Shown: positions 1 through 64,000 of the stretch, piece after piece
Layout: every line of letters starts with the position of its first letter
Numbering within the stretch: the first letter of the stretch is position 1
Assembly: GCA_036252695.1 (NCBI GenBank)
Contig: GCA_036252695.1_4122.1
Length of the DNA: 64,000 nt
Source of the DNA: a phage
Strand: one strand, 5' to 3'
Notes under the pieces: generated by a model
What the model saw: only the letters and a program-made list of their open reading frames with translations
Told to the model about the DNA's origin: nothing
Databases searched by the model: none
Made by a program: the position numbers and the translations under genes

Positions 1-8500: not shown

Positions 8501-9631
8501 TTAATTATTTTTATAATTAATTTCCACATAGTTACGCTGTGATCCAGTATATCCAGGAACATTACCAGTATTACCATTACCTGCACCAAACAGACGTTCC
8601 CCAACTGCAAAATATGTCCCATAGAAACATCCATCGAAAACAGGAACATTATTATAATCAGATATGTATCTATCCATAGAATCCATTCTTGTGAATGTTG
8701 TCAGAGTTACATTCGTACCTATACCATATGCACCATAAGGGTTAGTACCAGCAACATAATACCCAGTGGGTGTACATATTATTGGTGTATTTGACCCTGC
8801 CCTTGTGTTGATAAAACGAAATGTACCTTCAGGTACTGGTGCTTCTTTACTGAATAATGTTGTAGCTACTACTGGGTAATCAATACCATAACTATTACCA
8901 CTCAACCACGTTTTACCATCACTATCTTTGAATAATGAAGTAACTTGTGAGTGTCCGAACAGATCCAAATTGGTTACGTTTGGAAATTTACTAATTTGTG
9001 TATATACCAGAAGTGTGGTTGCAGTAGAACTACCAAGTTGTCCACGACCATTATCACCCGCACTGTACATGTACCCATCGGTCTTTAATATTATACTAGC
9101 GTTTCCTAAAATATCAAAATCAACAACATCCGTTTGTGTTAATGTAGCTATAGGATAACGAAAATTCACTGCCTCACCAGTACCAAATTGACAATTGGTG
9201 TTTACCCCACATCCATATAAGTTGCCGTTTTGCATTAATATAAACAAACCTGTTGTCATTTTAATTTTCTTAATATTAAGAATATCTATATCTTGGAATA
9301 TGTGTGTTACATTTACAAATGTGGTTGAGTTAACAGCACTTGAACCATAATAAGAACCGTCCCCGCTGCCAAAGAATTCATCGCCTTTTCTGTACATTGC
9401 ACATAGACTACCACCCCATACATCATCAACTCCAGTGTCAATTTGAATAACTGAAGTAACACTAGTTGTTGCACCAGTGCCAAGTTCACCACCTGAATTG
9501 AATCCAAAACCATACAAATCTCCACTTTCGGTGAGCACCAAAACACTGTTATTGGTTGTACATGAAATCTTTTTGATATTATTAGATGGTCTTTTATTTC
9601 CGTACTTAACCATTCTTGCAAAAGGTAACAT
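8501..9631 (-). CDS. Fam-P beta-propeller paralog (RCC1-like), N-term MLPFARMVKYGN
   Basis: 376-aa ORF with conserved N-terminus; GGELGTG / NCQFGTG / GRGQLG motifs. Confidence 0.85.
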   Translation of the reverse strand: MLPFARMVKYGNKRPSNNIKKISCTTNNSVLVLTESGDLYGFGFNSGGELGTGATTSVTSVIQIDTGVDDVWGGSLCAMYRKGDEFFGSGDGSYYGSSAVNSTTFVNVTHIFQDIDILNIKKIKMTTGLFILMQNGNLYGCGVNTNCQFGTGEAVNFRYPIATLTQTDVVDFDILGNASIILKTDGYMYSAGDNGRGQLGSSTATTLLVYTQISKFPNVTNLDLFGHSQVTSLFKDSDGKTWLSGNSYGIDYPVVATTLFSKEAPVPEGTFRFINTRAGSNTPIICTPTGYYVAGTNPYGAYGIGTNVTLTTFTRMDSMDRYISDYNNVPVFDGCFYGTYFAVGERLFGAGNGNTGNVPGYTGSQRNYVEINYKNN

Positions 9632-9710
9632 ATTTTCCTCCTTTATTCATTATACTATATTTAATACAAAAAGAAATGCCAGCATCAAGTACTGGCATAG
9701 TTTTATAGTA
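9632..9710 (-). promoter_or_regulatory. Fam-P intergenic promoter/terminator module
   Basis: Same conserved sequence as 8424..8500 with variant hairpin atgccag..actggcat. Confidence 0.6.
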
Positions 9711-10820
9711 TCATTTCGGCATTGTAATTGCAGACCATGAGTTCGTGGTAATAGAACCTGGCACATACAAAAAAGAACCACAAGCATAAATTTGATTATT
9801 ACCATCAAATACTATACTAAAATGTGCACATGTGTATAATGCTGATTTTTCTGGGTTGTAATTATCTAAAGTTAGTGTATTGGTGAATCTACTCAAACTA
9901 CCACCAGAACCATTTCTACCAAATTCACCAGTACTATATATCTTTCCTTCGGTTGTTGCGTACATATTAACACGTGAAGTTGTACTTGATTTTGATATTT
10001 TATGTATCTTACTATCAATAGTAGTGGAGTTAAATGCAAATGGATATACTAGTGTGTTCGTTGTAATACCGTTACCAAGTTGACCAACATACTGCCAACC
10101 TGCGTTGTATATATTGCTGGCTGAATAAGCAAGAGTACCAGTACTGTTACCACCAAACAGTTTAACACTGGTTAACCTACTTACTAGTGTAGTATACTGT
10201 CCTGAACTTACGCCAAGTGAACCATACTCACTACTCCCACAACCGAGAAGTTCACCATTTGATGTTAATATTAATGTGTTATTCTGTGTACCCAATATAT
10301 CAAGGACTGTATTAGCTCCGGTATTAATAACTGAAACAAAAGTACTCTGAGCCGTGGAATACCCACCACCGAGTGAATAGTTACCATTCATGCCTCTACC
10401 ATAAACAATCGAACCACTAGCATCAACGTAGTGCATTGTATCTGCACCAATTGATATCATTTTAATATTAGATATATGTGGAAATGAAGAAGTAACATTC
10501 AAACCACCCAACGGAATCATAGTATTTCCTGTGCCTAATTGTGTGGTAACTCCATGCATTATGAATTCTTCACCCTTGATATAAAGAATATTGTACGCCC
10601 CAGCCCATGCATCAGTAACACCTTCTGAAATTAATATCCAAGTATTTCTTGTTGCTGTATTTGTAACGTTTAACTGAAAATACGAATTAACCCCACAACC
10701 ATAAAGTGAGCCATCGCCATAGAGGACGTACAAATTATCAAGACCGCACAGTACTTTCTTTATCTTTGGAGCTTCAGGTGCAATATTCCCGTAATCAAAC
10801 ATTCTAACAAATGGTAACAT
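9711..10820 (-). CDS. Fam-P beta-propeller paralog (RCC1-like), N-term MLPFVRMFDYGN
   Basis: 369-aa ORF; immediately downstream of 10830..11720 with SD in the 9-nt gap (bicistronic pair). Confidence 0.85.
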   Translation of the reverse strand: MLPFVRMFDYGNIAPEAPKIKKVLCGLDNLYVLYGDGSLYGCGVNSYFQLNVTNTATRNTWILISEGVTDAWAGAYNILYIKGEEFIMHGVTTQLGTGNTMIPLGGLNVTSSFPHISNIKMISIGADTMHYVDASGSIVYGRGMNGNYSLGGGYSTAQSTFVSVINTGANTVLDILGTQNNTLILTSNGELLGCGSSEYGSLGVSSGQYTTLVSRLTSVKLFGGNSTGTLAYSASNIYNAGWQYVGQLGNGITTNTLVYPFAFNSTTIDSKIHKISKSSTTSRVNMYATTEGKIYSTGEFGRNGSGGSLSRFTNTLTLDNYNPEKSALYTCAHFSIVFDGNNQIYACGSFLYVPGSITTNSWSAITMPK

Positions 10821-10829
10821 AATTTCTCC

Positions 10830-11720
10830 TTAATATGTCTTATGAACTGCATTGCCCTTTGCGTTAATAGTTCCACCAAAAAATGTATACACCGTAGATG
10901 TTTTACCATCACTAATCACTTCTATTCCTATCGCAAATGATACCGAAGGAACACTCACAGTACTGATCATAACCCATGAATTAGTGTTAGTATCATAATA
11001 TCCAACATTACCACCCCTGAATAAATAAATCCTTTCATTAAAATAACACAAATACGGATTGGATGATCCTGTCGTTGATACCGGCACTGAACCAGCGTAC
11101 TTAGTAAAGATTTCAGTACTTACATTGTATATGTATAAGTCATTACCATAAACAATACTAATAGAATTTGTTTTTTCATTATACGCAACACATCCACAAT
11201 ACATTACCCAAGAATAACCACTCGGCATAGTCTTCGTAAGTATTACTTTCGTATCTAAGTCAATTATATAAAATTTATTTACATTACCACCAAATACATA
11301 CATCTTAGACCCAACTAAACATGATGCAATATTGTATACACTGCTAACCGTACTAGAACCCCATGAGTACCTCGTTCCGTCGGTTCCATATACACTCATT
11401 AATTCACTCGGTCCAGAACCACCAAATATATACATCCTACCATTATAGTACTCCATTGTTCCTGCGTTGTGCGTGGAATCTATGGTAACTAGTGTACTAA
11501 AATCATTCAGTACTGGATTATACCTGTAAATCATTAAACCATCAATATTTCCATCAGTGGTAGTACCTCGTGTACAGTATATGTAAGTTTGATCTGTACA
11601 CGTCAACGGATAACGCATAGGTGATGGTATTGTGCCAGTAGGTTCTAATAGTTCATATATCCCACTAAATCCATTATTGATTGTATTCCCATAACTCAAC
11701 ATCCTTCCAAATGGTAACAT
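10830..11720 (-). CDS. Fam-P paralog with Kelch-like propeller body, N-term MLPFGRMLSYGN
   Basis: 296-aa ORF; hydrophobic-GG blades (MYIFGGSG, MYVFGGNV, TFFGGT) instead of RCC1 motifs. Confidence 0.8.
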   Translation of the reverse strand: MLPFGRMLSYGNTINNGFSGIYELLEPTGTIPSPMRYPLTCTDQTYIYCTRGTTTDGNIDGLMIYRYNPVLNDFSTLVTIDSTHNAGTMEYYNGRMYIFGGSGPSELMSVYGTDGTRYSWGSSTVSSVYNIASCLVGSKMYVFGGNVNKFYIIDLDTKVILTKTMPSGYSWVMYCGCVAYNEKTNSISIVYGNDLYIYNVSTEIFTKYAGSVPVSTTGSSNPYLCYFNERIYLFRGGNVGYYDTNTNSWVMISTVSVPSVSFAIGIEVISDGKTSTVYTFFGGTINAKGNAVHKTY

Positions 11721-11793
11721 CTCTCTCTCCTAAAAAGAATTATAATGTATTTAATCAAAAAAGCCCAGCACTTATTCAGTACTGAGCAGATTA

Positions 11794-12741
11794 TTATGTG
11801 AACTTATACATAACAGTGCTTCTATCGTTCGCACCACCACCACCAAAAAATGAATACGCTTCACGTTTTCCAGCAATATAACCGTACCATGTGTAGTAGG
11901 CAGAAGAAGTGTTAGTTCTTATACGTGTCCATGTCCCATTAGGTTCACGTTTAGTGACAAATGTACCCAAAATATAATATAATGTTCCATCGACAATTAT
12001 GAATCCTGCACCAGACGAAGTAATAGGAGAAAAAGATGGAATTACTTGCGTGAACGCATTTGTTGACGGATCATAATTATACATTGTACTACCTATTACT
12101 AGATATACTAACCCTTCATAAAAAATAACACTAGGGGATTCAACGTTTAGTGTTGGGGTAGTTATTCCAGATCTAACAGTTCTCCATACTTTGGTAATAT
12201 AATTATATGCAACAATAACTTCCTTTACACTACTAGACTGACCACCAAAATAAAAAATTTCATTCCCAATACATACTCCTGCATGGTTATACCTCGCAGG
12301 TGGTCTTCCACTATCATTTGAAATAATTTCTATTGAATTAGTACCAACCTTGTGACGAAAGAATTGAGAAGATGCGTTATTGCTTGAGTTCGCCCCACCA
12401 AAACCATATATATATCCATCAGGTGTATAAACCAATGGGGTAGATCTTAAATTTCTCAAATTACTAGAAGGAATCTGATAAAACGTATTATCTGACGCAT
12501 TATAATAAAAGAAATCATTTAAGTAAGTAGATCCAGTTCCAGTTATACCTCCTCCAGTTCCAGTTATACCTCCATAAAAATATACATATGGAAACTCTTC
12601 TACATTTGTTGAACATGATGACGTATAATTCCTTCCGGGTGGATTATACCCTGTACTATTGAATGTTATCTGTTCTGATATTCCCAAAAATACGCTAGGA
12701 GCAATATTTCCATACTCCAACATCCTTACAAATGGTAACAT
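11794..12741 (-). CDS. Fam-P paralog with Kelch-like propeller body, N-term MLPFVRMLEYGN
   Basis: 315-aa ORF; YFYGG / YGFGG / FYFGG / SFFGG repeats. Confidence 0.8.
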   Translation of the reverse strand: MLPFVRMLEYGNIAPSVFLGISEQITFNSTGYNPPGRNYTSSCSTNVEEFPYVYFYGGITGTGGGITGTGSTYLNDFFYYNASDNTFYQIPSSNLRNLRSTPLVYTPDGYIYGFGGANSSNNASSQFFRHKVGTNSIEIISNDSGRPPARYNHAGVCIGNEIFYFGGQSSSVKEVIVAYNYITKVWRTVRSGITTPTLNVESPSVIFYEGLVYLVIGSTMYNYDPSTNAFTQVIPSFSPITSSGAGFIIVDGTLYYILGTFVTKREPNGTWTRIRTNTSSAYYTWYGYIAGKREAYSFFGGGGANDRSTVMYKFT

Positions 12742-12751
12742 ATCTCTCTCC

Positions 12752-13939
12752 TTAATACCACGGCATATTTGCCATTAATTTTAATGTACTGGTAACATAT
12801 GATCCATCAGGTAATGATTGACCATTTGAATTATATCCACCACATGCATATAATTTATAATCTTTTGTTAATATCATTGATGATCTAATATCTTTGGATA
12901 TTGTCAATACATCATCATATGTACCAATAATACTAATATTCATATCTATCCATGATCGTTCGAACGGTGTTATTGTACCCAACCCTAGTTGACCAAGATC
13001 ATTTATTCCACCATTTCTAATTCGTGATGAATATGAAGCAATTGGTGCTCCCACATAGCCCGTTGATAAACTACTAGGAGATTTCAATGTCGGGAGATCA
13101 ATTGTACCAGAAAGTACAGTATTCTTAACAGCTAACAACGTATACCCACTAGTAACACTATTATTACCAGCCTGACCCATATTATTCAGACCACACCAAT
13201 ATATATCACCATTTTCAAAAAACCACCAAGTCGTATTGTAATTAGTACTAATGTGTTTTACGTTACGTGCAGTTAATGTATGTGCAGCTACAATAGAATC
13301 ATTAGCAGTTCCAGTACCACTAGTACCATTTGTATTTTCTCCAACAAAATATGATTCGTTTCTGGAGTTAATATAATGCGTACCATATGTCGAACAATAC
13401 ATACTCTTTACATCAGTACCAAATTGTGGTACAAATTGTAAAGTATTAATTGCTCCAGTAACACCCGTACCACATTCAGCATAAGCATTGTTACCACAAC
13501 ACATAACTCGACCATCATTTAATAATACTCTAGTACTCGCACCTATATATACACTCTTAATATCATCACCAACTACACCTAAAGCGTCAAAGTACTCAGT
13601 TACATCTTTCCACCCATCGGTGTTAGATGCGGTAGTCGCTTGTGGGAACGCAATTCTACTACCACAGTAGTATATTTTGTTCGAAAGACTTACCATCAAT
13701 GTACCAAACACACCAGTCCAATATTTTTTACAATCAGTACTCAGTACCATAAATTCAGTAGGTACAATTAATAAACTAAGCTGTTTGTTACTGTTTAATC
13801 CGTACCCATATAATGTATTAGTGGGTTTATGCAAATATAGTGTATTGTAATATTGTTGCTGTAAAACTTCATCAAACTCTTCAGGTTCAGGTACAGGCTT
13901 AATATTCCCATAATCAAACATTCTTCCGAAAGGTAACAT
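12752..13939 (-). CDS. Fam-P beta-propeller paralog (RCC1-like), N-term MLPFGRMFDYGN
   Basis: 395-aa ORF; 10-nt coupled gap to downstream 11794..12741; RCC1-like motifs. Confidence 0.85.
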   Translation of the reverse strand: MLPFGRMFDYGNIKPVPEPEEFDEVLQQQYYNTLYLHKPTNTLYGYGLNSNKQLSLLIVPTEFMVLSTDCKKYWTGVFGTLMVSLSNKIYYCGSRIAFPQATTASNTDGWKDVTEYFDALGVVGDDIKSVYIGASTRVLLNDGRVMCCGNNAYAECGTGVTGAINTLQFVPQFGTDVKSMYCSTYGTHYINSRNESYFVGENTNGTSGTGTANDSIVAAHTLTARNVKHISTNYNTTWWFFENGDIYWCGLNNMGQAGNNSVTSGYTLLAVKNTVLSGTIDLPTLKSPSSLSTGYVGAPIASYSSRIRNGGINDLGQLGLGTITPFERSWIDMNISIIGTYDDVLTISKDIRSSMILTKDYKLYACGGYNSNGQSLPDGSYVTSTLKLMANMPWY

Positions 13940-14023
13940 AATTTTACTCCCCTTTATTCATTATACTATATTTAATATAAATAAGAAAAGCCAGTACAGA
14001 GTACATGCATTGTATTTCACATT

Positions 14024-15199
14024 TTATTCTGGTAAAATCATTTTCTTCATTTTAACTTGTTGTGTACCTGGACTCTGTTCCTGAAACATAGACCCGTTAC
14101 CACACCAGTACACCTCATTAGTCCCCACTAACGCGTATAACACACCAGAACCACCTTGAACTGAAAATGCATTAACATCTGGTGCAACATCCATATCCTC
14201 ATATTGTACCTGGTGGTAATAAGATCTTTCTGATGCAGTAGTAACAGGCCAACCAAGAGGAACACCACTACCACATGTATAAAGTTTACCATTCTGTGTC
14301 ATTGCCATTATAAAATAATTCAAACTGTGATTGTTCATCGACCCAGCATCTGGTATAATACCACTAATTGCGGGAGTGGCACTAAATGGACTCATGATAA
14401 TAGTAGTGTCGCCATACCCTATTCCTAAACAATAATCAGTGTTTTTTCCAGCCGTATATACATTAATATTATTTCTATTAGATGTAAGTACTGAAGTCGT
14501 TAATGTAGTACATGAAATACCAATAACTGTTCCCGATATATCAGTACTTACCGTAAATGTCGAAAGTTTAGAAGAACCTGACCCTAAGTTGTAACTTGCG
14601 TTATTCCCACATCTGTAGTATTGATTATTTTTAACATAATGGAAAGCATCCCCAGCCGTTGTTCCCGCAATTATAGTAACCCCAGTAGCAATCTGAATTG
14701 GCGTTGTTTTTCTACCAGTAACACCCAATGCACCTCCTGTATTACGCCCAATCCCATATAAGTCCCCATTACTTAACAAAATCAATAACGCACCATTTGA
14801 TACAGTAGTTTCAGTAGCAGCTATATCTACTACTGTAGTAAGTGCTGGTATTGTAGACAATAAAGATGTGATATTAGTCCATCCAGGAACTGGTGATGCA
14901 GATACACCGACATAACCCATTTGACCAGCTAAGTAAAATTCTCCGTCAGTCGTAAGTATAATTGTTGCTGCAAAGAAGCACCAAACATTAGAAACTTTAT
15001 ATGGACACTGTACCCACCCATTTTGCACATACGCAGTGCTATTATTTCCTAGCATATAGTTTGCACCATTTCCACGTAGATATAAGTTACCACTATCAAA
15101 TAACATACCCATATGTGATGGAGATGTACTTATCTTCATAACACCTGAAGGTGCTGGAACTCTGTTTCCGTACTTAACCATTCTTGCAAAAGGTAACAT
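14024..15199 (-). CDS. Fam-P beta-propeller paralog, N-term MLPFARMVKYGN
   Basis: Start at conserved MLPF Met (track ORF starts 6 codons earlier inside SD region). Confidence 0.85.
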   Translation of the reverse strand: MLPFARMVKYGNRVPAPSGVMKISTSPSHMGMLFDSGNLYLRGNGANYMLGNNSTAYVQNGWVQCPYKVSNVWCFFAATIILTTDGEFYLAGQMGYVGVSASPVPGWTNITSLLSTIPALTTVVDIAATETTVSNGALLILLSNGDLYGIGRNTGGALGVTGRKTTPIQIATGVTIIAGTTAGDAFHYVKNNQYYRCGNNASYNLGSGSSKLSTFTVSTDISGTVIGISCTTLTTSVLTSNRNNINVYTAGKNTDYCLGIGYGDTTIIMSPFSATPAISGIIPDAGSMNNHSLNYFIMAMTQNGKLYTCGSGVPLGWPVTTASERSYYHQVQYEDMDVAPDVNAFSVQGGSGVLYALVGTNEVYWCGNGSMFQEQSPGTQQVKMKKMILPE

Positions 15200-15270
15200 A
15201 TTTCCTCCTTTATTCATTATACTATATTTAATACAAAAAGAAAAGCCAGTATCAAGTACTGGCCTATATT

Positions 15271-16008
15271 TTAGACTGAATTGTTAGGATAATATCTCCC
15301 ACGTCCCCATATTATTCGCACAGCTCCACCACCAGCCGCCGTATAAGAAGAATTATCCCATATACTACCACCACCACCATACCTCTTACCAGCACCACCA
15401 CTACCAGCACCACCATTATATGAACCATCGTAGCTACCACCAATACCATTAGCACCTTGAACAATGATACCAGTACCACCACCCGTACCAATGAACGAGG
15501 TATTATAGAATGCACCACCACCACCGCCGCCGCCAGCACCATTTTCACCAGTGATTGCATTTCCGTTACCACCTTTACCAGTGTAGCCACCAGCACCACC
15601 ACCAATGACTGCACCACCACTTAAACCAGTGTTGCCACCATTACCACCACCATCATTAATAGCGTTAGCAGCTTTTCCACCTAGTCCACCAACCGTATAT
15701 GCACCAGTGAAGCTAACACATAGTTTTTCAGTTCCACGATATAAACCGTTTTCAACTGCTGTAGTAGTGTTGGGATGTGTAAGAGAAACACTTAAGTACT
15801 CACCACCAGAAACCGGAATATTATTACGCCACGATAAGCCGCCGCCAGCACCACGTTGACCACCCGGCGAAATAACACATACTGATATTTCGGTAACGCC
15901 AGCAGGAACTGTAAATTGTGTTGTTCCTATTGTCGTGATTAATTGTTCACCATGTGGCTTATATTCAATTTTATTCCCGTACTTAACCATTCTTGCAAAA
16001 GGTAACAT
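15271..16008 (-). CDS. Fam-P paralog with Gly-rich body, N-term MLPFARMVKYGN
   Basis: 245-aa ORF; same N-terminal tag and promoter module but body is low-complexity Gly-rich (GGGNGGNTG..GAGGGGGGG). Confidence 0.8.
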   Translation of the reverse strand: MLPFARMVKYGNKIEYKPHGEQLITTIGTTQFTVPAGVTEISVCVISPGGQRGAGGGLSWRNNIPVSGGEYLSVSLTHPNTTTAVENGLYRGTEKLCVSFTGAYTVGGLGGKAANAINDGGGNGGNTGLSGGAVIGGGAGGYTGKGGNGNAITGENGAGGGGGGGAFYNTSFIGTGGGTGIIVQGANGIGGSYDGSYNGGAGSGGAGKRYGGGGSIWDNSSYTAAGGGAVRIIWGRGRYYPNNSV

Positions 16009-16079
16009 AATTCCCTCCTTTATTCATTATACTATATTTAACCAAAAAGAAAAGCCAGTACTCTGTACTGGCTTTTACA

Positions 16080-17270
16080 TTACAATTGTCTAGGTGTATC
16101 CAGTACATATCTATTTGTACTAGGACCACCATCATCATACGTTCCGGTTGAATATATATTTTTCATATCCGCAGTTAGGAAAGTACGCAACGAACCGCGA
16201 TATATTTTTATTTTATCATACATAGAATATGTTATTTCTGACGGCAATGGACATGCAGTAAATTTACCAATGGTAGCATCATAACCAACACCCAATGTGC
16301 CAGCATAACTACTCGCATTTAAACCAGTTGCATATACACCTGCACTCGTAACTAGTATACTAGATTGTGCTGGGTATCCAGTATGAATTGAATACAAAGT
16401 ACCGGGTGGTAATGTAGCACTATTATTTCCTAAAACTCCATTAACAGTGCTAGATGTAGTTTTATTTCCCCATGCTCCATTATTAGCTAATCCACCAACT
16501 AGAAACTGACGTGCTCCTGTACTTGGATTCTCTACTAAAGCACTGACAGCACCAAATGAACAAACAGTATATTGTAATGTTTTTGTATATGTGGTACTTG
16601 GCTGATATAAAGTATATTCATTAAATGGTGTCCATGTGGTACTAGTACTTATGCCAGATGTACTACCACCAATATATAAATTATTTTGTTTATCAAACAA
16701 CATTACACAGTTATATGTTGACATTATTTGTGCAATATCAACATCTGGTGTTACCGCTTTAACAAATGAACCATCTGATATTTGATAAGTAGTTCCTGTA
16801 CCATCTGCGAATTGTCTAGCACTATTCCACCCTGTACTCCATATTGTATTATTATCCATTAAGAAAGTAAACCACGTAGTACCTGCATACATCTGTTTAA
16901 TTGAAGTACTTGAACTTTGTGTGTACAAATTTTCAATATATTGGTTATAACTTAAAAACGTAGTAGTACTAGTTGGTAAACCAATATGACTACCATATCC
17001 ACAATAAAAATAATTTAAGTCATTATCTTGTACTAACAAAGTTCCTTGTGTCATCCAGCAATCTTTGACATTTTCTCTAATTAATGTCCACGACCTTACT
17101 GCATTATTATTTCCTCTACCAAACTTCCCATAACTATTACTGCCTCGTGCGTATAGTTGACCGTCGGTATAAAGTACAACAACCTCAGTATCAGTTGGTA
17201 TTATTTTCTTAATTTGAAGAGGTTCAGGTGTGATATTCCCATAATCAAACATTCTAACAAAAGGTAACAT
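16080..17270 (-). CDS. Fam-P beta-propeller paralog, N-term MLPFVRMFDYGN
   Basis: 396-aa ORF with conserved start module. Confidence 0.85.
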   Translation of the reverse strand: MLPFVRMFDYGNITPEPLQIKKIIPTDTEVVVLYTDGQLYARGSNSYGKFGRGNNNAVRSWTLIRENVKDCWMTQGTLLVQDNDLNYFYCGYGSHIGLPTSTTTFLSYNQYIENLYTQSSSTSIKQMYAGTTWFTFLMDNNTIWSTGWNSARQFADGTGTTYQISDGSFVKAVTPDVDIAQIMSTYNCVMLFDKQNNLYIGGSTSGISTSTTWTPFNEYTLYQPSTTYTKTLQYTVCSFGAVSALVENPSTGARQFLVGGLANNGAWGNKTTSSTVNGVLGNNSATLPPGTLYSIHTGYPAQSSILVTSAGVYATGLNASSYAGTLGVGYDATIGKFTACPLPSEITYSMYDKIKIYRGSLRTFLTADMKNIYSTGTYDDGGPSTNRYVLDTPRQL

Positions 17271-17341
17271 AATTCCCTCCTTTATTCATTATACTATATT
17301 TAATACAAAAAGAAAAGCCAGTACAGAGTACTGGCGTAATG

Positions 17342-18484
17342 TCAATAAGTATCCCAAGGTAATGGTGTCTTCCTAAATCCATACCTGGTTGTGCTCGCAC
17401 CATCACCAGCAATGTATCTACCTATACCACATTGGTATAACTCAGTACTACTACATATAGCACCACCTATAGTACCACTACTCCACTGAATTATATTAGA
17501 ATATGTTATTGGTAAATCACTACATTTAGTATATACAGCAACGGTAGAAGCACCACTAATACCACCAAACATACTTCGGTTAGCACCAGTGTAATATATA
17601 CCATCTGGACTCATAAATGCAGAGGTGTAAGTTGTACTGCAATCCACTGGACTTCTTATTGTATTAAGATCGCCTGGGTATGTCCTGACACCAAAGGTGT
17701 ATACATTACCATCAGTTGTAATACCATTACCTAACTGCCCACTGCTTTGTCCACCACATGTAAGCAACAATGCAGAACCAGAAACAATTGCAGTAGCATT
17801 ATACGAAGTACCCATTGCAATAGAAGCACCAGACAATAGTTTTGGAGTAACAATAGCTGTTGTATTACCCTGGCCTAATTCACCATTGATATTTCGTCCC
17901 CATGCGTATATAGAAGTCGTATCCAATCGACATAGTACTGAACCATAACTAAACGTATATCGCATGTCAATTACCGCATTAGGCAAATTAACCTTAGTTG
18001 CAACACTAATAACACCACCAGTAACACCACTGTTTGCGTTCATGTTACGACCATATGCATATAAAGAACCATCTGAAGTTTTAATATGCATCATACCATC
18101 TGTACAATATAATGCATCGATGCTATCCACTGCAACCGGACCCATACTGGCAGTTATATCGGTCCACCCAAGAGTAGTAGTACTAGAAATTAAGTTATTT
18201 CCTGCGTATAGTATTCTATTATTATTAGTAACTACCACTGTATATCTAGCAGTAACTCCAATTAATCGAACATCAGTATATATCTTAGACCACGCACCTA
18301 GTGAATTGGTATTTGCATCCAAAAAACCCAACTGACCATCTGTATTGTATCCAATCCCCCATACATCACCTGCACTGTCCAATAATACTTCATGTGAAAA
18401 GCCGATCTTAAAATCTTTTATTGTAGGAACTACAGGAACTGGTGCAATATTCCCGTACTTAACCATTCTTGCAAAAGGTAACAT
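17342..18484 (-). CDS. Fam-P beta-propeller paralog (RCC1-like), N-term MLPFARMVKYGN
   Basis: 380-aa ORF; NTDGQLG / NGELGQG / SGQLGNG motifs. Confidence 0.85.
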   Translation of the reverse strand: MLPFARMVKYGNIAPVPVVPTIKDFKIGFSHEVLLDSAGDVWGIGYNTDGQLGFLDANTNSLGAWSKIYTDVRLIGVTARYTVVVTNNNRILYAGNNLISSTTTLGWTDITASMGPVAVDSIDALYCTDGMMHIKTSDGSLYAYGRNMNANSGVTGGVISVATKVNLPNAVIDMRYTFSYGSVLCRLDTTSIYAWGRNINGELGQGNTTAIVTPKLLSGASIAMGTSYNATAIVSGSALLLTCGGQSSGQLGNGITTDGNVYTFGVRTYPGDLNTIRSPVDCSTTYTSAFMSPDGIYYTGANRSMFGGISGASTVAVYTKCSDLPITYSNIIQWSSGTIGGAICSSTELYQCGIGRYIAGDGASTTRYGFRKTPLPWDTY

Positions 18485-18558
18485 AATTCCCTCCTTTATT
18501 CATTATACTATATTTAATACAAATAAGAAAGCCAGTACACAGTACTGGCTTTTTAATT

Positions 18559-19713
18559 TTAACTCGGTGTAACTATTTTTTTAAATAATCCTGTATTTCC
18601 GGCATTTTCTTCTTCATACGGAATTGTACCCATACCAGCAGTTCTACCACCATTCCCTGAACCATATAATTCACCGTTTTTTAACATGAATGTTATCATA
18701 TAACCATGTGTCATTTTATCATATGGAACTGGTTCAGTTATATTAGTACATGCACGCCATGTTTTAATAACATTAGAGTTCGTTATTCCATCTCCAGAAG
18801 CGTTTCCACGCCCAGCGAAATACCATATACCACCTGCTCTAACGTGTGCTTCAAAATTAGAACCACCTATGTAATCAATAGCAGTACTAGGAATACTAGA
18901 AGCTGGTATCTTTGTGATTGTTCTAAGACTGTTAATAGTGCCATCAGTGCCATCACCCAACTGTCCATCTATTTGTGAACCGAATACATATAGCCCATCA
19001 CTCTTTAATACGTAATTAGCACTATATGCATTTTCCGAATTTATCTGTAATACTCCAGTAGTAACAGTAGTCAATGTGGGAGTTGTACTAGTCGTACCAG
19101 TCGAACCAATACTAGATTTATTCCCACTGTACTTTAATGTTCCATCATTGTATAATACAAATGAAGCATTATTCGCGGTTACACCAATATCTTTAACATT
19201 AACTTCTGGTGTCAATGTCAGTACTGATACTCTTTGACCAACAGCCCCAGTAAAAACTTCACCGTTGTTATTGTCACCCATCTTATATAATTTATTATCT
19301 ATTGTTAATAATAATGTAACGCCGCTTCCTATAACTATTTTACTATATGTGTCATTCACATCATTAAAAATACCAAGTATTTCTGTCCATACACGATAAG
19401 TAGTATTAACACCACGATAGATTTGAGTACCAGTACTCCACCATGTGCCATCATTTTTACGTACTAATATTCCTTGTGTATCACCAGTAGTCCAAAATTC
19501 CTTTACATCAGTTAAACATAAAACCCACTCTTCAACTATAGTAGGAGAACTACTACCAGTACCTAATTGATAGTAAAAATTATGCCCTCTGCCATATAAC
19601 CTTCCGTCTTCTAATAAAATAAACACATTATTCTGTAAAACTTTTACCATCTTTATACCAACTGGCACAGGTGCTTCATTCCCATAATCAAACATTCTAA
19701 CAAAAGGTAACAT
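18559..19713 (-). CDS. Fam-P beta-propeller paralog, N-term MLPFVRMFDYGN
   Basis: Start at conserved MLPF Met; track extension is translated promoter region. Confidence 0.85.
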   Translation of the reverse strand: MLPFVRMFDYGNEAPVPVGIKMVKVLQNNVFILLEDGRLYGRGHNFYYQLGTGSSSPTIVEEWVLCLTDVKEFWTTGDTQGILVRKNDGTWWSTGTQIYRGVNTTYRVWTEILGIFNDVNDTYSKIVIGSGVTLLLTIDNKLYKMGDNNNGEVFTGAVGQRVSVLTLTPEVNVKDIGVTANNASFVLYNDGTLKYSGNKSSIGSTGTTSTTPTLTTVTTGVLQINSENAYSANYVLKSDGLYVFGSQIDGQLGDGTDGTINSLRTITKIPASSIPSTAIDYIGGSNFEAHVRAGGIWYFAGRGNASGDGITNSNVIKTWRACTNITEPVPYDKMTHGYMITFMLKNGELYGSGNGGRTAGMGTIPYEEENAGNTGLFKKIVTPS

Positions 19714-19788
19714 ATATTTTCCTCCTTTATTCATTATACTATATTTAACACAAAAAGAAAAGCCAGTATCAAGTACTGGCATATTAAC

Positions 19789-20937
19789 TTACTGCAAAAA
19801 TGACATATCGACTGCGGTATATTGGGCAGTGTACTGACCAGAACTTCCACCCATTACTAGATTCGAAAAACCAGTATAAAATAACTTACCTTCATCTGTT
19901 AGAATCAAAGTGCCGATGTTGTTCAGTACTAAACTGTAAGAACTATTAAAATTTGCATAGGACTGGGTATAATAGAACTGATTTGTAAGATTACCAACAC
20001 CCAATTGTCCTCCATTGTTAACCCCAGTTGCAAATATTGTAGTACCAAATCTGAGAATATGTGAAGCCATATTGCCGACGCAACAATGTACCTTCTGAAC
20101 ATCCGAATTCAATAAAGTAGCTGTTTTGTATTGTTTAAGTGTTGTACCAGTACCAAATTCATTACCATACGATGTACCATACTGTGTACCACAACCGTAC
20201 AATTTATTATTAGTTTTAATAAAAAACGTACTCTGATAACTTACATCTACATCTATAACATCTGGTGCTACTCTCACAACTCCAGAAGGCGAAGTTTGAT
20301 TATCTTTCCCTAACTGGTAGTAAGAGTTTGCACCACATCCCCATAATGTATTATCTTCTTTCAGGTATATATTACCAACTGCTTTTTTTACAGATGATAT
20401 GGTTTCAATCTTAACAAAGGTGTTATATGAATTTGTATTTGTACCATTACCAAAAGATGATCTGGATGATGTGTTATTTAATCCACAGCAATATAAAGTA
20501 CCATCTGTTGTTATCAAATTCACTTTAAGATCACTATAACTACTCATGTATTTTATATCAGAAACATTAATACCACTTGATGTTATCCACGTAGTACAGT
20601 CCGTCCATAACGTCTTTCTATCAGTTACACCAGTGAATGCCTTCGTGTTACCAGTGATAAAAACTTTTCCAGTACCGTCTTCTTCATATAATTGACAATC
20701 ACTACTGTTATTTTCCAAAAGAACTCTTTTAACATTCACCGCACTAAGAATAAATTTACTCGACGAACCACCTGTTCCAGTACCATGACTTACCGGTGAC
20801 GATGCATACAATTTTTTAGTGTGTGTATCATGAAAATACATAGCACTACCACCGGAATATATTTTATAACGTGTACTAGGAACAGGTGGAATAGGTGCTT
20901 CATTCCCATAATCAAACAATCTAACAAAAGGTAACAT
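19789..20937 (-). CDS. Fam-P beta-propeller paralog, N-term MLPFVRLFDYGN
   Basis: 382-aa ORF; close paralog of 26990..28138 (long identical stretches). Confidence 0.85.
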   Translation of the reverse strand: MLPFVRLFDYGNEAPIPPVPSTRYKIYSGGSAMYFHDTHTKKLYASSPVSHGTGTGGSSSKFILSAVNVKRVLLENNSSDCQLYEEDGTGKVFITGNTKAFTGVTDRKTLWTDCTTWITSSGINVSDIKYMSSYSDLKVNLITTDGTLYCCGLNNTSSRSSFGNGTNTNSYNTFVKIETISSVKKAVGNIYLKEDNTLWGCGANSYYQLGKDNQTSPSGVVRVAPDVIDVDVSYQSTFFIKTNNKLYGCGTQYGTSYGNEFGTGTTLKQYKTATLLNSDVQKVHCCVGNMASHILRFGTTIFATGVNNGGQLGVGNLTNQFYYTQSYANFNSSYSLVLNNIGTLILTDEGKLFYTGFSNLVMGGSSGQYTAQYTAVDMSFLQ

Positions 20938-21008
20938 AATTCCCTCCTTTATTCATTATACTATATTTAATACAATAAGAAAAGCCAGTACAGAGTACTG
21001 GCATTATG

Positions 21009-22118
21009 TTATTTTGGTAAATCAATTTTAGTAAAGACTGCAACATCCTCGCTTGCCCCTGGGATGGCGTAATAAGAACCAGTACTATATACATCTCCGT
21101 CTTTTGTTAATATTGAAGTTAAACCATCACTAAAAACAATGTCTTTAATCGAACTCAACGGAACTTTCAAATCCAAATTAACTGCTGTATTTTCCACACC
21201 TCTCTGGTCGCCACCTACTCCTAAACCACGAACCCCACCTACACCTTTCTGGTAGGATGGAGTTATTATCATCATAGCAGCAGAGCTAGAATTCATTGTA
21301 TTAGTCATGTATAAAGGAGCAATATTAGGTAGAGTCGCATCAGGAATACCCGTCATTAATTGTACAGTAGAACCATAGAAATTAGGGGCATATCCACAGG
21401 TATTATAACGCGTACCATTGTAATACATTATATTAGTACCACCTACCGTAGCATCAATAACCCCACTCGCTCTAGCCGCCCATGTATTAACCTGAACTCG
21501 GTTGTTTGTTCCATGTTGACCATTATCATTCCAGCCAGAACTATATAACCTATTATCAGTACTAATATATATGCTATCATTTCCCGTTGTCATTACTTTA
21601 CGTACGTTAGTAGCACATTGAGTTAATGTATAAATCGATGATGAACCAATACCTAATGCACCACGGTATCCATTATATCCTGCACCATATAGTACTGAAC
21701 TAGAACTAAGTACAAATATTACACCATTTGAACATACAATATTAGCAATTTCACTTACTGGTATTGCATTTGTGAACCAACTGGTTCTATCAACTAATGT
21801 AGTACTGTAAGAAGTAGTTGTAGAAGATGTGAACCAGTACGTTTGACCTGATGTCCATATCGTATTATCATTTTTAATAATAACAAGTGCACGATCACCC
21901 ACGAAAAAATTAGAAACATCTGCACTTACTAATATCCATGAAGATACCGTGTTGGTATTACCATTTCCAGATTCACCACCTTGATTTCTACCTATGTAAT
22001 ATAAATCATGTGAATCTGTCAATAAGAATTGACCCTGTGTAGAAGCACCAACTTTAATTATATTTTTAGGACCAGGTGCAACATTCCCATACTCCAACAT
22101 CCTTACAAAAGGTAACAT
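21009..22118 (-). CDS. Fam-P beta-propeller paralog, N-term MLPFVRMLEYGN
   Basis: 369-aa ORF with conserved N-terminus. Confidence 0.85.
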   Translation of the reverse strand: MLPFVRMLEYGNVAPGPKNIIKVGASTQGQFLLTDSHDLYYIGRNQGGESGNGNTNTVSSWILVSADVSNFFVGDRALVIIKNDNTIWTSGQTYWFTSSTTTSYSTTLVDRTSWFTNAIPVSEIANIVCSNGVIFVLSSSSVLYGAGYNGYRGALGIGSSSIYTLTQCATNVRKVMTTGNDSIYISTDNRLYSSGWNDNGQHGTNNRVQVNTWAARASGVIDATVGGTNIMYYNGTRYNTCGYAPNFYGSTVQLMTGIPDATLPNIAPLYMTNTMNSSSAAMMIITPSYQKGVGGVRGLGVGGDQRGVENTAVNLDLKVPLSSIKDIVFSDGLTSILTKDGDVYSTGSYYAIPGASEDVAVFTKIDLPK

Positions 22119-22128
22119 ATTTCTCTCC

Positions 22129-23259
22129 TTAATTTAATAATGCCCCTGGCAAATCCACTTTGACGAATTGTGCATATGCTGAGGAATTTTGATCAAAGTT
22201 TGGTCCCAATCCATAAAATGAGCTAATGCCGTCTTCATTTGTGTATATGATATAAACGTTCTTTACATCATTTCCGCATATAAATCGAATGTCTTTCGTT
22301 TGTGTTCCCGCTGGAACATTACGAAGGTTCACAACGCCATTACTTGCATTGTTATCAGCCGACGCAATTGGTAATTGATTTTGACCATATTGACCACGCA
22401 TATTTTTTGCATCTAAACCAAACACAGTATCTGATACTGCACCAACTTTCAAAAATGAACCAAAACTATTATTGAATGACTTTGGAAATGTACCACTATA
22501 AACACTTCTCCCATCTGATAATACCGCTGAACTGAATTTCCCGCTATTCGATATGGCAAATTCATTGTAAGGAAGTGTACCCATTTTGGTATATACAGAA
22601 TATGAATTAGTGGAAGTATTATCAATAATCTTATTACCATTATATCCAATACCATACTGGTATCCGTCTGCATCTTGAACTATACACAAAGGACCACTTG
22701 GGGTTTGTGTCAACGAAACAACACGTTCAACTTGTATATCACCAAATGTATTTCTTCGCCATGTTCTATCTATTATAGTACTAGTATTACCCAAAGATAA
22801 TGCCACACTATATAATAGATTGTTTTCAGTAAAAATGGCAACATAATATGCGTGGTTAATAACTTGCTTCATCCCAGCATCAATAACTTCCTGTGGAATA
22901 TGATCAGTAACATCCAACCAATCAAGGTTAGATGATGCAATATCTGGAGTACTGAATTTGTCAAATCTAGTTGAGCCACAAACTAGCACTCTATCATCAT
23001 TTGTCAAAGCCACTGTGCTAGTCTGCATATTAGAACTGAATGATTTAACATTACTAATGTTAGACTTGTACCAACCCTTATCAGCAGCACCCACCGTGAA
23101 TCCGGTTCCCATTGATCCACTTGTACTTGTACCATAAGCCCACATCTCACCACTATATGTTAGTGCCATACAGTGGCTTCCATTTGCTTGGAAATCCTTT
23201 ATACCAGTGGGAGCAACCACTGTATTCCCATAATCAAACATTCTAACAAAAGGTAACAT
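22129..23259 (-). CDS. Fam-P paralog, N-term MLPFVRMFDYGN
   Basis: Start at MLPF Met; 10-nt coupled gap to downstream 21009..22118. Confidence 0.8.
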   Translation of the reverse strand: MLPFVRMFDYGNTVVAPTGIKDFQANGSHCMALTYSGEMWAYGTSTSGSMGTGFTVGAADKGWYKSNISNVKSFSSNMQTSTVALTNDDRVLVCGSTRFDKFSTPDIASSNLDWLDVTDHIPQEVIDAGMKQVINHAYYVAIFTENNLLYSVALSLGNTSTIIDRTWRRNTFGDIQVERVVSLTQTPSGPLCIVQDADGYQYGIGYNGNKIIDNTSTNSYSVYTKMGTLPYNEFAISNSGKFSSAVLSDGRSVYSGTFPKSFNNSFGSFLKVGAVSDTVFGLDAKNMRGQYGQNQLPIASADNNASNGVVNLRNVPAGTQTKDIRFICGNDVKNVYIIYTNEDGISSFYGLGPNFDQNSSAYAQFVKVDLPGALLN

Positions 23260-23334
23260 AACTAAAATCTCCATATAATAATTATAATGTATTTACAAAA
23301 AAATACCAGTACGTATTTCAGTACTGGTATAATG

Positions 23335-24507
23335 TTATGGTAAAATAATAGCTTGTAACGAACTCATACCCAATGTTGGGACACTCGCCTGTGGTGCTGG
23401 TGAATTCACTTTTGGTGATGAAACCGCATAAGTCATTCCTGTACCCAAATCTGGATCAAAAACTACAGCACAATAATTCCCACTATATATAAGTCCATTC
23501 TTGTATCCTTGTGCACTTTGAATGCATTTCGTGAACGTACCAATATCTGTAGTGGCATTTATTAAGTTCCTCCCACGATAACCGCAGGTGTATATGAAAT
23601 TATCATCGCCTATGTACATACTAGAATCCCCAGAAGAACTACATAGATACGACATATAAGCACGCATGTTTTTAGGAGCAACTGACAATGTACCTGCATA
23701 GAATTTATTATTCGAACCCGTAATATCACCATCACCCAATGCACCAAAACTTCCCCAGCCAGTACCGTAATATCTCTTATCACTCAAAAATATAATACAG
23801 TTGTTATTACACATCTTGATTTGATATATCAATGAAGGATCAACCCCAGGGAATGATTCAGTGAATGTTAGAACAGCCGGATCAGTACTAGCATTGCATT
23901 GATGATATGTATTAGTACCAGCGGACAAGATTGTACCATTAGCTAACAGAATTCTCGCAGTGCCAGTACCAACAGTACAAGCAACTGCACTTCCTGTGTA
24001 TATTTGTCTGAAAGTAAAGAAACCAACAGTCTTACTCCCTTGTCCACTCCAACCAGTATTATCAACACCACACGCCCATACTGAACCATCTTCCATGATC
24101 ATCATTACACCAAAGCGTTCTATTGAAATATAAACAATCTTTTTAGTATCAACTGCACGAAATCTAGAAGTTATATCCGTCCAAACCTTTACACTTACCG
24201 AAGTCGCACTGGAAGTAGGATCTTCACCTGCTATCATTATCCTACCATTGTTAGTCAGATACATTGTCTGACTATAACCAGTACTACAAAACTTAACACT
24301 ATCAGTCTCTGGAACTTTTAACCACTCGTTGTAACGTGTTACGTTAGTGTTATTACCTAACTGATAATAGTTATTCATCCCAGATACATATAACACACCA
24401 TCCTTTATTAAACTATAAGTCGCACTATAGTCACTACAGGTATAACGTGTACCCACAGGTCGCTCAACGACGTTCCCATAATCAAACATTCTAACAAAAG
24501 GTAACAT
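23335..24507 (-). CDS. Fam-P paralog, N-term MLPFVRMFDYGN
   Basis: 390-aa ORF; variant upstream module. Confidence 0.8.
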   Translation of the reverse strand: MLPFVRMFDYGNVVERPVGTRYTCSDYSATYSLIKDGVLYVSGMNNYYQLGNNTNVTRYNEWLKVPETDSVKFCSTGYSQTMYLTNNGRIMIAGEDPTSSATSVSVKVWTDITSRFRAVDTKKIVYISIERFGVMMIMEDGSVWACGVDNTGWSGQGSKTVGFFTFRQIYTGSAVACTVGTGTARILLANGTILSAGTNTYHQCNASTDPAVLTFTESFPGVDPSLIYQIKMCNNNCIIFLSDKRYYGTGWGSFGALGDGDITGSNNKFYAGTLSVAPKNMRAYMSYLCSSSGDSSMYIGDDNFIYTCGYRGRNLINATTDIGTFTKCIQSAQGYKNGLIYSGNYCAVVFDPDLGTGMTYAVSSPKVNSPAPQASVPTLGMSSLQAIILP

Positions 24508-24516
24508 TATTTTCTC

Positions 24517-25710
24517 CTATGATTGCCATAACTGCGTTGGCATTAATGTTAATGTTTTAATAGCATAAGTACCATCTGGTAAGTTACCACCTGCACCATT
24601 ATATCCTCCACACGCATATAATTTATAATCTTTAGTTATAATTATTGTTCTGGACCAGTCTTTGGATGCCATAAGAACATTGTCATATCCACCCTGTATC
24701 GCACTTAAGGAAAACGCCCTCCACGAAGTAATTACTGTTGTATTTCCCGTCCCTTCTTGACCATATGTATTGACGCCTGCACTCCTGACATATGATGGGT
24801 ATTGAGCCATAGGTGCACCAATTGTTATGTTACCCATATTACTAGGACACAGGAAACCATTACTAATATTCACTATAACCTGTGAATTCTGAACTGTAGT
24901 TAATTGGTTTGTAGTTGAAGTAGTACCATTCCCAGCTTGTCCAGAATTGTTTCTACCACTCCAGTACACCCTACCGGCAGTGAACCACCAGGTAACATCA
25001 TAAGTAGCACTTATATAATCGACGTTGGTTCGTATTAATTTATTAGTAAAAACGTATGAGCTAGTCCCACCACCACTTTCACCAAAGTTATCCTTACCAC
25101 AAAACCATGCTTCTTTATTTGTTTTGAGATAGTGCGTACCCTGTAATGAACACGCCAATTGAGAAACTTCACCCATACCAGTAACAACTGTTAGTACTGG
25201 TATGGAATTTCGGTTACCTGTTCCACATTCGGCATTTGCATTTTTACCACAAACAACTACTCTTCCATCGTGTAGTAATATTCTAGTACTTTCCCCTATA
25301 TGTACACTCTTGATTAAATTAGCGTGTACATTTATTTTGTCAAATGCGGCAGTAACATCAGTCCATGTTCTAAAATAACCATTAACTGGAGTTGCATCTC
25401 CATAATCGGGGAATGCTACTGGATTCCCTGTGAAATATATTCTATTATCCAAGTCAATCATCAATGATCCATGAACGCCTAACCAAAAGGCTGCACAGTG
25501 CGTTGCCAGTACTGTAAAAGTTGAAACTGCCGATTGATTCCCTAGACCTAATTGGCTCAAGTTATTACCACCATAACCGTATAGTGTATTCGTGGGCTGA
25601 TGTAGATACATACAGTTTGTGTAATGTTGTTGTAGAACTTCAGAGAACTCCACTGGACTTGGCCCAGGTGCAATATTCCCATACTTAACCATTCGTGCAA
25701 AAGGTAACAT
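24517..25710 (-). CDS. Fam-P beta-propeller paralog (RCC1-like), N-term MLPFARMVKYGN
   Basis: Close paralog of 12752..13939; 9-nt coupled gap to 23335..24507. Confidence 0.85.
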   Translation of the reverse strand: MLPFARMVKYGNIAPGPSPVEFSEVLQQHYTNCMYLHQPTNTLYGYGGNNLSQLGLGNQSAVSTFTVLATHCAAFWLGVHGSLMIDLDNRIYFTGNPVAFPDYGDATPVNGYFRTWTDVTAAFDKINVHANLIKSVHIGESTRILLHDGRVVVCGKNANAECGTGNRNSIPVLTVVTGMGEVSQLACSLQGTHYLKTNKEAWFCGKDNFGESGGGTSSYVFTNKLIRTNVDYISATYDVTWWFTAGRVYWSGRNNSGQAGNGTTSTTNQLTTVQNSQVIVNISNGFLCPSNMGNITIGAPMAQYPSYVRSAGVNTYGQEGTGNTTVITSWRAFSLSAIQGGYDNVLMASKDWSRTIIITKDYKLYACGGYNGAGGNLPDGTYAIKTLTLMPTQLWQS

Positions 25711-25780
25711 ATTTCCTCCTTTATCCATTATACTATATTTAATACAAAAAGAAATGCCAGTATCAAGTACTGGCCTGTAT

Positions 25781-26917
25781 TTAAATTATTGTTGGTAATG
25801 GTAATGGTATAAATTCATCACTCGATGGCAAACCATATAACGTAGTTGCATTTCCAGAATAATACCATCCCGTTGAATCTTGCACTATAGATAGATAGGC
25901 TAACGATGCCGCCTTTGTTATATCATTAAACCCGTGTGGTACTTCTTTAAATGTAGATGAATATTCAACACCAGGGTCACCAGAAGATAGTGTAGTGTTA
26001 GTACCAGCATAATATAAAGTATTGCCATCTGTGCTTATAGCAAAAGAAAGAACAGAGTTATTCATATCACTCCACAAATCCCTAAACCTGCCTCTATATC
26101 CGGTTAATTCTGTATACGAATATACGTTTGTGGTATTTGAAGAAGAATTACCTAGTTGATAATTTCTATTTTGACCTGCTATAACATATCTAGTGCTACC
26201 ATTAGTATCATAATATAATATACCAGAGTTTAATGTTGACATACCAACTGCACATTCGGATGCAAATTCGGGAGCAGAGTACAAATTATAAGAAGTTAAA
26301 TTTGTGCTAGTACCCAATGCTCCAGTATTGCTTATACCACAGCGGTAGTAACCACCAGTAGTACTAGAATATATAGTACCAGGTAGAGAAGTGTAGAATT
26401 TTGAAACATTTGACGCAACTAATACAGCATTAACTTTGCTTGTTGAACCACCAAATGTTTGGTTATTATCATATCCTTTAGCATATAATCTATTATCATT
26501 TGTAAGTAATCCTACACAATAATAAGTCATTTTCATTTCACGTACTGTGCTTAGATTCACTGCACTAAATTGTGTCGTAACATCTTTCCATGTAACAACT
26601 TTAGAACTTGTCGAACCACCAGATTCAAACCATTCATCACCACAGTAGAAAATTTTATTATCTACAGTTAATACAACGCATACTAAATTACTAGCACAAG
26701 CAAACTTAACATCATCTCTAACTTTAGTCCACTCGGTTACATTCACTATAGTATCAGTTCCTATACCTAATTTGCCATACGCATTATTACCACGCACCCA
26801 TAATTCATTATCCTCGGTTATTAGTAATAATGAATTAGTACCTGCAACAATATCACGAACTTTTAGTTTTTCTGGTGCTACGTTCCCATAATTTAACATT
26901 CTAACAAAAGGTAACAT
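25781..26917 (-). CDS. Fam-P beta-propeller paralog, N-term MLPFVRMLNYGN
   Basis: Start at MLPF Met with aaggagg SD. Confidence 0.85.
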   Translation of the reverse strand: MLPFVRMLNYGNVAPEKLKVRDIVAGTNSLLLITEDNELWVRGNNAYGKLGIGTDTIVNVTEWTKVRDDVKFACASNLVCVVLTVDNKIFYCGDEWFESGGSTSSKVVTWKDVTTQFSAVNLSTVREMKMTYYCVGLLTNDNRLYAKGYDNNQTFGGSTSKVNAVLVASNVSKFYTSLPGTIYSSTTGGYYRCGISNTGALGTSTNLTSYNLYSAPEFASECAVGMSTLNSGILYYDTNGSTRYVIAGQNRNYQLGNSSSNTTNVYSYTELTGYRGRFRDLWSDMNNSVLSFAISTDGNTLYYAGTNTTLSSGDPGVEYSSTFKEVPHGFNDITKAASLAYLSIVQDSTGWYYSGNATTLYGLPSSDEFIPLPLPTII

Positions 26918-26989
26918 ATTCCCTCCTTTATTCATTATACTTTATTTAATACAAATAAGAATGCCTGTATCGAGTACTGGCATATTAAT

Positions 26990-28138
26990 TCATTGTATAA
27001 ATGACATATCTACTTCTGTATAATTAAGAACGTTCTGTCCAGAAATACCACCCATTACTACTATTGCAAGGCCACAATAATATAATTTTCCAGTATCCGT
27101 AAGTATAAGTGATCCAGATGGACTGCGTACCAAATCACACGAACTATTAAAAGAAGTATAAGAAGGAGTATAGGAGTACTGATTATTATTATTACCAACA
27201 CCTAATTGCCCAAACCCATTCGTTCCAGAAGCATATAGAACTTCATCTGCTTTGACAATATGTGATGCCATGTTACCAACACAAGTATATAGAGTATAAA
27301 CTCCTGAACTCAATAATGTCGGAGTTTTATATTGTATATCTGTAGATGTAGAAGTACCACCTGTACCAAATTCGTTCCCATATTGTGCACCGAACTGTTT
27401 ACCACAAGCGTACAAATTATTATCCGATTTGATAAAAAATGTACTCTGATAACTTACATTAAAATCTATAACATCCGAAGAAATCATCGTCACCCCAGTA
27501 ATAGAAGTTTGATTACCCGTGCCCAACTGATAGTAATAGTTAAAACCACAACCCCATAAAGTATTATCTTCTTTTAGGTATATGTTACCAACTGCCTTTT
27601 TAACCGAAGTTATAGTATCTATCCTTTTGAATGTGTTAAAAGAATTAATGTTTGTACCATCACCAAATGATGATAGGTTCGAGTTATTGTTCGCTCCACA
27701 ACAATACAATGTACCATCGTTTGTTATCAAATTTACCTTCATATCATAAAAACTACTCATGTACTTTATATCAGAAACATTAATACCACCTGATGTTATC
27801 CACGTGGTACAGTCCGTCCACAAAGTTTTTCTATCAGTTACACCAGTGAATGCCTTCGTGTTACCAGTGATAAAAACTTTTCCAGTACCTTTCTCTTCAT
27901 ACAATTGACAATCACTACTGTTATCTTCCAATAGAACTCGTTTAACATTCTCCGCACAAAGAATAAATTTACTCGATGCTACACCTGTACCAGTACCCCA
28001 ATTCGTCGCAGAAGATGCATACAACTTATCAGTATAAGTATCATGAAGATACATAGAATCACTGGAATATATTTTAAAACGCCCTTCTTTCTCAGGTATA
28101 ATATTCCCATAATCAAACATTCTAACAAAAGGTAACAT
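26990..28138 (-). CDS. Fam-P beta-propeller paralog, N-term MLPFVRMFDYGN
   Basis: First (most upstream) gene of the minus-strand array; paralog of 19789..20937. Confidence 0.85.
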   Translation of the reverse strand: MLPFVRMFDYGNIIPEKEGRFKIYSSDSMYLHDTYTDKLYASSATNWGTGTGVASSKFILCAENVKRVLLEDNSSDCQLYEEKGTGKVFITGNTKAFTGVTDRKTLWTDCTTWITSGGINVSDIKYMSSFYDMKVNLITNDGTLYCCGANNNSNLSSFGDGTNINSFNTFKRIDTITSVKKAVGNIYLKEDNTLWGCGFNYYYQLGTGNQTSITGVTMISSDVIDFNVSYQSTFFIKSDNNLYACGKQFGAQYGNEFGTGGTSTSTDIQYKTPTLLSSGVYTLYTCVGNMASHIVKADEVLYASGTNGFGQLGVGNNNNQYSYTPSYTSFNSSCDLVRSPSGSLILTDTGKLYYCGLAIVVMGGISGQNVLNYTEVDMSFIQ

Positions 28139-28186
28139 ATTCCCTCCTTTATTCATTATATCATATTTACCCCAAAAAGAAAACCC

Positions 28187-28215
28187 TTGACAACCTTCCA
28201 GTACTGTTGTACAAT
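28187..28215 (+). promoter_or_regulatory. sigma70-type promoter for the plus-strand small-gene array
   Basis: TTGACA (28187..28192), 17-nt spacer, TACAAT (28210..28215), then SD aaggag and ATG 28241. Confidence 0.6.
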
Positions 28216-28240
28216 AGAAGGAATATAAGGAGAACTACAC

Positions 28241-28468
28241 ATGACAAATACTCTTAAGTACTACCTCAATACTCTAAATGAACTAGAGTACGCGAAGTTT
28301 CTCGCGGATAGTTCGTGGCTAATTGAGCTAAAAACACATAACAGTACTGGATGTAACCTTATGCTGAACAATGCACTTGATACCCTTGTAGTGAGCATTT
28401 TACACAACAACATCTGCGGGGATAGAAACAAACAATTATCAAAAATCTTAGTACTGGTAGCTCTATGA
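28241..28468 (+). CDS. EYY-family A small protein
   Basis: 75-aa ORF with SD; first of tandem array. Confidence 0.55.
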   Translation: MTNTLKYYLNTLNELEYAKFLADSSWLIELKTHNSTGCNLMLNNALDTLVVSILHNNICGDRNKQLSKILVLVAL

Positions 28469-28677
28469 ACACTATGAACATTGAACAGTACTACATTGAT
28501 GCACTACCAACAAAAGGTCTACGAGAAAGCCTACTGTATACACAAAATAATTATATAAACCTCAAACATTGTCCTAAACTCTTGAACTCGTACAGGAATA
28601 ATAAAATAAGAAATGCTGTACAAGGGGTAGAAAGTATGCAATACTATTACATCCTAACCCTTTTAATCGAGCACTAA
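28465..28677 (+). CDS. EYY-family A small protein
   Basis: N-term MNTMNIEQYYIDALP; ATGA-coupled. Confidence 0.6.
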   Translation: MNTMNIEQYYIDALPTKGLRESLLYTQNNYINLKHCPKLLNSYRNNKIRNAVQGVESMQYYYILTLLIEH

Positions 28678-28678
28678 T

Positions 28679-28864
28679 ATGTATAAAGAATTCTACTGTA
28701 GTAAGCTGCACAAACAATACAGAGATTCATTTCCCAATGAACCTATGGATATGAATAGTCCCTTTTATAAATTTGACTTCAGACTGGAGACACGTTATGC
28801 AATAGAACATCAATTTCCTGAAACTAAGTACTTATCTATCATGAACCTCATCTTTAAGTTCTAA
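28679..28864 (+). CDS. EYY-family A small protein
   Basis: N-term MYKEFY; tandem. Confidence 0.55.
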   Translation: MYKEFYCSKLHKQYRDSFPNEPMDMNSPFYKFDFRLETRYAIEHQFPETKYLSIMNLIFKF

Positions 28865-28875
28865 AAGAGTACTAT

Positions 28876-29088
28876 ATGAAAACAATGAACATACACCAGT
28901 ACTACTTAGATATTCTCCCTAAAGATGTACAGTTCATCCTTAAACAAGAATACAGTACTTTAAAAAACCTTAAAAGAACCGCACCGAATGCATTAATCCT
29001 GCACCAAAAAAATGTAGTTGATAATATTCTACAAGGTGTACCAGGGACCGAGTACTTTAACATAATAAGGCTAATTACATTACCATGA
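28876..29088 (+). CDS. EYY-family A small protein
   Basis: N-term MKTMNIHQYYLDILP, paralog of 28465. Confidence 0.6.
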   Translation: MKTMNIHQYYLDILPKDVQFILKQEYSTLKNLKRTAPNALILHQKNVVDNILQGVPGTEYFNIIRLITLP

Positions 29089-29270
29089 ATCATATATTAT
29101 ACTATTACCAAAATCTATCCGACAGGGACAAGTACACCCACAACTCCAATGTATGGTACTACAAACGCGGTAGTATAAGAGACAAACAACATTACTTCTG
29201 TATTGCTATAAAAGAAGCACTAACAACTAAGTACACGTACAGAGCAGTACTGAAACTTATTGATATGTAA
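29085..29270 (+). CDS. EYY-family A small protein
   Basis: C-term YTYRAVLKLIDM; coupled. Confidence 0.55.
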   Translation: MNHILYYYQNLSDRDKYTHNSNVWYYKRGSIRDKQHYFCIAIKEALTTKYTYRAVLKLIDM

Positions 29271-29280
29271 AGAGAATACT

Positions 29281-29463
29281 ATGAGCATTGAATTGTACTT
29301 AAGTAAATTACAGCCTGGCGATAGATTCATCTACAATCAGTTCTGTATCAACTACAAGAACGGGAGCAACAAATATCGTCGAGGATACCTATATACAAGC
29401 ACAAGAGATGCACAAAACGAAAAGTACACATACAGAGAAGTACTTAAACTAATCTCTATTTGA
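29281..29463 (+). CDS. EYY-family A small protein
   Basis: Start set at internal Met with SD; C-term YTYREVLKLISI. Confidence 0.55.
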   Translation: MSIELYLSKLQPGDRFIYNQFCINYKNGSNKYRRGYLYTSTRDAQNEKYTYREVLKLISI

Positions 29464-29471
29464 GGTAATAT

Positions 29472-29657
29472 ATGAATACATTTGAGTACTATACAAATAA
29501 ACTATCTATGCCTGAAAGATCTCATCTCTATGTGTGGAGAAATGCGTATAAAAGCGGCAATAAACTTATACAAAGAAATTCCCTTACAGTGTGTACAAAT
29601 TTAATTAAAGCAGAGTACCGCACATATATTGAAGTACTGAAACTGATAGCAATCTAA
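29472..29657 (+). CDS. EYY-family A small protein
   Basis: N-term MNTFEYY; C-term YIEVLKLIAI. Confidence 0.6.
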   Translation: MNTFEYYTNKLSMPERSHLYVWRNAYKSGNKLIQRNSLTVCTNLIKAEYRTYIEVLKLIAI

Positions 29658-29665
29658 GGTACTCT

Positions 29666-29845
29666 ATGCAAGAATTCTATATCTATAAACTCCAGCACAA
29701 AGATAGATACAACTATAATAAATTCCAAAGGTACTACACAGTCGGGAACAAAAGAGATAAAAAACGTTATCTACTCTCGTGTACAGTAGAAGCACAAAAC
29801 GAAAAGTACACGTACAGAGAAGTACTTAAACTAATCTCAATCTAA
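29666..29845 (+). CDS. EYY-family A small protein (59 aa, below ORF-track cutoff)
   Basis: Hand-translated MQEFYIYKL...YTYREVLKLISI. Confidence 0.5.
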   Translation: MQEFYIYKLQHKDRYNYNKFQRYYTVGNKRDKKRYLLSCTVEAQNEKYTYREVLKLISI

Positions 29846-29852
29846 GGTAGAC

Positions 29853-30041
29853 ATGAACACTTTTGAGTACTACTTCAATAAACTAAACCACATAGAACAA
29901 AGTATGCACCACACATTTATTCAGAACCATCAATCATCTGCACCTGGAATTAAAAACATATCGATTGAGATTATAACTAACAATGTACTGTCATCTGAAC
30001 GTTATATGTATATTGATGTACTGAAACTCATCTCTATGTAA
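29853..30041 (+). CDS. EYY-family A small protein
   Basis: N-term MNTFEYYFNKL; C-term YIDVLKLISM. Confidence 0.6.
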   Translation: MNTFEYYFNKLNHIEQSMHHTFIQNHQSSAPGIKNISIEIITNNVLSSERYMYIDVLKLISM

Positions 30042-30049
30042 GGAATAAT

Positions 30050-30229
30050 ATGCAAGAATACTATATAGAACACATAAGCATTAAAGACCGTTTCATGTAC
30101 GACACCTTCGTGAAGTACTACAACTTGGCAACTAACAGTACTAAAAATATTAATCTCAATAGCTGCATTCATCACGCACTAACAAAAGATAATCCCTTCA
30201 GGGAAATCCTCGCACTAGCATCTGTATAA
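30050..30229 (+). CDS. EYY-family A small protein (59 aa, below ORF-track cutoff)
   Basis: Hand-translated MQEYYIEHISIKDRF... Confidence 0.45.
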   Translation: MQEYYIEHISIKDRFMYDTFVKYYNLATNSTKNINLNSCIHHALTKDNPFREILALASV

Positions 30230-30240
30230 AGGAAAACCAA

Positions 30241-30900
30241 ATGAAACTTAATGCACACAGCAAACAATACCTTAAGCACTTTAAGTACCTCAACAGTATT
30301 CAAGCAGAATCTATTACATCTGCATATACGTATCACCCAAATGTACTAAAGAAACGAAATAAAAAGAAAAAATCCAGAAATGTTCTCGTATCTAAGAACC
30401 TCAAATCGTACTTGAAGAAAAATAATATAGCTCTTGCTTTTATTAATATCTATAATACTGATTTAAAAGTATTGAGTACTAATACCAGCACAAAAGCACT
30501 AAAGAATGCATCTATCTATATACACATGGATAATATCCCGTGCACTATAATTCTATCTTTCGGGAATGTATACTTCTTCGGGAATTGTAATAGCACCCAT
30601 GATATCAGTACTGCACAATTCCAAATCGGAGATATGTACTGCATGGGTTCAGAAAAAATACACGATAACATGCACTTCTTCCAAAAGCAACGTACTAACG
30701 AAACTGATACAGTACTGCAATTCCTCAAAGAACTAGAACACAAAGAATTATCCGACGAAGAAGAATTCATGTACAGTACTGTAATCGATAATCCAGGACT
30801 CTATAAAAACGCGTACAAACTAACAAAACATGTACAGGAACTTATCAGTACTGATAAGAAATTTCATCACCTCATTACGTATATTACAAACTATGTATAA
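30241..30900 (+). CDS. Fam-F hypothetical protein (219 aa; EEEFMYSTVIDNPG motif)
   Basis: ORF with SD aaggaaaa; motif related to other Fam-F members. Confidence 0.6.
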   Translation: MKLNAHSKQYLKHFKYLNSIQAESITSAYTYHPNVLKKRNKKKKSRNVLVSKNLKSYLKKNNIALAFINIYNTDLKVLSTNTSTKALKNASIYIHMDNIPCTIILSFGNVYFFGNCNSTHDISTAQFQIGDMYCMGSEKIHDNMHFFQKQRTNETDTVLQFLKELEHKELSDEEEFMYSTVIDNPGLYKNAYKLTKHVQELISTDKKFHHLITYITNYV

Positions 30901-31078
30901 AGAATACTACATAGATAAACTCCCAATGCATCTACAATACCTTGTACCAACAGAACCATTGGGTATAGAAAAAGACTACGAAAAAGACTACTTCGTTAAG
31001 TGCACTAAATCCTCGATAGATATTGACGACTATAATCGAGTACTGTATCACATCATTTTACTAATATATAAGTACTAA
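30893..31078 (+). CDS. EYY-family B small protein
   Basis: Start at internal Met MYKEYYIDKLPMHLQ, overlapping previous stop; family N-term. Confidence 0.6.
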   Translation: MYKEYYIDKLPMHLQYLVPTEPLGIEKDYEKDYFVKCTKSSIDIDDYNRVLYHIILLIYKY

Positions 31079-31079
31079 T

Positions 31080-31259
31080 ATGCACAAACATAAAGAATTC
31101 TACTTGTCGTACCTTAATTCCGATATAGTAACATCCAATACCTTCAGTACTAAAATTATCTATAATGAATTAATGAAAGAATGTATTAAAGGTGCTATTA
31201 ACCCTAAAGATACGTATGACTTGTACTATGCAGTACTAACCCTTGTTTTCACGAAATAA
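31080..31259 (+). CDS. EYY-family B small protein (59 aa, below cutoff)
   Basis: Hand-translated MHKHKEFYLSYL... Confidence 0.5.
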   Translation: MHKHKEFYLSYLNSDIVTSNTFSTKIIYNELMKECIKGAINPKDTYDLYYAVLTLVFTK

Positions 31260-31267
31260 CACATAAT

Positions 31268-31456
31268 ATGAATAACCACAAAGAATACTACATAGATAAA
31301 CTCCCAATGTATCTACAGAGCCATATACCAAACGTTGCATTGGGAATAAAAGATGACGCAAAAACAATGTTCCAAGAATGTACTAAGTACACCCTAATGT
31401 TCGAGGATAGAACATATAAACTGTACTACATCCTCGCCCTAATATTCAAGTACTAA
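31268..31456 (+). CDS. EYY-family B small protein
   Basis: MNNHKEYYIDKLPMYLQ. Confidence 0.6.
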   Translation: MNNHKEYYIDKLPMYLQSHIPNVALGIKDDAKTMFQECTKYTLMFEDRTYKLYYILALIFKY

Positions 31457-31466
31457 AGAGAACAAT

Positions 31467-31649
31467 ATGCATAAAGAATACTACACACAATTTCTCCCCA
31501 GTATATTTGAACACTACGCCAGATATAAAGTCCCCCTGGATAACGATTTGGCAGTACTGGGATTCAATAACTGCATAGAACGAAGTATAGAAAATAGTAG
31601 TAGTTATGACCAGCTATATAACACTATCCTACTTATATTCAGGTACTAA
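31467..31649 (+). CDS. EYY-family B small protein
   Basis: MHKEYYTQFLP. Confidence 0.6.
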   Translation: MHKEYYTQFLPSIFEHYARYKVPLDNDLAVLGFNNCIERSIENSSSYDQLYNTILLIFRY

Positions 31650-31839
31650 TGTGTATAAAGAATACTACATAAAAGATTTACCACCGCACCTTCAAGGTAA
31701 TCTGTTAGAAGATGAACCTCGCGGTATAGAAATAAACTACGAAAAAGACTACTTTATTACGTGCACTAAATGCGTGATAAATTATTACAACTACAATCAA
31801 GTACTGTATCATACCCTGTACTTAGCATTAGTATTCTAA
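31650..31839 (+). CDS. EYY-family B small protein (probable GTG start)
   Basis: Family N-terminus VYKEYYIKDLPPHLQ begins at GTG right after previous stop; track ORF 31606 is an upstream extension. Confidence 0.45.
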
Positions 31840-31848
31840 GAGAACAAT

Positions 31849-32037
31849 ATGCACAAAGAATACTACACAAAATATTTCCCAATGTACCTCAGAACTAATC
31901 TATTAGATAAACCTCGCGGTATCAATGCACAAAACGATAAAGTGTACTTTACTATGTGCACTAAAGCATGTATACTAGATTTTGATAGCTACCATCGAGT
32001 ACTGTATCATGTACTGTACCTAGCTTTCGTGTACTAA
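31849..32037 (+). CDS. EYY-family B small protein
   Basis: MHKEYYTKYFPMYL. Confidence 0.6.
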   Translation: MHKEYYTKYFPMYLRTNLLDKPRGINAQNDKVYFTMCTKACILDFDSYHRVLYHVLYLAFVY

Positions 32038-32046
32038 GAGAACAAT

Positions 32047-32232
32047 ATGCATAAAGAATTCTACTTAAGCCATCTGGAACTAAACTCCCAAATGCTTATA
32101 CCACTAAAACCAATAGATATCAAGGATAAGAAAAATACCAAACAATTCCACTACCACACACTATGTGCTATCAACCCAGATTATAATACATATAAACTGT
32201 ACTACATTCTCGCCCTAATATATAGGTACTGA
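32047..32232 (+). CDS. EYY-family B small protein
   Basis: MHKEFYLSHL. Confidence 0.6.
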   Translation: MHKEFYLSHLELNSQMLIPLKPIDIKDKKNTKQFHYHTLCAINPDYNTYKLYYILALIYRY

Positions 32233-32233
32233 T

Positions 32234-32419
32234 ATGCATAGAGAATACTATATACAATTTGTTAAAGGGAACTACAAACACGCCGTCCCCGTAAACCCCT
32301 TAAATTCTAATGACCCAAGTACTATATTCTTGTTCCATGACGCAATACGTACAGTACTCAATACTAAAGATGAACAGGTGCAGTACGTATTCTTACTATT
32401 ACTTATATACAGACACTAA
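32234..32419 (+). CDS. EYY-family B small protein
   Basis: MHREYYIQFV. Confidence 0.6.
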   Translation: MHREYYIQFVKGNYKHAVPVNPLNSNDPSTIFLFHDAIRTVLNTKDEQVQYVFLLLLIYRH

Positions 32420-32424
32420 CTAAT

Positions 32425-32634
32425 ATGAATAAAGAACATAAAGAATTCTACTCCAAACACCTCAGCCCCTCAGAACAAATGTTTCTAAGGACTACAGCAC
32501 CTTTAAGTACTGATACATATTTCGGCAGAGTATGCTACAATAATTGTATTCAAATGACTTTAAACGCAAACGCCAATAATAACAGTACTAATATGTACTC
32601 CGGCATCATAGGTATACTATTTCTATATGAATAA
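32425..32634 (+). CDS. EYY-family B small protein
   Basis: MNKEHKEFYSKHL. Confidence 0.6.
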   Translation: MNKEHKEFYSKHLSPSEQMFLRTTAPLSTDTYFGRVCYNNCIQMTLNANANNNSTNMYSGIIGILFLYE

Positions 32635-32809
32635 AGAACATAAAGACTTCTACATAAGAAAACTAACATTCGTCCCCGTAAAAATATATAAAGAATGCGA
32701 CCCAAGATTATACCTATGGCACTTCAATGAGTGCATAAAAGATTCTATATACCCTAAGAACTATAAAGAACAATTGTGCTCAGTACTAACACTAGTACTA
32801 TCATATTAA
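32627..32809 (+). CDS. EYY-family B small protein
   Basis: MNKEHKDFYIRKL; 8-nt overlap. Confidence 0.6.
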   Translation: MNKEHKDFYIRKLTFVPVKIYKECDPRLYLWHFNECIKDSIYPKNYKEQLCSVLTLVLSY

Positions 32810-32822
32810 TAGAGATAATACT

Positions 32823-33014
32823 ATGCATAAAGACTATAAAGAGTACTATATAAGTAAACTAAAAGAAAACGAACAAGCATGGATTAACAATTTAATCCCC
32901 CTGGCAATGACTCAATACGAATTTAATATGTGTACAAAGATTGTTTTAACTAGTAATGATATCTCTAATACGTACTACTTCCTATTAAGAGTACTATATG
33001 GTACTTTGAAATAA
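32823..33014 (+). CDS. EYY-family B small protein
   Basis: MHKDYKEYYISKL. Confidence 0.6.
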   Translation: MHKDYKEYYISKLKENEQAWINNLIPLAMTQYEFNMCTKIVLTSNDISNTYYFLLRVLYGTLK

Positions 33015-33025
33015 TAAGGTATACT

Positions 33026-33232
33026 ATGCAGAACATAAAAAACTATAAAGAGTACTATATAAGTAAACTACCACCGACTGACCAAGCATGGATTAGATCT
33101 ATAATAGTACTGGCATTTAATAGATATGCATTTAACAGATGCACAGAGATTGCTATAGACCCTTGTCCTATTAAAGAGAAGGCACAGTACAATCAGTACT
33201 ACTATATGTTAATGCTTATATATAGGAAGTAA
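33026..33232 (+). CDS. EYY-family B small protein
   Basis: MQNIKNYKEYYISKLPP. Confidence 0.6.
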   Translation: MQNIKNYKEYYISKLPPTDQAWIRSIIVLAFNRYAFNRCTEIAIDPCPIKEKAQYNQYYYMLMLIYRK

Positions 33233-33239
33233 TTCAACA

Positions 33240-35200
33240 TATAGACAGGGGAAGCTCCGTAGGGAAAGCATTGGACAGGCTTTAACATATGTTATATATG
33301 TTAAAATTCAGCCTGCTCGACGTCTGAATTGTTAAAATTCAGCCTGGACAAATGCGATCACTAGGATTCTCCCCAGGCTAAACCCCGTAATCATATGTAG
33401 TCATAAGTAATCATATATAAACATTTATATTAGCACCGTAGAATCACAGAATGATTATATATGATTCAGTACTGATTAGTATAGACAAGATTGCTCAAGA
33501 TTGCTCAAGAATGCTAGGGAAGGATTCAGTACTGCCCCAAAAGTATTCAGTACTGAAGGTGTCGATATCCCACTAAGTAGGCAGAGGAAGTCTGCCGTAC
33601 TTTGTAGTTTCCAAGCTCCTTTTCCATTTTGCAAATTACATCAAATGTAATCAAAAGTAATCACGCAATGATTAGTACTGAATTATTACTTTCACCTTAA
33701 TTACAATTACCCTTTTACCAGTCGGGGTAAAATTCAATTACCCCTTGAGGCTCCAGCAAAAAGTTGGTTAGTACTCCATCCTAAATCTCGATCCTAAAAA
33801 TTTTGGAGTACCTATGAAATAAAAGTTGGATCTTCGAAAGTTGAAATTTACGTTGGGACGTTTATGATTTGTGGGATATAATGATGTTTGTAGTCGGGTA
33901 GTTCTCAAGAATATCAGTACTGAAAGATGAAAGAAAGTTATTGACTTTATGATTCAGTACTGTATAATGTTCTACATAGCTTCAAGGGGTGATGAGTTGC
34001 TGCGAACAATTCATTTACTCTACCTACTGTCGTGAGACAGTACAGAAAAGATAGTTCCTCCTATTGGTGGTACATCTTTTTGAACCTCATATGAAAATCG
34101 TAATAACAGTACTGATATTAACAGAATGGTATCAGTACTGATTTTAATCTAAAGCATTATGCCACCAGCACAAGCTGGTGGATTCCCTCTAACAGTATTC
34201 AGTACTACATGATAGTCTTCATCCTCCTAGGGTAACATAGTGAGGGCTATGATGGCAGTACTGAATACTCCCTTTCAAAAGATAGATCTATGGTATAGTA
34301 CTGACGGATTTTGGGTGTAGTTACCCTGGGTGGATTTTGGACGTAGATATGTCTAGCCCTCCAGAAGTCTGGAAGTAAAGATGGCTATCCATCTAGACGG
34401 CTAAACGGCTAGATTTCTGGATGGCTAGACGTTTGGACGGCTAAACGGCTAGATGGTTACACGTCTGGAAGTATAGACGGCTAAATCAAAATTTTATTTT
34501 GTTTTTTCCAATAGTTCCCCTACCGCGTGGGGATAGTTTCCCCGCAGTATCTGGAGTTAGATTTTTCTGAATCTGGAATCATTATCTTATAAACTGGGGG
34601 CAATGTCAACGGCCTGGACGGATATTTTTAAAAATTTTTTTCAGTACTGAATTTTGGGCGTAACTATGCACCCGGTGGGCTTGAGTCTTTCTCGACTTGA
34701 TGGAACTATTATACAGTACTGAAAAAAATAAAGCAATACCCTGGAAGCAAAAAAGTTTTAATTAATTTGCTTGCTATCCTGGGCCGGACTATGGTACTAT
34801 ATTTCAGTACTGAGAAAGTGCGTTTACCTGCTAGGGTGCGGGAGTGTATCCTTTTTTTATATCTTGAATTTTGGGCGTAATTCCGCACCCTCTGGGGTTT
34901 CCGCTTTCTCGCGTCTATGTAGTAATTATACGCTTTTTCAGGATCAAGTCAATACCTAAAAACAAAATAATTGAAAATAATTTAACGCGTTTAAACGGCC
35001 CGTAAAGCCCTGGAATGATTGGAATGGTGCAAATGTATAGCTTAGGTGTATTAATGCGTTAGAATGCGTCTGAGGCCGTTTTATGGGGTGTAGTAGTGAT
35101 TTGGTTGATTCAGTACTGAATGATAGTACTGAATAATAGTTCCCCTATATAGAAAGAAAACTATTTTAAAAGTACATGTAGAAAGTACTTGCAAACTATG
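33240..35200. repeat. ORF-free repeat-rich region (candidate origin, packaging site or regulatory hub)
   Basis: About 2 kb without a credible ORF; dense (T)CAGTACTGA palindromes (about 17 AGTACT by my read), short direct repeats (gattgctcaag x2, gttaaaattcagcct x2, gtaatca-type), and two ~60-bp related copies at ~34648..34715 and ~34865..34925. Confidence 0.6.
34380..34500. repeat. iteron-like direct repeats
   Basis: GACGGCTAAACGGCTAGAT at 34396..34414 and 34436..34454 plus partial copies (ggatggctagacg, gacggctaaatc) and TCTGGAAGTA twice. Confidence 0.6.
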
Positions 35201-35248
35201 TTTAAAGGCGTATAATGTTTTACATCGAGAGCGGGAACACTTCCCGCT
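35189..35248 (+). promoter_or_regulatory. early-type promoter (TTGCAA..TATAAT 35211..35216) plus 5' leader hairpin (35230..35248)
   Basis: aaagtacTTGCAAactatgtttaaaggcgTATAATgttttacatc then agcgggaa-cac-ttcccgct. Confidence 0.65.
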
Positions 35249-35271
35249 ACACTTTAAAAGAGATTAATACG

Positions 35272-35634
35272 ATGGCGACCCAAATCAATAAAATTATTGC
35301 TAACCTGGTCAACTTCCGTGAAGAGATGAAAGGTCTTCCGGCTGAAACGGTAAAAATTCACATTTCAGCTTATCGGGAACTTATTACAATGTTGCCGCTT
35401 AAGCGTGAACAATACGCCGCTACCGTGATGCTTGATGCGATGATCCATAAGATGATCGCCAGTGATTTAACGATGGTTTATCAGTATATGGGCGAAAATT
35501 TCGCGGTGTATAGTAAACCAGTACCAGGAATGGAAAGTACAGAAGTATTACACGGTTTAAATTTAAAACAAGATGCATGGGATAATATGCCTCGTTTCCT
35601 GGTATGGGCTGACAGTGGCAAAATTTACGAATAA
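35272..35634 (+). CDS. hypothetical early protein
   Basis: Start moved to Met downstream of promoter and leader hairpin (track ORF starts inside -10 box). Confidence 0.55.
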   Translation: MATQINKIIANLVNFREEMKGLPAETVKIHISAYRELITMLPLKREQYAATVMLDAMIHKMIASDLTMVYQYMGENFAVYSKPVPGMESTEVLHGLNLKQDAWDNMPRFLVWADSGKIYE

Positions 35635-35648
35635 GTTTAATAAAGTAC

Positions 35649-35707
35649 TTGCAAACTAAGTTTAAAAGCGTATAATGTTTTACATCAGGTGGGGAATAGT
35701 TCCCCAC
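35649..35707 (+). promoter_or_regulatory. early-type promoter plus leader hairpin
   Basis: TTGCAA 35649..35654, TATAAT 35671..35676, hairpin gtggggaa-tag-ttccccac 35689..35707. Confidence 0.65.
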
Positions 35708-35727
35708 TATATAAGAGGATTAAAAAA

Positions 35728-35967
35728 ATGGCTAAATCAAAAATGTTCTTAGGTCACAAAAACAAAACTCATTGGAATGTAAGCCTTTGGATTAATAACG
35801 ATGAGGCATTGTATCGGCTGGCCCAGGACTTTATTGCCGCCAATACTAATCGTAATGATGCGGCCCGTCATATGATGCTATTTTTAGAACAGACTGGGCA
35901 AGATAAAACTCCAGACGGCTTTAAGTATAGCACTACTGCGATCCGTGCGGCGATGGTTGGAATGTAA
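35728..35967 (+). CDS. hypothetical early protein (paralog of 37770..38009)
   Basis: SD aagagga; shares GHKNKTHWNVSLWINN...TPDGFKYSTTAIRAAMVGM with 37770 gene. Confidence 0.65.
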   Translation: MAKSKMFLGHKNKTHWNVSLWINNDEALYRLAQDFIAANTNRNDAARHMMLFLEQTGQDKTPDGFKYSTTAIRAAMVGM

Positions 35968-36055
35968 TAGAATAGAATTTATTTAAAGTACTATTGCACG
36001 GTGATAGTACTTTATAATAGTGTTTTATTCATACACCAACGATAAGGGCAACAGC

Positions 36056-36322
36056 ATGAATATTAAGTATTTTGCGACGCGTGAACAAGCTCGGATCGCC
36101 GCACGCCAGGACGGGGCAACGTTTAAAGATATGGGCGTACAATCGGAACGTGGTAAACGTTGGGCCATTGTAAAGCGTAGTACCGCCAGATCATTACAGT
36201 ACTGGTTAGCGGCCTTAAAAAGTCCCGATAGTGTATCGCGACGAGTGGTAGAAATAAAGCTCGACCGAAAGGGCAACCGCGTGACCGTGTACCGTACTAA
36301 AAAGATTGCAGTACTTGAATAA
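36056..36322 (+). CDS. hypothetical early protein (paralog of 49098..49493)
   Basis: Shares FATREQARIAAR..TFKDMG..RWA..RKGNRVTVY with 49098 gene. Confidence 0.6.
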   Translation: MNIKYFATREQARIAARQDGATFKDMGVQSERGKRWAIVKRSTARSLQYWLAALKSPDSVSRRVVEIKLDRKGNRVTVYRTKKIAVLE

Positions 36323-36329
36323 AAAGTAC

Positions 36330-36389
36330 TTGCAAACTATGTTTAATGGCGTATAATGTTTTACATCGAGAGCGGGAACACTTCCCGCC
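36330..36389 (+). promoter_or_regulatory. early-type promoter plus leader hairpin
   Basis: TTGCAA 36330..36335, TATAAT 36352..36357, hairpin agcgggaacacttcccgc 36371..36389. Confidence 0.65.
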
Positions 36390-36409
36390 TATAACCTGGA
36401 GTAATAAAA

Positions 36410-36640
36410 ATGACTAATATGTATATGACTGAAGTTAAAACTGTAAAAGATACTACCACGAATAAAACTACTTACTTACAGCGGATCTGCGGTGTATGGC
36501 AACGTATCAGCAAATCAAAGTACTATAAATTAACATCATATGCAAACCGTTCGGATTCATTCAGTACTGAAATAAAAGGTAATAAAGTACACCAATACGG
36601 CACTTATTATTATTATAGCCTGGACGCGATTGCAGTATAA
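36410..36640 (+). CDS. hypothetical early protein
   Basis: 76-aa ORF with SD ggag. Confidence 0.55.
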   Translation: MTNMYMTEVKTVKDTTTNKTTYLQRICGVWQRISKSKYYKLTSYANRSDSFSTEIKGNKVHQYGTYYYYSLDAIAV

Positions 36641-36887
36641 GCAGTTTACAAATCTTTACAATTGCCGGTATTGACTTATTTTGTCAGTACTGGCATAATG
36701 TATTCATTGGCAGATAAGCCGTAGCCCATAGGGTGCGGGAGTGTATCTATAGAAAAAGTAGTTTAGTATAGTTACAATTGTGCACCCGGTGGGTTAGCTG
36801 TTGTCATGGGGTATATTATGCCAGTACTTGATAATGCTGTCAATACTTTTTTAATATTCAGTACTGAAAACTATTTTTAAAAAGTAC

Positions 36888-36915
36888 TTGCAAACTATGT
36901 TTAAAGGCGTATAAT
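36888..36915 (+). promoter_or_regulatory. early-type promoter (upstream of structured element)
   Basis: TTGCAA 36888..36893, TATAAT 36910..36915. Confidence 0.6.
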
Positions 36916-36924
36916 GTTTTACAT

Positions 36925-37004
36925 CAGGACGGGGAACGAAATAAGTAACTTCCCGTTAAGTAGCCCAGGAGTAAGGCACACGAAAAACTCCCCTGATAAA
37001 ATAG
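36925..37004 (+). ncRNA. candidate structured RNA element / long leader (copy 1)
   Basis: ~80 nt between two tandem promoters; near-identical copy at 47900..47979 (3 substitutions) while flanks diverge; internal complementary arms (cgggga..tcccg; cagg..ctcccctg). Confidence 0.4.
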
Positions 37005-37005
37005 T

Positions 37006-37035
37006 TTGACAAATGTTTTTTTAAAAGCGTATAAT
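37006..37035 (+). promoter_or_regulatory. sigma70-type promoter
   Basis: TTGACA 37006..37011, 18-nt spacer, TATAAT 37030..37035. Confidence 0.6.
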
Positions 37036-37067
37036 ACTTACATCAACTACTGAATGAGGGTTACAAA

Positions 37068-37679
37068 ATGAAAACTATCACTACTACTACTTATGTTATG
37101 GATTTTTCTGAATTGAACGCAGAACAAAAAACGTCAGCTATCGAACTGGTTCGGGATCGTGAGCGTTCATGCGGTGATTATTTCTTTTCTGAGGGCGTAT
37201 ACGAATACTATAAAGAAACAATTTTGCCGGAGTATGGCATTGATGACGCTGATTTGCAATTCAGTGGTTTTTGGTCGCAAGGTGACGGTGCATCAATTAG
37301 TACTGACCACGTTGACGCAGTGAAGTTTTTACGTAAGGTAAGAGCATTAACTAAGTATCGCTCAATCCGGCACCTGCTGAATGAAGATGATTTGGCGATG
37401 AGTGTAAAGCGTTATCACTACCACTACTCGCATGAGAATACTGTAAGCGGGTACATTGAATCGGCTTACACTGATTTAACCGCAAAACAAGAAACGTTAG
37501 TTAATGAGCTTGAGGAACTACTCACTGACACTATTCGTGAATTGTCCCGCAAGTTGTACCGTGATTTAGAGAATGCATATGAGGATCAATTCACTACTGA
37601 AAACATTACGGCACTGATTGAGGGTAACGAATATCAATTCAATGTTATTGATGGCGTAGTAGAATCAATCGAATATTAA
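37068..37679 (+). CDS. hypothetical protein (203 aa)
   Basis: ORF with SD gaggg; E. coli-like codons. Confidence 0.7.
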   Translation: MKTITTTTYVMDFSELNAEQKTSAIELVRDRERSCGDYFFSEGVYEYYKETILPEYGIDDADLQFSGFWSQGDGASISTDHVDAVKFLRKVRALTKYRSIRHLLNEDDLAMSVKRYHYHYSHENTVSGYIESAYTDLTAKQETLVNELEELLTDTIRELSRKLYRDLENAYEDQFTTENITALIEGNEYQFNVIDGVVESIEY

Positions 37680-37769
37680 TTTAAAAAGTACTTGCAAACT
37701 AAGTTTAAAAGCGTATAATACTTTATATCGAGGCGGGGAGTGGTTCCCCGCTCAAACGAGGATTTAAAA

Positions 37770-38009
37770 ATGGCTAGTACTAAAACTTACAACGGACACA
37801 AAAACAAAACTCATTGGAATGTAAGCCTTTGGATTAATAACGGTGAGTCATTGTATCGGCTTGCTCAAAGTTGCATCGCACAAAGTAGAACTAAAGATAT
37901 TGCAGCGGAATGTATGTACCGCAGATTAAAAGCCAACGGTACTACTACAACGCCGGACGGCTTTAAGTATAGCACTACTGCGATCCGTGCTGCAATGGTT
38001 GGAATGTAA
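37770..38009 (+). CDS. hypothetical early protein (paralog of 35728..35967)
   Basis: Promoter TTGCAA/TATAAT (37714..37719) and hairpin 37734..37751 upstream. Confidence 0.65.
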   Translation: MASTKTYNGHKNKTHWNVSLWINNGESLYRLAQSCIAQSRTKDIAAECMYRRLKANGTTTTPDGFKYSTTAIRAAMVGM

Positions 38010-38067
38010 TATTCAGTACTGTAACAATGGCGGGGAATGGTTCCCGCCTTTATTGAGGGTTTATCTA

Positions 38068-38328
38068 ATGAGTAAAGTAATTAACTATACAGTACTAAGC
38101 AAGTCATTATCTATCAGTCATTGCACCGATGGTTATTGGCTATTTGATGAAACGCGTGGCATGAATTTAGCTATGCGTGCAAAAACTGCTGAGGCGGCGT
38201 ATATTCAAGCACTGGAATACTACCAGGAACGTTTAAAGGAAGTAGAAGAAGATTATAAAAGCCTCAAAGCGAAAGTAGATCATTTCGTCGGTCAATTCAT
38301 CGAGGAAGACGACGACAAACAATATTGA
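38068..38328 (+). CDS. hypothetical early protein
   Basis: Start after hairpin ggcggggaatggttcccgcc (38029..38048) and SD gaggg. Confidence 0.55.
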   Translation: MSKVINYTVLSKSLSISHCTDGYWLFDETRGMNLAMRAKTAEAAYIQALEYYQERLKEVEEDYKSLKAKVDHFVGQFIEEDDDKQY

Positions 38329-38336
38329 AAAAGTAC

Positions 38337-38396
38337 TTGCAATTAGTTTCAAGTACTGTATAATGGTTTACATCAAAGGGGGAAATGGTTCTCCCT
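38337..38396 (+). promoter_or_regulatory. early-type promoter plus leader hairpin
   Basis: TTGCAA 38337..38342, TATAAT 38359..38364, hairpin agggggaaatggttctccct 38377..38396. Confidence 0.6.
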
Positions 38397-38414
38397 GGTA
38401 ATGAGGAAAATAAA

Positions 38415-38636
38415 ATGGCTAATATCACTACTCTTTCCCAACTGGAAGCACTGGTTAAATCTATGCGGGAACATGCCGACAAAATCGGCGTACAAGATCC
38501 AGCCGTTTGCTTCTGCGACGAATTGAATGATGATACACTGGTAATAGCAGAAGTCCAGGACGTTTCTAACTATTCCTCGCGTTACACTGGCGGCGTAGCA
38601 AATAAAGGTGACTTCTGTTTATACCTTACAAAATAA
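38415..38636 (+). CDS. hypothetical early protein
   Basis: Start at Met after leader hairpin; SD gagga. Confidence 0.55.
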   Translation: MANITTLSQLEALVKSMREHADKIGVQDPAVCFCDELNDDTLVIAEVQDVSNYSSRYTGGVANKGDFCLYLTK

Positions 38637-38640
38637 CAAC

Positions 38641-38671
38641 GCGGGGAGATAATAACTCCCCGTTACTTTTT
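38641..38671 (+). terminator. intrinsic terminator
   Basis: cggggag-ataataa-ctccccg followed by T run. Confidence 0.55.
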
Positions 38672-38804
38672 CAGTACTGAATCATTTAATAGACGGATCT
38701 ATGCACCCGGTGGGTTAGTGACTGTTTCGTCTTGATGTAGTAATTATGCCAGTACTGGATGCACTTGTCAACAATTATTTTTCAAATACTTTTTATTAAA
38801 ATAC

Positions 38805-38858
38805 TTGCAATTAGTTTTTAAACGCGTATAATGTTTTGCATAGGGGGAGCGGTTCCCC
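38805..38858 (+). promoter_or_regulatory. early-type promoter plus leader hairpin
   Basis: TTGCAA 38805..38810, TATAAT 38827..38832, hairpin gggggagcggttcccc 38843..38858. Confidence 0.6.
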
Positions 38859-38879
38859 TGGTAACTAAGGAATAATAAA

Positions 38880-39137
38880 ATGCTTGAACAAATCAAATCA
38901 ACGTCTGCGAATGTAACGGGAACGGTAGCACACTTTACTAGTGATGAATCGCGGGGCGTTCCCTATTGTGCTGTACATGTAAACACTGAGGGTAACTACT
39001 GGTTTACGGTTTACGGATCATATTCATTTGGACGGCCAGGGCATCAAAAAATTCTGGATAAAGTACAACCAACGGGTAAAAATATCACTGCCGAAATGTT
39101 TTATAAAAATCATAAAGTACTTGATAATAGTTTTTAG
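38880..39137 (+). CDS. hypothetical early protein
   Basis: 85-aa ORF, SD aagga. Confidence 0.6.
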   Translation: MLEQIKSTSANVTGTVAHFTSDESRGVPYCAVHVNTEGNYWFTVYGSYSFGRPGHQKILDKVQPTGKNITAEMFYKNHKVLDNSF

Positions 39138-39199
39138 TACTGTATAATATTTTACATCGCAAGGGGGAGCGGTTCCCCCTGGTAACTAAGGATAATCAA

Positions 39200-39499
39200 A
39201 TGAAAATTGCAATCATCGCCCTGGCTTTATCTGTTTCCTCTTTCGCTGTTAATGCGTCATTAGATGTAAGTAGTGAAAAATTCATTCAGTGCACTGTTGC
39301 AATGACCGATGAAAGAACTGGCGAGATTGTATTAAAGGATTTAGAGATCCAGCCAGAAGCATTTAAAAACGGGCCGTTCCATGAAGAAGACGAAAAAGGT
39401 AGCACGACAATTTATTACGATGCAAGTACTAAACGCGGTTCGGTCACTGTTATGGATACTGAGAAAGTAACTCATACTGGCGTTATTAATTGCCGTTGA
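39200..39499 (+). CDS. small secreted/periplasmic protein (predicted signal peptide)
   Basis: N-term MKIAIIALALSVSSFAVNA-S fits signal peptidase I pattern; promoter and hairpin upstream. Confidence 0.6.
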   Translation: MKIAIIALALSVSSFAVNASLDVSSEKFIQCTVAMTDERTGEIVLKDLEIQPEAFKNGPFHEEDEKGSTTIYYDASTKRGSVTVMDTEKVTHTGVINCR

Positions 39500-39520
39500 T
39501 AGATACTACGGGGTAACATC

Positions 39521-39751
39521 ATGACTAAGCGAATTGTTTTACTTAACGAAAGCAGTACTACACAACTACTTAACGCCGTGCATTATGATATTGAAACGAG
39601 CGTTAATCTTATCAGTACTGTAGTACTATTGGACACTGGAAAGGTCGCCAATGATAAAGCGATTGCAGGTATATTAACGGATCTTGAGCCTGGTAGCAGT
39701 GCACCAATAACGTTAAATGGTAAAGTGTTTAATATTTTACTCACTGATTAA
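39521..39751 (+). CDS. hypothetical protein
   Basis: 76-aa ORF; followed by terminator. Confidence 0.5.
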   Translation: MTKRIVLLNESSTTQLLNAVHYDIETSVNLISTVVLLDTGKVANDKAIAGILTDLEPGSSAPITLNGKVFNILLTD

Positions 39752-39756
39752 GTACA

Positions 39757-39780
39757 TAGCCCACCTGGTGGGCTTTTTTG
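39757..39780 (+). terminator. intrinsic terminator
   Basis: agcccacc..ggtgggct stem then TTTTTT. Confidence 0.7.
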
Positions 39781-39984
39781 TTTTTGTAGTATCGTAGTAC
39801 TGAGATACTTTAAAAATAGTTTTAAAAAAGTAGTTGACATTACCACAAAAAGGCGTAGAATGTATTACATCAAGACGGGGAGCACTAAGTAGACCGCCAG
39901 TAAGTCGAACGAAAAACTGGACACGTCGAGAAAACTTTGATACACTAATAAACGTAAACTAAACTTTAATTGAGGATTTATAAA

Positions 39985-40467
39985 ATGGCTAATGTAAAAT
40001 CATTCATCAAAGCACTGGTAGCAAATGAAACTAACGTAGCGGCAGAGATCCTGGCTGAACTGGATAACGATACCATGAAAGCGGTACGCAATAATTTTAA
40101 CATCGCTTACAGTACTGCGAAAGAACTACAAGCAAATAAAGCGGCAGAAATTGAAGCGGCAAAGGCGGCCCGTGAAGCAGAACTACAAGCAACAATTGAA
40201 AGTATCCAGGCGGCAGTAGTTGGATTGGATCTGGAAGTAGTTACAGAGATGGCACAAAAAGCCCTGGCGGTTAAGTATGGGGAAGACAAGCCAGAAGTAA
40301 AAGCCAAAAAATGGATTCAGGAACGCGTAGCGGTAGTACTGGACAACGGGGAAGAATATCTGATTCCGGTGCGTGGTAACTGCATTGCGGTAGTACTGGA
40401 TGCGATTAACTCCAGTGGTATGACTCGCGAGGAATGGATCGAAGCTCATCGCAAAGTGGAAGCATAA
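39985..40467 (+). CDS. hypothetical protein (Ala/Glu-rich, predicted helical)
   Basis: Start MANVKSF after SD gagga; long structured leader from promoter at ~39836. Confidence 0.6.
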   Translation: MANVKSFIKALVANETNVAAEILAELDNDTMKAVRNNFNIAYSTAKELQANKAAEIEAAKAAREAELQATIESIQAAVVGLDLEVVTEMAQKALAVKYGEDKPEVKAKKWIQERVAVVLDNGEEYLIPVRGNCIAVVLDAINSSGMTREEWIEAHRKVEA

Positions 40468-40488
40468 CAATTAAAGTACTGAATCACT

Positions 40489-40515
40489 AGCCCACTGCAT
40501 AAGTGGGCTTTTTTG
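40489..40515 (+). terminator. intrinsic terminator
   Basis: gcccact-gcataa-gtgggc then TTTTTTG. Confidence 0.7.
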
Positions 40516-40751
40516 TGTTTATCGTTTACCAGGCCACCAGCACCGCCTAGAATCGATTCTAACGCATTAAACTGATTATCTGATGCATCGCCCTAGCTGG
40601 TGGCGTTAAGGTCGTTAGAATGCGATTGAGAGCGTTTAAAGTATTTTGCAAAAAGTAATAAAAAGTACTTGCACGATTAAGAGATTAGCGTATAATGTTT
40701 TACATCGAGAGGGGGAAACGGTTCTCCTTCCAAATCAAAGGAATTAAAACA

Positions 40752-40979
40752 ATGGCTATCGTAATCACTCGCGTAACTGGTACTACTGGCAATTCTTCTA
40801 CTGTTGCTGTAATTACTAATAAGAAAGGTGCGGAACTACATTTTGCAATGTATAACTGGTCAGTTGATGAGTTTGGTCAGTACGCTAGTGTAGAATACAT
40901 TGAAACCTATCAAGTGCCGTCGATTAGTTTAACTGATTTGGGCGTTGAGCGTATCCTTTGCCTGGATGAATTAAATTAA
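40752..40979 (+). CDS. hypothetical early protein
   Basis: Start MAIVITRV after promoter and hairpin gggggaaacggttctcc. Confidence 0.55.
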   Translation: MAIVITRVTGTTGNSSTVAVITNKKGAELHFAMYNWSVDEFGQYASVEYIETYQVPSISLTDLGVERILCLDELN

Positions 40980-41065
40980 AAAAGTACTTGCAAAGTAAAT
41001 CGAATAAAGTATAATACATTACATCAAGGGGAGAAATGGTTCTCCCTGATAATGAGGAAACTAAT

Positions 41066-41209
41066 ATGAAAACTTGTCAATGTGGTAAAAAATCTATTAC
41101 TGGTTTAAAGCGGGGCGTTGCTCTTTGTCAGTACCATTATAATTTACAAGTATGGGGTAAAGAATGGGCCGACCAGGTGGAAGCAGCAAAGAAAGCAAAA
41201 AGTAAGTAA
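41066..41209 (+). CDS. small Cys-containing protein (47 aa; CQCG..CQYH)
   Basis: Hand-translated ORF behind promoter and hairpin with SD gagga; below track cutoff. Confidence 0.4.
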   Translation: MKTCQCGKKSITGLKRGVALCQYHYNLQVWGKEWADQVEAAKKAKSK

Positions 41210-41228
41210 AAATATTATCACAGTACTA

Positions 41229-41257
41229 TTGACATAGTTTGATAGTACTGACATAAT
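41229..41257 (+). promoter_or_regulatory. class-2 promoter (AGTACT-flanked TTGACA..CATAAT)
   Basis: cagtactaTTGACAtagtttgatagtactgaCATAAT; same motif at ~41510, ~44590, ~52315. Confidence 0.55.
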
Positions 41258-41288
41258 AGATTTTATCAAGACAACTGAGGAAAATAAA

Positions 41289-41501
41289 ATGGCTATCATC
41301 ACTAAAATCAAAGTAAGTAAAACCCTGGTTAAACTTGAACAAGTGAAAGCAGGTTATAAAGTATCTTGGTGCGGTATGTATCGGATGTTCGCAGATATTG
41401 ATGAAGCAATCAATTATTACAGCGACACGGTTAAAAACTTTGTTCGTGCTGATGTGGTTATGGCAGTGGCAACGCACAAAGCAGCGAAAGAAAGTAAGTA
41501 A
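41289..41501 (+). CDS. hypothetical early protein (paralog of 44663..44842)
   Basis: MAIITKIKV..; similar N-term and length to 44663 gene. Confidence 0.55.
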   Translation: MAIITKIKVSKTLVKLEQVKAGYKVSWCGMYRMFADIDEAINYYSDTVKNFVRADVVMAVATHKAAKESK

Positions 41502-41590
41502 AAATATTATCACAGTACTATTGACATAGTTTGATAGTACTGGCATAATAGATTTTATCAAGACAACATATTAATTTAAGGAATACAAAA

Positions 41591-41914
41591 ATGGCTAAAA
41601 CTATCATTAACACCGTTTCCCTGGCTGCAATCCGTGCAATCAATGTTGACGGTAAACGTTGGACTGATTCATATGGCAATACTTATCATTCTTGTCATGT
41701 AAGCGTCGAACTGGATAACGGTTTGAATGATCTGGCGGTTGAATCATTTACTTATGGCTATGAAGATGCATATCAACAAACGGCGTTAGATCTATTAAAG
41801 GAATCAGTAGACGGGCTTAATACTGATGAAACCTCCCTTACTCGTTTGTGCAATGATCTTAATATCCCGTTGCATTGTACTGTACAGAATGTTAAACGCA
41901 AAAAAGATCTTTAA
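41591..41914 (+). CDS. hypothetical protein (paralog of 48675..48998)
   Basis: Shares RWTDSxGNTYHSCxVS and C-terminal VKRKKD with 48675 gene. Confidence 0.65.
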   Translation: MAKTIINTVSLAAIRAINVDGKRWTDSYGNTYHSCHVSVELDNGLNDLAVESFTYGYEDAYQQTALDLLKESVDGLNTDETSLTRLCNDLNIPLHCTVQNVKRKKDL

Positions 41915-41994
41915 TTAGCTTTACTTTATGCAGATACTTTGATATAGTGTCTGCATAGGGGAAAGAAATTAAATTAACTTAAGAGGAACGTATA

Positions 41995-42264
41995 ATGAAA
42001 AATATCAGTACTTTAATCGATGCAGGTACTCATGTTCGTCGGTCTATGGTTGCAACCAGTACTACAAAACAAGTAGCGAGCGGTTATCTTGTATTTGTGC
42101 ACGATGGTAAACTCCTGGAACGTTCAATCAATTTTGATGTTAAAAACAATTGCCGTTTTATTATCTTTAAGCGTGAACAATATAAAATTGATTTACCAGC
42201 GAAGCCCATAAGCGGGGCGTACAACGTGCAATCATTGTTTGAACGTCAACCATACACCTATTAA
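41995..42264 (+). CDS. hypothetical protein
   Basis: 89-aa ORF with SD gagga. Confidence 0.55.
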   Translation: MKNISTLIDAGTHVRRSMVATSTTKQVASGYLVFVHDGKLLERSINFDVKNNCRFIIFKREQYKIDLPAKPISGAYNVQSLFERQPYTY

Positions 42265-42315
42265 TCAAAACATCGTTAGCGGTCGATTTAGGCCGCTTGT
42301 ATTGGGGATTATACC

Positions 42316-42486
42316 ATGAACGTTAATCAAGTACTGAATGAGATCGAAAGCATCATTAAACCAATGAAACGCATTGATGCTATGTTAACACCGGAAGAAT
42401 GCCGCCTTTATGAGCGTTACAGTGTGGAACAAGCCCAGGAAATGGCCCGTATCCGTCCGGTTGCCAGTACTGATAAGGCGGCGTAA
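42316..42486 (+). CDS. hypothetical small protein (56 aa)
   Basis: Hand-translated; coupled to next gene (TAATATG). Confidence 0.35.
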   Translation: MNVNQVLNEIESIIKPMKRIDAMLTPEECRLYERYSVEQAQEMARIRPVASTDKAA

Positions 42487-42487
42487 T

Positions 42488-42697
42488 ATGCTTACTGTAC
42501 AGGATAAGATCGACATCTTAAAGGTTAATATGTATGTGATTGATGCCGTACCTGGTAAAGTATTTGCATACGATGATTCTAATCGCAGTCCGTTTTATTG
42601 CAGTCATGTAGTTGGATACGTGCCGTTGGCGTATGTTATAGAAAGAGTGGTTGATGCAGCATACAAACATTTTTTAGAAAATAATACTTGCAATTAG
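42488..42697 (+). CDS. hypothetical protein
   Basis: Start at internal Met MLTVQDK right after upstream stop. Confidence 0.45.
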   Translation: MLTVQDKIDILKVNMYVIDAVPGKVFAYDDSNRSPFYCSHVVGYVPLAYVIERVVDAAYKHFLENNTCN

Positions 42698-42767
42698 TTT
42701 TCAGTACTGTATAATGATTTACATCGAGAGCGGGAATAGTTCCCGCCTCACTTTTAAGGAATATGAA

Positions 42768-42914
42768 ATGAAAGCATCAAAAAAGAGTAATACTAAGAAA
42801 GCATGTTCACCTTTCGCTGGGGTATTCCCTTTACGTTTTGTTGATGAAGTAGTTTCCTACCCGCCGGGCCTTACTCCTGAGATGGTAGAAAGTTTGCGTA
42901 AATCTAAAAAATAG
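42768..42914 (+). CDS. hypothetical small basic protein (48 aa)
   Basis: Promoter, leader hairpin agcgggaatagttcccgc and SD aagga upstream. Confidence 0.45.
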   Translation: MKASKKSNTKKACSPFAGVFPLRFVDEVVSYPPGLTPEMVESLRKSKK

Positions 42915-42996
42915 TACTTGCAATTAGTTTTTAGTACTGTATAATAGTTTACATGAAGGGGAAAACGTTCCCCTTACACCTAACGAGGAAAGTATA

Positions 42997-43248
42997 ATGG
43001 AAACAATTTTAATCAAAGACACTGCTACTACTGTAACTTATGATAATGATTGCATTATCCCAGGGACTGAGTACGGCGAACGTGTACCCGTTCAAGTAGA
43101 GATTGATACCACATACATCGACAAGGCTGACCAGTGTATCACTATTGTAATTGGTGAATATCGTTTTCTACCAGAAGAGATCCAAAAATGGCAGAATATG
43201 ATTGACCGTGCGAAATTAGTCGCACAAAGTTTAAAATACAAAGTTTAA
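42997..43248 (+). CDS. hypothetical early protein
   Basis: Promoter, hairpin ggggaaaacgttcccc, SD gagga. Confidence 0.55.
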   Translation: METILIKDTATTVTYDNDCIIPGTEYGERVPVQVEIDTTYIDKADQCITIVIGEYRFLPEEIQKWQNMIDRAKLVAQSLKYKV

Positions 43249-43334
43249 AATAATACTTGCAATTAGTTTTTAAACGCGTATAATGTTTTACATGAAGGGG
43301 AGAAATGATTCTCCCCAATAACAGGAGAAACAAA

Positions 43335-43487
43335 ATGAAACAATACAACGCTCGGTTTGATGTTACTATCGGTAACGGCAAAGGTCAATTCTCTTTCAGT
43401 ACTCGCAAAAGTTATACAGAAAACTTCCTGCGTAATTGTGCACTGACCGCCGCACAAATTAAACATTACTTTCAGGCTAAAAAATGA
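43335..43487 (+). CDS. hypothetical small protein (50 aa)
   Basis: Promoter and hairpin ggggagaaatgattctcccc upstream; SD aggaga. Confidence 0.45.
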   Translation: MKQYNARFDVTIGNGKGQFSFSTRKSYTENFLRNCALTAAQIKHYFQAKK

Positions 43488-43573
43488 AATCATTAGCTTA
43501 TTACAGTTCGGCCCTGGTCGGTGCATTGATCGCGGCGTTGTTAGTAACCTATCTATTCTTTATGGTGATTTAA
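43484..43573 (+). CDS. putative 29-aa single-TM peptide
   Basis: Hand-translated MKSLAYYSSALVGALIAALLVTYLFFMVI; ATGA-coupled; speculative. Confidence 0.25.
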   Translation: MKSLAYYSSALVGALIAALLVTYLFFMVI

Positions 43574-43717
43574 ATGAATCCAACAGGTTTAAACTATAAA
43601 AGTTGTTCGGCGTTTACGAAAGCAAATAAAGCGAATGCACGTAAAGCGAAAGTAAAGGAGTACATCAAGCAAGGCATGACGCGAAAGGCGGCGATTCTAA
43701 AAGCTAAAAATAAATGA
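43574..43717 (+). CDS. putative small basic protein (47 aa)
   Basis: Hand-translated Lys-rich ORF directly after previous stop; speculative. Confidence 0.25.
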   Translation: MNPTGLNYKSCSAFTKANKANARKAKVKEYIKQGMTRKAAILKAKNK

Positions 43718-43860
43718 AAAAAGTGGTTGACTCCGGTCAGCCATTTTGCTATTATATATTCATTGAGAGATAGCTCACTAGCCCACAGGGTGCATAAGTG
43801 TATCTATTATATAAGTATTGAGTACTGAAAACTATTTTAAAAAAGTACTTGCAAACTATC
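43715..43860 (+). repeat. composite intergenic repeat unit (terminator with embedded TTGACT + TATTAT box + ~65-nt conserved segment)
   Basis: ggttgactccggtcagcc hairpin, gctattatata, then ..tagcccacagggtgcataagtgtatctat..cagtactgaaaactatttt; related copies near 47720, 51005, 52940; hairpin/-10 part also at 386..418 and 2014..2046. Confidence 0.55.
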
Positions 43861-43927
43861 TCAATAAGCGTATAATGTTTTACATCGAAAGGGGAAACGG
43901 TTTCCCCTGGTAATAAGGAAACAAATC

Positions 43928-44269
43928 ATGACTATCTCAATTGCTCAATCTAACTTTGAAAACGAAATCATCGCCCAGGCACTGCGTTTAAATGATGGTC
44001 GGGCCGAAATTAATTACGGTTTCAATTCAGGCGGTTGTGAAAAATATCAGTACTTTGTAACGGCTGATGGCGGTGTCCTGGGTATCAATACAGTTATTGT
44101 AAACATCCAAAAAATTAATTTCAATGATCCAGACGATAGCCAGTTTTACATCACTGGCGTAGACGTGAACTATGAGGATGACTCACTAACTGATGATCAC
44201 ACTGGCGAGCGGTTAGAAAGTGCATACGGTGAAGATGATTATCAGTCCGGTCCAGAAGATTTCGAATAA
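43928..44269 (+). CDS. hypothetical acidic protein
   Basis: 113-aa ORF behind promoter, hairpin ggggaaacggtttcccc and SD aagga. Confidence 0.6.
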   Translation: MTISIAQSNFENEIIAQALRLNDGRAEINYGFNSGGCEKYQYFVTADGGVLGINTVIVNIQKINFNDPDDSQFYITGVDVNYEDDSLTDDHTGERLESAYGEDDYQSGPEDFE

Positions 44270-44366
44270 TATAAAAAAAATAGTTTGACAATAGATTATA
44301 GTACTGTATAATAGTTTACATCAAGGGGAGAAAAACTTCTCCCCACTAACAGAGAGAGAAAACAAA

Positions 44367-44579
44367 ATGGCTAATATCCGGTCGAAATTAAAAAATGCAA
44401 AACAAGTTTTATTTTCAGATCATGAATACTTTAATAAAGATATTACAGGAGTTACAAGTATCAAGGAAGTAAAAGAAAAAACCGGCGTTTTGTGTGATGT
44501 GCGATTAGTTGGGACATTTGGGAATAACGTGCTATATCGCTGCGGTGATTACAATTTTACACTGACTATCATTAACTAA
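44367..44579 (+). CDS. hypothetical early protein
   Basis: Promoter TTGACA..TATAAT, hairpin ggggagaaaaacttctcccc, SD. Confidence 0.55.
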   Translation: MANIRSKLKNAKQVLFSDHEYFNKDITGVTSIKEVKEKTGVLCDVRLVGTFGNNVLYRCGDYNFTLTIIN

Positions 44580-44662
44580 AAATATTATCACAGTACTATT
44601 GACATAGTTTGATAGTACTGACATAATAACTTTTATCAACTACACTACTAAGGAATTAAAAA

Positions 44663-44842
44663 ATGGCTATCATCGCAAAAACTGAAATCGTTGGTCTGGA
44701 TTCTATCATCATGACGTTTGAAGATCAAAAAGGTATGTATGTAGTTTCCTATGGTGATTATGTTCGGGAGTATGAAACGGTAGACGAAGCCTTTGAAAGT
44801 TATATTCGCCAGGTGAATAAAGCATACGACGACTACCGCTAA
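44663..44842 (+). CDS. hypothetical early protein (59 aa; paralog of 41289..41501)
   Basis: Hand-translated MAIIAKTEIVG...; class-2 promoter upstream. Confidence 0.45.
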   Translation: MAIIAKTEIVGLDSIIMTFEDQKGMYVVSYGDYVREYETVDEAFESYIRQVNKAYDDYR

Positions 44843-44941
44843 AATATATTACCAGTACTATTAAATCTATTGACAACGTTTGATAGTACTGTATAATAAG
44901 TTTTATAAACAGTAGTTAACTTAACCTAAGAGAGAAATAAA

Positions 44942-45085
44942 ATGATCGCACTGGATTCATTCATCGACGCAGTACTGGCAAAAACTGGCGAGGATCTGAC
45001 CGCAGAACAATACGCGATGATCGAGCAATGTCAGCAAAACGGTAAATCGGTGAAAGATACTGTTAAGATTATCCGCAAGATGTAA
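44942..45085 (+). CDS. hypothetical small protein (47 aa)
   Basis: Hand-translated; promoter TTGACA..TATAAT upstream; hairpin terminator downstream. Confidence 0.4.
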   Translation: MIALDSFIDAVLAKTGEDLTAEQYAMIEQCQQNGKSVKDTVKIIRKM

Positions 45086-45091
45086 GATTAT

Positions 45092-45120
45092 AGCCCACTG
45101 GTTAACGCTGGTGGGCTTTA
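45092..45120 (+). terminator. probable intrinsic terminator
   Basis: agcccac..gtgggct stem with 12-nt loop; weak T tract. Confidence 0.45.
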
Positions 45121-45190
45121 ATCATTTACCCTATACAATGCCAGTACTAAACCGTTTATCTCGTTAGAATGCGTTACAGGACGTTTAACA

Positions 45191-45388
45191 ATGATTAGCA
45201 TGAAATCAGTACAAAAACAAATAGAAACATTATCAAAAATTAAACGTAAACAATACTCCTTAGAATATACAATCAATGGTAACTATCATCTAATGAAAGA
45301 AAATAATTTTATAGTCATTGATGAATCATTGCAAATTATTAGTATAGTACTGAAAGCATTAATCAATGACAGAAAAAAATTAAAATAA
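45191..45388 (+). CDS. hypothetical protein
   Basis: 65-aa ORF; AT-rich codons unlike neighbours. Confidence 0.4.
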   Translation: MISMKSVQKQIETLSKIKRKQYSLEYTINGNYHLMKENNFIVIDESLQIISIVLKALINDRKKLK

Positions 45389-45469
45389 TCTATTGACAAT
45401 ATCCTCCAGTACTGGCATAATACTTACATCAAGACGAGAACGTCACTAACCCATAGGGTGCACAAATGT

Positions 45470-45570
45470 AACTATATAATATCGATCAATAAATGATCAA
45501 AAAAGTACTGGATCAATTTAGCATAAGGAGTATAATTCTGATCAATTCTTGATCAAAGGCAATAAACGCA
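45470..45570. repeat. cluster of TGATCAA/TTGATCA motifs
   Basis: Five GATCAA-containing sites within ~90 bp in an intergenic region. Confidence 0.5.
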
Positions 45571-45717
45571 GTTGAATTTATATAGACAATACGAAGGCGT
45601 TACTATCCGTGGTAATGCTGGTGGATATGTAGTATCATGTGGTTTGAATAAGATTAGCACTAGTAGTATTATTGTAGCATTACAGTACTATAGTATTTTT
45701 ATAATGAGGTTAAAATA

Positions 45718-45975
45718 ATGGCTGTAGGATTTGCGAAGGACGGGGCCGAACAAGACGAGATTAACGCAGTGATTCAGGCCGCCGTAAACCACGCTAGAAA
45801 GCAAATTAACGCACAAATAGAATCACTGATACATTGCCTCGACTGTGGCGATAAAATCCCTGAGAATCGCCGCCAGGCTGTTAAGGGATGTAAGTACTGC
45901 ATAACTTGCCAGGAGGATCATGATAGTACTTTTAAAAGAGATCCGCGTAATTGTTGGCATAGATCTATGAGATAA
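45718..45975 (+). CDS. TraR/DksA-family C4 zinc-finger protein
   Basis: CLDCGDKIPENRRQAVKGCKYCITCQ gives the C-x2-C-x17-C-x2-C spacing with conserved IPxxRRQA core; SD aatgagg. Confidence 0.75.
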   Translation: MAVGFAKDGAEQDEINAVIQAAVNHARKQINAQIESLIHCLDCGDKIPENRRQAVKGCKYCITCQEDHDSTFKRDPRNCWHRSMR

Positions 45976-46038
45976 AAAGTATTGACAGTACTGAAAGATA
46001 GTGTATAATATTTTATATCTTAACTGAGGATAGTAATC

Positions 46039-46395
46039 ATGGGAATACAACATATCACGCGTACTACTGACAATGGTGAGATCACTGGCTATCAAGTACA
46101 GGGCAAAGTAGCACAATTGCAGTACTGGTTTGAAAAACGTGGAATCATTGCACCGGATCTTGATTATGACCGTGTAGCGTTTATTGATTCTCTTTATGTT
46201 GATCCTGATAGTCGGGGCAATGGTGAAGGTAACGAATTAATGAATGCCTTTATCGATGCCGCCGATGATTCAGATTGTATCATCTTAGAATGCGATACGG
46301 GAGAAGATAACGCCTTTAATCTTAAAGAATGGTACGAAGGTTTTGGATTCGAGGTACTGATCGATAGTGAATATCCTATCATGATTTTATCATAG
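46039..46395 (+). CDS. GNAT-family acetyltransferase-like protein
   Basis: LYVDPDSRGNGEGNELMNAFIDAA resembles GNAT acetyl-CoA-binding motif A; C-terminal YEGFGFE motif-B-like. Confidence 0.55.
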   Translation: MGIQHITRTTDNGEITGYQVQGKVAQLQYWFEKRGIIAPDLDYDRVAFIDSLYVDPDSRGNGEGNELMNAFIDAADDSDCIILECDTGEDNAFNLKEWYEGFGFEVLIDSEYPIMILS

Positions 46396-46467
46396 TACTT
46401 GCATTTAGTTTTCAGTACTGTTATAGTACTTACATCAAGGGGAAACGTCTTCCCCTACTAAGAGGAA

Positions 46468-46662
46468 ATGAAAATGGAAAACTTATCAAGTATTTTAGTA
46501 CAAGATGATTTCGGTAATCCTGGAAGTGCTATCATAGTTCGGGGCAATAAAGCAACGTTTGTTCTTGCTGGTGGGCCAGTACAGCGTAGCATTAAAAATA
46601 ATGCTGTTACCATTAATAATGTACGCTATCGCTTAGATAAAGAATTAATTAAAAATATGTAA
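46468..46662 (+). CDS. hypothetical early protein
   Basis: Promoter, hairpin ggggaaacgtcttcccc, SD gagga. Confidence 0.55.
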   Translation: MKMENLSSILVQDDFGNPGSAIIVRGNKATFVLAGGPVQRSIKNNAVTINNVRYRLDKELIKNM

Positions 46663-46687
46663 TATTAACTCAATAGGAAAACGATAA

Positions 46688-47011
46688 ATGTATATTCACA
46701 CTACTATCACAAAAGAAGTCCGTTGTCAATTCGAAAGTATCCCAGGTGTATGTTTCATTACAGGCACTTTCTCACCTGGTGACCGTGATAATCCAGTACT
46801 GTTACAATTACGCCATCCATCATGGGATAAAGCATTTGATCTACCGTTGAATGAATTCGCAACTACTGCTGAAAAGTACATTAAAAATATTCGCGAGAAT
46901 GATCGACTATTCATTAATGCTTTCAGTGATTCCGCGTTAAGCGAGATTCATGCGGTACTAGTTGCAATCATGGAATCAATGCAGAAAACTAAATTCAAAC
47001 AAGGTGAATAA
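46688..47011 (+). CDS. hypothetical protein
   Basis: 107-aa ORF with SD-like aggaaaa. Confidence 0.55.
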   Translation: MYIHTTITKEVRCQFESIPGVCFITGTFSPGDRDNPVLLQLRHPSWDKAFDLPLNEFATTAEKYIKNIRENDRLFINAFSDSALSEIHAVLVAIMESMQKTKFKQGE

Positions 47012-47095
47012 AAACTATTGACAATGCAATCCAGTACTGTATAATAAGTTACATGAAGGGGAGAAATGATTCTCCCCAGTACTGAGGAAAGAAAA

Positions 47096-47308
47096 ATGCA
47101 AGGTCAACTAATCGTTCGTAAATGGTCTGATACTAACGCTAAACCGTGGGATGTACAATACATCGCCCCCAATGGTGAATCCAGATATCAACCAGGTGTA
47201 ACGCATAGTACTGAGCAATTTGCCGCCGCTCACCGTGAACGACTGTTACAATCCATGCAGCAAGGCTTCGGTGAAAAATTCATTCAGGATCATTGGCTGA
47301 AAGATTAA
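47096..47308 (+). CDS. hypothetical early protein
   Basis: Promoter TTGACA..TATAAT, hairpin ggggagaaatgattctcccc, SD gagga. Confidence 0.55.
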   Translation: MQGQLIVRKWSDTNAKPWDVQYIAPNGESRYQPGVTHSTEQFAAAHRERLLQSMQQGFGEKFIQDHWLKD

Positions 47309-47394
47309 AAAGTACTTGCACAGTACTGAATAAAGTGTATAATGTTTTATATCGAGAGGGGAACTATTCCCCTCCTAACAAAAAGGAAAGTATA

Positions 47395-47568
47395 ATGATC
47401 CAAGTAGAATTATCAGTACTGAAAGATCTATTTTATCGGTTAGGTACTAATGGCGAGTATCCTAAAAGTGATACCGCAAAACTTTTTGTATCACTCGACT
47501 TATGGCAACGCGAACAATTAGTAATGTCGTGGCGTAAAGGTAAAGCAGATCGCGAGGTGAAAGCATGA
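47395..47568 (+). CDS. hypothetical small protein (57 aa)
   Basis: Start after promoter, hairpin gaggggaactattcccctc and SD aagga. Confidence 0.45.
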   Translation: MIQVELSVLKDLFYRLGTNGEYPKSDTAKLFVSLDLWQREQLVMSWRKGKADREVKA

Positions 47569-47714
47569 AAGAATTCTTATTCGAAGTAGTGTTTCAAGGT
47601 GTCGGTAGTAACCAACTGATTCGCTCAAGTGGTTATAATGTTAACCAGGCATGGAATAACATTAAACAAATGTACCCGAACGCTATCACATATCGCAACC
47701 CGAAAGAAGTTTAA
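47565..47714 (+). CDS. hypothetical small protein (49 aa)
   Basis: Hand-translated; ATGA-coupled. Confidence 0.35.
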   Translation: MKEFLFEVVFQGVGSNQLIRSSGYNVNQAWNNIKQMYPNAITYRNPKEV

Positions 47715-47899
47715 AAATAATTGAAAAAGGGATTGACTCCGGTCAATCCCTTTGCTATTATATACGCATAGAAACAAATTAGCCCACCGGGTGCATAAAT
47801 GTATCTATTGTTTGCTGGTGGCTAGTACTATCAAGTACTGAAAACTATTTTTAAAAAAGTACTTGCATTGTACTTAGAATCAAGTATAATGTTTTACAT

Positions 47900-47979
47900 C
47901 AGGACGGGGAACGAAATAAGTAACTTCCCGTTAAGTAGTCCAGGAGTAAGACATACGAAAAACTCCCCTGATAAAATAG
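47900..47979 (+). ncRNA. candidate structured RNA element / long leader (copy 2)
   Basis: Near-identical to 36925..37004; again sits between two tandem promoters. Confidence 0.4.
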
Positions 47980-48040
47980 TTTGACAATAGAAATTAAACG
48001 AGTATAATACTTACATCAACCACTGATAAGGAAACATAAA

Positions 48041-48316
48041 ATGCGGATTCTACTGACAGCTAACGAAATCGAACAAGTACTGACTACTAACCTGGAAGAC
48101 TGGAAACGTGAAGCAGATATCCAGTCGGTTCAATGGCTTAACGATAAGTTAACGCCGGATGACTTAAGCAAGATTGTAGATCCTCAATTCTACGAAGATA
48201 TCCACGACACCGCGTTAAGCGTCGAGGATGTACTAGATAAGCACTTTATTGATACAGATTTGCAGGTTTACGGTCGTAAAAACTTTATCACTATTCACGA
48301 CATTTACAATACTTAA
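48041..48316 (+). CDS. hypothetical protein
   Basis: 91-aa ORF with SD aagga behind second tandem promoter. Confidence 0.6.
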   Translation: MRILLTANEIEQVLTTNLEDWKREADIQSVQWLNDKLTPDDLSKIVDPQFYEDIHDTALSVEDVLDKHFIDTDLQVYGRKNFITIHDIYNT

Positions 48317-48319
48317 GTA

Positions 48320-48382
48320 TTGACAAAGTATCTTAGTACTGTATAATAGTTTACATCAAGTGAGGGGAAACGGTTCCCCTCC
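48320..48382 (+). promoter_or_regulatory. class-3 promoter plus leader hairpin
   Basis: TTGACA 48320..48325, TATAAT 48342..48347, hairpin gaggggaaacggttcccctc 48363..48382; near-identical copy ~48593..48650. Confidence 0.6.
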
Positions 48383-48404
48383 TAACAAAGAGAGAGAAAT
48401 AAAA

Positions 48405-48587
48405 ATGGCTAAGTGCACTATCTGCAAGAAAGAAATAGTATTAGTTCCAAGTGCCCGTGAACGTGCCGCTCGGTTTGGTGGCAAAGCGTCAGACTATACA
48501 AAAATGTTTACTGCCCATACAGCTTGCCAGGTAGCAAAACGTTCACAAGAAAGCGTAGAATTAATGCGTAAACTTTCCAAAAAATAA
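48405..48587 (+). CDS. small putative zinc-ribbon protein
   Basis: MAKCTICKKE...HTACQ (CxxC ... HxxC); SD gagaga. Confidence 0.5.
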   Translation: MAKCTICKKEIVLVPSARERAARFGGKASDYTKMFTAHTACQVAKRSQESVELMRKLSKK

Positions 48588-48674
48588 GTATTGACAAAGT
48601 ATCTTAGTACTGTATAATAGTTTACATCAAGTGAGGGGAATGGTTCCCCTCCTAACAAAAAGAGAGAAATTAAA

Positions 48675-48998
48675 ATGACTATGATCCTTACCCAGAAAGT
48701 AGAAATGAAAATTGTAACTTCCTTTGACATTAAAGTTAATCGGTGGACTGATAGCCACGGCAATACTTACCACTCATGCTACGTGTCTGCATTGATTGGT
48801 GACCGCTGGGAAGACCTGGGACATGAAACCTTTACTTACGGTTACGGTACACAAGGCGAATACACGGGCTTGGAGATCATTAAAGAAACCGTTATAGGTT
48901 TCAACCCGAAAGAAAAAGTTATTCACCGCATCGAGGAAGAGATCAACAAAGAAATTACAGTTCGTTACTACGATGTAAAACGTAAGAAAGACATGTAA
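48675..48998 (+). CDS. hypothetical protein (paralog of 41591..41914)
   Basis: Shares RWTDSHGNTYHSCYVS motif. Confidence 0.65.
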   Translation: MTMILTQKVEMKIVTSFDIKVNRWTDSHGNTYHSCYVSALIGDRWEDLGHETFTYGYGTQGEYTGLEIIKETVIGFNPKEKVIHRIEEEINKEITVRYYDVKRKKDM

Positions 48999-49097
48999 TA
49001 GAATCCATTTAAAGTACTATTTGACATTGCCCAGATAGTACTTTATAATAGACTCTAACTTGTAGTACTAATTAACTTAACTAATAGGATGTACACC

Positions 49098-49493
49098 ATG
49101 ATTACTAAATTCTTCGCTACCCGTGAACAAGCTCGCATCGTTGCCCGTGAAGAAGGTGAAACATTTAAAGACATGGGCAAAGATGCACCGAAAGGACAAC
49201 GCTGGGCGGTACAGTTCAAAGAGATCTCTGATATTGTGAATTCACCTGAACCAGTACTTACTGAAGCAGAACTGAAGAAAGCTCAAGAACTGGCTGAAGT
49301 ACTGAACGCTCAAGATGACTTCTTGAAAGGTTCTGATATTCAAGTACAAGTGAATAGTAATGCATGGACTCACGCGGATCACCTGGCAAACCTTAAGCGT
49401 CCAAGTGAACTGATTCGTAACCAGAAAGAGATTCGTCATGACCGTAAAGGAAACCGTGTAACAGTATACAGTAAACGCCGCCAGGTTATCTAA
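49098..49493 (+). CDS. hypothetical protein (paralog of 36056..36322)
   Basis: MITKFFATREQARIVAR..TFKDMG..RKGNRVTVY. Confidence 0.65.
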   Translation: MITKFFATREQARIVAREEGETFKDMGKDAPKGQRWAVQFKEISDIVNSPEPVLTEAELKKAQELAEVLNAQDDFLKGSDIQVQVNSNAWTHADHLANLKRPSELIRNQKEIRHDRKGNRVTVYSKRRQVI

Positions 49494-49555
49494 TAACTTT
49501 GCAGTACTAACAACACGGCGGGAACTATTCCCGCCTTTTTTATAGGATAAACAAA

Positions 49556-49810
49556 ATGATTAAGGTTCAACTATCAAACGATAATGTATTACGGGTACAC
49601 TATAAAGCCCCACAGAGAATCATCACAAAGGCCGTACAGCTTGCTAATGAGTTTATTAATGGTAGTCTATTGCCTAGGAAGTTAAGCAACGGGAAACTAC
49701 GTGTTATCGATGTAGACACTAACAATAGAATAGTGATCGAGAGTACTGGAAAAATTAATCTATATGAACACCAACAATACAATAAAAAAATAAAACTAAT
49801 ATCACGTTGA
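49556..49810 (+). CDS. hypothetical protein
   Basis: 84-aa ORF after hairpin ggcgggaactattcccgcc plus T run. Confidence 0.5.
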   Translation: MIKVQLSNDNVLRVHYKAPQRIITKAVQLANEFINGSLLPRKLSNGKLRVIDVDTNNRIVIESTGKINLYEHQQYNKKIKLISR

Positions 49811-49868
49811 CAGTACTCAAATGTTTTAGTATTATGTATCTATACCAACACAGAGAGAGAGAAACAAA

Positions 49869-50087
49869 ATGAAATTATCTAAAATCGAAAAGAAAACTAT
49901 TGATGAAGCAGTGAAGCACGGTTATACCTTTCGTAATGATTCACACTTCACTAGTTTTCAACAGGGAAACCGTACCATCAAAAAACTCATTGATAAAGGT
50001 TTACTCACTAAGGTTGATAACGGGAACGGTGTAGAATATCAACCGACAGAAGACGCATTATCACTAAAGAAATATTCTATTATCTAA
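49869..50087 (+). CDS. hypothetical protein
   Basis: 72-aa ORF with SD gagaga. Confidence 0.55.
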   Translation: MKLSKIEKKTIDEAVKHGYTFRNDSHFTSFQQGNRTIKKLIDKGLLTKVDNGNGVEYQPTEDALSLKKYSII

Positions 50088-50144
50088 TTGACAGTACTCA
50101 AATGTTTTAGTACTATGTACGCATACCAACACGGGGAAAACAAA

Positions 50145-50387
50145 ATGATTACTTTAGAAAAACGTATCAAAGAGACTACAACGCTGGTGGAACTGTTAAC
50201 CGTTCTTAAATGCCGGGTAACTCCATTCAGTACACCGGACTTTATCAACATGGTGGACGTTAACGGTCGATATCGTATTGCGGTCGAACAAGGTACGGCA
50301 AAAGTATTCAGTACTAAAAATACGCGTGAAGTATTCCACGCAGTTCAAGTAAAAAAAGTAGTTGCCATTGATAGTAAAGTACTGTAA
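50145..50387 (+). CDS. hypothetical protein
   Basis: Start MITLEKR after SD gggga; upstream ~35 nt nearly identical to the region before 49869. Confidence 0.5.
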   Translation: MITLEKRIKETTTLVELLTVLKCRVTPFSTPDFINMVDVNGRYRIAVEQGTAKVFSTKNTREVFHAVQVKKVVAIDSKVL

Positions 50388-50418
50388 TATAGTTTCATTA
50401 ACTCAAGGAGTCAACACA

Positions 50419-51003
50419 ATGCGTAACTATACTAAATTCATCCGTTCACTTCATGCAATGGAAACCAACAAAGAGATCCTTTCAGCTTGTCGGTTAGCTG
50501 GACTGGAGATCGTCGGTGCGGGTTCTTCCCGTATTGTATTCGCTTTAAATGATCGGTTAGTGATTAAGGTCGCGAATTGTGATGCGGGTGTAGAACAAAA
50601 TGAAACTGAATGTAAGGTATGGAATTTTTTAGATTATGACCGTCCGCACCTTAAACAGTACTTTGCTAAAGTGCATATGCATTTATGCGATCCTGATAAT
50701 CTGTTTATTGTTATGGATCGTTTGAGTACTGCAAGCAAAGGCAGTGTAAAGCATGTAAACGCGTGCAATGAGTTAAAGTACAATATTAAACGTAATACGG
50801 TAGAACGCCATCACCATTTCGCTGATGCTCTCAATCACGTTGATGATACATTATCCACACTAACGATAAGAGATATCAGAAAACAGAATATCGGCCAGGA
50901 TCGCAACGGCTTGATTAAAGTACTTGATTACGGTTTAACCCGCAATATCTGGAATCAGTACTATAAAAAACGTGATGTTAACGCGATAACTATAACACGA
51001 TAA
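50419..51003 (+). CDS. protein-kinase-like protein (putative Ser/Thr kinase)
   Basis: Gly-rich loop VGAGSSRIV, VAIK-like VIKVA, catalytic-loop-like IRDIRKQN, DFG-like VLDYG, in the canonical order; strong SD aaggag. Confidence 0.6.
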   Translation: MRNYTKFIRSLHAMETNKEILSACRLAGLEIVGAGSSRIVFALNDRLVIKVANCDAGVEQNETECKVWNFLDYDRPHLKQYFAKVHMHLCDPDNLFIVMDRLSTASKGSVKHVNACNELKYNIKRNTVERHHHFADALNHVDDTLSTLTIRDIRKQNIGQDRNGLIKVLDYGLTRNIWNQYYKKRDVNAITITR

Positions 51004-51227
51004 AAAAGATTAAAAAAGGGATTGACTCCAGTCAGTCCCTTTGCTATTATATATTCATTGAGAGATAACTCACTGACCCATAGGGTGCGGAAGTGTATCT
51101 ATTATATAAGTATTCAGTACTGAAAACTATTTTATAAAAAGTACTTGCAAACTATCTCAATGAGCGTATAATGTTTTATATCGAGAGGGGGAAATGGTTC
51201 TCCCTGGTACTAAAAGGAATCAAGACG

Positions 51228-51449
51228 ATGACTACTATGACATGCGTTCACGCTTCAAATCTTCTGAATGATGCAGCATTTAAAGCAGGTGAAGAATATC
51301 AATGCTATCGGGATGAAAATAAAAAAGTTTTCGTCGTTGATGCTAACGGTTTCCATATTGAATTACAATCCGGCTTCACTGGTGTTGATGGTAAATCAGT
51401 ATGGGGCGTACAGGATGATAACGGTACATATCATTTTAAACGTAATTAA
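51228..51449 (+). CDS. hypothetical early protein
   Basis: Promoter, hairpin gagggggaaatggttctccct, SD aagga. Confidence 0.55.
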   Translation: MTTMTCVHASNLLNDAAFKAGEEYQCYRDENKKVFVVDANGFHIELQSGFTGVDGKSVWGVQDDNGTYHFKRN

Positions 51450-51533
51450 GTATTGACAAAGTATATCAGTACTGTATAATAGTTTACATCAAGGGGAGAA
51501 TAGCTCTCCCCACCAATAAAAGGAAACAAAATT

Positions 51534-51806
51534 ATGTCCAGCTACTCCGCTACTATGATTATTAAAGATATGAACGGTAATCCTACTTCTGCTGGTGGAT
51601 CATTTGGTAACATTAATTTAGATGGGCGGTTATCAATTGAATCAGCCATCAATGCAGCGAAAGAAGTTTTTAAGAATGAATGTACTGTAAGCAAACTGGA
51701 TTATATGGGCTTCGCTATCGAGAAAACTAATCGTTTTGTGGACTACAAAAAACCACTGATGATTGATACTAACCTGAAAGCAAACGAAGTGGAATACTTA
51801 TTATGA
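51534..51806 (+). CDS. hypothetical early protein
   Basis: Class-3 promoter, hairpin ggggagaatagctctcccc, SD aagga. Confidence 0.6.
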   Translation: MSSYSATMIIKDMNGNPTSAGGSFGNINLDGRLSIESAINAAKEVFKNECTVSKLDYMGFAIEKTNRFVDYKKPLMIDTNLKANEVEYLL

Positions 51807-51994
51807 CAGTAGAAGAAGTTAAAAAAGTACTGGCAGTACTACGCTATCATAATCATTGTAAGGTGAAGAATGATCCTGATTATCTTGATTCATCGCTGGA
51901 AGAGGATACACTACAAGCAATAAGCCATATGCAAAAAATGCTTAAGCGTATGACCGAAAAGAACAGGCCGGACTATATCGGAAATAAAATTTAA
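51803..51994 (+). CDS. hypothetical protein
   Basis: ATGA-coupled 63-aa ORF. Confidence 0.5.
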   Translation: MTVEEVKKVLAVLRYHNHCKVKNDPDYLDSSLEEDTLQAISHMQKMLKRMTEKNRPDYIGNKI

Positions 51995-52077
51995 AAAGTA
52001 CTTGCATTGTAAGTAAAACAAAGTATAATGTTTTACATAGGGGGAGATATCCTCCCCCACTAATAAGGAGTACTAAA

Positions 52078-52302
52078 ATGGCTAACTTTGATGAACTGAT
52101 GCGGGAAGTAGCTACCCTGGCAGAAGAGAAGAAATCATTTGATTCTATCTATAACACCGCTTACAGTGATTCAGTACTGGCATGTACTCAGGATCAAAAA
52201 GATGAACTGATCGCCACCTATCATGAAGCATGGAAGTATTACCGCCAATGGGAGAAAGAAGAAAGCGAGTCTACCATCAACGGCATCAATAATCTAATCT
52301 AA
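52078..52302 (+). CDS. hypothetical early protein
   Basis: Promoter, hairpin gggggagatatcctccccc, SD aaggag. Confidence 0.6.
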   Translation: MANFDELMREVATLAEEKKSFDSIYNTAYSDSVLACTQDQKDELIATYHEAWKYYRQWEKEESESTINGINNLI

Positions 52303-52377
52303 AGTTTTATTTCAGTACTATTGACAATGCGTGATAGTACTGATGTAATAACTTTACTAACTACAAGGGGAAACATA

Positions 52378-52635
52378 ATGGAACAGTTCACACAATATCG
52401 GGTAAATCCTCAAGCTATGGCCTACGTAGAAGACCATAAAACATTACCAGTACAGACACCAATCAAAGGCCGTATCTATCGTGCTATGCAGTGGAATAAC
52501 GCCTATAATGGCTATAAAGCGGTAGCGGCTGCAATGTACTTAGGGGATGGCGAATGGTTTGATCCAAATAATCCTGGTGCACTAGATAGTACTGAACAAA
52601 TGACATGGGCCGACTATATCGAAGATATTTCATAA
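52378..52635 (+). CDS. hypothetical protein
   Basis: Start MEQFTQYR after class-2 promoter and SD ggggaaa. Confidence 0.55.
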   Translation: MEQFTQYRVNPQAMAYVEDHKTLPVQTPIKGRIYRAMQWNNAYNGYKAVAAAMYLGDGEWFDPNNPGALDSTEQMTWADYIEDIS

Positions 52636-52723
52636 AAACTATTTGACAGTACTACAAGATAATGTATAATGTTTTACATAGAGCGGGGGAATAGTTCTCC
52701 CGCACCTTTAGGAGTAAAACATT

Positions 52724-52924
52724 ATGTCAATCGCTAACGAATTGGTTGCAGTACTGAATGAAGCAAAAGCCAACTGCATCGATGTACAGATCAAAGAGCT
52801 TGGCAATGGCTTGATCGGCTGTACTTGTACAGTGCAAACGGCTACCGATTATCGGGAAGTGGAATCACTCGAATCACTGGTACGGTATATTAAAATCCTG
52901 GTAGAAGATTGGAGAATCATCTAA
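52724..52924 (+). CDS. hypothetical early protein
   Basis: Promoter, hairpin gcgggggaatagttctcccgc, SD aggag. Confidence 0.55.
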   Translation: MSIANELVAVLNEAKANCIDVQIKELGNGLIGCTCTVQTATDYREVESLESLVRYIKILVEDWRII

Positions 52925-53182
52925 CAAAAAAGAATAAAAAAAAGGGATTGACTCCGGTCAGTCCCTTTGCTATTATATACGCATAGACAAAAACTAGCCC
53001 ACAGGGTGCAGAGAAGTATCTATAAGATAGTTAATAACGGTGAGTAACTATCTGCTGGTGGATGTAATGCCAGTACTCAAAACTATTTCAAAAAAAGTAT
53101 TGACAAAGTATATCAGTACTGAGATAATGTATCTCGTAGGGCGGCAATAGTGCAGCCCACCTCCAAAAGAGCGAGATATAAA

Positions 53183-53398
53183 ATGGCGTTAACCAAACAA
53201 GAAATTATCGACCGTATCAAAGAGTCAACTGGCTGGTATGTTGGGGACCGTTTAATTGTTAAAGTTCTCGATTATTCAAATAATCCTCTTGCACCGGAAC
53301 CAGTGGCATACAAATTATCCTGGATATCTGCGTTTAGCGGTAAGCGTGAAAGATGTGTGTACTATCCGAACACAGTCGGGCTACAGTTCTGTAAATAA
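53183..53398 (+). CDS. hypothetical protein
   Basis: Start MALTKQE after class-3 promoter and hairpin gggcggcaatagtgcagccc. Confidence 0.5.
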   Translation: MALTKQEIIDRIKESTGWYVGDRLIVKVLDYSNNPLAPEPVAYKLSWISAFSGKRERCVYYPNTVGLQFCK

Positions 53399-53498
53399 AT
53401 TTTAATAGAAAAAGTATTGACAAAGTATATCAGTACTGCAATAATGTATCTCGTAGGGCGGCAATGGTGCGACGGCCCACAAAGTTAGGAGATTCACC

Positions 53499-53825
53499 AT
53501 GAGTACTTCAATCGCTATCGTTAAAGCTTTCATCCGTACCAATTTCGACCGCATTACTGTTGATGGTAATGATCGGGAAGTAGAATACTCTTTCATTGTT
53601 GCACAAACCGCAAACGGTGCACGCTATATCTTAAACGATAGTGAAGCTAACCACTACTTCTATAATAAAGGATTACACTACATCCCTAGCGAAGTAGTCT
53701 ACAGTAAGATGAATAAGCTGGTAGACAAGATTAACGCTAAAGGTACTATCGATTTACAGTACTGGACCGAAACCGATCCAGAATACGGATCACATCGTTA
53801 CCTGAATCCAGGAATTAAAATGTAA
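53499..53825 (+). CDS. hypothetical protein
   Basis: 108-aa ORF, SD aggaga, class-3 promoter upstream. Confidence 0.6.
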   Translation: MSTSIAIVKAFIRTNFDRITVDGNDREVEYSFIVAQTANGARYILNDSEANHYFYNKGLHYIPSEVVYSKMNKLVDKINAKGTIDLQYWTETDPEYGSHRYLNPGIKM

Positions 53826-53914
53826 AAAGTACTTGCATTGTACTTAGAATCAAGTATAATGTTTTACATAGAGAGGGGGAAATGGTTCTCCCTCCTAAAT
53901 TAAGGAGTTTTATC

Positions 53915-54316
53915 ATGACCTTCTCAATCACTTCCTTCGCTGACGTTTTAGTACTGGCTCGGACTTTTGGTAAAGATGCACTGGAGTACGCTGTAAGTAA
54001 TGGCACTCTCCAACCGGAACAATGCCGCATCATTGGAAACTGCAAACGTTGGGCGGTATCCAATACTATTGCACTAGAAAACTTCAACGATGGTAACAAT
54101 GAGTATTCAGTTGATGCAGTATTCGAAGCCGTTGATCTTGGCGGTATCTATAACACTAACCTAAATGATGTGCGTATCGTTCGCACGGGGTTCGGTGCTT
54201 ATGATGTATCTATCCGTGAAGCTATGAACACCGGATACATTAGTAAGGACTTACTTGCTCACATCATGCAGCTATGGACGGAACGTAACGAAGCACGCAC
54301 TATCTTAGGGCTGTAA
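53915..54316 (+). CDS. hypothetical protein (133 aa)
   Basis: Promoter, hairpin gagagggggaaatggttctccctc, SD aaggag. Confidence 0.65.
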   Translation: MTFSITSFADVLVLARTFGKDALEYAVSNGTLQPEQCRIIGNCKRWAVSNTIALENFNDGNNEYSVDAVFEAVDLGGIYNTNLNDVRIVRTGFGAYDVSIREAMNTGYISKDLLAHIMQLWTERNEARTILGL

Positions 54317-54384
54317 GCATTACACATCACCAAACATCATAGGCCGCTCTCTAGCGGCCTTAACTATATCAGGAGGGCATACAT

Positions 54385-54594
54385 ATGTTCTATACAGTAT
54401 ACAGCGTTCTAGGTACTATTGCTGGCGTACATGATAACGTCAGTGATGCTATGCGTACAGTACTGCAACAGGTTCCACTAAAGCCTAAGACTGTTAAGCA
54501 GATGACAGCACGACTAACCAGGGCGACGGATGGCGTGGAAGTATGGCAGGACTACGGGGATACACAGATAATCGTTAGCGTAACGAAGGATTAA
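54385..54594 (+). CDS. hypothetical protein
   Basis: 69-aa ORF with SD aggagg; preceded by hairpin ggccgctctctagcggcc. Confidence 0.55.
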   Translation: MFYTVYSVLGTIAGVHDNVSDAMRTVLQQVPLKPKTVKQMTARLTRATDGVEVWQDYGDTQIIVSVTKD

Positions 54595-54785
54595 TGCGTA
54601 AAGGGATCTAGTACTGATTCAGAAAAAAGTCAAGGCGTTTTTAAAATAATGCGTTAAAAAAATGCATAGGTAATCCCTTGACTTTTTTAAAATAAAAGGG
54701 ATTGGACTATGGCAAAATGCGTAGGGGGCTAAAGGGCGGGTAACCTTAGCGACTTCGATAAAGGGGTATTACGAATAAAATGTTA

Positions 54786-54813
54786 TTGACTTTTTATACA
54801 ATTCATATATTAT
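54786..54813 (+). promoter_or_regulatory. promoter of the Fam-L array
   Basis: TTGACT 54786..54791, ~16-nt spacer, TATTAT; follows intergenic repeats aaagggat / atcccttgac. Confidence 0.5.
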
Positions 54814-54843
54814 ATGATTGATATTATTTTCAAGGGAGTCCCT

Positions 54844-55041
54844 ATGCGTATTTTAACTCAAGCAGAACACCACGAAAGACTTATCAATAACATGGCTATG
54901 ATAATGTATAAGTCACATGACCGTGGTATTGCCTATAAGCGTGAATTAATTATGGCACTATTCATTGGGACTAACTATCAGGAAAGGTATGTCAAGGATT
55001 GGATTTGGTATTTAATTGAAGATGTAACGAGTAAACTATGA
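54844..55041 (+). CDS. Fam-L (LGTNYQ) small protein
   Basis: Start at Met after SD aggga; FIGTNYQERYV motif. Confidence 0.6.
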   Translation: MRILTQAEHHERLINNMAMIMYKSHDRGIAYKRELIMALFIGTNYQERYVKDWIWYLIEDVTSKL

Positions 55042-55238
55042 AAATGCGTAAATTAACCGAAAAAGAATATCAAGCACTGTTACGTAAAAACTTCACAAAG
55101 ATTTATAATACAGACTCACACGTAGAACGAATGGAGTTATACCTTTTGATTACATTGGGAACTAACTATCAGGATGCATGGGTAACGAAATATGTGGATA
55201 CATTGAAAAATGAAATTTTGTCCACGAGGAAACAATGA
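55038..55238 (+). CDS. Fam-L small protein
   Basis: ATGA-coupled; LGTNYQDAWV. Confidence 0.65.
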   Translation: MKMRKLTEKEYQALLRKNFTKIYNTDSHVERMELYLLITLGTNYQDAWVTKYVDTLKNEILSTRKQ

Positions 55239-55444
55239 AAACTATAACACGAACCCAATCATACGGTCTTATCTTGAAATACATGGACTTAATGGTGGAT
55301 ATCAGCAAAGACCTTCCTAAAACTGAAATTGAAGTTGCAAGAGCAGAGATCCGTATGTTGGCTGTACTGAACACAAACCATCAGGAAGAGTATGTTCAAG
55401 ATTGGATTCGATTTTTAATAGAAGATATTAAGAGTAAACTATGA
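55235..55444 (+). CDS. Fam-L small protein
   Basis: coupled; LNTNHQEEYV. Confidence 0.65.
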   Translation: MKTITRTQSYGLILKYMDLMVDISKDLPKTEIEVARAEIRMLAVLNTNHQEEYVQDWIRFLIEDIKSKL

Positions 55445-55653
55445 TTATATTAACACCTGAAGAATATAAGAAACGTTTTAAATCTGTCCAGGCTGAAATA
55501 TTACTTATATACCTTTCAAATGCAGATCTTAACTTATCAAGGGTAATGGAGAAGGATTTACTTATGGGTGCATTTTTGGATACAGACTTTCAGGAGTATT
55601 ATGTAGGAGAATACTTTATTGCACTTCAGAACCACATTAAGAGTAAACTATGA
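55441..55653 (+). CDS. Fam-L small protein
   Basis: coupled; FLDTDFQEYYV. Confidence 0.65.
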   Translation: MIILTPEEYKKRFKSVQAEILLIYLSNADLNLSRVMEKDLLMGAFLDTDFQEYYVGEYFIALQNHIKSKL

Positions 55654-55865
55654 TTATTCTAGAAAAATCATATCAATATACTGAACGCATCGCTGCCAGA
55701 CAACTTGAAATCCTCATAATATACGAAGAGACTTCTGATTTAAACTTAGCCGAGGTATTGGAAAATGAAATACTTTTGGGTGCATTCTTGGGAACAGACT
55801 ATCAGGAGTATTATGAGGAAAAGTATTTGTCATCTCTTGAGAAATACGTCAGGAGCAAACTATGA
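55650..55865 (+). CDS. Fam-L small protein
   Basis: coupled; FLGTDYQEYY. Confidence 0.65.
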   Translation: MIILEKSYQYTERIAARQLEILIIYEETSDLNLAEVLENEILLGAFLGTDYQEYYEEKYLSSLEKYVRSKL

Positions 55866-56089
55866 AACATTTAAGTAATATAGAGAAGAATAAAATTATC
55901 ATTGCTGTAATAAACAAATATTTTACACTTCCACAAAAAGAATGTTTATCTATAAGGGAACACAGGATAAACACCACCGAGATTCGCATGTTGGCTGTAC
56001 TGGGGACTAACTTCCAAGAAGGCTATGTTCATGAGCACATCGTTGCACTCACTAATTACATAATGGACAAATGTAATGAACATCATTAA
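55862..56089 (+). CDS. Fam-L small protein
   Basis: coupled; LGTNFQEGYV. Confidence 0.65.
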   Translation: MKHLSNIEKNKIIIAVINKYFTLPQKECLSIREHRINTTEIRMLAVLGTNFQEGYVHEHIVALTNYIMDKCNEHH

Positions 56090-56300
56090 TAACTTTGAAT
56101 ACGAGGCCCGTGCTAAGAGTGCCAGAAAAAAAGAGAACACCATTTACTTCACTATGATGTACTTACAATGGACTGAAATTGAAGAAAAGGTTGCTGAAGT
56201 ATGGATGTTGGAATTCATGGGGACGCAGTATCAGAATAGGTTTGCGGGTGAGTATATCAATGTTCTTATGAAACAAATAGAAAGAAAGGAAAAGAACTAA
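56076..56300 (+). CDS. Fam-L small protein
   Basis: overlapping start; MGTQYQNRF. Confidence 0.6.
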   Translation: MNIINNFEYEARAKSARKKENTIYFTMMYLQWTEIEEKVAEVWMLEFMGTQYQNRFAGEYINVLMKQIERKEKN

Positions 56301-56458
56301 TGGTTTTCATTAACATATCTGACCAACTCGATACTAAACTAAAAGTCGAGCAGAGTGAGGGATGGATGCTGTACTTTCTTGGAACTTCTCATCAGAATTT
56401 TTATGTCCATGAACACATAGTTGCACTCACAAATCTAATAAGGGATAAATGTAAATGA
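56300..56458 (+). CDS. Fam-L small protein (52 aa, below cutoff)
   Basis: Hand-translated MVFINISDQ..FLGTSHQNFYV; TAATG-coupled. Confidence 0.5.
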   Translation: MVFINISDQLDTKLKVEQSEGWMLYFLGTSHQNFYVHEHIVALTNLIRDKCK

Positions 56459-56712
56459 AACACTTGACGAACGATGAATATTCACTTAGAATTCGAAAGC
56501 TCACCCCAGAAGCAAGACTAATCTACGATGACGGTGAACTTTCATGGAACGAGATGAAAGTTAAAGTTCATGAGCTATGGTTGCTGTACTTTGTGGGAAC
56601 CCAATATCAAGAGAAATATTGTACCGATTATCTTGAACAACTAATGGATCTTATACAGATAAAACTAAATGAACGAATTGTGGAAAAATATGAAGACTTT
56701 ATCAAGCACTGA
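56455..56712 (+). CDS. Fam-L small protein
   Basis: coupled; VGTQYQEKY. Confidence 0.65.
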   Translation: MKHLTNDEYSLRIRKLTPEARLIYDDGELSWNEMKVKVHELWLLYFVGTQYQEKYCTDYLEQLMDLIQIKLNERIVEKYEDFIKH

Positions 56713-56941
56713 GTATCAGACTGCCCTCTTCTCTCTTCTTAACACCCTTAGAAAAAACTATGCATTACATGGTGCACCTGAATTGGATGTTATCAACGGT
56801 GATGTTTATCTTATGAAATTCATTGGAACAAACTATCAAGAACTGTTCACTCAACGATATATCTCTGCACTGAGAAACGAAATATCAGATAAAACCCGCC
56901 AAGCCCAAAGAGAATGGAAGAGACAATGCAACAAAGACTAA
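56690..56941 (+). CDS. Fam-L small protein
   Basis: Start at family-like MKTLSSTEYQ (alternative 56669); IGTNYQELF. Confidence 0.55.
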   Translation: MKTLSSTEYQTALFSLLNTLRKNYALHGAPELDVINGDVYLMKFIGTNYQELFTQRYISALRNEISDKTRQAQREWKRQCNKD

Positions 56942-57177
56942 ATCACAAAATGTATTTTAAACTATTACAGAATCTAGGACAAAAACACTATGATACAGTA
57001 TCTGAAATATTACCCTATGATATCATGCGTTTAATTCATAGTGAGGCAGAGATGCTTGTACTGATGACAGGCACTGATAAAACAGCAATTACCAAATCTA
57101 TAGATATGTTCATCGATGCACACTGCCAACACATTAGAACCGAGATATGGAGACGTGAGAATGAAAATCCTGACTGA
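56926..57177 (+). CDS. Fam-L-like small protein (divergent, MTGTDKT)
   Basis: Start uncertain (56914, 56926 or 56950). Confidence 0.5.
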   Translation: MQQRLNHKMYFKLLQNLGQKHYDTVSEILPYDIMRLIHSEAEMLVLMTGTDKTAITKSIDMFIDAHCQHIRTEIWRRENENPD

Positions 57178-57376
57178 GCATGAGTATTACAATAGGTTAA
57201 GAACTATACAAGGAAAAGTCTCGTGGACTTTTTTAGATAATTCTATTGCAGAAGCGGACCGATGTGTTATAATAGCTGAAATGAAGCTATTACTCTTCAT
57301 TGGGACAAACTATCAAAGTATCTACATAGACGCATGGTTAAGCAGCTTACGTCTGAAGTCGGTGAGTTTAAAATGA
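57161..57376 (+). CDS. Fam-L small protein
   Basis: Start at MKILTEHEYYNRL with SD ggaga; IGTNYQSIY. Confidence 0.6.
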   Translation: MKILTEHEYYNRLRTIQGKVSWTFLDNSIAEADRCVIIAEMKLLLFIGTNYQSIYIDAWLSSLRLKSVSLK

Positions 57377-57591
57377 GAAAATTAATAGGTTTCGAATATG
57401 TTAAGCTTCTACAAACCTGTGGAATCAGAAGGAGAATGATTCAAAAGGATAAAAGAATTGCCGAAGAACGAAAGTATATAATGATAACTGAACTTTATGT
57501 CTTAACACTCTTAGGCACAAACTATCAACACACTTATGTAGACCTATGGATCGATGCACTACAGAAAGAGGTTAAAAGTAAATGCAAATGA
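57373..57591 (+). CDS. Fam-L small protein
   Basis: ATGA-coupled; LGTNYQHTYV. Confidence 0.65.
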   Translation: MRKLIGFEYVKLLQTCGIRRRMIQKDKRIAEERKYIMITELYVLTLLGTNYQHTYVDLWIDALQKEVKSKCK

Positions 57592-57800
57592 TTAATTTAA
57601 GTAAAGACGAATTTTATGTTATACTGGCGAAAACTTATCCAGCACGTAAGGCCGTTTATGATAGTCACATTATTGAACCCTCAAAGAAGTTGATTTTAGT
57701 AAATGAGATAAAGATGCTTTCAGTCTTAGGAACAAACTATCAAGAGAATGCTGTACTGTTGTTAATTGATGCCCTCAAGAGAGAGATACAAAGTAAATGA
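57582..57800 (+). CDS. Fam-L small protein
   Basis: MQMINLSKDEF; LGTNYQENAV. Confidence 0.65.
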   Translation: MQMINLSKDEFYVILAKTYPARKAVYDSHIIEPSKKLILVNEIKMLSVLGTNYQENAVLLLIDALKREIQSK

Positions 57801-58021
57801 TTAATTTAACTTACCATGAATATCAAAAACGTTTAAATGCATCCAGAGATATAAGGATTCAAATATTCAATAACAAAAGATTGAAGCCTGATATCAGGAA
57901 AATCAAAATCATAGAAGCAGAGTTGTGCAACTTTCTAGGGACGAACTATCAGGCAGGTAAGGTAAAAAACTATCTTAAAGAACTCATGAATAGTATTGAA
58001 AATAAATGTAAGGGTAATTAA
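57797..58021 (+). CDS. Fam-L small protein
   Basis: coupled; LGTNYQAGKV. Confidence 0.65.
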   Translation: MINLTYHEYQKRLNASRDIRIQIFNNKRLKPDIRKIKIIEAELCNFLGTNYQAGKVKNYLKELMNSIENKCKGN

Positions 58022-58022
58022 C

Positions 58023-58289
58023 ATGAAAATGATCAATTTAAGTAAAGATGAATATAACGAGCGACGTGCAAAAATCTCAACTAAACGCACCGAAATCTAT
58101 TACAGCGAAGAAATCAAACACGACAAGAAGATGATTATGATACGTGAGTTGATAATGGGTGCTATGCTAGGAACTAACTATCAAGAACAAGAGGTACAAC
58201 TCGTATTAAATGAATTACTAATGGAAATCAGAGGTAAGCTGTACTTTCATCAAATGACCCGCCCACTAAGGTGTACTAGGAATGATTAA
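58023..58289 (+). CDS. Fam-L small protein
   Basis: Start at MKMINLSKDEY just after previous stop; LGTNYQEQEV. Confidence 0.6.
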   Translation: MKMINLSKDEYNERRAKISTKRTEIYYSEEIKHDKKMIMIRELIMGAMLGTNYQEQEVQLVLNELLMEIRGKLYFHQMTRPLRCTRND

Positions 58290-58497
58290 CATCACATTAC
58301 AAGAAAGGTTCATACGCATCAACTATGCAATTTCCAAATTAGATGCTACAATAGGATTTCAAAGTCTACCATACAAAACCAGATTGTTATTAGAGTGTGA
58401 AGCTAAGTTGGGTGTACTGTTAGGGACGCAACACCAACAACGATATGTGGAAATCTGGATTGACCTTTTAACCCAAAATATATATGAGAGAATGTAA
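58282..58497 (+). CDS. Fam-L small protein
   Basis: LGTQHQQRYV. Confidence 0.65.
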   Translation: MINITLQERFIRINYAISKLDATIGFQSLPYKTRLLLECEAKLGVLLGTQHQQRYVEIWIDLLTQNIYERM

Positions 58498-58728
58498 ATG
58501 CAAAATGAAATGATATACATAACGAATGAAGAATTTCAAGAGAAGATGTTAAAAACAAAAAACATTAATCTTAAGTTCGTTCCAAATCAATCAATATATG
58601 AAGTATCTGCAAATGTATTGTTTCAGAAGTTACCATACGTTCTTGGAACTGATAAACAAGAATTTATGGTTCAAAATATGATTGAACATCTTATGATGAG
58701 TATTAAGGAAAAAGTAAATGCAAAATGA
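58498..58728 (+). CDS. Fam-L small protein
   Basis: MQNEMIYITNEEF; LGTDKQEFMV. Confidence 0.65.
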   Translation: MQNEMIYITNEEFQEKMLKTKNINLKFVPNQSIYEVSANVLFQKLPYVLGTDKQEFMVQNMIEHLMMSIKEKVNAK

Positions 58729-58963
58729 AATGATATACTTAACATATAATGAATACGTCGAGAGATTAGTTAGTGCCAAGAGATATACAAATCAACTTCC
58801 TCACAACCCAAACCAAACCCCAGAGGAAAAGAATGCGGAAGCTCTATTCCAAGCACTACCATACCTTCTTGGAACTGATAGGCAGGAGTATCACGTTGAA
58901 CGTATAATTAAATCTCTTAAAATCACTATTAAGGAAAAGATACATGAAACACTTGACAGATGA
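58718..58963 (+). CDS. Fam-L small protein
   Basis: MQNEMIYLTYNEY (start identical to previous paralog); LGTDRQEYHV. Confidence 0.65.
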   Translation: MQNEMIYLTYNEYVERLVSAKRYTNQLPHNPNQTPEEKNAEALFQALPYLLGTDRQEYHVERIIKSLKITIKEKIHETLDR

Positions 58964-59174
58964 TGAACATGGGCTTATAGTAATGGATGTAATCAACATC
59001 GAATACAAAAAGTTGATACGCTATCGTTGTTATGAAGATAAGCAACTAGTTCTAGCAGAACAGAAGTTGTTTCGACTCTTAAACACAAACTACCAAGCAC
59101 AATACGAAGAATCGTATATGTACCTTTTGGCGAGGAAAGCAAAAAGAGATTATGAAAATTTTAAGCAAAGGTGA
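58944..59174 (+). CDS. Fam-L small protein
   Basis: LNTNYQAQY. Confidence 0.6.
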   Translation: MKHLTDDEHGLIVMDVINIEYKKLIRYRCYEDKQLVLAEQKLFRLLNTNYQAQYEESYMYLLARKAKRDYENFKQR

Positions 59175-59373
59175 TTCAGTAATATTACTTATAGAGAGTT
59201 CAAGTAAATTCTTAAACATAACACTGTCTGATATAGATGAAGATGATAAAGAAGTACTGAGAGCAGATTTAAGAGTACTGTTACATCTCGGAACAAACCT
59301 ACAAGAAGAATATGTAGAGTACTACATTGATGAACTTAAAGAATCAGTACTGAGAAGATGCAAATGCGAATGA
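59152..59373 (+). CDS. Fam-L small protein
   Basis: LGTNLQEEYV. Confidence 0.6.
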   Translation: MKILSKGDSVILLIESSSKFLNITLSDIDEDDKEVLRADLRVLLHLGTNLQEEYVEYYIDELKESVLRRCKCE

Positions 59374-59585
59374 TTACCGACGAAGAATACCTAACAATTA
59401 TAAATGGATTGTTTTTGAAGTTGTTTGTTATTAACACATCAGATATACCAGATATGGATAAAATTATTAAGAGAAATGAAATCTATGTTCAAGCTACACT
59501 AGGGACTAACTATCAAGAATGCAATATTAATGATTATATTAATACACTTAAACGAGCGATTGAACTAAAATGCCAAAACCACTAG
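59358..59585 (+). CDS. Fam-L small protein
   Basis: LGTNYQECNI. Confidence 0.65.
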   Translation: MQMRMITDEEYLTIINGLFLKLFVINTSDIPDMDKIIKRNEIYVQATLGTNYQECNINDYINTLKRAIELKCQNH

Positions 59586-59785
59586 GAACAGCAGAATACA
59601 TTGAACTCATGGGATTACACTTCTCATCCTTTCAGAAACTTATGCGAGAATCAAAGAATGATTTAGAATATACCATCAGAGGTTCAGAATTAAGAATGCT
59701 TCTCACCCTAGACACAGATTCCCAAGAGAGATTTGTCAATGAGCATATTAGAGCACTTTTAATGGAAATTCAAAGTAAACTATGA
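59570..59785 (+). CDS. Fam-L small protein
   Basis: LDTDSQERFV. Confidence 0.6.
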   Translation: MPKPLGTAEYIELMGLHFSSFQKLMRESKNDLEYTIRGSELRMLLTLDTDSQERFVNEHIRALLMEIQSKL

Positions 59786-59997
59786 AGATAATATCAAATC
59801 AAGAGTACTTGGCACTATTCAGGAAGAATAATCACAAATATATGGCACTTGATTCAAGAACTGATATAAGTGAACTTGAAAAAAATCTTTTGCGTTCAGA
59901 GATGATAGTACTGACACTCTTAGGAACACAGCATCAAGAAAGAACTGTTAATTCACACATAGAAATACTTAAGAAGCTTATACAGGAAAAGTTATGA
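59782..59997 (+). CDS. Fam-L small protein
   Basis: LGTQHQERTV. Confidence 0.65.
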   Translation: MKIISNQEYLALFRKNNHKYMALDSRTDISELEKNLLRSEMIVLTLLGTQHQERTVNSHIEILKKLIQEKL

Positions 59998-60215
59998 GAA
60001 TCATAACACAACAAGATATGTTTAAGTTCACAAGGGATTATGCATCTGAATTTGATGCTATATTATCAAAAAGTTACAACAACCCTTATACAGAAGATGT
60101 ACACTACAATGAATTATGGGTGTATATACTTTTAGGTACAGATCATCAAGAGCAAGCCGTACAGAGGTATTTGAGTGCTTTAAGTACTGCTACTGCTAAT
60201 GGAGTATGTGTTTAA
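59994..60215 (+). CDS. Fam-L small protein
   Basis: LGTDHQEQAV. Confidence 0.65.
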   Translation: MRIITQQDMFKFTRDYASEFDAILSKSYNNPYTEDVHYNELWVYILLGTDHQEQAVQRYLSALSTATANGVCV

Positions 60216-60216
60216 T

Positions 60217-60459
60217 ATGAAAGTACTGACAGAATTAGAAATGTATCATAGATTTAATAAGTACTATCATTTACTTAAACCTATACAGAGGATTAAGTGT
60301 CCCTTTGTAGTGAAACAGGTATTAATTTATGAGCATAAGTTATTTGTATCATTAGGTACGAATGAACAAGATTATTATTTGAAGTTGTACTTAATTACTT
60401 TAATTGAATTGATTAATTCCAAAACTCAGAAAGCGAAGAAATATAAAAATGAAAACTAA
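60217..60459 (+). CDS. Fam-L small protein
   Basis: Start at MKVLTELEMY after previous stop; LGTNEQDYYL. Confidence 0.6.
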   Translation: MKVLTELEMYHRFNKYYHLLKPIQRIKCPFVVKQVLIYEHKLFVSLGTNEQDYYLKLYLITLIELINSKTQKAKKYKNEN

Positions 60460-60790
60460 AATTCAACTCAGGGTATACATATCGTATGAAAATATATACG
60501 TTAAAAGTAGTCTATGTAAAGATGTAATGGACTACAAAGGTAAACCATTCACAGTTACTTACAGTTTAACAGGAGGTTTATATATCTCTTTTGCTAATTA
60601 CGAAAATAATATGTACGAACACATTGACATTGAAGATTTAAGTACTTTATCACCAGAGGAATACTTCCAGGAATCATTAGTATGGGATTTAGAGTTCCCT
60701 ATGCCATTAGTACATAAGATGATAGTACTAATGAAAGAATCTAAACAGGAGCCTAATGGTGATTATGAAGAACACATTATTGAGTATTAA
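60449..60790 (+). CDS. Fam-F hypothetical protein (PEEYFQESLVWD motif)
   Basis: 113-aa ORF overlapping previous gene end. Confidence 0.55.
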   Translation: MKTKIQLRVYISYENIYVKSSLCKDVMDYKGKPFTVTYSLTGGLYISFANYENNMYEHIDIEDLSTLSPEEYFQESLVWDLEFPMPLVHKMIVLMKESKQEPNGDYEEHIIEY

Positions 60791-60880
60791 GAGTTCTGAT
60801 AGTACTGAGAGTACAAATGTTCTTGACAGTACTTTTCATTACTGATATAGTGCACCAACGTTAATCATAGGGTACAGATT

Positions 60881-61126
60881 ATGTTGAATTTTTTAAATTT
60901 CCTTATCGTCTTGTGTATTGTTCTTGGGATTGCACCATTTGTATTGTATTTCATGGATTCAGATGAAATGCAGAAGATGAATTGCACAAGGACAGGACAG
61001 AGTAGAGTAGAGACGATTCTTATGCCTGTTACGGTTATTGTTAACAACATGCCAATTACGAACATGGTCCCTACCCTAACGACAACGTACCAGTACTCTT
61101 GTACAGACGGAGTGAGGTGGAGATAA
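60881..61126 (+). CDS. hypothetical protein with N-terminal TM segment
   Basis: TTGACA..TATAGT promoter-like upstream; weak SD. Confidence 0.4.
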   Translation: MLNFLNFLIVLCIVLGIAPFVLYFMDSDEMQKMNCTRTGQSRVETILMPVTVIVNNMPITNMVPTLTTTYQYSCTDGVRWR

Positions 61127-61449
61127 TGCGTAAATTCAATTGTATTGTACGTAAGAATTCATGTTACATTGTAGTAGCTGATTTTAATACGGGTTCTGGG
61201 TTGAAGATATTTGAGTACAGAAAATGTAATAATTCTTTTCATTGGAAATTAGGTGCAAGAAAAACAAATACAATTTCAGTACCGAATTTATGTTCTATCT
61301 CTGAAGAAGAAGAGTTTCAGTACATGTTAGTACACGATGATTCTTTAGGTTTTACATTAGAAGATATGAAGAAAGTGCAACAGCAGATGATTGCACATTG
61401 TCATCTTCCAAAGAATTTTGTTCAACACGTATGTGAATTCCACATATAA
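61126..61449 (+). CDS. Fam-F hypothetical protein (EEEFQYMLVHDD motif)
   Basis: Start at MRKFNCIV (TAATG-coupled); track ORF 61099 is an extension. Confidence 0.55.
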   Translation: MRKFNCIVRKNSCYIVVADFNTGSGLKIFEYRKCNNSFHWKLGARKTNTISVPNLCSISEEEEFQYMLVHDDSLGFTLEDMKKVQQQMIAHCHLPKNFVQHVCEFHI

Positions 61450-61557
61450 GAGAAGAATATGAAATTTAATATTCACAGAATGAAGATCAATGTTGACACT
61501 CCATTTGAATAGTGTTAACATGTTTACCTATTCAATTTTAAGATAAGGTACAATGAT

Positions 61558-62367
61558 ATGAAATTTTTAACAGAATCTGAAGCAACCAATTTGATTATGA
61601 AAAAATTTAGTTCTGGTGATTTAAAGAAATCAGCATCTTACAAAGGTTCAGTTGCCTTGAGTTTATATCTTGGTACAAATTATCAGGAAGCAGCACAAGA
61701 GCAATATATTAATGCATTAAAGGAAGAGATTCGAGAAAAAATTAAAATTAATAAAGATTGCAGTACTGATTTTTCAATTGAAAAGTTATTGAATATGTTT
61801 GTCAATACAACAGAGACACCAAGAAAAGAAGATGTTGGTTTAGGTCATGTAAGTGATTTTATGTACGCAGCATATGAATCTTTAGTACAGACTGGGATTG
61901 CTAAATCTGTAATTGAAGTGCATCGTAAATTTGAAGAAGGTGATGAAATTAGACAATTAGTTAAAGATAAAGAAAATAAGATTGGTCGTTTATTTGTTAT
62001 TAAGGACAATGATAGTTCTTCATATATTTTGATTAATACAGATAAGACATTCAATTATTACAAGGATTTACATTATTATATGATTACCAATTACGGAATA
62101 TCCTATTTAAGAAGTAATTGGGAAGTTGAATATGTATTTTATTTTAACAAACATTCGCATGGTTCAACAAGAACAAAAGATTTATATGAGCAAGCATTAA
62201 TGATTGCTACGCCTAATGAAAATGGCATTTTCAGTAAAGATTACGATAAGGTATTGGAACGTTTAAAACACAGAGCTTCGTGCGGGACAATGCCGTGTGA
62301 TTATAGTATTACACAATACAATAAAAATTATCATTGTGGTGTTTTTAAGGAACAATATAAATCATGA
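61558..62367 (+). CDS. Fam-L domain fused to ~200-aa C-terminal extension
   Basis: N-terminal 70 aa carry LGTNYQEAAQEQYINALKEEI; long unique C-terminal part. Confidence 0.7.
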   Translation: MKFLTESEATNLIMKKFSSGDLKKSASYKGSVALSLYLGTNYQEAAQEQYINALKEEIREKIKINKDCSTDFSIEKLLNMFVNTTETPRKEDVGLGHVSDFMYAAYESLVQTGIAKSVIEVHRKFEEGDEIRQLVKDKENKIGRLFVIKDNDSSSYILINTDKTFNYYKDLHYYMITNYGISYLRSNWEVEYVFYFNKHSHGSTRTKDLYEQALMIATPNENGIFSKDYDKVLERLKHRASCGTMPCDYSITQYNKNYHCGVFKEQYKS

Positions 62368-62684
62368 AATTTAATATAGCAAAAACATCTAATGTATGTA
62401 TATTTGGTTATGCTGATGAGTTAGGTGATCTTGACATTCTATTGTACAAAAAGGATGGTGTTATGCATTTCAAGTACCAGGATGAAGAGGCAGACAATTA
62501 TCCTTTACCTAATTTAGTACAAATGCAGGAAGATGAATTATTCCAGTACAGCTTAGTATATGACATTGATATTTGCACGATGCCAGTACTAATTAATATT
62601 CAAAAAGTGATGCTCGATGTGTTTGATAGGCTAATACAAGGCACACAAGGAAGAACCATATATGTCAATGTACAAGACAATTAA
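62364..62684 (+). CDS. Fam-F hypothetical protein (EDELFQYSLVYD motif)
   Basis: ATGA-coupled 106-aa ORF. Confidence 0.6.
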   Translation: MKFNIAKTSNVCIFGYADELGDLDILLYKKDGVMHFKYQDEEADNYPLPNLVQMQEDELFQYSLVYDIDICTMPVLINIQKVMLDVFDRLIQGTQGRTIYVNVQDN

Positions 62685-62877
62685 TCAAGAATGGAAGACC
62701 CAAAAGTACAGGGAATTCAGTACTAGTTTAACAAAAGATGCATTGAATTTAAAAAGAACAGAGTTTGATATGTTTATTTTTCTTGGAACACGTTCACAGG
62801 AACAATACATTCATTATTATATAAGTTCATTGCGAACGGAGATCGTATGCAAAACACAGGGTATTATAAAAAAGTAA
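62662..62877 (+). CDS. Fam-L-like small protein (LGTRSQEQYI)
   Basis: Divergent family member; start may be 62668. Confidence 0.5.
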   Translation: MSMYKTINQEWKTQKYREFSTSLTKDALNLKRTEFDMFIFLGTRSQEQYIHYYISSLRTEIVCKTQGIIKK

Positions 62878-63113
62878 ACCAATATTTGTACGCTACAAAG
62901 TACAGGGATTTTTGTTTAAAGGGTGGTGATGAAGATTTTTCTTTGCGATTATCAGAATTTAATCTGTTATTTTATCTTGGTACATCGGAACAAGAAGAAA
63001 TGGCACAGAAATTTATCAAGCACCTTGAACAAAAAATTCATATGCAAATTTTGATGCTTAAGGTACATAATGAGATAAACAAATATGAACCCAACAATAG
63101 TACAGGATCTTAA
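62847..63113 (+). CDS. Fam-L-like small protein (LGTSEQEEMA)
   Basis: Divergent family member; start uncertain. Confidence 0.5.
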   Translation: MQNTGYYKKVNQYLYATKYRDFCLKGGDEDFSLRLSEFNLLFYLGTSEQEEMAQKFIKHLEQKIHMQILMLKVHNEINKYEPNNSTGS

Positions 63114-63471
63114 ACAAGTAATATTCCTTTTGAATACAAGAAGTGAAATGTATACAGAGTTTAAAGAGATTAATGCATTTTATCAGAATTTTGTAATTCA
63201 AGAGTTCAGTGATTTAATTACAGATGCATTATTTGAATTATCGGAAAAATACAAAGGATCAGAGTTCAGTGTTAAGAATGTTATTCGTCCAATTACAAGG
63301 AAAATTATATTATCACATTTTACATTTGACAATAAAGATTTATTCAGTCATAATCCAAGTACAGCTTTATATTTTATTCCTGATTCAGACAAAAATCATC
63401 CTATTCATTACGGATGGATTTTGTCGTACATAGTACAAGGAAAGGAGTATCCTATTAAATGGAACGATTAG
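63085..63471 (+). CDS. hypothetical protein (128 aa)
   Basis: ORF in series with the array. Confidence 0.5.
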   Translation: MNPTIVQDLKQVIFLLNTRSEMYTEFKEINAFYQNFVIQEFSDLITDALFELSEKYKGSEFSVKNVIRPITRKIILSHFTFDNKDLFSHNPSTALYFIPDSDKNHPIHYGWILSYIVQGKEYPIKWND

Positions 63472-63619
63472 GGCGATTAGATTATTACACAATTAATACA
63501 AATTATTTGTTGCGTAATATAAAATCCGATTACAAAATATGGATAAAGAACAGAGATAGTATGTGTTATGAATTTTATTTAGATTATGCCATCAAACGCT
63601 TTTTAAGAGAAGAACATTA

Positions 63620-63811
63620 ATGCACACACCGCACAAAGAGCACAAAAATACAAAAACGATAAATGTTTTAAATGATTCTTTATTGGTGAGTATAAATTTA
63701 TATTATAAAATTCATTTAAATGGTGGTATTGAAAATTTTAGTTATTATTTGAGTACAATATCGCAAGAGCATTTAATATACCAAGATCATTTATTGCACC
63801 CGAATCCATAA
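63620..63811 (+). CDS. hypothetical small protein
   Basis: 63-aa ORF; weak signals. Confidence 0.35.
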   Translation: MHTPHKEHKNTKTINVLNDSLLVSINLYYKIHLNGGIENFSYYLSTISQEHLIYQDHLLHPNP

Positions 63812-63819
63812 GGCGAATT

Positions 63820-64000
63820 ATGAATGAGATAGAATTATTAGCACACAAGATTAGTACAATAATGCTTATCCTAAATAACAACCATCCTATATCGCAGATA
63901 GATGGAATCCTGAGTCAGAGGACAGGTGGTAGTTTATATTTGACATTAACAGAGGTTATCGCAAGGAATTACATTGATATTGAAATCGAGAACAGTGATG
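63820..64000 (+). CDS. hypothetical protein, N-terminal fragment (continues beyond window)
   Basis: Open frame from ATG 63820 to window end; SD-like aaggcg. Confidence 0.35.
   Translation, partial: MNEIELLAHKISTIMLILNNNHPISQIDGILSQRTGGSLYLTLTEVIARNYIDIEIENSD

What the first reader, a model, noticed from the sequence alone, without database searches (positions are those of the whole stretch)
43715..43860. Recurrent composite intergenic unit: terminator with embedded -35, TATTAT box and a ~65-nt conserved segment
Related copies at ~43715, ~47720, ~51005 and ~52940 (and the hairpin/-10 part alone at 386..418 and 2014..2046). Each has a hairpin gggattgactccggtcagtccc whose stem contains TTGACT, then gctattatata (-10-like at ~17-18 nt), then a conserved segment (..tagcccaYagggtgcRnaAgtgtatctat..cagtactgaaaactatttt) ending in a T-run. 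The layout is consistent with a small transcript (sRNA) from a promoter overlapping the upstream gene's terminator.
Basis: inference. Interest (0 to 1): 0.6.

Follow-up and report, generated by a model that had tools for sequence, protein, structure and literature searches.

The report
Repeated early RNA module in jumbo phage
The repeated intergenic unit is real: a combined terminator/promoter launches a conserved, folded ~50-nucleotide RNA that occurs ten times in this jumbo coliphage's terminal repeat and in related phages of at least five genera, matches no described RNA family, and has no known function.

Summary
The window comes from an Asteriusvirus (PBECO4/121Q-like jumbo coliphage).

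**What each copy contains:**
- A GC hairpin with a UNCG-type loop, which is terminator-like for the upstream gene.
- A strong sigma-70 promoter, P_A (TTGACT-17-TGcTATTAT), whose -35 lies inside that hairpin.
- A 52-nt module that begins at the predicted start site.

**The module** has a short 5' hairpin (P1, with clear covariation), an almost invariant CCC-AYN-GGGUGC hairpin (P2), and a pyrimidine strand able to pair alternatively with GGGUG (P3).

**Copy number and spread:**
- A covariance model finds 10 full copies in the window, not 4. They lie on both strands, all inside the ~21-kb direct terminal repeat.
- It finds 79 copies in seven phages of five or more genera, and 69 of these sit directly behind a promoter.
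- Thirty copies form convergent twins, often exactly 109 bp apart.

the 3' "T-run" is not a terminator. It is an AGTACT palindrome plus the UP element of the next gene's own promoter.

**Comparison with known systems:**
- Rfam, E. coli genomes and the literature give no match for the module.
- The hairpin/promoter composite resembles the PeSL cassettes of T4-type phages.

**Best reading:** autonomous immediate-early non-coding transcription units whose folded 5' RNA is the functional part. It is probably a protein-binding RNA. A put-like cis-acting role is the main rival.

The parts
43720..43747 (+). Copy c1: terminator-like hairpin (AAAGTGGTTGAC-TCCG-GTCAGCCATTTT) directly after the stop codon of ORF 43574-43717. 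It contains the -35 of P_A. The A-run before it and the T-rich run after it make it terminator-like on both strands.
   Evidence: The orthologous hairpin in phage G17 is annotated as an ARNold terminator.
43727..43755 (+). Copy c1: promoter P_A. TTGACT (43727-32), 17-nt spacer, TGc-TATTAT (43750-55). Predicted start at A43762.
   Evidence: sequence
43762..43813 (+). Copy c1 of the 52-nt RNA module. P1 is TGAG/CTCA (43764-67 with 43774-77). P2 is GCCC-ACA-GGGT (43781-91). The invariant GGGTGC lies at 43788-93. The P3 3' strand GTATCT lies at 43800-05.
   Evidence: covariance model 54.3 bits, E = 7e-13
43818..43876 (+). Not part of the module. Holds the palindrome TTGAGTACTGAA, the A/T-rich UP-like tract (aaaactattttaaaaaa) and the next gene's own promoter P_B (TTGCAA-16-TATAAT, 43849-43876). 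A 5'UTR GC hairpin, RBS and ATG at 43928 follow.
   Evidence: (families D3-D7)
47726..47814 (+). Copy c2: hairpin 47726-53, P_A 47733-61, module 47763-47814. A Chi site (47814-21) and a degenerate inverted copy of the core follow.
51015..51108 (+). Copy c3: hairpin 51015-42, P_A 51022-50, module 51057-51108 (the best-scoring copy, 56.7 bits).
52941..53029 (+). Copy c4: hairpin 52941-68, P_A 52948-76, module 52978-53029. A ~50-nt insert with its own hairpin and a Chi site (53054-61) follows.
36671..36813 (.). Convergent twin. Promoter TTGACT-17-CATAAT (36671-99) drives the module at 36705-36756 (+). A second module at 36762-36813 (-) faces it and is driven by its own TTGACA...CATAAT promoter just to the right. 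The 5'-to-5' span is 109 bp.
45393..45481 (+). Copy without a terminator hairpin: promoter TTGACA-17-CATAAT (45393-45421), module 45430-45481. A cluster of five GATCAA/TTGATC repeats follows, upstream of a DksA/TraR-like zinc-finger gene.
38630..38771 (-). Stand-alone antisense-oriented copy. Promoter TTGACA-17-CATAAT (38771->38743), start at ~38736, module 38734->38683, palindrome TTCAGTACTGAA, then a bidirectional GC hairpin with a U-tract (~38667->38630). The predicted RNA is ~107 nt.
34648..34916 (-). Two minus-strand copies (34699->34648 and 34916->34865), each with its own promoter, in the non-coding start of the terminal repeat. A partial plus-strand copy at 34832-34851 consists of the P3 hairpin alone followed by T7 (terminator-like).
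386..447 (+). Hairpin/promoter-only cassette. Hairpin 386-405 (UUCG loop), TTGACT 389-394, 18-nt spacer, TATAAT 413-418, then RBS and ATG at 445. No RNA module.
2024..2087 (+). Second hairpin/promoter-only cassette. Hairpin 2024-2043, TTGACT 2027-32, TATAAT 2051-56, ATG at 2085.

Best explanation
Each unit is a small, autonomous, immediate-early transcription unit of the phage's direct terminal repeat.

**How the unit is built**
- The hairpin ends the upstream gene's transcript.
- Because its 5' arm and loop spell TTGACT, the hairpin also supplies the -35 of a strong host sigma-70 promoter. This is a PeSL-type terminator/promoter cassette.
- That promoter does not start an mRNA. It starts a 52-nt structured non-coding RNA module.

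**The module**
- A short 5' hairpin, P1, with a purine-rich loop.
- Then YWR, followed by the nearly invariant hairpin CCC-AYN-GGGU (P2) and GC.
- A purine-rich stretch, and then a pyrimidine strand (GYRYCY) that can pair alternatively with GGGUG (P3).

**What I infer**
- The functional product is this folded 5' RNA, made in high dose: 10 copies per repeat, so 20 per genome, all behind strong early promoters.
- It acts through sequence-specific recognition of the invariant P2-UGC motif by a protein conserved across Enterobacterales hosts or across this phage clade. Its role would be decoy, sponge or scaffold.
- It does not act by base-pairing through a seed.

**Why the 3' ends differ**
- Sense-oriented copies, including the four in the finding, need no terminator, because read-through only adds to expression of the next gene. 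That gene keeps its own promoter.
- Antisense-oriented copies end at bidirectional terminators or face a second copy head-on.

**Shown versus inferred**
- Shown computationally: the anatomy, the promoter coupling, the covariation and pair compatibility, the copy number, the restriction to this clade and the location in the terminal repeat.
- Inferred: that transcription actually occurs, that the RNA acts in trans, and that a protein partner exists.
For: **Promoter coupling**
- In 69 of 79 copies a TTGACA/TTGACT-16..18-TAnnnT promoter ends 2-10 nt before position 1 of the module.
- The same hairpin/promoter drives ordinary genes at 386 and 2024.

**RNA-level constraint**
- P1 is present at a fixed position with at least 3 bp in 67 of 76 copies and at least 4 bp in 48 of 76. 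Shuffles give 27.5 and 10.3 (z = 11). There are 33 different stem sequences.
- P2 is paired in 95.5% of cells, against 10-71% when the partner is slid. It tolerates 3- or 4-nt loops, has G-U/A-U alternation at its closing pair, and shows two CCU/AGG double changes.
- P3 is paired in 89.6% of cells against 36-54% when slid. Its 3' strand varies almost only by transitions that keep pairing with the invariant G and U.

**Conservation**
- 79 copies occur in Asteriusvirus, Alcyoneusvirus, Mimasvirus, Eneladusvirus and unclassified relatives, although the flanking genes differ.
- In IMG/VR the module occurs only in 345-378-kb contigs.

**Autonomy**
- Copies occur in both orientations.
- Some antisense copies end at terminators, for example a predicted 107-nt RNA at 38736->38630.
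- The downstream genes of c1-c4 are unrelated to one another and keep their own promoters.

**Location and coding potential**
- All copies lie inside the terminal repeat (DTR of 20,993 bp in fEgEco12, PMC13070987).
- The module is not coding: there is no 3-nt periodicity and no conserved start codon.
Against: - There are no transcript data for any phage of this group, so promoter use, RNA ends and abundance are all predictions.
- Sense copies have no terminator. The 'sRNA' there may simply be the leader of an mRNA with two promoters.
- P2 and P3 rest mostly on one-sided changes, because GGGUGC is almost invariant. The column-shuffle control is therefore uninformative.
- RNAalifold recovers only P2.
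- Whole-leader folding of c1 and c3 is no better than shuffled sequence (z = -0.6 and -0.8).
- No protein partner is identified.
- The fixed position directly behind a promoter fits a cis-acting role at least as well as a trans-acting one.
Confidence: 0.45

Rival explanations
1. The module is a cis-acting leader that modifies the RNA polymerase transcribing it. This would be processive antitermination of the kind carried out by HK022 put RNA or lambda nut/boxB. Transcripts restarted at a terminator-embedded promoter could then read through the many terminators of the early region. A variant of this idea is that the P2/P3 alternative acts as an attenuator.
For: - The module always lies at +1 to +52 of a promoter.
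- It has two small hairpins separated by 3-4 nt. P1 has a short stem with a purine-rich 6-7-nt loop (GAGAAA, GCGAAA, AGAACAA), which resembles boxB.
- Sense copies lack terminators, and most sit directly after a terminator.
- The early region has further plain terminators downstream.
- In a few copies P3 is followed by a U-run, for example 34832-34858 and GAP32 17328.
Against: - About a third of the copies are antisense to the genes. They end at terminators within ~100 nt or collide with a twin copy, which makes no sense for an antiterminator.
- Every downstream gene keeps its own promoter.
- In most copies P3 is weak, GU-rich and not followed by a U-tract.
- There is no match to any Rfam family.
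Confidence: 0.22
2. The units are only PeSL-like regulatory and recombination cassettes. On this view the conserved segment has no function of its own and is kept uniform by duplication and gene conversion.
For: - T4-type phages carry dozens of promoter plus stem-loop cassettes whose stem-loop may overlap the -35. These cassettes mediate gene shuffling (PMC2839356, PMC4122927).
- This region is full of such cassettes.
- Alignments to close relatives are mosaic.
Against: - The core is kept across genera whose flanking genes and cassette sequences have diverged.
- P1 stems differ in sequence but keep their pairing.
- The core is invariant while its surroundings vary.
- The twin copies keep an exact 109-bp geometry in four genera.
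Confidence: 0.12
3. The conserved core works at the DNA level or as an RNA:DNA hybrid. It could be a protein-binding or pause site just downstream of the promoter. It could also be a T4-style R-loop replication origin, or a recombination element of the terminal repeat driven by transcription of a G-rich stretch.
For: - The copies are restricted to the terminal repeat, lie in both orientations and form convergent pairs.
- The non-template strand is G-rich (GGGTGCGGAGG) and is followed by A/T-rich DNA.
- The same region is enriched in Chi sites.
- Iteron-like repeats lie nearby.
- These phages belong to the wider T4-like group (PMC5259590).
Against: - The G-U/A-U and G-U/G-C alternations are strand-specific, so they fit RNA rather than duplex DNA.
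- The P2 loop length varies between 3 and 4 nt.
- The covariation in P1 is unexplained by this reading.
- The dyad symmetry is only 3-4 bp, which is too short for an operator.
Confidence: 0.12
4. The units are minigenes of the lambda bar type. GGGUG would serve as a Shine-Dalgarno sequence. Five nt later comes a start codon, then UAU CUA and a stop. Such minigenes would sequester a rare tRNA through peptidyl-tRNA drop-off.
For: - 38 of 77 copies have ATG, GTG or TTG at positions 10-12 after GGG.
- 14 of these encode exactly M-Y-L-stop, and 5 are start-stop.
- CUA is a rare Leu codon in E. coli (general knowledge).
Against: - Half of the copies, including c4 and three of the four minus-strand copies in the window, have no start codon there.
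- Column variability shows no codon periodicity.
- The putative SD is locked in P2.
Confidence: 0.05

Closest known systems
PeSL cassettes (promoter-early stem-loop) of T4-type phages (Arbiol et al. 2010, PMC2839356; Comeau et al. 2014, PMC4122927)
   Same: - A strong sigma-70-like promoter with an A/T-rich upstream tract is combined with a stem-loop that terminates upstream transcription.
- The stem-loop may overlap the -35.
- Many copies lie between small ORFan genes of a plastic early region.
- The cassettes at 386 and 2024, and the hairpin plus promoter part of c1-c4, fit this description.
   Different: - A PeSL ends in the SD and start codon of the next gene.
- In c1-c4 the promoter instead launches a conserved 52-nt non-coding module, and a second, ordinary promoter cassette follows.
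- The module itself is not part of any described PeSL.
HK022 put and lambda nut (boxB) antitermination RNAs
   Same: - Small hairpins are encoded just downstream of early promoters in a genome punctuated by terminators.
- P1 looks like a boxB-type hairpin, with a short stem and a purine-rich loop.
   Different: - There is no sequence similarity and no Rfam hit.
- Many copies are antisense, are followed by terminators or are arranged head-on.
- No cis effect on termination has been tested.
Highly expressed non-coding RNAs in the terminal repeat of jumbo phage PA5oct (Lood et al. 2020, PMC7318152)
   Same: This distantly related jumbo phage has RNA-seq evidence for abundant ncRNAs in its long terminal repeat (2-5% of phage reads each), and their function is unknown.
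   Different: - Those RNAs are 236 and 451 nt long and occur as single copies.
- They have no similarity to this module. The covariance model finds nothing in that region.
Multi-copy protein-sponge RNAs (CsrB/CsrC type) and phage RNA decoys such as RNA anti-CRISPRs
   Same: The same short hairpin motif is supplied in many copies at a high dose, and a purine-rich loop (GGA in about half of the copies) sits in a hairpin.
   Different: - Here the copies are separate transcription units, not repeats within one RNA.
- GGA is not conserved: it is absent from most copies in this window.
- The resemblance to type I-F CRISPR repeats is weak and recalled from memory only.

Membership tests
PeSL (promoter-early stem-loop cassette) | Strong sigma-70-like promoter with an A/T-rich upstream tract | tested here: met
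   TTGACT-17-TGcTATTAT in c1-c4 and TTGACT-18-TATAAT at 386 and 2024, each with an A-run upstream.
PeSL (promoter-early stem-loop cassette) | Stable stem-loop within or next to the promoter that can terminate upstream transcription | tested here: met
   The hairpin overlaps the -35 and is scored as terminator-like. Orthologues are annotated by ARNold at -13 to -14.7 kcal/mol. Actual termination was not tested.
PeSL (promoter-early stem-loop cassette) | [quoted passage not shown] | tested here: not met
   This is met at 386 and 2024. In c1-c4 the promoter is followed by the 52-nt module and a second promoter before any SD or ATG.
PeSL (promoter-early stem-loop cassette) | Recombination between cassettes creates indels between close relatives | not tested
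   Alignments to relatives are mosaic, but no breakpoints were mapped.
Intrinsic (Rho-independent) terminator closing the proposed sRNA | GC-rich hairpin followed directly by a U-tract at the 3' end of the unit | tested here: not met
   For c1-c4 no such site lies between the module and the next promoter. It is met for some antisense copies, namely window 38667->38630 and RaK2 and Munch copies.
Any Rfam 15 family | Covariance-model match at the gathering score, or any suggestive sub-threshold match | tested here: not met
   There were no hits at gathering score in the whole window. With E up to 5 in 34.4-53.3 kb, nothing matched on the modules.
Hfq-type base-pairing sRNA | Own promoter, a conserved single-stranded seed, and a terminator hairpin with a U-tail | tested here: not met
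   The promoter is present. However, the conserved part is structured, the 3' part is variable, and most copies have no terminator.
put/nut-type antiterminator RNA | Promoter-proximal hairpins that make the transcribing polymerase resistant to terminators | not testable with these tools
   The anatomy is superficially compatible. The function needs a read-through assay.
bar-type minigene | SD, start codon, 1-3 codons and a stop, present in the family | tested here: not met
   Only 38 of 77 copies have a start codon at that position, and there is no codon periodicity.

The most novel reading that the evidence does not exclude
The 52-nt module is a previously undescribed class of phage regulatory RNA, specific to RaK2/121Q-like jumbo phages. 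It would be made from about 20 promoters per genome within the first minutes of infection. It would either reprogram the transcribing host RNA polymerase in cis (put-like) or titrate a conserved host factor in trans. The 109-bp convergent twins would yield long hairpin or double-stranded RNAs with a role of their own.
Probability: 0.3. Interest if true: 0.8.

Novelty: new variant of a known kind. Interest (0 to 1): 0.6.

Why it matters
Jumbo phages of this clade (hosts E. coli, Klebsiella, Salmonella, Cronobacter, Yersinia, Pectobacterium and Erwinia) are being developed for therapy, yet their early programme is essentially unannotated.

This work points to a concrete, testable element in that programme:
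- It is a conserved RNA motif placed behind the strongest early promoters.
- It is present about 20 times per genome, in the terminal repeat.
- It is conserved across genera.

If the RNA sequesters a host factor or alters polymerase behaviour, it would be a new host-takeover mechanism.

Even if it does not, two practical gains remain:
- The covariance model gives annotators a new RNA family.
- The hairpin with a built-in -35 is a compact bifunctional terminator/promoter part.

Tried and rejected
- **Rfam.** I searched at gathering score and at a permissive E-value. Nothing matched.
- **tRNA/tmRNA scan.** None were found.
- **Small protein through the core.**
  - The frame starting at the GTG inside GGGTGC is open in 56 of 77 copies. 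It has no usable SD, its length varies from 8 to 52 aa, and it shows no third-position variability.
- **Three-codon minigene.** Only half of the copies have a start codon.
- **Closing stem between the 5' end (AUAGA) and UCUAU.**
  - It is seen in some copies only and does not covary.
  - The pairing of the c1/c3 5' end with the spacer of the next promoter is lost in the G17 orthologue.
- **Mutual information on the ungapped alignment.** It showed only P1.
- **Host mimicry.** There is no match in 5,426 E. coli genomes at E up to 10. Resemblances to the tRNA-Cys and tRNA-Tyr anticodon stems, the RfaH ops element, the CsrA site and type I-F CRISPR repeats were recalled from memory. They are partial and confined to subclasses, so I did not pursue them.
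- **PA5oct ncRNA001 and ncRNA002.** Their sequences are unrelated.
- **Paralogy of the downstream genes.** The genes after c1-c4 are unrelated, so the unit was not spread by gene duplication.
- **IMG/VR scan with the 15-mer core.** Most of the 78 loci are chance hits. Only the jumbo contigs carry the full module.
- **Literature.** Searches on Asteriusvirus, phAPEC6, CBB, RaK2, fEgEco12 and PBECO4/121Q found no description of the element.

Full report
**What the window is.** A 5-kb piece around the finding matches 57 phage records at 90-98% identity. All are PBECO4/121Q-like jumbo coliphages (genus Asteriusvirus, 350-385 kb) or their Salmonella and Klebsiella relatives. Position 1 of phage fEgEco12 maps to window 33,576, and the end of its repeat maps to about 54,750. 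That phage has an experimentally supported 20,993-bp direct terminal repeat (PMC13070987). The region from about 33.6 to 54.8 kb is therefore the terminal repeat. It holds dozens of tiny plus-strand ORFs. Each has its own sigma-70-type promoter (AAAGTACTTGCAA or TTGACA, 16 nt, TATAAT), a GC hairpin in the 5'UTR and an RBS.

**Check of the observation.**
- The hairpins are scored as terminator-like. In all four, TTGACT-17-TATTAT with a TG one base before the -10 is scored as promoter-like.
- The motifs are far above chance.
- At 386 and 2024 the same hairpin/promoter (TTGACT-18-TATAAT) is followed about 27 nt later by an RBS and an ATG. So the composite is used as an ordinary promoter there.

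**The family is larger, and only part of the 'conserved segment' belongs to it.**
- The core CCCAYNGGGTGC occurs ten times in the window, on both strands.
- Each occurrence lies about 25-35 nt downstream of a sigma-70-like -10 on its own strand.
- The same arrangement appears in RaK2, GAP32, CBB, fHe-Yen9-03, Munch and Hallingskeid.
- A covariance model built from 68 copies finds 79 copies in these seven phages. It finds none in PA5oct.
- With filters off it finds 10 full copies plus one partial copy in the window:
  - plus strand: 36705, 43762, 45430, 47763, 51057, 52978;
  - minus strand: 34699, 34916, 36813, 38734;
  - partial: 34832-34851.
- In IMG/VR the full module occurs only in contigs of 345-378 kb.
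CAGTACTGAAAA belongs to a hugely over-represented AGTACT palindrome, discussed under context below.
- The tract aaaactattttaaaaaa is the A/T-rich upstream element of the next TTGCAA-16-TATAAT promoter. It also occurs in front of promoters without a module.

**Anatomy of the module.**
- In 69 of 79 copies a promoter with TTGACA or TTGACT ends 2-10 nt before model position 1. The module is therefore the first ~52 nt of the predicted transcript.
- P1 is a hairpin of 3-5 bp with a 6-8-nt purine-rich loop (GAGAAA, GCGAAA, AGAACAA, AGAUAA). It ends 3-5 nt before the core.
  - Under these positional constraints, 67 of 76 copies have at least 3 bp and 48 of 76 have at least 4 bp. Shuffles give 27.5 and 10.3 (z = 11).
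  - There are 33 different stem sequences. This is real covariation.
- The linker is usually TAA, TAG or TGA (53 of 76 copies).
- P2 (R-CCC, loop AYN or 4 nt, GGG-U) is paired in 95.5% of cells, against 10-71% when the partner is slid.
  - Its closing pair alternates between G-U and A-U.
  - One CCU/AGG double change is counted by the tool, and a second is visible in the aligned rows.
- GGGUGC is nearly invariant.
- Six nt further on, a pyrimidine strand (GUAUCU, CGUCU, CGCCC, GUACCC and others) can pair with GGGUG (P3).
  - It is paired in 89.6% of cells against 36-54% when slid.
  - The columns opposite G show only U or C, and the column opposite U shows only A or G.
- P2 and P3 exclude each other. 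In the predicted ensembles P2 dominates in 46 of 77 copies and P3 in 15. RNAalifold returns only P2.
- Because one strand is invariant, the evidence for P2 and P3 is compatibility rather than strong covariation. G-U tolerance does argue for RNA on the transcribed strand.

**What follows the module.**
- In the four copies of the finding there is no terminator before the next promoter. Transcripts from the hairpin promoter should continue into the next gene.
- The downstream genes of c1-c4 are unrelated to one another.
- The antisense-oriented copy at 38734 ends at a bidirectional GC hairpin with a U-tract, which predicts a 107-nt RNA. Copies in RaK2 and Munch do the same.
- Thirty of 78 copies form convergent twins. 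In 8 of the 15 pairs, from four genera, the two 5' ends are exactly 109 bp apart. The window's twin is at 36705-36813. Each twin transcript would fold into a long hairpin through the core and its complement.
- c2 and c4 carry a decayed inverted core downstream, which overlaps a Chi site.

**Interpretation.**
- The pattern fits independent small non-coding transcription units inserted between genes in either orientation. Termination is provided only where read-through would be antisense.
- The conserved, structured 5' part is the likely functional RNA.
- Three features together point to recognition by a conserved protein rather than seed pairing: high copy number, strong early promoters and an invariant hairpin-plus-UGC motif kept across phages of different enterobacterial hosts. 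This step is inference.
- The main rival is a cis-acting, put- or nut-like leader. The invariable promoter-proximal position and the boxB-like P1 favour it. The antisense and twin copies argue against it.
- The remaining readings are less likely, for the reasons given in the rival entries:
  - pure recombination cassettes;
  - DNA or R-loop functions;
  - bar-like minigenes, for which only 38 of 77 copies have a start codon.

**Comparison with what is known.**
- The hairpin/promoter composite matches the published definition of PeSL cassettes in T4-type phages. That definition includes stem-loops that overlap the -35 (PMC2839356, PMC4122927).
- The cassettes at 386 and 2024 are straightforward members of that kind.
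- In c1-c4 one defining feature fails: the cassette does not lead into an SD and start codon.
- The 52-nt module has no counterpart in Rfam, in E. coli genomes or in the papers I could search.
- A distant relative, PA5oct, has abundant ncRNAs in its terminal repeat according to RNA-seq (PMC7318152). Their sequences are unrelated.

**Context noticed on the way.**
- AGTACT occurs 265 times against 21.6 expected. The 12-nt palindrome TTCAGTACTGAA with up to 1 mismatch occurs 25 times against 0.3 expected.
- Chi occurs 13 times against 0.74 expected. Nine of these are on the plus strand of the repeat.
- The first 1.6 kb of the repeat is non-coding and holds iteron-like repeats.
- In relatives, the centre of some twins is a Fur-box-like palindrome. 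No such box with 4 or fewer mismatches exists in this window.

**Verdict.**
- The finding is real, non-random and more extensive than described.
- The promoter-in-terminator reading holds computationally.
- The 'sRNA ending in a T-run' reading needs correction.
- The conserved RNA module is an undescribed, clade-specific family whose function is open.

Noticed in passing
whole window, densest at 28-52 kb: The hexamer AGTACT occurs 265 times against 21.6 expected, which is 12-fold and by far the most enriched 6-nt palindrome. The 12-nt palindrome TTCAGTACTGAA with up to 1 mismatch occurs 25 times against 0.3 expected. In early promoters AGTACT sits just upstream of the -35 (AAAGTACTTGCAA) and just upstream of the -10 (AGTACTGTATAAT), about two helical turns apart. 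This suggests a binding site for a dimeric regulator.
   Followed up: partly
window 34162-53061 (also 15329, 15587): E. coli Chi sites (GCTGGTGG) occur 13 times against 0.74 expected. Nine lie on the plus strand inside the terminal repeat. A back-to-back pair sits at 34162(-)/34174(+). Two lie just after modules c2 (47814) and c4 (53054), where they overlap a decayed inverted copy of the module core.
   Followed up: partly
window 33576-35190: This is the probable left end of the direct terminal repeat, since fEgEco12 position 1 maps to window 33,576. It is followed by ~1.6 kb without convincing ORFs. That stretch contains iteron-like direct repeats (GACGGCTAAACGGCTAGAT and variants, 34380-34490), many AGTACT palindromes and three module copies. 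It could be an origin, packaging or injection-control region.
   Followed up: partly
window 36705-36813; L003 3769-3877, 6598-6706, 22879-22987; L005 988-1096 and others: The modules form convergent 'twin' units. There are 15 pairs, and in 8 of them, from four genera, the two 5' ends are exactly 109 bp apart. The result is an imperfect ~109-bp palindrome flanked by inward-facing promoters.
   Followed up: partly
L006 7420-7450 and 1035-1057; L007 9891-9913 and 10436-10451; L002 12032-12058; L004 338-360: In relatives (Munch, Hallingskeid, RaK2, fHe-Yen9-03) the centre of the wider twins (120-132 bp) is a Fur-box-like palindrome. One example is cttGATAATGATAATCATTtAC, which matches 16-17 of 19 positions of the E. 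coli Fur box as I recall it. No such box with 4 or fewer mismatches exists in this window.
   Followed up: no
window 45480-45560: Five GATCAA/TTGATC repeats (Dam GATC sites) lie between the module at 45430-45481 and a DksA/TraR-type C4 zinc-finger gene (45718-45975). A similar GATCAA pair follows the homologous module in phage Hallingskeid.
   Followed up: no
window 8350-28210, minus strand: An array of about 17-18 paralogous genes with ~1.2-kb spacing shares conserved N-terminal coding sequence, RBS, promoter and terminator blocks (repeat families D1, D2, D6, D12, D16). Genes in the equivalent position in GAP32 and Hallingskeid are annotated as RCC1-like.
   Followed up: no
window 30880-32265: Seven copies of a 43-nt repeat (AAAGAATACTACA...) lie at ~190-bp spacing (family D19). 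I did not examine them.
   Followed up: no
window 35170-53910: The ordinary gene-proximal cassettes consist of an A/T tract, (AGTAC)TTGCAA or TTGACA, 16 nt, TATAAT, TTTACATC, a G-run/C-run hairpin, an RBS and an ATG. More than 25 copies occur. They match the PeSL architecture described for T4-type phages (PMC2839356).
   Followed up: partly
module linker, all copies: The three bases before the CCC of P2 are a stop codon (TAA, TAG or TGA) in 53 of 76 copies. In several copies they close a 2-codon ATG-NNN-stop mini-frame that starts in the 3' strand of P1. The significance is unknown.
   Followed up: no

What the first reader, a model, noticed from the sequence alone, without database searches (positions are those of the whole stretch)
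45718..45975. TraR/DksA-like zinc-finger protein (probable RNAP secondary-channel binder)
The C-x2-C-x17-C-x2-C spacing with the IPxxRRQA core (CLDCGDKIPENRRQAVKGCKYCITCQ) matches the DksA/TraR C4 finger. Phage TraR homologs reprogramme host transcription, which fits a genome using host sigma70-type promoters.
Basis: partly seen in the sequence, partly recalled or inferred. Interest (0 to 1): 0.5.

Follow-up and report, generated by a model that had tools for sequence, protein, structure and literature searches.

The report
YbiI-type TraR/DksA zinc-finger phage protein
This is a real, strongly conserved 85-residue early gene of a 121Q-like jumbo coliphage that belongs to the TraR/DksA zinc-finger family and probably binds host RNA polymerase; its relatives are already annotated this way, so it is an ordinary finding, except that it is of the untested YbiI subtype, which lacks TraR's canonical DxxDxA tip.

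Summary
The ORF at 45718..45975 (+) exists exactly as described. It has the C-x2-C-x17-C-x2-C finger and the IPENRR core, and scores 45 bits against Pfam zf-dskA_traR (threshold 24.9). It is under strong purifying selection (dN/dS about 0.1). The window is an Asteriusvirus jumbo coliphage. In close relatives the orthologue lies in the ~21-kb direct terminal repeat, among small genes driven by perfect sigma-70 promoters (11 found, 0.17 expected), and is already annotated 'DksA-like zinc-finger protein'.

The nearest relative is not TraR but E. coli YbiI, whose function is unknown. A predicted structure matches YbiI and RNA-polymerase-bound TraR. Nine of the twelve positions conserved in TraR-type proteins are kept, including the arginine pair that contacts the polymerase. 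The three that are lost are exactly D3, D6 and A8 of the DxxDxA motif, which TraR needs for activity. In their place is an invariant MAVG[F/W]AKDGAEQ tip, three residues longer, plus an invariant C-terminal tail, PRNCWHRSMR.

Best reading: an early host-takeover factor that binds the polymerase secondary channel. Binding is probable; a TraR-like effect on transcription is inferred, not shown. Novelty: already known at the annotation level. Interest is low.

The parts
45718..45975 (+). CDS of the 85-aa YbiI-type TraR/DksA-family zinc-finger protein (stop codon included)
   Evidence: ORF list; Pfam, PHROG and NCBIfam hits; dN/dS about 0.1; orthologues annotated as DksA-like zinc-finger protein
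45718..45753 (+). N-terminal tip, residues 1-12 (MAVGFAKDGAEQ). It is invariant in the phage copies and nearly so in bacterial YbiI-type proteins, and it replaces TraR's DxxDxA tip
   Evidence: Column counts over 58 sequences; left unaligned with TraR residues 1-8 by hhalign; the AF2 helix starts at residue 8 and residues 1-10 average pLDDT 51
45739..45810 (+). Predicted long N-terminal helix (residues 8-31), the counterpart of the TraR-N helix that runs down the RNAP secondary channel
   Evidence: AF2 secondary structure; hhalign alignment of query 12-77 to TraR-type 9-74; Foldseek match to 6N57_M
45835..45909 (+). C4 zinc finger C40-x2-C43-x17-C61-x2-C64
   Evidence: Read directly from the sequence; Pfam PF01258 matches residues 39-68; all four Cys invariant in 58 of 58 sequences
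45856..45873 (+). I47-P-E-N-R51-R52 core, corresponding to TraR I44-P-E46-A-R48-R49 (contacts with the beta' rim helices and beta'Si3)
   Evidence: I47, R51 and R52 invariant, P48 and E49 at 90% or more; roles of TraR R48, R49 and E46 from PMC9239242 and PMC6970531
45901..45930 (+). Predicted short C-terminal helix (residues 62-71), counterpart of the TraR-C helix; the invariant D69 aligns with the invariant TraR E66
   Evidence: AF2; position table
45931..45972 (+). C-terminal tail FKRDPRNCWHRSMR (residues 72-85), with no counterpart in TraR; a diverged form of the bacterial YbiI tail YNRRGSKDSQLR
   Evidence: R77-M84 invariant or nearly so in the 45 phage-type sequences; intermediate tails in P0136, P0146 and P0167; codons vary while amino acids do not
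45706..45709 (+). Shine-Dalgarno GAGG, 8 nt upstream of the ATG
   Evidence: Sequence; the segment 45680-45719 is invariant in 8 asteriusvirus genomes
45572..45718 (+). Upstream small ORF (about 48 aa, TTG start, phrog_38664). Its TAA stop overlaps the ATG of the zinc-finger gene (TAATG), so the two are probably co-transcribed and translationally coupled
   Evidence: Open in 8 genomes across two diverged subgroups; variable columns by codon position 12/9/22; PHROG E 8.5e-32; annotated in fEgEco12 and CMSTMSU
45509..45536 (+). Candidate promoter of the two-gene unit: TGGATC-16-TATAAT (TTGATC-16-TATAAT in the SP27/BF17 subgroup)
   Evidence: Sequence and alignment. It falls below the scan tool's -35 threshold in the window, so this is an inference
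45393..45421 (+). Strong promoter TTGACA-17-CATAAT with a TG extension. No terminator is predicted before the gene, so read-through could also express it
   Evidence: Promoter and terminator scan; conserved in 8 genomes

Best explanation
The gene encodes a small zinc-finger protein of the TraR/DksA family, of the YbiI subtype. It is made from host sigma-70 promoters at the very start of infection, and in close relatives it lies in the terminal repeat, which would give two copies per packaged genome.

The inferred mechanism has three steps. [quoted passage not shown] The long N-terminal helix (residues 8-31) runs down the channel. The invariant tip MAVG[F/W]AKDGA sits next to the active centre.

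[quoted passage not shown] Host rRNA and ribosomal-protein promoters would be shut down. The phage's own early promoters should stay insensitive, because they have perfect -35 and -10 elements, mostly a TG-extended -10, and an A+T-rich discriminator.

What is shown here: family membership, fold, conservation of the polymerase-contact residues, purifying selection, and placement among early sigma-70 promoters. What is inferred: binding to RNA polymerase, the direction of the effect on transcription, and the roles of the non-canonical tip and of the extra C-terminal tail.
For: - **Family:** Pfam PF01258 scores 45 bits against a 24.9 cut-off. PHROG_54 gives E 3.8e-19. NCBIfam's best match is the YbiI model, then the TraR models. 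In the PDB, YbiI 2KGO gives E 2.7e-12 and TraR 5W1S/6N57 E 8e-6.
- **Profile comparison:** hhalign against a TraR-type alignment that includes the experimentally active VP882 Orf61 gives probability 99.4% and E 6.6e-22 over residues 12-77.
- **Fold:** the AF2 model (pLDDT 74) has helix, zinc knuckle, helix. The Foldseek top hits are YbiI, RNAP-bound TraR (TM 0.64 on the target, 3.2 A over 67 columns) and RNAP-bound DksA.
- **Contact residues:** 9 of the 12 positions conserved at 90% or more in TraR-type proteins are kept, including R48 (as R51) and E66 (as D69). R52 (TraR R49) and E49 (TraR E46) are also conserved.
- **Precedents:** Gp34 lacks D3 and VHML Orf8 has an N-terminal extension, yet both bind RNAP and inhibit rrnB P1 (PMC9239242). 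YbiI was reported to rescue dksA-null auxotrophy when overexpressed, as data not shown (PMC2613031).
- **Selection:** dN/dS is about 0.1, and the tip and tail are invariant despite saturated synonymous divergence.
- **Setting:** there are 11 perfect sigma-70 promoters against 0.17 expected. Eight of the 11 have a TG extension, and discriminators average 23% G+C. The orthologue lies inside the experimentally verified 20,993-bp terminal repeat of fEgEco12, a phage reported to encode a sigma factor, with no phage polymerase mentioned.
Against: - **Motif:** the DxxDxA motif required for TraR and Orf73 activity (D3N and D6N strongly reduce inhibition) is absent in the profile-profile register, where D3, D6 and A8 fall on A6, G9 and E11. 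Only a one-residue shift recovers D8-G-A10, and the first Asp is then an aromatic residue.
[quoted passage not shown] This protein has three more N-terminal residues, so it cannot insert in the same way.
- **No direct test:** no YbiI-type protein has published biochemistry. The only functional statement is 'data not shown', and those authors favoured an iron-related role.
- **Cut-offs:** scores are below the NCBIfam cut-offs for both the TraR and the YbiI models.
- **Model quality:** the AF2 tip and tail have low confidence (pLDDT 51-52).
- **Family caveat:** some C4-finger family members are known not to act like DksA or TraR.
Confidence: 0.6

Rival explanations
1. It binds the RNA polymerase secondary channel but does not act like TraR. 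With a non-canonical and longer tip, it could act as a plug or competitor, as Rnk does. It might exclude DksA/ppGpp and the Gre factors, or broadly inhibit catalysis of host transcription, instead of selectively retuning open-complex kinetics.
For: The docking residues are conserved but the activity motif is not. In DksA the tip aspartates are needed for function, not for binding. The N-terminus is three residues longer, although TraR already reaches to 4.3 A from the Mg2+. The tip contains invariant G4 and G9 and an aromatic residue at position 5, and is predicted to be non-helical before residue 8. Rnk is a precedent for a binder without factor activity.
Against: YbiI was reported to rescue dksA-null auxotrophy when overexpressed. 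That needs positive DksA-like activity on amino-acid promoters, not mere blocking (data not shown in that paper). Extreme conservation of the tip argues for a specific active role. Homologues with imperfect motifs or an N-terminal extension kept TraR-like activity.
Confidence: 0.2
2. YbiI-type proteins, including this phage protein, have a target other than RNA polymerase. The zinc ribbon, with its own conserved N- and C-terminal motifs, would bind another protein or nucleic acid. One example is an iron- or stress-related role, as suggested for E. coli ybiI from its position next to fiu-ybiX and its sigma-S dependence.
For: Both termini carry hyper-conserved motifs that TraR lacks. ybiI is sigma-S dependent and of unknown function. 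Blankschien et al. favoured an iron-metabolism role. Not every C4 finger of this family acts on RNAP.
Against: Three bacterial YbiI-type genes examined have unrelated neighbourhoods, with no YbiX-type oxygenase or iron-uptake genes, and none is present near the phage copies. The residues conserved between this family and TraR are precisely the RNAP-contact positions R48, R49, E46 and E66. Every solved structure that matches significantly is an RNAP secondary-channel factor or YbiI itself.
Confidence: 0.15
3. It is a chance ORF or a decaying gene with no function.
For: One relative, CMSTMSU, carries a frameshifted copy. The gene is short and lies in a region full of small ORFs.
Against: dN/dS is about 0.1, and amino-acid sequence is conserved across saturated synonymous divergence in two unrelated phage groups. 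The gene has a proper SD and start. The CMSTMSU record is flagged UNVERIFIED. HMM E-values range down to 3.8e-19 in the family libraries.
Confidence: 0.02

Closest known systems
E. coli YbiI (b0803; PDB 2KGO; NCBIfam NF008243/PRK11019), an uncharacterised 88-aa DksA/TraR-family zinc-finger protein
   Same: It is the best sequence match among solved structures (E 2.7e-12, aligned over residues 1-69) and the top Foldseek hit. Bacterial relatives are 49-62% identical. The length is about the same, the N-terminal motif MAxG[F/W]AxDGA is shared, the IPExRR core and C4 spacing are the same, and the basic C-terminal tail is homologous though diverged.
   Different: The score of 82.2 bits is below the equivalog cut-off of 96. 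The tail is PRNCWHRSMR instead of YNRRGSKDSQLR. YbiI is encoded by a chromosome and expressed from a sigma-S promoter; this gene is a phage early gene behind sigma-70 promoters. The function of YbiI itself is not established.
F-plasmid TraR and its tested phage homologues (lambda Orf73, P2 Orf82, VP882 Orf61, VHML Orf8, X. bovienii Gp34)
   Same: The architecture is the same: N-helix, C4 zinc globule, C-helix. hhalign gives 99.4% probability, and the model matches TraR in its RNAP complex with TM 0.64 on the target. R48, R49, E46, I44, P45, G54 and E66 all have conserved equivalents. Both are carried by mobile elements of Enterobacteria and are expressed when the element takes over the cell.
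   Different: There is no in-register DxxDxA. There are three extra N-terminal residues and about nine extra C-terminal residues. Scores fall below TIGR02419 (52.8 against 59.7) and NF010268 (31.4 against 108). All five tested homologues come from temperate phages or prophages; this one is in virulent jumbo and T4-like phages.
DksA (E. coli, 151 aa)
   Same: The C4 zinc-finger globular domain is the same Pfam family, and 7KHI_M and 5VSW_M appear among the Foldseek hits.
   Different: It lacks the long two-helix coiled coil, the ppGpp-contacting residues and the DksA C-terminal helix. NF033459 scores 16 bits against a cut-off of 105. Like TraR, it would have to act without ppGpp.

Membership tests
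Pfam PF01258 zf-dskA_traR (DksA/TraR C4 zinc finger) | Profile score at or above the curated gathering threshold | tested here: met
   45 bits against 24.9, E 1.1e-11, residues 39-68 on profile positions 5-34 of 36
Pfam PF01258 zf-dskA_traR (DksA/TraR C4 zinc finger) | Four cysteines spaced C-x2-C-x17-C-x2-C | tested here: met
   C40, C43, C61 and C64, invariant in 58 of 58 family members
TraR-type secondary-channel regulators (as defined functionally in PMC9239242) | Conserved DxxDxA motif at the start of the N-terminal helix | tested here: not met
   hhalign aligns query 12-77 with TraR-type 9-74 and leaves residues 1-11 unaligned. In that register D3, D6 and A8 fall on A6, G9 and E11. Only a one-residue shift gives F5-A-K-D8-G-A10
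TraR-type secondary-channel regulators (as defined functionally in PMC9239242) | Arg pair equivalent to R48 and R49 (beta' rim helices and beta'Si3 contacts), plus E46 | tested here: met
   R51 and R52 invariant, E49 at 90% or more, I47 invariant, P48 at 90% or more
TraR-type secondary-channel regulators (as defined functionally in PMC9239242) | C-terminal helix after the second CxxC (beta lobe-Si1 contact) | tested here: inconclusive
   AF2 predicts a helix at 62-71, and the invariant D69 aligns with the invariant E66. But the helix is short, ends before P76 and is followed by a tail that TraR lacks. Contact with Si1 cannot be tested
TraR-type secondary-channel regulators (as defined functionally in PMC9239242) | Curated NCBIfam TraR models reached (TIGR02419 subfamily, NF010268 equivalog) | tested here: not met
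   52.8 bits against 59.7, and 31.4 against 108
TraR-type secondary-channel regulators (as defined functionally in PMC9239242) | Binds RNA polymerase at the DksA site and changes initiation at rRNA promoters without ppGpp | not testable with these tools
   Needs biochemistry. The only hint is the unpublished YbiI complementation mentioned in PMC2613031
YbiI family (NCBIfam NF008243 / PRK11019) | Equivalog score cut-off | tested here: not met
   82.2 bits against 96, covering residues 1-73 on profile positions 1-72 of 88
YbiI family (NCBIfam NF008243 / PRK11019) | N-terminal motif MAxG[F/W]AxDGA (my own definition, taken from the alignment of 150 representatives) | tested here: met
   MAVGFAKDGA. 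Column counts: M 58, A 58, G4 58, F/W/Y5 58, D8 53, G9 57 and A10 55, each out of 58
YbiI family (NCBIfam NF008243 / PRK11019) | C-terminal tail YNRRGSKDSQLR (my own definition, from the alignment) | tested here: not met
   The tail is PRNCWHRSMR. Intermediates (P0136 HNRKVWHRSMR, P0146 LYNRKANYHTQLR) indicate divergence from the YbiI tail, not an unrelated sequence
DksA proper | Long N-terminal coiled coil with DxxDxA at its tip, and about 150 aa in length | tested here: not met
   85 aa with a single N-helix; NF033459 scores 16.2 bits against 105

The most novel reading that the evidence does not exclude
YbiI-type proteins, which include this phage clade, may be a mechanistically distinct subclass of RNA-polymerase secondary-channel factors. 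They would have an aromatic-x-x-D-x-A tip on a three-residue N-terminal extension that reaches into or caps the active centre, plus a conserved basic C-terminal tail making a contact that TraR does not make. Virulent jumbo and T4-like phages would have recruited this subclass as an immediate-early host shut-off factor. That would also give the first functional handle on E. coli YbiI, an orphan protein for which 2,574 clusters (at 50% identity) match the family profile.
Probability: 0.3. Interest if true: 0.45.

Novelty: already known. Interest (0 to 1): 0.2.

Why it matters
As it stands this is a correct but routine annotation. Orthologues 89-99% identical are already in public records, labelled 'DksA-like' or 'TraR/DksA C4-type zinc finger protein', and PHROG_54 covers the family.

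Its modest value lies in three points.

1. All tested phage TraR homologues come from temperate phages. This clade sits in virulent jumbo and T4-like phages, in an immediate-early setting, so it would extend ppGpp-independent reprogramming of host RNA polymerase to lytic takeover.
2. It is of the YbiI subtype, which keeps the polymerase-docking residues but swaps the activity motif for a different, even more conserved tip. A single biochemical test would therefore also inform on the long-orphan E. coli gene ybiI.
3. For annotators, it illustrates that a zf-dskA_traR hit does not by itself justify transferring TraR's function.

Tried and rejected
1. **Tail as a separate module.** Four viral loci (L024-L027) matched only 'PRNCWHRSMR'. 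The peptide lies in an alternative frame inside a 307-aa antirepressor-like ORF, and an 8-residue degenerate pattern could recur by chance in a collection of that size. Rejected as chance.
2. **A conserved partner gene.** The upstream ORF overlaps the start codon both here and in T4-like phages. But the upstream proteins are unrelated: BLASTP finds no alignment, and they fall in different PHROGs (38664, 10861 and 653). Rejected.
3. **Functional linkage to the downstream GNAT acetyltransferase.** The GNAT gene is absent in SD-1_S14 and BF17, which keep the zinc-finger gene. Rejected as obligate.
4. **An RNA element in the long upstream gap.** No Rfam match comes near its gathering score, and the leader folds no better than shuffles (z -0.58). 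Most of the gap is explained by the small ORF.
5. **The iron/YbiX partnership as a family trait.** It was not seen in three bacterial neighbourhoods.
6. **Literature on YbiI.** Only a 'data not shown' remark and its sigma-S dependence were found. Most other 'YbII' hits were ytterbium chemistry.
7. **Homology search with TraR.** It returned mostly close orthologues, so the TraR-type profile was widened with phage homologues obtained by tblastn.
8. **MAFFT alignment of TraR with the family.** It placed a 3-residue gap inside the N-helix. I did not rely on it, and used hhalign instead.

Full report
**1. Observation**

The quoted peptide is present. The cysteines are C40, C43, C61 and C64, giving C-x2-C-x17-C-x2-C, the same spacing as F-plasmid TraR. 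A GAGG Shine-Dalgarno sequence lies 8 nt upstream of the ATG.

Pfam zf-dskA_traR scores 45 bits against a gathering score of 24.9, E 1.1e-11. PHROG_54 'DksA-like zinc-finger protein' gives E 3.8e-19.

The gene is real.
- Against two asteriusvirus orthologues, dN/dS is 0.10-0.11.
- Against the copies in T4-like phages, synonymous sites are saturated (pS 0.75-0.96) while pN is only 0.20-0.25.
- Residues 1-12 and 76-85 never change at the protein level, although most use 2-4 different codons.
- It is single-copy in the window and is the only finger of this type there.

**2. Source and setting**

The window is 93-96% identical at the nucleotide level to Asteriusvirus jumbo coliphages such as 121Q, PBECO4/SP27, vB_Ec-M-J and fEgEco12.
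- The orthologues are already annotated 'DksA-like zinc-finger protein', 'TraR/DksA C4-type zinc finger protein' or 'C-4 type zinc finger protein'.
- In vB_Ec-M-J the orthologue lies inside the annotated 21.5-kb direct terminal repeat.
- In fEgEco12 it lies inside the 20,993-bp repeat, which was confirmed by PhageTerm and restriction mapping. That paper reports a phage sigma factor and does not report a phage RNA polymerase (PMC13070987).
- The region is a one-directional block of small genes. The window contains 11 perfect TTGACA-N16-18-TATAAT sites, all on the + strand between 37.0 and 52.7 kb, against 0.17 expected. Eight of them carry a TG-extended -10, and their discriminators average 23% G+C.

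**3. Local gene structure**

The 329-nt 'gap' upstream is not empty.
- A roughly 48-aa ORF (45572..45718, TTG start) is open in all eight asteriusvirus genomes compared, across two diverged subgroups. It shows a third-position excess of variable sites (12/9/22). It matches phrog_38664 at E 8.5e-32 and is annotated in two relatives.
- Its TAA stop overlaps the ATG of the zinc-finger gene (TAATG).
- A promoter-like TGGATC-16-TATAAT lies at 45509-45536, and reads TTGATC-16-TATAAT in the other subgroup. A strong TTGACA-17-CATAAT promoter with a TG extension lies at 45393-45421. No terminator is predicted before the gene.
- The GNAT acetyltransferase gene downstream has its own perfect promoter and is missing from two relatives, so it is not an obligate partner.
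- In T4-like phages the homologue lies a few genes downstream of tk and again overlaps the stop codon of the preceding ORF. Those upstream ORFs are unrelated to one another and to the one here.

**4. Which subfamily**

The closest characterised relative is E. coli YbiI, not TraR.
- PDB 2KGO (YbiI) scores E 2.7e-12 over residues 1-69. TraR scores E 8e-6 over residues 18-71.
- NCBIfam ranks the YbiI equivalog first (82.2 bits, below its cut-off of 96). It is followed by TIGR02419 (52.8 against 59.7) and the TraR equivalog (31.4 against 108).
- Word-indexed homology search found three tiers: asteriusvirus proteins (89-99% identical), 84-87-aa proteins that include T4-like phages such as Moon, MHG19, fHe-Yen9-01 and vB_EcoM_RZ (63-76%), and 88-aa bacterial YbiI-like proteins (49-62%).
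- An exhaustive profile search found 2,574 clusters at 50% identity (324 at E 1e-10 or better). The phage type collapses into one cluster. The listed hits are nearly all YbiI-like, with N-terminus MAxGW[A/S/T]xDGAVQ and C-terminus YNRRGSKDSQLR.
- Intermediate tails (P0136 HNRKVWHRSMR, P0146 LYNRKANYHTQLR) show that the phage tail PRNCWHRSMR is a diverged YbiI tail.
- Serratia phage Muldoon, a T4-like phage, carries a copy with the bacterial-type tail.

**5. Fold**

AlphaFold2 on a 58-sequence alignment gave pLDDT 74, with helices at 8-31, 49-54 and 62-71. Both ends have low confidence. The Foldseek top hits in the PDB are:
- YbiI (E 6e-5);
- TraR in its RNA polymerase complexes, 6N57_M and 5W1S_M (TM 0.63-0.64 on the target, 3.2 A rmsd over 65-67 alignment columns);
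- DksA bound to polymerase (7KHI_M).

Unrelated zinc fingers follow only at E above 0.2.

**6. Does it have what TraR needs to work?**

The literature is explicit that a C4 finger is not sufficient (PMC9239242). The functional features are:
- the DxxDxA motif at the start of the N-helix (D3N or D6N variants of lambda Orf73 inhibit much less well);
- R48 and R49 in the globular domain;
- the C-terminal helix.

I built a TraR-type alignment from F TraR, diverged TraR orthologues and seven phage homologues, including the experimentally active VP882 Orf61. In it D3 and D6 are invariant and A8 is conserved at 90% or more.

Profile-profile comparison with the phage/YbiI alignment gives 99.4% probability (E 6.6e-22). 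But the aligned block is query 12-77 to TraR 9-74, so it stops just short of the motif.

Position by position, nine of the twelve positions conserved at 90% or more in TraR-type proteins are kept:
- C40, C43, C61 and C64;
- I47, P48, R51 and G57;
- D69, aligned with TraR E66.

R52 (TraR R49) and E49 (TraR E46) are also conserved.

The three positions that are not kept are D3, D6 and A8, which fall on A6, G9 and E11. A one-residue slip would give [F/W/Y]5-A-K-D8-G-A10. That keeps the critical second Asp and the Ala but replaces the first Asp with an aromatic residue.

In the cryo-EM complex TraR residue S2 is only 4.3 A from the catalytic Mg2+ (PMC6970531). This protein has three more N-terminal residues, so its invariant, glycine-containing, apparently non-helical tip must be accommodated differently.

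There are precedents for tolerance. Gp34 lacks D3 and VHML Orf8 has an N-terminal extension. Both still bind polymerase and inhibit rrnB P1, with higher IC50 values (415 and 800 nM against about 50 nM for TraR).

**7. What is known about YbiI**

Very little is known.
- One paper states, as data not shown, that overexpressed YbiI rescues the amino-acid auxotrophy of a dksA-null strain but not of a relA spoT strain. Its authors nevertheless guess at an iron-related role from gene position (PMC2613031).
- ybiI is sigma-S dependent and of unknown function (PMC4447067).
- Three bacterial YbiI-type genes that I examined have unrelated neighbourhoods without iron or YbiX-type genes. The iron link therefore looks local to E. 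coli.

**8. Most likely mechanism**

- Shown: TraR/DksA family membership, a TraR-like fold, retention of the polymerase-docking residues, strong purifying selection, and placement among immediate-early sigma-70 promoters in a phage with no reported polymerase of its own.
- Inferred: the protein docks on the beta' rim helices, sends its N-helix down the secondary channel, and alters initiation without ppGpp. It would switch off host rRNA and ribosomal-protein promoters. The phage's consensus promoters should be insensitive, because it is established for DksA/ppGpp and TraR that promoters forming long-lived open complexes are not inhibited.
- Unknown: whether the non-canonical tip gives TraR-like selectivity, a stronger block or something else, and what the extra tail contacts.

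I put 0.6 on the binding-and-reprogramming reading. The other readings get 0.2 (a channel binder with a different outcome), 0.15 (a target other than polymerase) and 0.02 (no function).

**9. Novelty and score**

The identification is correct but already present in public annotation, so I rate it 'already known' with interest 0.2.

The most novel reading still open is that YbiI-type proteins are a distinct subclass of secondary-channel factor, recruited by virulent jumbo and T4-like phages for early takeover. I give this a probability of about 0.3. It would be moderately interesting because it would also assign a function to E. coli YbiI.

Noticed in passing
window 37006-52670 (+ strand): Eleven perfect TTGACA-N16-18-TATAAT promoters where 0.17 are expected, all on one strand. 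Most share the block AGTACTG immediately before TATAAT (a TG-extended -10 plus a conserved AGTAC) and a discriminator of the form AGTTTACA. They look like a phage-specific 'super-consensus' early promoter class in the terminal-repeat gene block.
   Followed up: partly
window 45572-45718 (+): A small ORF of about 48 aa with a TTG start (GTG in the SP27 subgroup), matching phrog_38664. It is open in 8 genomes and shows a third-position excess of variable sites. Its stop overlaps the ATG of the zinc-finger gene. It is unannotated in most relatives, for example vB_Ec-M-J, SP27 and BF17.
   Followed up: yes
window 45484-45554: Five GATC (Dam) sites in 71 nt, all as GATCAA. This is the densest GATC cluster in the 64-kb window, against a background of 0.21 per 100 nt. 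The sites flank and overlap the candidate promoter 45509-45536, whose -35 element itself contains a GATC. The upstream part of the cluster is conserved in the second asteriusvirus subgroup. Possibly a methylation-sensitive promoter or a SeqA-type binding site.
   Followed up: partly
window 45420-45480: A stretch of about 60 nt just downstream of the strong promoter 45393-45421 is almost invariant (0-1 variable columns per 20 nt) across 8 genomes, although the sequence further downstream diverges heavily. There is no ORF, no Rfam match and no significant RNA structure (z -0.58). It remains unexplained.
   Followed up: partly
window 46039-46395 (+): A GNAT acetyltransferase gene (Pfam Acetyltransf_1, 37 bits) with its own perfect promoter at 45982-46009. 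It is absent as a clean indel from Salmonella phage SD-1_S14 and Escherichia phage BF17.
   Followed up: partly
window 45895-45972 (residues 60-85): phrog_25948, a 54-position profile of unknown function, matches only the last 26 residues of the protein (E 1.3e-11). These may be truncated or split versions of the same gene in other phages, or the tail may occur as a module on another N-terminus.
   Followed up: no
L036 (Escherichia phage CMSTMSU, MH494197.1) 715-975: The orthologue of the zinc-finger gene is frameshifted after residue 37 and is not annotated. The record is flagged UNVERIFIED_ORG, so sequencing error is as likely as real decay.
   Followed up: partly
L035 (Serratia phage Muldoon) 133-399; P0136; L023 2986-3225: The family shows tail diversity within phages. 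Muldoon (T4-like) has the bacterial YNRRGSKDSQLR tail. P0136 has a hybrid tail, HNRKVWHRSMR. A 292-kb viral contig has a 79-aa relative with N-terminus MSGYGGADDES and no such tail.
   Followed up: partly
L041 4001-4267 (1.36-Mb bacterial contig): A bacterial YbiI-type gene sits between trpE (Chorismate_bind) and SelO, followed by trpG, trpD and trpC. That is inside an amino-acid biosynthesis cluster, the class of operon that DksA and TraR activate. It is a single anecdote.
   Followed up: no
window 48360-48587 (+): Another small Cys-containing ORF in the same early block (…MAKCTICKKEIV…FTAHTACQVAKRSQ…). It may be a different zinc-ribbon protein and was not examined.
   Followed up: no

Follow-up and report, generated by a model that had tools for sequence, protein, structure and literature searches.

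Does a 194-residue protein encoded by a jumbo phage act as a kinase and, if so, on what substrate? The question is raised by an initial annotation of a 64,000-nucleotide stretch of phage DNA (GenBank assembly GCA_036252695.1; the whole stretch is referred to below as the window), in which the product was proposed to be a eukaryotic-like protein kinase comparable to T7 gp0.7, with a possible part in host takeover and defence evasion. Judging from the sequence, the window is from an Asteriusvirus, a 121Q-type jumbo coliphage. The kinase gene is 97.9% identical at the nucleotide level to gene 308 of Escherichia phage 121Q and shares 91-94% DNA identity with 34 other Asteriusvirus jumbo phages, and homologues with 35-40% protein identity are found in RaK2-like jumbo phages of Klebsiella, Salmonella, Erwinia and Xanthomonas. 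No kinase paralogue was found across the window, and an Rfam scan of the window returned no matches.

The kinase call itself is already public in GenBank, UniProt and the literature. Munch AZU97990.1 and the Muenster orthologue are annotated as "putative protein kinase" (the record of the latter cites the HHpred match 6J5T_M, 99.9%), the orthologues of Turkey5, Turkey3 and fEgEco12 as "serine/threonine-protein kinase", and the ph0011 orthologue and UniProt PBECO4 L7TKF0 as "protein kinase domain-containing protein", whereas the Sharanji orthologue WNN14351.1 has been described as 'another protein kinase, which function is unknown' (PMC11895373). The orthologues from RaK2-like jumbo phages (121Q gene 308, Sharanji gp063, fEgEco12 g044, PBECO4 L7TKF0, Muenster CPT_Muenster_043 and Munch AZU97990.1) are 35-98% identical to the window protein, equal to it in length and in their place in the terminal-repeat early region, and show no difference of substance from it. 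The window protein matches phrog_4301 (2.6e-42), which PHROG labels 'unknown function'.

A conserved catalytic core in a short protein

The gene is preceded by a Shine-Dalgarno sequence (Table 1). In the mechanical list of open reading frames, the kinase ORF reaches back to a TTG at position 50,362; because the relatives are all 191-212 aa long and nearly all align from the Met of the ATG start, we consider the ATG to be the correct start. The four motifs on which the initial annotation relied were confirmed at residues 31-40, 47-52, 150-157 and 168-172. The protein thus carries the elements of a protein kinase-like (PKL) core, namely, a Gly-rich nucleotide loop followed by a beta3 Lys paired with a helix C Glu, a D-x-x-x-x-N catalytic loop and a metal-binding D-[FY]-G motif. 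The third Gly of the Gly-rich loop is replaced by an invariant Arg (R38).

Table 1. Positions of the kinase gene, its motifs and neighbouring elements in the window
Feature	Position	Strand	Basis or remark
Mini-kinase CDS, 194 aa, stop included	50419..51003	+	ORF and translation
Shine-Dalgarno AAGGAG	50405..50410	+	8 nt 5' of the ATG; read from sequence
Gly-rich loop IVGAGSSRIV (G33, G35, S36, R38, V40)	50509..50538	+	Alignment conservation
K50 codon, beta3 'VAIK' Lys	50566..50568	+	Invariant (137/137); profile matches align the kinase beta3 Lys region
E64 codon, helix C Glu in the invariant Q60-N61-x-x-E64 motif	50608..50610	+	137/137
Catalytic loop IRDIRKQN (D152 catalytic base, N157)	50866..50889	+	Aligned to HRDIKPSN of MKK4
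VLDYG, DFG-equivalent metal-binding motif (D170, G172)	50920..50934	+	Aligned to CDFG of MKK4
Region homologous to the fEgEco12 20,993-bp repeat	33576..54750	.	blastn of the window against fEgEco12 1-24000; inner boundary approximate
Candidate sigma-70 promoter TTGACA-17-TATTAT (11/12), further upstream	49807..49835	+	Consensus scan only
Candidate sigma-70 promoter TTGACA-17-TACTAT (10/12), ORF80-kinase unit	50088..50116	+	Consensus scan only
80-aa ORF directly upstream of the kinase	50145..50387	+	Equals Sharanji gp064
12-bp hairpin just 3' of the kinase stop	51015..51050	+	Hairpin proper at 51,015-51,042, sharing bases with the -35 (TTGACT) of the promoter that follows, -10 TATTAT

Searches with the single sequence gave sub-threshold Pfam matches to PK_Tyr_Ser-Thr (E 0.0015; 18.3 bits against a gathering cut-off of 23.1) and Pkinase (E 0.0028; 17.5 against 31.7 bits), and the weak PDB matches of the window protein were to protein kinases nearly throughout. 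A profile built from 11 homologues had MKK4 as its top match (E 2.3e-4) and aligned positions 29-181, that is, from the Gly-loop to just beyond the DFG, with residues 21-170 of MKK7 (E 5.5e-4 to 9e-4). The catalytic residues line up with those of real kinases, and in the PDB matches of the single sequence the catalytic loop and DFG region are in register between IRDIRKQNIGQDRNGLIKVLDYG and a 23-residue stretch of MKK4. A PADLOC scan yielded weak generic kinase similarity to PD-T4-6 and nothing else.

An AlphaFold2 model computed from a 35-sequence alignment was confident (mean pLDDT 92.1, pTM 0.87). In this model, beta1-beta3 are preceded by two helices at the N terminus and followed by a long helix C, beta5, helices D and E, beta7-beta8 and a final helix at the C terminus. 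The predicted fold is bilobal, with the N-lobe and the catalytic core of the C-lobe. Neither of the outcomes named in the initial annotation as counting against it, a predicted structure other than a bilobal kinase fold and a failure of the catalytic residues to align, was observed. Its Foldseek neighbours, mostly at probability 1.0, include APH(2''), Lpg2603, MEK1, PRPK and Rio2, and structure matches were limited to protein-kinase-like folds. The MAP2K-type profile matches, the confident fold and the conserved Gly-loop, K50, E64, D152 and D170 together support the interpretation of the product as a kinase. However, the protein stops 24 residues past D170, with a single helix at residues 175-183, and is devoid of an activation segment, an APE motif and helices F-I.

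To assess conservation, 137 single-domain representatives of the mini-kinase family were compared. R38, K50, Q60 and E64 are invariant among them, and D170 and G172 are kept in 133. An Asp occupies query column 152 in 88 representatives and column 151 in 47, a split that is apparently due to a one-column alignment shift. N157 varies (N/H/S/Q) in distant members, and the Lys at position D+2 of the catalytic loop shows no conservation across the representatives. The tail following the DFG Asp has a median length of 24 residues. Given the near-invariance of the catalytic residues and this median tail length, the catalytic machinery is evidently under strong selection, and the C-terminal shortness is evidently a family trait rather than a gene-calling artefact. 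The same conservation bears on whether the protein acts solely by binding, either as a non-catalytic pseudokinase or scaffold or as the partner of the ParE-like toxin encoded nearby. A very small protein without the regulatory elements of kinases could be suited to such a role, but a catalytic set that is invariant or nearly so in 137 diverged relatives is the opposite of pseudokinase decay and renders this alternative highly improbable.

An exhaustive profile search recovered 2,077 representatives of mini-kinase clusters (50% identity) at E<=1e-3, of which 249 also passed E<=1e-10; sizes of 180-280 aa predominate. No Pfam domain hinting at function was matched by any of the ten longer or multi-domain distant relatives scanned. 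Among the metagenomic members, P0044, P0045, P0049 and P0051-P0055 (468-969 aa) each have 2-5 tandem mini-kinase domain matches, at least 2-4 of which are strong and full-length, and no Pfam matches; the copies examined each carry their own Gly-loop, Lys and DYG. Another distant member, P0035 (227 aa, L007 8001-8684), has the canonical catalytic loop RDFKPDN. Its gene is part of the structural module of a 189-kb T4-like contig, flanked by homologues of T4 gp23 (major capsid) and gp13, a setting quite unlike the early region in which the window kinase resides.

Relation to known kinase families

The closest systems at the sequence level are Hanks-type Ser/Thr kinases (MKK4/MKK7, PknB), with which the Gly-loop, Lys, Glu, D-x-x-x-x-N and D-[FY]-G are in register; minimal bacterial effector kinases (HopBF1 and, by size, OspG/NleH) may also be counted among the closest systems. 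The window protein differs from the Hanks-type enzymes in its family-specific invariants, R38 in the Gly-loop and Q60-N61 before the helix C Glu. Sub-threshold Pkinase matches were obtained for 16 of 35 family members, whereas the cut-off was reached by none of the 35, the best E-value being the 0.0028 of the window protein itself. The reading as a eukaryotic-like kinase is supported as regards fold and motifs, but not in the sense of a full Hanks-type domain, an assignment that we rejected because the activation segment, APE motif and helices F-I are missing and no member passes the Pkinase cut-off.

The structural neighbours include APH(2''), and a small-molecule kinase of the APH/choline-kinase type would target a metabolite, an antibiotic-like compound or an immune nucleotide second messenger. 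In APH enzymes, the substrate pocket is formed by a C-terminal helical subdomain. The window protein, which ends 24 aa past the DFG Asp, lacks this subdomain, and none of the 35 family members scanned matched the Pfam APH model at E<=0.1, compared with the 16 that matched Pkinase. The protein thus does not qualify for membership in the APH/choline-kinase group. Also speaking against this group are the catalytic loops of T7K, a proven protein kinase (DMHSGN), and of P0035 (RDFKPDN). We regard a small-molecule substrate of this kind as unlikely. Even less probable is a nucleic acid kinase similar to the archaeal minimal kinase ArkI, whose targets in infected cells would be tRNA or other RNA: the protein scores no better against ArkI than against dozens of ordinary protein kinases, and neither a sequence-level match nor RNA-repair genes nearby were found.

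Among phage enzymes, the obvious comparison is the T7K family (Pfam PF27024, phrog_2828/15752), which includes JSS1_004 and jumbo-phage homologues such as Sharanji gp144. T7K and the window protein are both phage-encoded, small and located in early regions, and in both the core ends soon past the metal-binding Asp. The two families also have in common an A-G-[LF]-x-x-[LV]-G-x-G lead-in to the Gly-loop, V-I-K-V at beta3 and a D-x-H/R-x-x-N catalytic loop, and T7K-like proteins are among the BFVD viral structural neighbours of the window protein (E about 1e-5). Nonetheless, membership was rejected. PF27024 was unmatched at E<=10; the window protein and its Muenster orthologue matched only phrog_4301, whereas T7K and Sharanji gp144 matched phrog_2828/15752; and hhalign against the T7K alignment, while aligning the right motifs, gave a probability of 6%, or 36% over the N-lobe only with a broader profile. 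The T7K family is characterized by a DPV/DP-x motif instead of DFG (PMC13645617); at this position, T7K has DPV and gp144 has DPL, in contrast to the DYG of the window protein, which also lacks a C-terminal shut-off/DNA-binding domain. Comparing it with T7 gp0.7 thus remains useful as an analogy but not as a statement of kinship, there being no match to PF27024 or phrog_2828/15752.

A T7K-family protein of 224 aa is also encoded by Asteriusvirus (Sharanji gp144, L004 4183-4857; phrog_15752), with the motif ITDPL and without the shut-off domain; its gene is separate and absent from the window. The 121Q/RaK2-type jumbo phages thus have two unrelated small kinases.

Location in the terminal repeat and transcription

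The genome of fEgEco12 has direct terminal repeats of 20,993 bp, identified with PhageTerm and confirmed by restriction digests (PMC13070987). The kinase orthologue g044 is located at 16,161-16,745 of that genome and its duplicate g658 at 369,901-370,485, so that the kinase is present in both repeats. The orthologue of Klebsiella phage Muenster likewise lies inside a 20,030-bp terminal repeat, as predicted by PhageTerm. Because the left physical end of fEgEco12, its position 1, corresponds to position 33,576 of the window, the segment from about 33.6 to 54.75 kb is the equivalent of the repeat, and the distance from the left end to the kinase gene is about 16.8 kb. The point at which the right unique end meets the repeat falls within the window. 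Elsewhere in the window, about 20 paralogous genes for proteins of 296-407 aa are arranged back to back at 5402-28156 on the minus strand; Sharanji has fewer copies, and one of its counterparts carries the annotation RCC1-repeat protein. The proteins of this array are unusually rich in Ser/Thr/Tyr (26.6%).

The kinase region is packed with about 50 small genes on the same strand. Eleven perfect TTGACA-N16-18-TATAAT sites, against a chance expectation of 0.17, were found between 37006 and 52670, all on the plus strand and all within the terminal-repeat region; in most of them, the spacer ends in ...AGTACTG directly before TATAAT. This organization of the repeat region, with packed small genes and consensus sigma-70 promoters, suggests early transcription of the kinase by the host RNA polymerase. 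The kinase gene seems to occupy second place in a short unit, where it is probably co-transcribed with the 80-aa ORF directly upstream. No terminator-like site was found between the two genes, and one inside the kinase CDS (50514-50536) is likely spurious. Pfam and PHROG scans of the 80-aa ORF gave no matches. The hairpin that follows the kinase stop likely marks the end of the kinase transcript and the start of the next unit, and this hairpin/promoter element recurs at 47726 and 52941.

The element belongs to an intergenic module of about 190 nt that is present four times in the window (43690-43960, 47700-47970, 50990-51260 and 52915-53185). It consists of an A-run, a 12-bp hairpin (AAAGGGATTGACTCCGGTCAGTCCCTTT) with the -35 TTGACT in its 5' arm, a TATTAT -10, about 60 nt of conserved sequence (…GCCCACAGGGTGCATAAGTGTATCTAT…) and a second promoter, TTGCAA-16-TATAAT. 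Related variants are found at 389 and 2027. The module, which has no Rfam match, could be a terminator/promoter cassette or a short-RNA gene.

An ORF of 84 aa with a ParE-like toxin domain (49556-49810, plus strand; PF24732, 40.4 bits, above the cut-off) lies three genes upstream of the kinase, and ParE/YafQ-like genes are found 0-7 genes upstream in the related phages L008, L010, L012 and Muenster. This recurrence speaks for the idea that the kinase is the partner of the toxin. However, the spacing is variable, and in the two contigs L011 and L013 the ParE-like gene is absent within 4 kb of the kinase, which points to shared synteny more than to a module of two genes. We accordingly treated the pair as a case of synteny only.

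Proposed function and significance

On balance, the gene probably encodes a catalytically competent minimal PKL kinase that is expressed early by the host polymerase and phosphorylates host proteins on Ser/Thr during takeover or counter-defence. The first part of this proposal is much the firmer: the product is, very probably, an active ATP-dependent phosphotransferase. The predicted enzyme would consist of an N-terminal two-helix extension, a complete N-lobe with the Gly-loop and the K50-E64 pair, helices D and E, the catalytic loop (D152...N157), the DYG and a closing helix. As there is no activation segment and there are no substrate-docking helices, substrate choice would have to come from the small core, the N-terminal extension or a partner protein. 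Most likely, the host RNA polymerase transcribes the gene within the first few minutes after infection, and the kinase then phosphorylates host, possibly also phage, proteins on Ser/Thr, working alongside the separate T7K-like kinase of the same phages.

We infer proteins, rather than small molecules or RNA, as the substrates because the nearest sequence matches are Hanks kinases, sub-threshold Pkinase matches occur in 16/35 members against none for APH, and P0035 carries RDFKPDN; the unconserved D+2 Lys and the missing substrate-binding lobe make this reading less certain. T7K provides a precedent for a protein kinase and, like JSS1_004, is a broad anti-defence weapon (PMC13645617); for the window protein, the role in takeover or defence evasion put forward in the initial annotation is likewise inferred. 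Hyper-promiscuity in the style of T7K found no support, the Ser/Thr/Tyr content being 17.4% in the repeat proteins and 17.2% downstream, although this is a weak test given the AT-rich composition and crude ORF calling.

More tentatively, and with considerable doubt, phrog_4301 and its approximately 2,000 metagenomic relatives might form a distinct, undescribed phage mini-kinase clade with unusual behaviour. The signature of such a clade would be GxGSxR in the P-loop, G-x-x-Q-N-x-x-E in helix C and the missing substrate-docking lobe, and its members could need a host or phage partner for their activation and targeting, much as OspG needs E2~Ub, or could have a target other than protein, for example a signalling nucleotide of immunity. 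If such a clade exists, jumbo phages would possess a second, mechanistically different phosphorylation-based form of counter-defence beside the T7K-like kinase.

Searching the literature for Asteriusvirus transcriptomics or for a survey of phage kinases turned up only the work on T7K. What is new relative to the searchable literature is the picture of the family, with its roughly 2,000 clusters, short architecture, invariant P-loop Arg and helix C Q-N, together with the placement in the terminal-repeat early region and the clear separation from T7K. Being located in the terminal repeat, the kinase gene is probably among the first DNA expressed. The family to which it belongs is large (2,077 clusters) and has neither a Pfam model nor a functional label; thus, one study combining biochemistry and phosphoproteomics would be enough to annotate phage genes in the thousands. 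It would also reveal how a kinase can manage with little beyond the catalytic core, and the mini-kinase would be a worthwhile experimental target.

Follow-up and report, generated by a model that had tools for sequence, protein, structure and literature searches.

What do the many small genes encode that lie side by side just beyond the left terminal repeat of this phage genome, and do they form a single family? The stretch of DNA analysed here (the window, 64,000 nucleotides of contig GCA_036252695.1_4122.1) comes from an Asteriusvirus jumbo coliphage of the 121Q/PBECO4/G17 group. The initial annotation had described about 30 tandem paralogs of ~70 aa, here termed Fam-L, and had proposed for them an arms-race role in host takeover or anti-defence.

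Membership and layout of the array

An HMM built from the Fam-L copies was searched against the 411 ORFs of the window and matched 29 of them, all on the + strand from 54814 to 63113, with no further match among the 411 (next best E = 0.12). The estimate of about 30 paralogs of ~70 aa was thereby borne out. Of the 29 members in 54844..63113, 26 are contiguous genes, two are genes farther downstream and one forms the N-terminal domain of a 269-aa protein. An independent model, phrog_4148, recognises 28 of the 29 copies (best E = 5.6e-24), and phrog_28039 matches 14. The alignment consensus, M..LT..EY..(~30 variable residues)..E......LGTNxQE..V...I..L...I..K, in which T is invariant and Q and L are conserved to at least 90%, agrees with the LGTNYQ-type architecture proposed at the outset. 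Identity between paralogs is ~31%, Tandem Repeats Finder returned no ~210-bp period for the array and the longest exact word common to the units has a median of 9 nt; the repeat is present at the protein level only.

No sequence match to Fam-L was found in Pfam, NCBIfam, PADLOC or PDB, and fold searches gave neither a specific fold match nor a binder or inhibitor family, in line with the earlier view that a small domain of unknown function has undergone a large tandem expansion. Only 91 clusters match in a set of 1.84 billion representative proteins, and the taxonomic range of the family is restricted. A match to a known family was found in part, as phrog_4148 and phrog_28039 exist, but database relatives are limited to PHROGs and their function is unknown.

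The uninterrupted run opens with member 1 (54844..55041, HMM E = 9.4e-21; orthogroup 1, in 8/8 genomes), which has a GGAG Shine-Dalgarno sequence before its 54844 start and an ORF that is extendable back to 54814. It is followed by member 2 (55038..55238, E = 3.5e-20), by members 3 (55235..55444, E = 5.9e-24; LNTNHQ variant) and 4 (55441..55653, E = 3.7e-23; LDTDFQ), both with an ATGA overlap, by member 5 (55650..55865, E = 2.8e-19), which is 48% identical to member 4, and by members 6 (55862..56089, E = 8.9e-26) and 7 (56076..56300, E = 2.4e-22). Member 8 (56300..56458, E = 1.4e-18) is truncated to 52 aa and has no N-terminal helices; over its C-terminal half it shares 59% identity with member 6 and may therefore have arisen by partial duplication. 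Members 9 (56455..56712, E = 1e-26) and 10 (56690..56941, open from 56669, E = 1e-21) precede the most divergent copy, member 11 (56926..57177, open from 56914, E = 5.2e-18), with MTGTDKT and a 6-residue insertion. The series continues with members 12 (57161..57376, open from 57116, E = 2.2e-22), 13 (57373..57591, open from 57334, E = 2.2e-24), 14 (57588..57800, open from 57582, E = 4.2e-23), 15 (57797..58021, E = 8.3e-25; the copy modelled below), 16 (58023..58289, open from 57996, E = 1.6e-23), 17 (58282..58497, E = 1.6e-21) and 18 (58498..58728, E = 9.8e-22). Member 19 (58718..58963, E = 4e-22) is 47% identical to member 18, and the run is completed by members 20 (58944..59174, E = 7.6e-18), 21 (59152..59373, E = 3.5e-23), 22 (59358..59585, E = 7.2e-25), 23 (59570..59785, E = 9.8e-22), 24 (59782..59997, E = 1.8e-23), 25 (59994..60215, E = 1.8e-22) and 26 (60199..60459, E = 1.4e-21).

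The tandem family as first described therefore stands, but its uniformity does not, as five non-family ORFs break up the 3' part of the array. Coordinates are given here for four of them, all on the + strand. The gene at 60449..60790 resembles phrog_13866 (E = 2.5e-07, and by alignment), a second family with an EE.FQ..LV.D motif; an 11-nt overlap with member 26 makes it part of the same coupled unit. An 81-aa gene at 60881..61126 (phrog_8826, of unknown function), whose product has a hydrophobic N-terminus, follows a sigma70-like site at 60823..60851 and adjoins a second phrog_13866-like gene (61126..61449, E = 1.4e-05). Beyond a further sigma70-like site (61493..61521) lies member 27 (61558..62367, HMM E = 1.3e-15), the 269-aa protein for which an N-terminal module had been claimed. 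The module was recovered at residues 1-63 (phrog_4148 E = 1.2e-10). The remainder is an orphan C-terminal domain of 200 aa that gave no Pfam, PHROG or PDB match and that occurs as a stand-alone protein in RaK2, K64-1 and RCIP0023 (~40% identity), while the identical fusion arrangement is seen only in phages EC.P1 and UB. A third phrog_13866-like gene (62364..62684) shares an ATGA overlap with the fusion gene, and members 28 (62662..62877, E = 1.3e-19) and 29 (62847..63113, E = 5.1e-17; orthogroup in 7/8 compared genomes) are the last in the window.

Terminal repeat, promoter and gene junctions

The array is preceded by the direct terminal repeat (DTR; 33576..54746, 21,171 bp, + strand), which lies outside Fam-L. 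Its left edge matches the opening 25 nt of the G17 DTR exactly. At its right edge (ending GGGCGGGTAACCT) position 1 of the G17 record aligns at 100% and stops, and this edge coincides with the end annotated for the DTR of vB_Ec-M-J. The DTR of fEgEco12, confirmed by experiment at 20,993 bp (PMC13070987), is consistent with this placement. The DTR end at 54746 is supported by three genomes, one of them with experimentally verified termini.

The DTR is packed with small, separately promoted + strand genes and holds 17 strong sigma70-like + strand promoters versus 0.5 expected; inside the array, only 2 such strong sites were found. The array starts 98 nt past the DTR end and is the first operon of unique DNA. 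A predicted sigma70-type promoter (TTGACT-16 nt-TATTAT, 54786..54813, + strand, 10/12 consensus match) begins 40 nt into the unique DNA. Its hexamers recur in the hairpin promoters of the DTR (47733, 51022 and 52948), its -35 element is kept in G17 and MJ, and its use is predicted from the sequence. The related phage PA5oct depends on host RNA polymerase, and its DTR genes are early genes (PMC7318152).

That the ORFs are joined by ATGA and other stop/start overlaps, as claimed earlier, was confirmed at most junctions. Between 54844 and 60790, 21 of the 26 successive junctions overlap, 10 of them as ATGA (-4), and the largest intergenic gap across this 5.9 kb is 16 nt. Shine-Dalgarno sequences were detected in few Fam-L copies by start analysis. 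This arrangement probably couples the translation of successive genes, and the array is probably expressed early.

Fold, selection and turnover

AlphaFold modelling of member 15, with only the 29 aligned paralogs as input, gave a confident four-helix domain (pLDDT 97.0, pTM 0.81). The modelled N-terminal M-x-L-T strand is clasped onto the LGTNYQ turn, and the last helix packs the core through a heptad of hydrophobic residues. Among the most conserved positions, several are polar (T49, Q52, N/D50, E9, Y10, E40, K70), and no metal-ligand pattern is present. The paralogs range in net charge from -7 to +8 and in pI from 4.4 to 9.8. Positions that vary between paralogs lie mostly on the surface and are conserved inside each orthogroup.

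Maintenance of the reading frames in related genomes was evident: in 8 genomes, with dS reaching 0.5, no orthogroup has lost its open frame. Ortholog dN/dS was 0.32-0.38 in 10/10 genome pairs (pooled ~0.35), and the Fam-L ORFs are therefore selected coding frames, shown to be under purifying selection. Omega is <0.2 in the core and 0.5-0.8 at the surface, and no aligned position has an omega significantly >1. The array nevertheless evolves faster than its surroundings: in the same genome pair, dN was 0.149 and dS 0.40 for the array versus 0.022 and 0.14 for DTR genes, and dN/dS was 0.37 versus 0.15 for neighbouring genes.

Copy number varies from 23 to 31 per genome, with 38 colinear orthogroups among 8 genomes; in a seven-genome comparison, 14 of 37 orthogroups were universal, and single units are present or absent among phages. 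We counted 25 copies in 121Q, and Klebsiella phage RaK2 has only 2-4. Orthologs are 80-98% identical (for member 15, across 33 phage records) and strictly colinear. Set against the ~31% identity of the paralogs, this indicates an expansion that is old rather than recent. An uncultivated relative carries 16 Fam-L copies, none of which exceeds 50% identity to a member from a cultured phage and most of which are nearest to paralogs of their own genome; clear orthologs of the copies from cultured phages were not found there, and the DNA flanking the array is 67-84% identical. In phAPEC6, gp462c-489c are missing from the virion mass spectrometry list, which jumps from gp347 to gp549, and Fam-L proteins are best read as non-virion proteins.

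As to the proposed arms race, presence or absence of units, faster evolution and turnover of content speak for it, but no signature of diversifying selection was found. With no site of omega >1 and with well-conserved orthologs, the data do not demonstrate an arms race of the classical kind.

Possible roles of the family

Since the paralogs have a common scaffold, with surfaces that differ between them but are kept per orthogroup, a repertoire of single-domain binders is the likeliest reading. Fam-L would then be a lineage-specific birth-and-death family of small, soluble, non-virion early proteins, probably binders for host takeover or anti-defence, to which we assign a probability of roughly 0.45. 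The suggestion of such a role in the initial annotation suits the setting (first operon after the DTR, promoter of the DTR class, non-virion products), though not as a demonstrated classical arms race. From the promoter at 54786, host RNA polymerase would transcribe the array, as the transcription unit that opens the unique DNA beyond the left DTR, into one long polycistronic mRNA early in infection, and the overlapping stop and start codons would couple translation such that all proteins of the panel are produced together. The copies would all present the same compact four-helix domain with a diversified surface, each binding its own target among host or competitor proteins, and the binders would serve takeover or neutralise defence or toxin proteins. 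Gain, loss and divergence of whole units would remodel the repertoire between phage lineages.

The conserved polar positions could, however, equally mean one partner or ligand common to all copies, and near-equimolar co-expression would fit a multi-subunit assembly. The paralogs might thus act on the phage's own processes, as subunits of homo- or hetero-oligomers or as regulators or adaptors docking on a common partner, with translational coupling securing matched amounts. Tight coupling with no internal promoters points to co-expression, the polar residues cluster in the N-terminus and the LGTNYQ clasp as for a shared functional site, and the 14 universal orthogroups and the lack of sites with omega >1 also agree with this explanation. 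We consider it rather unlikely, since 23-31 copies, replaced content in the uncultivated relative and only 2-4 copies in RaK2 fit an obligate stoichiometric complex poorly, Fam-L proteins were not found in virions and the spread of charges speaks against a uniform nucleic-acid-binding role.

A special case of the binder repertoire would be a poly-immunity or antitoxin-like locus in which, by analogy with tandem orphan immunity genes, each copy neutralises a different toxin, be it a host toxin-antitoxin or abortive-infection effector or a toxin of a competing phage. Small tandem single-domain proteins with one scaffold, diversified surfaces and strain-dependent presence would suit such a locus, and the uncultivated relative has a ParE-like gene in its corresponding early region. 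This variant nonetheless appears improbable, as Fam-L shows no likeness to immunity or antitoxin families in Pfam, PADLOC, NCBIfam or PDB and the locus contains no evident cognate toxin genes.

Two papers mention a tandem array in 121Q and phAPEC6 in one sentence each, ascribe it to tandem duplication and frame it as a mechanism of genome enlargement rather than as a functional family (PMC5646251, PMC7247149). These remarks very probably concern the Fam-L array and/or a neighbouring array at 28.2-33.2 kb and, unlike the present work, come without coordinates, family definition or analysis. Their description of the genes as 'very similar' does not apply to Fam-L paralogs of only ~31% identity. 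On the reading of Hua et al. and Wagemans et al., near-neutral tandem duplication would enlarge the genome by a ratchet (Hua et al., 2017) and leave copies of little or no function. Constraint is indeed weaker than in the neighbouring genes and some genomes do without whole units, but we hold this to be very improbable: all orthogroups stay open in 8 genomes at a dN/dS of ~0.35, core omega is <0.2 and the fold signature survives at the low paralog identity. Moreover, the terminal repeats are fixed at 21 kb (PMC13070987, PMC11895373) and packaging therefore needs no filler DNA. Hardly credible at all is that Fam-L proteins are H-NS binders like Hha, Cnu and YmoA (PDB 1JW2, 2JQT, 2K5S) that relieve silencing of AT-rich phage DNA, for although these are likewise helical and ~70 aa long, with a four-helix composition and an N-terminal LT..EY...LR resembling LTKTDYLMRLR of Hha, and although the genome is AT-rich (array GC ~33%), homology was not detectable (hhalign 3.6%) and is largely refuted.

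Clusters of small early non-structural genes at or beside a long terminal repeat, with strong host-type promoters, are shared by the modules of SPO1 and T5. The terminal-redundancy module of SPO1 contains ~24 small early genes for host takeover, and the pre-early genes of T5 reside in its long terminal repeat. Context on T5 is given in bioRxiv 10.64898/2026.04.02.716235 and PMC10644984. Those genes are unrelated to one another and usually have their own promoters, like the DTR part here and unlike the array, in which one domain occurs ~30 times in a single coupled operon just outside the repeat. A role in host range or immune evasion is the accepted paradigm for the MGF110/360/505 families of ASFV and the ankyrin and Bcl-2-like families of poxviruses. 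These are likewise non-structural tandem paralogs by terminal repeats with strain-variable copy number and content, but they belong to another virus realm and host and have unrelated folds. The poxvirus 'genomic accordions' (Elde et al., 2012, as cited in PMC13359090) are recent, near-identical amplifications, unlike the ancient and diverged Fam-L copies. In Bacillus phage G, a lineage-specific expansion of ~35 zinc-ribbon genes (Iyer et al., 2021; PMC7824862) is likewise a large amplification of a small domain within one lineage of jumbo phages, with a conjectural function; its domain is a recognisable zinc ribbon conjectured to bind nucleic acids, whereas Fam-L has no known fold relative.

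While phrog_4148 and phrog_28039 comprise the same proteins, PHROGs supply neither a function nor a structure nor the genomic context; the tandem organisation, the position at the DTR, the fold and the evolutionary dynamics of Fam-L are described here. As for function, a panel of early host-manipulating proteins appears most plausible.

Composition and predicted fold of the Fam-L array

The ORF listing of the window contains a run of small plus-strand reading frames with an LGTNYQ-like motif, which the initial annotation had described as about 30 tandem paralogs of one small domain (Fam-L). A Fam-L HMM was searched against the 411 window ORFs of at least 35 aa and matched 29 of them, all within 54814-63113, the next best hit having an E-value of 0.12. 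As this HMM was built from the same copies and the search is therefore circular, independent confirmation by PHROG profiles matters: phrog_4148 matches 28 of the 29 copies (best E = 5.6e-24) and phrog_28039 matches 14. Member 15 (57797..58021, plus strand) aligned with the 74-position profile phrog_4148 across residues 1-72 (E = 1.8e-23). The predicted number of paralogs was thus borne out. The copies share the consensus M..LT..EY, about 30 variable residues, E......LGTNxQE..V...I..L...I..K, in which the T is invariant and the Q and one L are conserved in at least 90%. In alignment A1, members 10 and 16 lack a small number of residues at the N-terminus owing to start-codon choice; the HMM analyses used full ORFs and are unaffected.

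The array occupies about 8 kb of a 350-kb coliphage and accounts for about 5% of its genes. Contiguous tandem arrangement was seen for 26 of the 29 copies. The overlapping start and stop codons reported earlier proved to be the rule at the 26 junctions between 54844 and 60790, where 21 overlap, ten of them as ATGA, and the largest gap is 16 nt; a recognisable Shine-Dalgarno sequence precedes few copies. The 3' part of the locus is broken up by three members of a second, phrog_13866-like family (plus strand, starts at 60449, 61126 and 62364) and by a gene whose 81-aa product begins with a hydrophobic segment. Here also lies the 269-aa protein (61558..62367, plus strand) said to carry the module as its N-terminal domain, and both the HMM and phrog_4148 (E = 1.2e-10) indeed place Fam-L at its residues 1-63. 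Its C-terminal domain carries no annotation and has homologs only in this phage clade. Outside the main arrays, an isolated Fam-L gene, EcMJ_118, lies about 14 kb downstream in phage vB_Ec-M-J (40574..40765), and the K64-1 members gp484 and gp525 stand 41 genes apart; equivalent outlying copies of the present phage are not visible because the window stops at 64000.

At the DNA level the repeat is invisible: Tandem Repeats Finder detected no period of about 210 bp in the array, and the longest word shared between units has a median length of 9 nt. Identity between paralogs has a median of 31% and a maximum of 59%. A genomic accordion was considered and rejected, since the copies are ancient: they are neither near-identical nor recently amplified, and there is no DNA-level repeat. 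Searches of the window for Rfam families, tRNAs and structured RNA found none.

When all 29 copies were scanned against Pfam, NCBIfam and PADLOC, only scattered single-member noise came up, no PADLOC-DB defence or anti-defence family matched two copies in common, and a PDB sequence-profile search returned zero matches at E <= 10. In these databases the domain is therefore, as initially proposed, one without characterised relatives; the family is already catalogued among the PHROGs, with function unassigned there. AlphaFold2 modelled member 15 with a pLDDT of 97.0 and a pTM of 0.81, using an alignment of the 29 paralogs only. The model has helices at residues 6-15, 17-24, 31-44 and 52-71 and a beta-bridge from residue 2 to residue 49, the invariant T, by which the conserved N-terminus and the LGTNYQ turn are clasped together in the prediction. 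The conserved V/I/L/I heptad of the last helix is what would be expected of a buried face. The copies are soluble, with a negative GRAVY in nearly all, and range in pI from 4.4 to 9.8 and in net charge from -7 to +8; a metal-binding Cys pattern is absent from them.

Arrays and promoters at the terminal repeat

The main new contextual result is the genomic position of the array beside the direct terminal repeat (DTR). The vB_Ec-M-J record places the end of its annotated DTR at position 21,525, with the array directly behind it. The 370.8-kb G17 record contains both repeat copies; its position 1 aligns beside the array with 100% identity over 1500 bp, and the alignment stops at ...GGGCGGGTAACCT|, a junction identical to that of vB_Ec-M-J. 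The G17 junction gives a DTR of 20,668 bp, identical to the value published for Sharanji (PMC11895373). For fEgEco12, PhageTerm analysis and restriction digestion verified a DTR length of 20,993 bp (PMC13070987), and the end of this DTR, placed by alignment offset, falls on the same window position. Since the vB_Ec-M-J, G17 and fEgEco12 junctions coincide, the right edge of the DTR was set at 54746. The left edge was placed at 33576, where 25 nt agree exactly with the start of the G17 repeat. The first Fam-L gene starts 98 nt past the DTR end. In phage A4, a 272-aa Cys-rich ORF, A4_316 (record 25480..26298), separates the first Fam-L gene from the DTR junction; the other genomes lack it, and it looks like an insertion of the mobile-element or homing-endonuclease type.

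On the other side of the repeat lies a second tandem array of 22 small plus-strand genes (28241..33232) encoding proteins of 59-75 aa with the motif (H)KEYYI..L ... C.. ...Y..L.LI... Relationship to Fam-L was rejected (hhalign probability 0.6%). This array ends 343 nt before the DTR start, and G17 has it at the same junction, so that the circular map carries a paralog array on each side of the repeat. About 2 kb without convincing ORFs (33233..35214) spans the physical left end of the genome, and the first 1.7 kb of the vB_Ec-M-J DTR is likewise gene-free. The existence of a tandem array is already on record: Hua et al. (2017; PMC5646251) and Wagemans et al. (2020; PMC7247149) each devoted one sentence to it in 121Q/phAPEC6, and a 2026 review repeats the remark. 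Both papers called the genes 'very similar' and took them as an argument for genome growth by duplication, with no coordinates, family definition, structure, position or evolutionary analysis. The array given as 'more than 30' by Hua et al. may be this second one or include it.

A promoter-like site of the class found in the DTR (TTGACT, 16 nt, TATTAT; 54786..54813, plus strand) begins 40 nt into unique DNA at the head of the Fam-L array. The DTR holds 17 strong sigma70-type plus-strand promoters, as a rule one for each small gene, where shuffled sequence would yield 0.5. In the 8.4-kb array there are two strong sites, the one at the head and an internal match at 56464, and additional sigma70-like sites stand upstream of 60881 and 61558. 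Given the promoter-like sites at the array head and before 60881 and 61558, the uninterrupted 26-gene block together with 60449..60790 looks like one operon and the 3' part like later-added cassettes. Within the DTR, a 28-nt hairpin, AAAGGGATTGACTCCGGTCAATCCCTTT, recurs on the plus strand at 47726..47761, 51015..51050 and 52941..52976; the -35 hexamer TTGACT lies inside it, and a TATTAT -10 element comes after it. The hairpin has the appearance of a cassette that unites a terminator with a promoter between DTR genes, and it resembles the stem-loop promoter cassettes found in T4-type phages. Just ahead of the DTR end, at about 54600..54710, stands a related element, AAAGGGAT...ATCCCTT. Strong early transcription is reported for most DTR genes of the related phage PA5oct, which depends on host RNA polymerase (PMC7318152). 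With PA5oct as a guide, the position and promoter class of Fam-L suggest that it would likewise be expressed early.

Distribution, turnover and selection

The window belongs to a jumbo myovirus of the genus Asteriusvirus, in the group of the Escherichia phages 121Q, PBECO4, G17 and Sharanji. The array region matches 36 phage records, every one of a phage of Escherichia or Salmonella (nucleotide identity 84-95%, coverage 42-85%); the region upstream matches the same phages, and no match to the array region was found in complete E. coli genomes. The database search with a Fam-L HMM that had been proposed at the outset, run exhaustively on 1.84 billion representative proteins, returned only 91 clusters, nearly all of 52-122 aa, and every named source checked was an Asteriusvirus or a Klebsiella Alcyoneusvirus (RaK2, K64-1, KP13-7, RCIP0023, phiKp_21). 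In RaK2 only 2-4 copies could be detected, at the corresponding place where the genes change from spaced to packed. As in the window, a phrog_13866-like gene comes after the main copy, RaK2_00362.

Eight Asteriusvirus genomes carry 23-31 copies each, which fall into 38 strictly colinear orthogroups (at least 60% identity) with entire units present or absent; in a seven-genome comparison, 14 of 37 orthogroups occurred in every genome. The layout recurs in an uncultivated relative (ENA ERZ14189038 NODE_1), whose 16 copies are each only 25-50% identical to any member from a cultured genome; the DTR-type flank of this relative still matches the window at 67-84% nucleotide identity up to 54752. Among the spaced early-type genes upstream of its Fam-L array there is a gene (5375..5626) with a precomputed match to the toxin family ParE_like (PF24732). 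The closest sequence is a paralog from the same genome for 7 of the 16 copies in this relative and for 26 of the 29 in the window, which indicates turnover mainly by lineage-specific birth and death.

Across 33 records, member 15 shows 80-98% identity to its orthologs. Pooled Nei-Gojobori dN/dS was 0.32-0.38 in all ten genome pairs, and the array frames are real selected genes, not filler. Between the window and vB_Ec-M-J, the array gave a dS of 0.40 and a dN of 0.149; for 37 adjacent DTR genes, a control skewed to conserved, ungapped pairs, the values were 0.14 and 0.022 (dN/dS 0.15). The step in divergence between these two phages is sharp at the DTR junction (54746|54747) and could be explained by homogenisation of the repeat or by recombination or replacement in the array. 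A per-position omega profile pooled over 29 orthogroups was below 0.2 at L5, E9, T49, Q52, L63, K70 and E40 and 0.5-0.8 at surface positions. No position was significantly above 1 (maximum 0.81, with confidence intervals barely reaching 1), on pairwise counts from eight genomes with limited power. The sign of diversifying selection that the arms-race claim of the initial annotation implies was therefore not seen.

Candidate functions and significance

We favour, at a probability of about 0.45, the reading that Fam-L is a repertoire of small proteins that bind host targets early in infection, for takeover, anti-defence or toxin neutralisation. The copies have one scaffold in common and differ on their surfaces, and they would be transcribed together in the operon that opens the unique DNA beyond the terminal repeat. 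They are absent from particles, evolve faster than their neighbours and are remodelled between lineages. This combination fits best with the binder repertoire. The arms-race interpretation given initially is partly supported: variable content, faster evolution and position in the first operon after the DTR speak for it; against it, diversifying selection was undetected, and the most conserved residues are polar and possibly form one shared site.

A family serving phage-internal assembly or acting as adaptors to a common partner is a weaker candidate that we consider unlikely. The phAPEC6 array corresponds to gp462c-gp489c, none of which is among the 62 published virion proteins; as that list passes from gp347 to gp549, Fam-L proteins are not virion components. 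In the window, two paralogous proteins of about 385 aa (25781..26935 and 26990..28156, minus strand) with a common N-terminus, MNKGGNMLPFVRM, and Gly/Asn-rich repeats are, by size and position, probably the 41-kDa 'DNA condensation proteins' gp549 and gp551 of phAPEC6 virions.

More speculative still is an extended form of the host-binder reading, in which Fam-L would be a phage-evolved modular scaffold. Through the conserved polar clasp of N-terminus and LGTNYQ turn, every copy would attach to the same host hub or effector, and the variable helical faces would give each paralog its own target. Fam-L and the unrelated 22-gene array would together form an evolvable evasion repertoire that sets host range across defence-diverse E. 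coli and Salmonella strains, a bacteriophage counterpart of the ASFV and poxvirus multigene families. A poly-immunity locus, a sub-case of the host-binder explanation, seems improbable, and near-neutral duplicates, to be weighed against the purifying selection on the frames, slightly more so. That the proteins are Hha-like H-NS modulators is very hard to credit, as homology to Hha/Cnu/YmoA, examined with a sequence verified against the PDB, was rejected by hhalign (probability 3.6% over 17 columns), and Pfam HHA gave no Fam-L match at E < 1.

We file Fam-L as a viral multigene family built on an orphan fold. It is alike in kind to the terminal multigene families of large eukaryotic DNA viruses, with tandem paralogs of one domain (29), a terminal repeat adjoining at 98 nt, and variable copy number and content. 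In location it resembles the host-takeover modules in the terminal repeats of SPO1 and T5; unlike these, it repeats one domain some 30 times, in a coupled operon that lies immediately beyond the repeat. About 8 kb is given to a single orphan domain whose predicted fold has no known relative. Growth of these phages on E. coli K-12 makes the family unusually accessible to experiment: blocks of the array can be removed, and 70-aa proteins are suited to expression, pull-down and crystallisation. The rate step at the DTR junction and the arrays flanking the repeat bear on how jumbo-phage genomes grow, and if the copies proved dispensable they would support a duplication-ratchet view of genome gigantism. 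If instead they are anti-host binders, they would offer about 90 natural variants of one scaffold with differing targets, a direct route to new host-takeover or anti-defence mechanisms, and a bacterial-virus example of the terminal multigene-family strategy of eukaryotic viruses.
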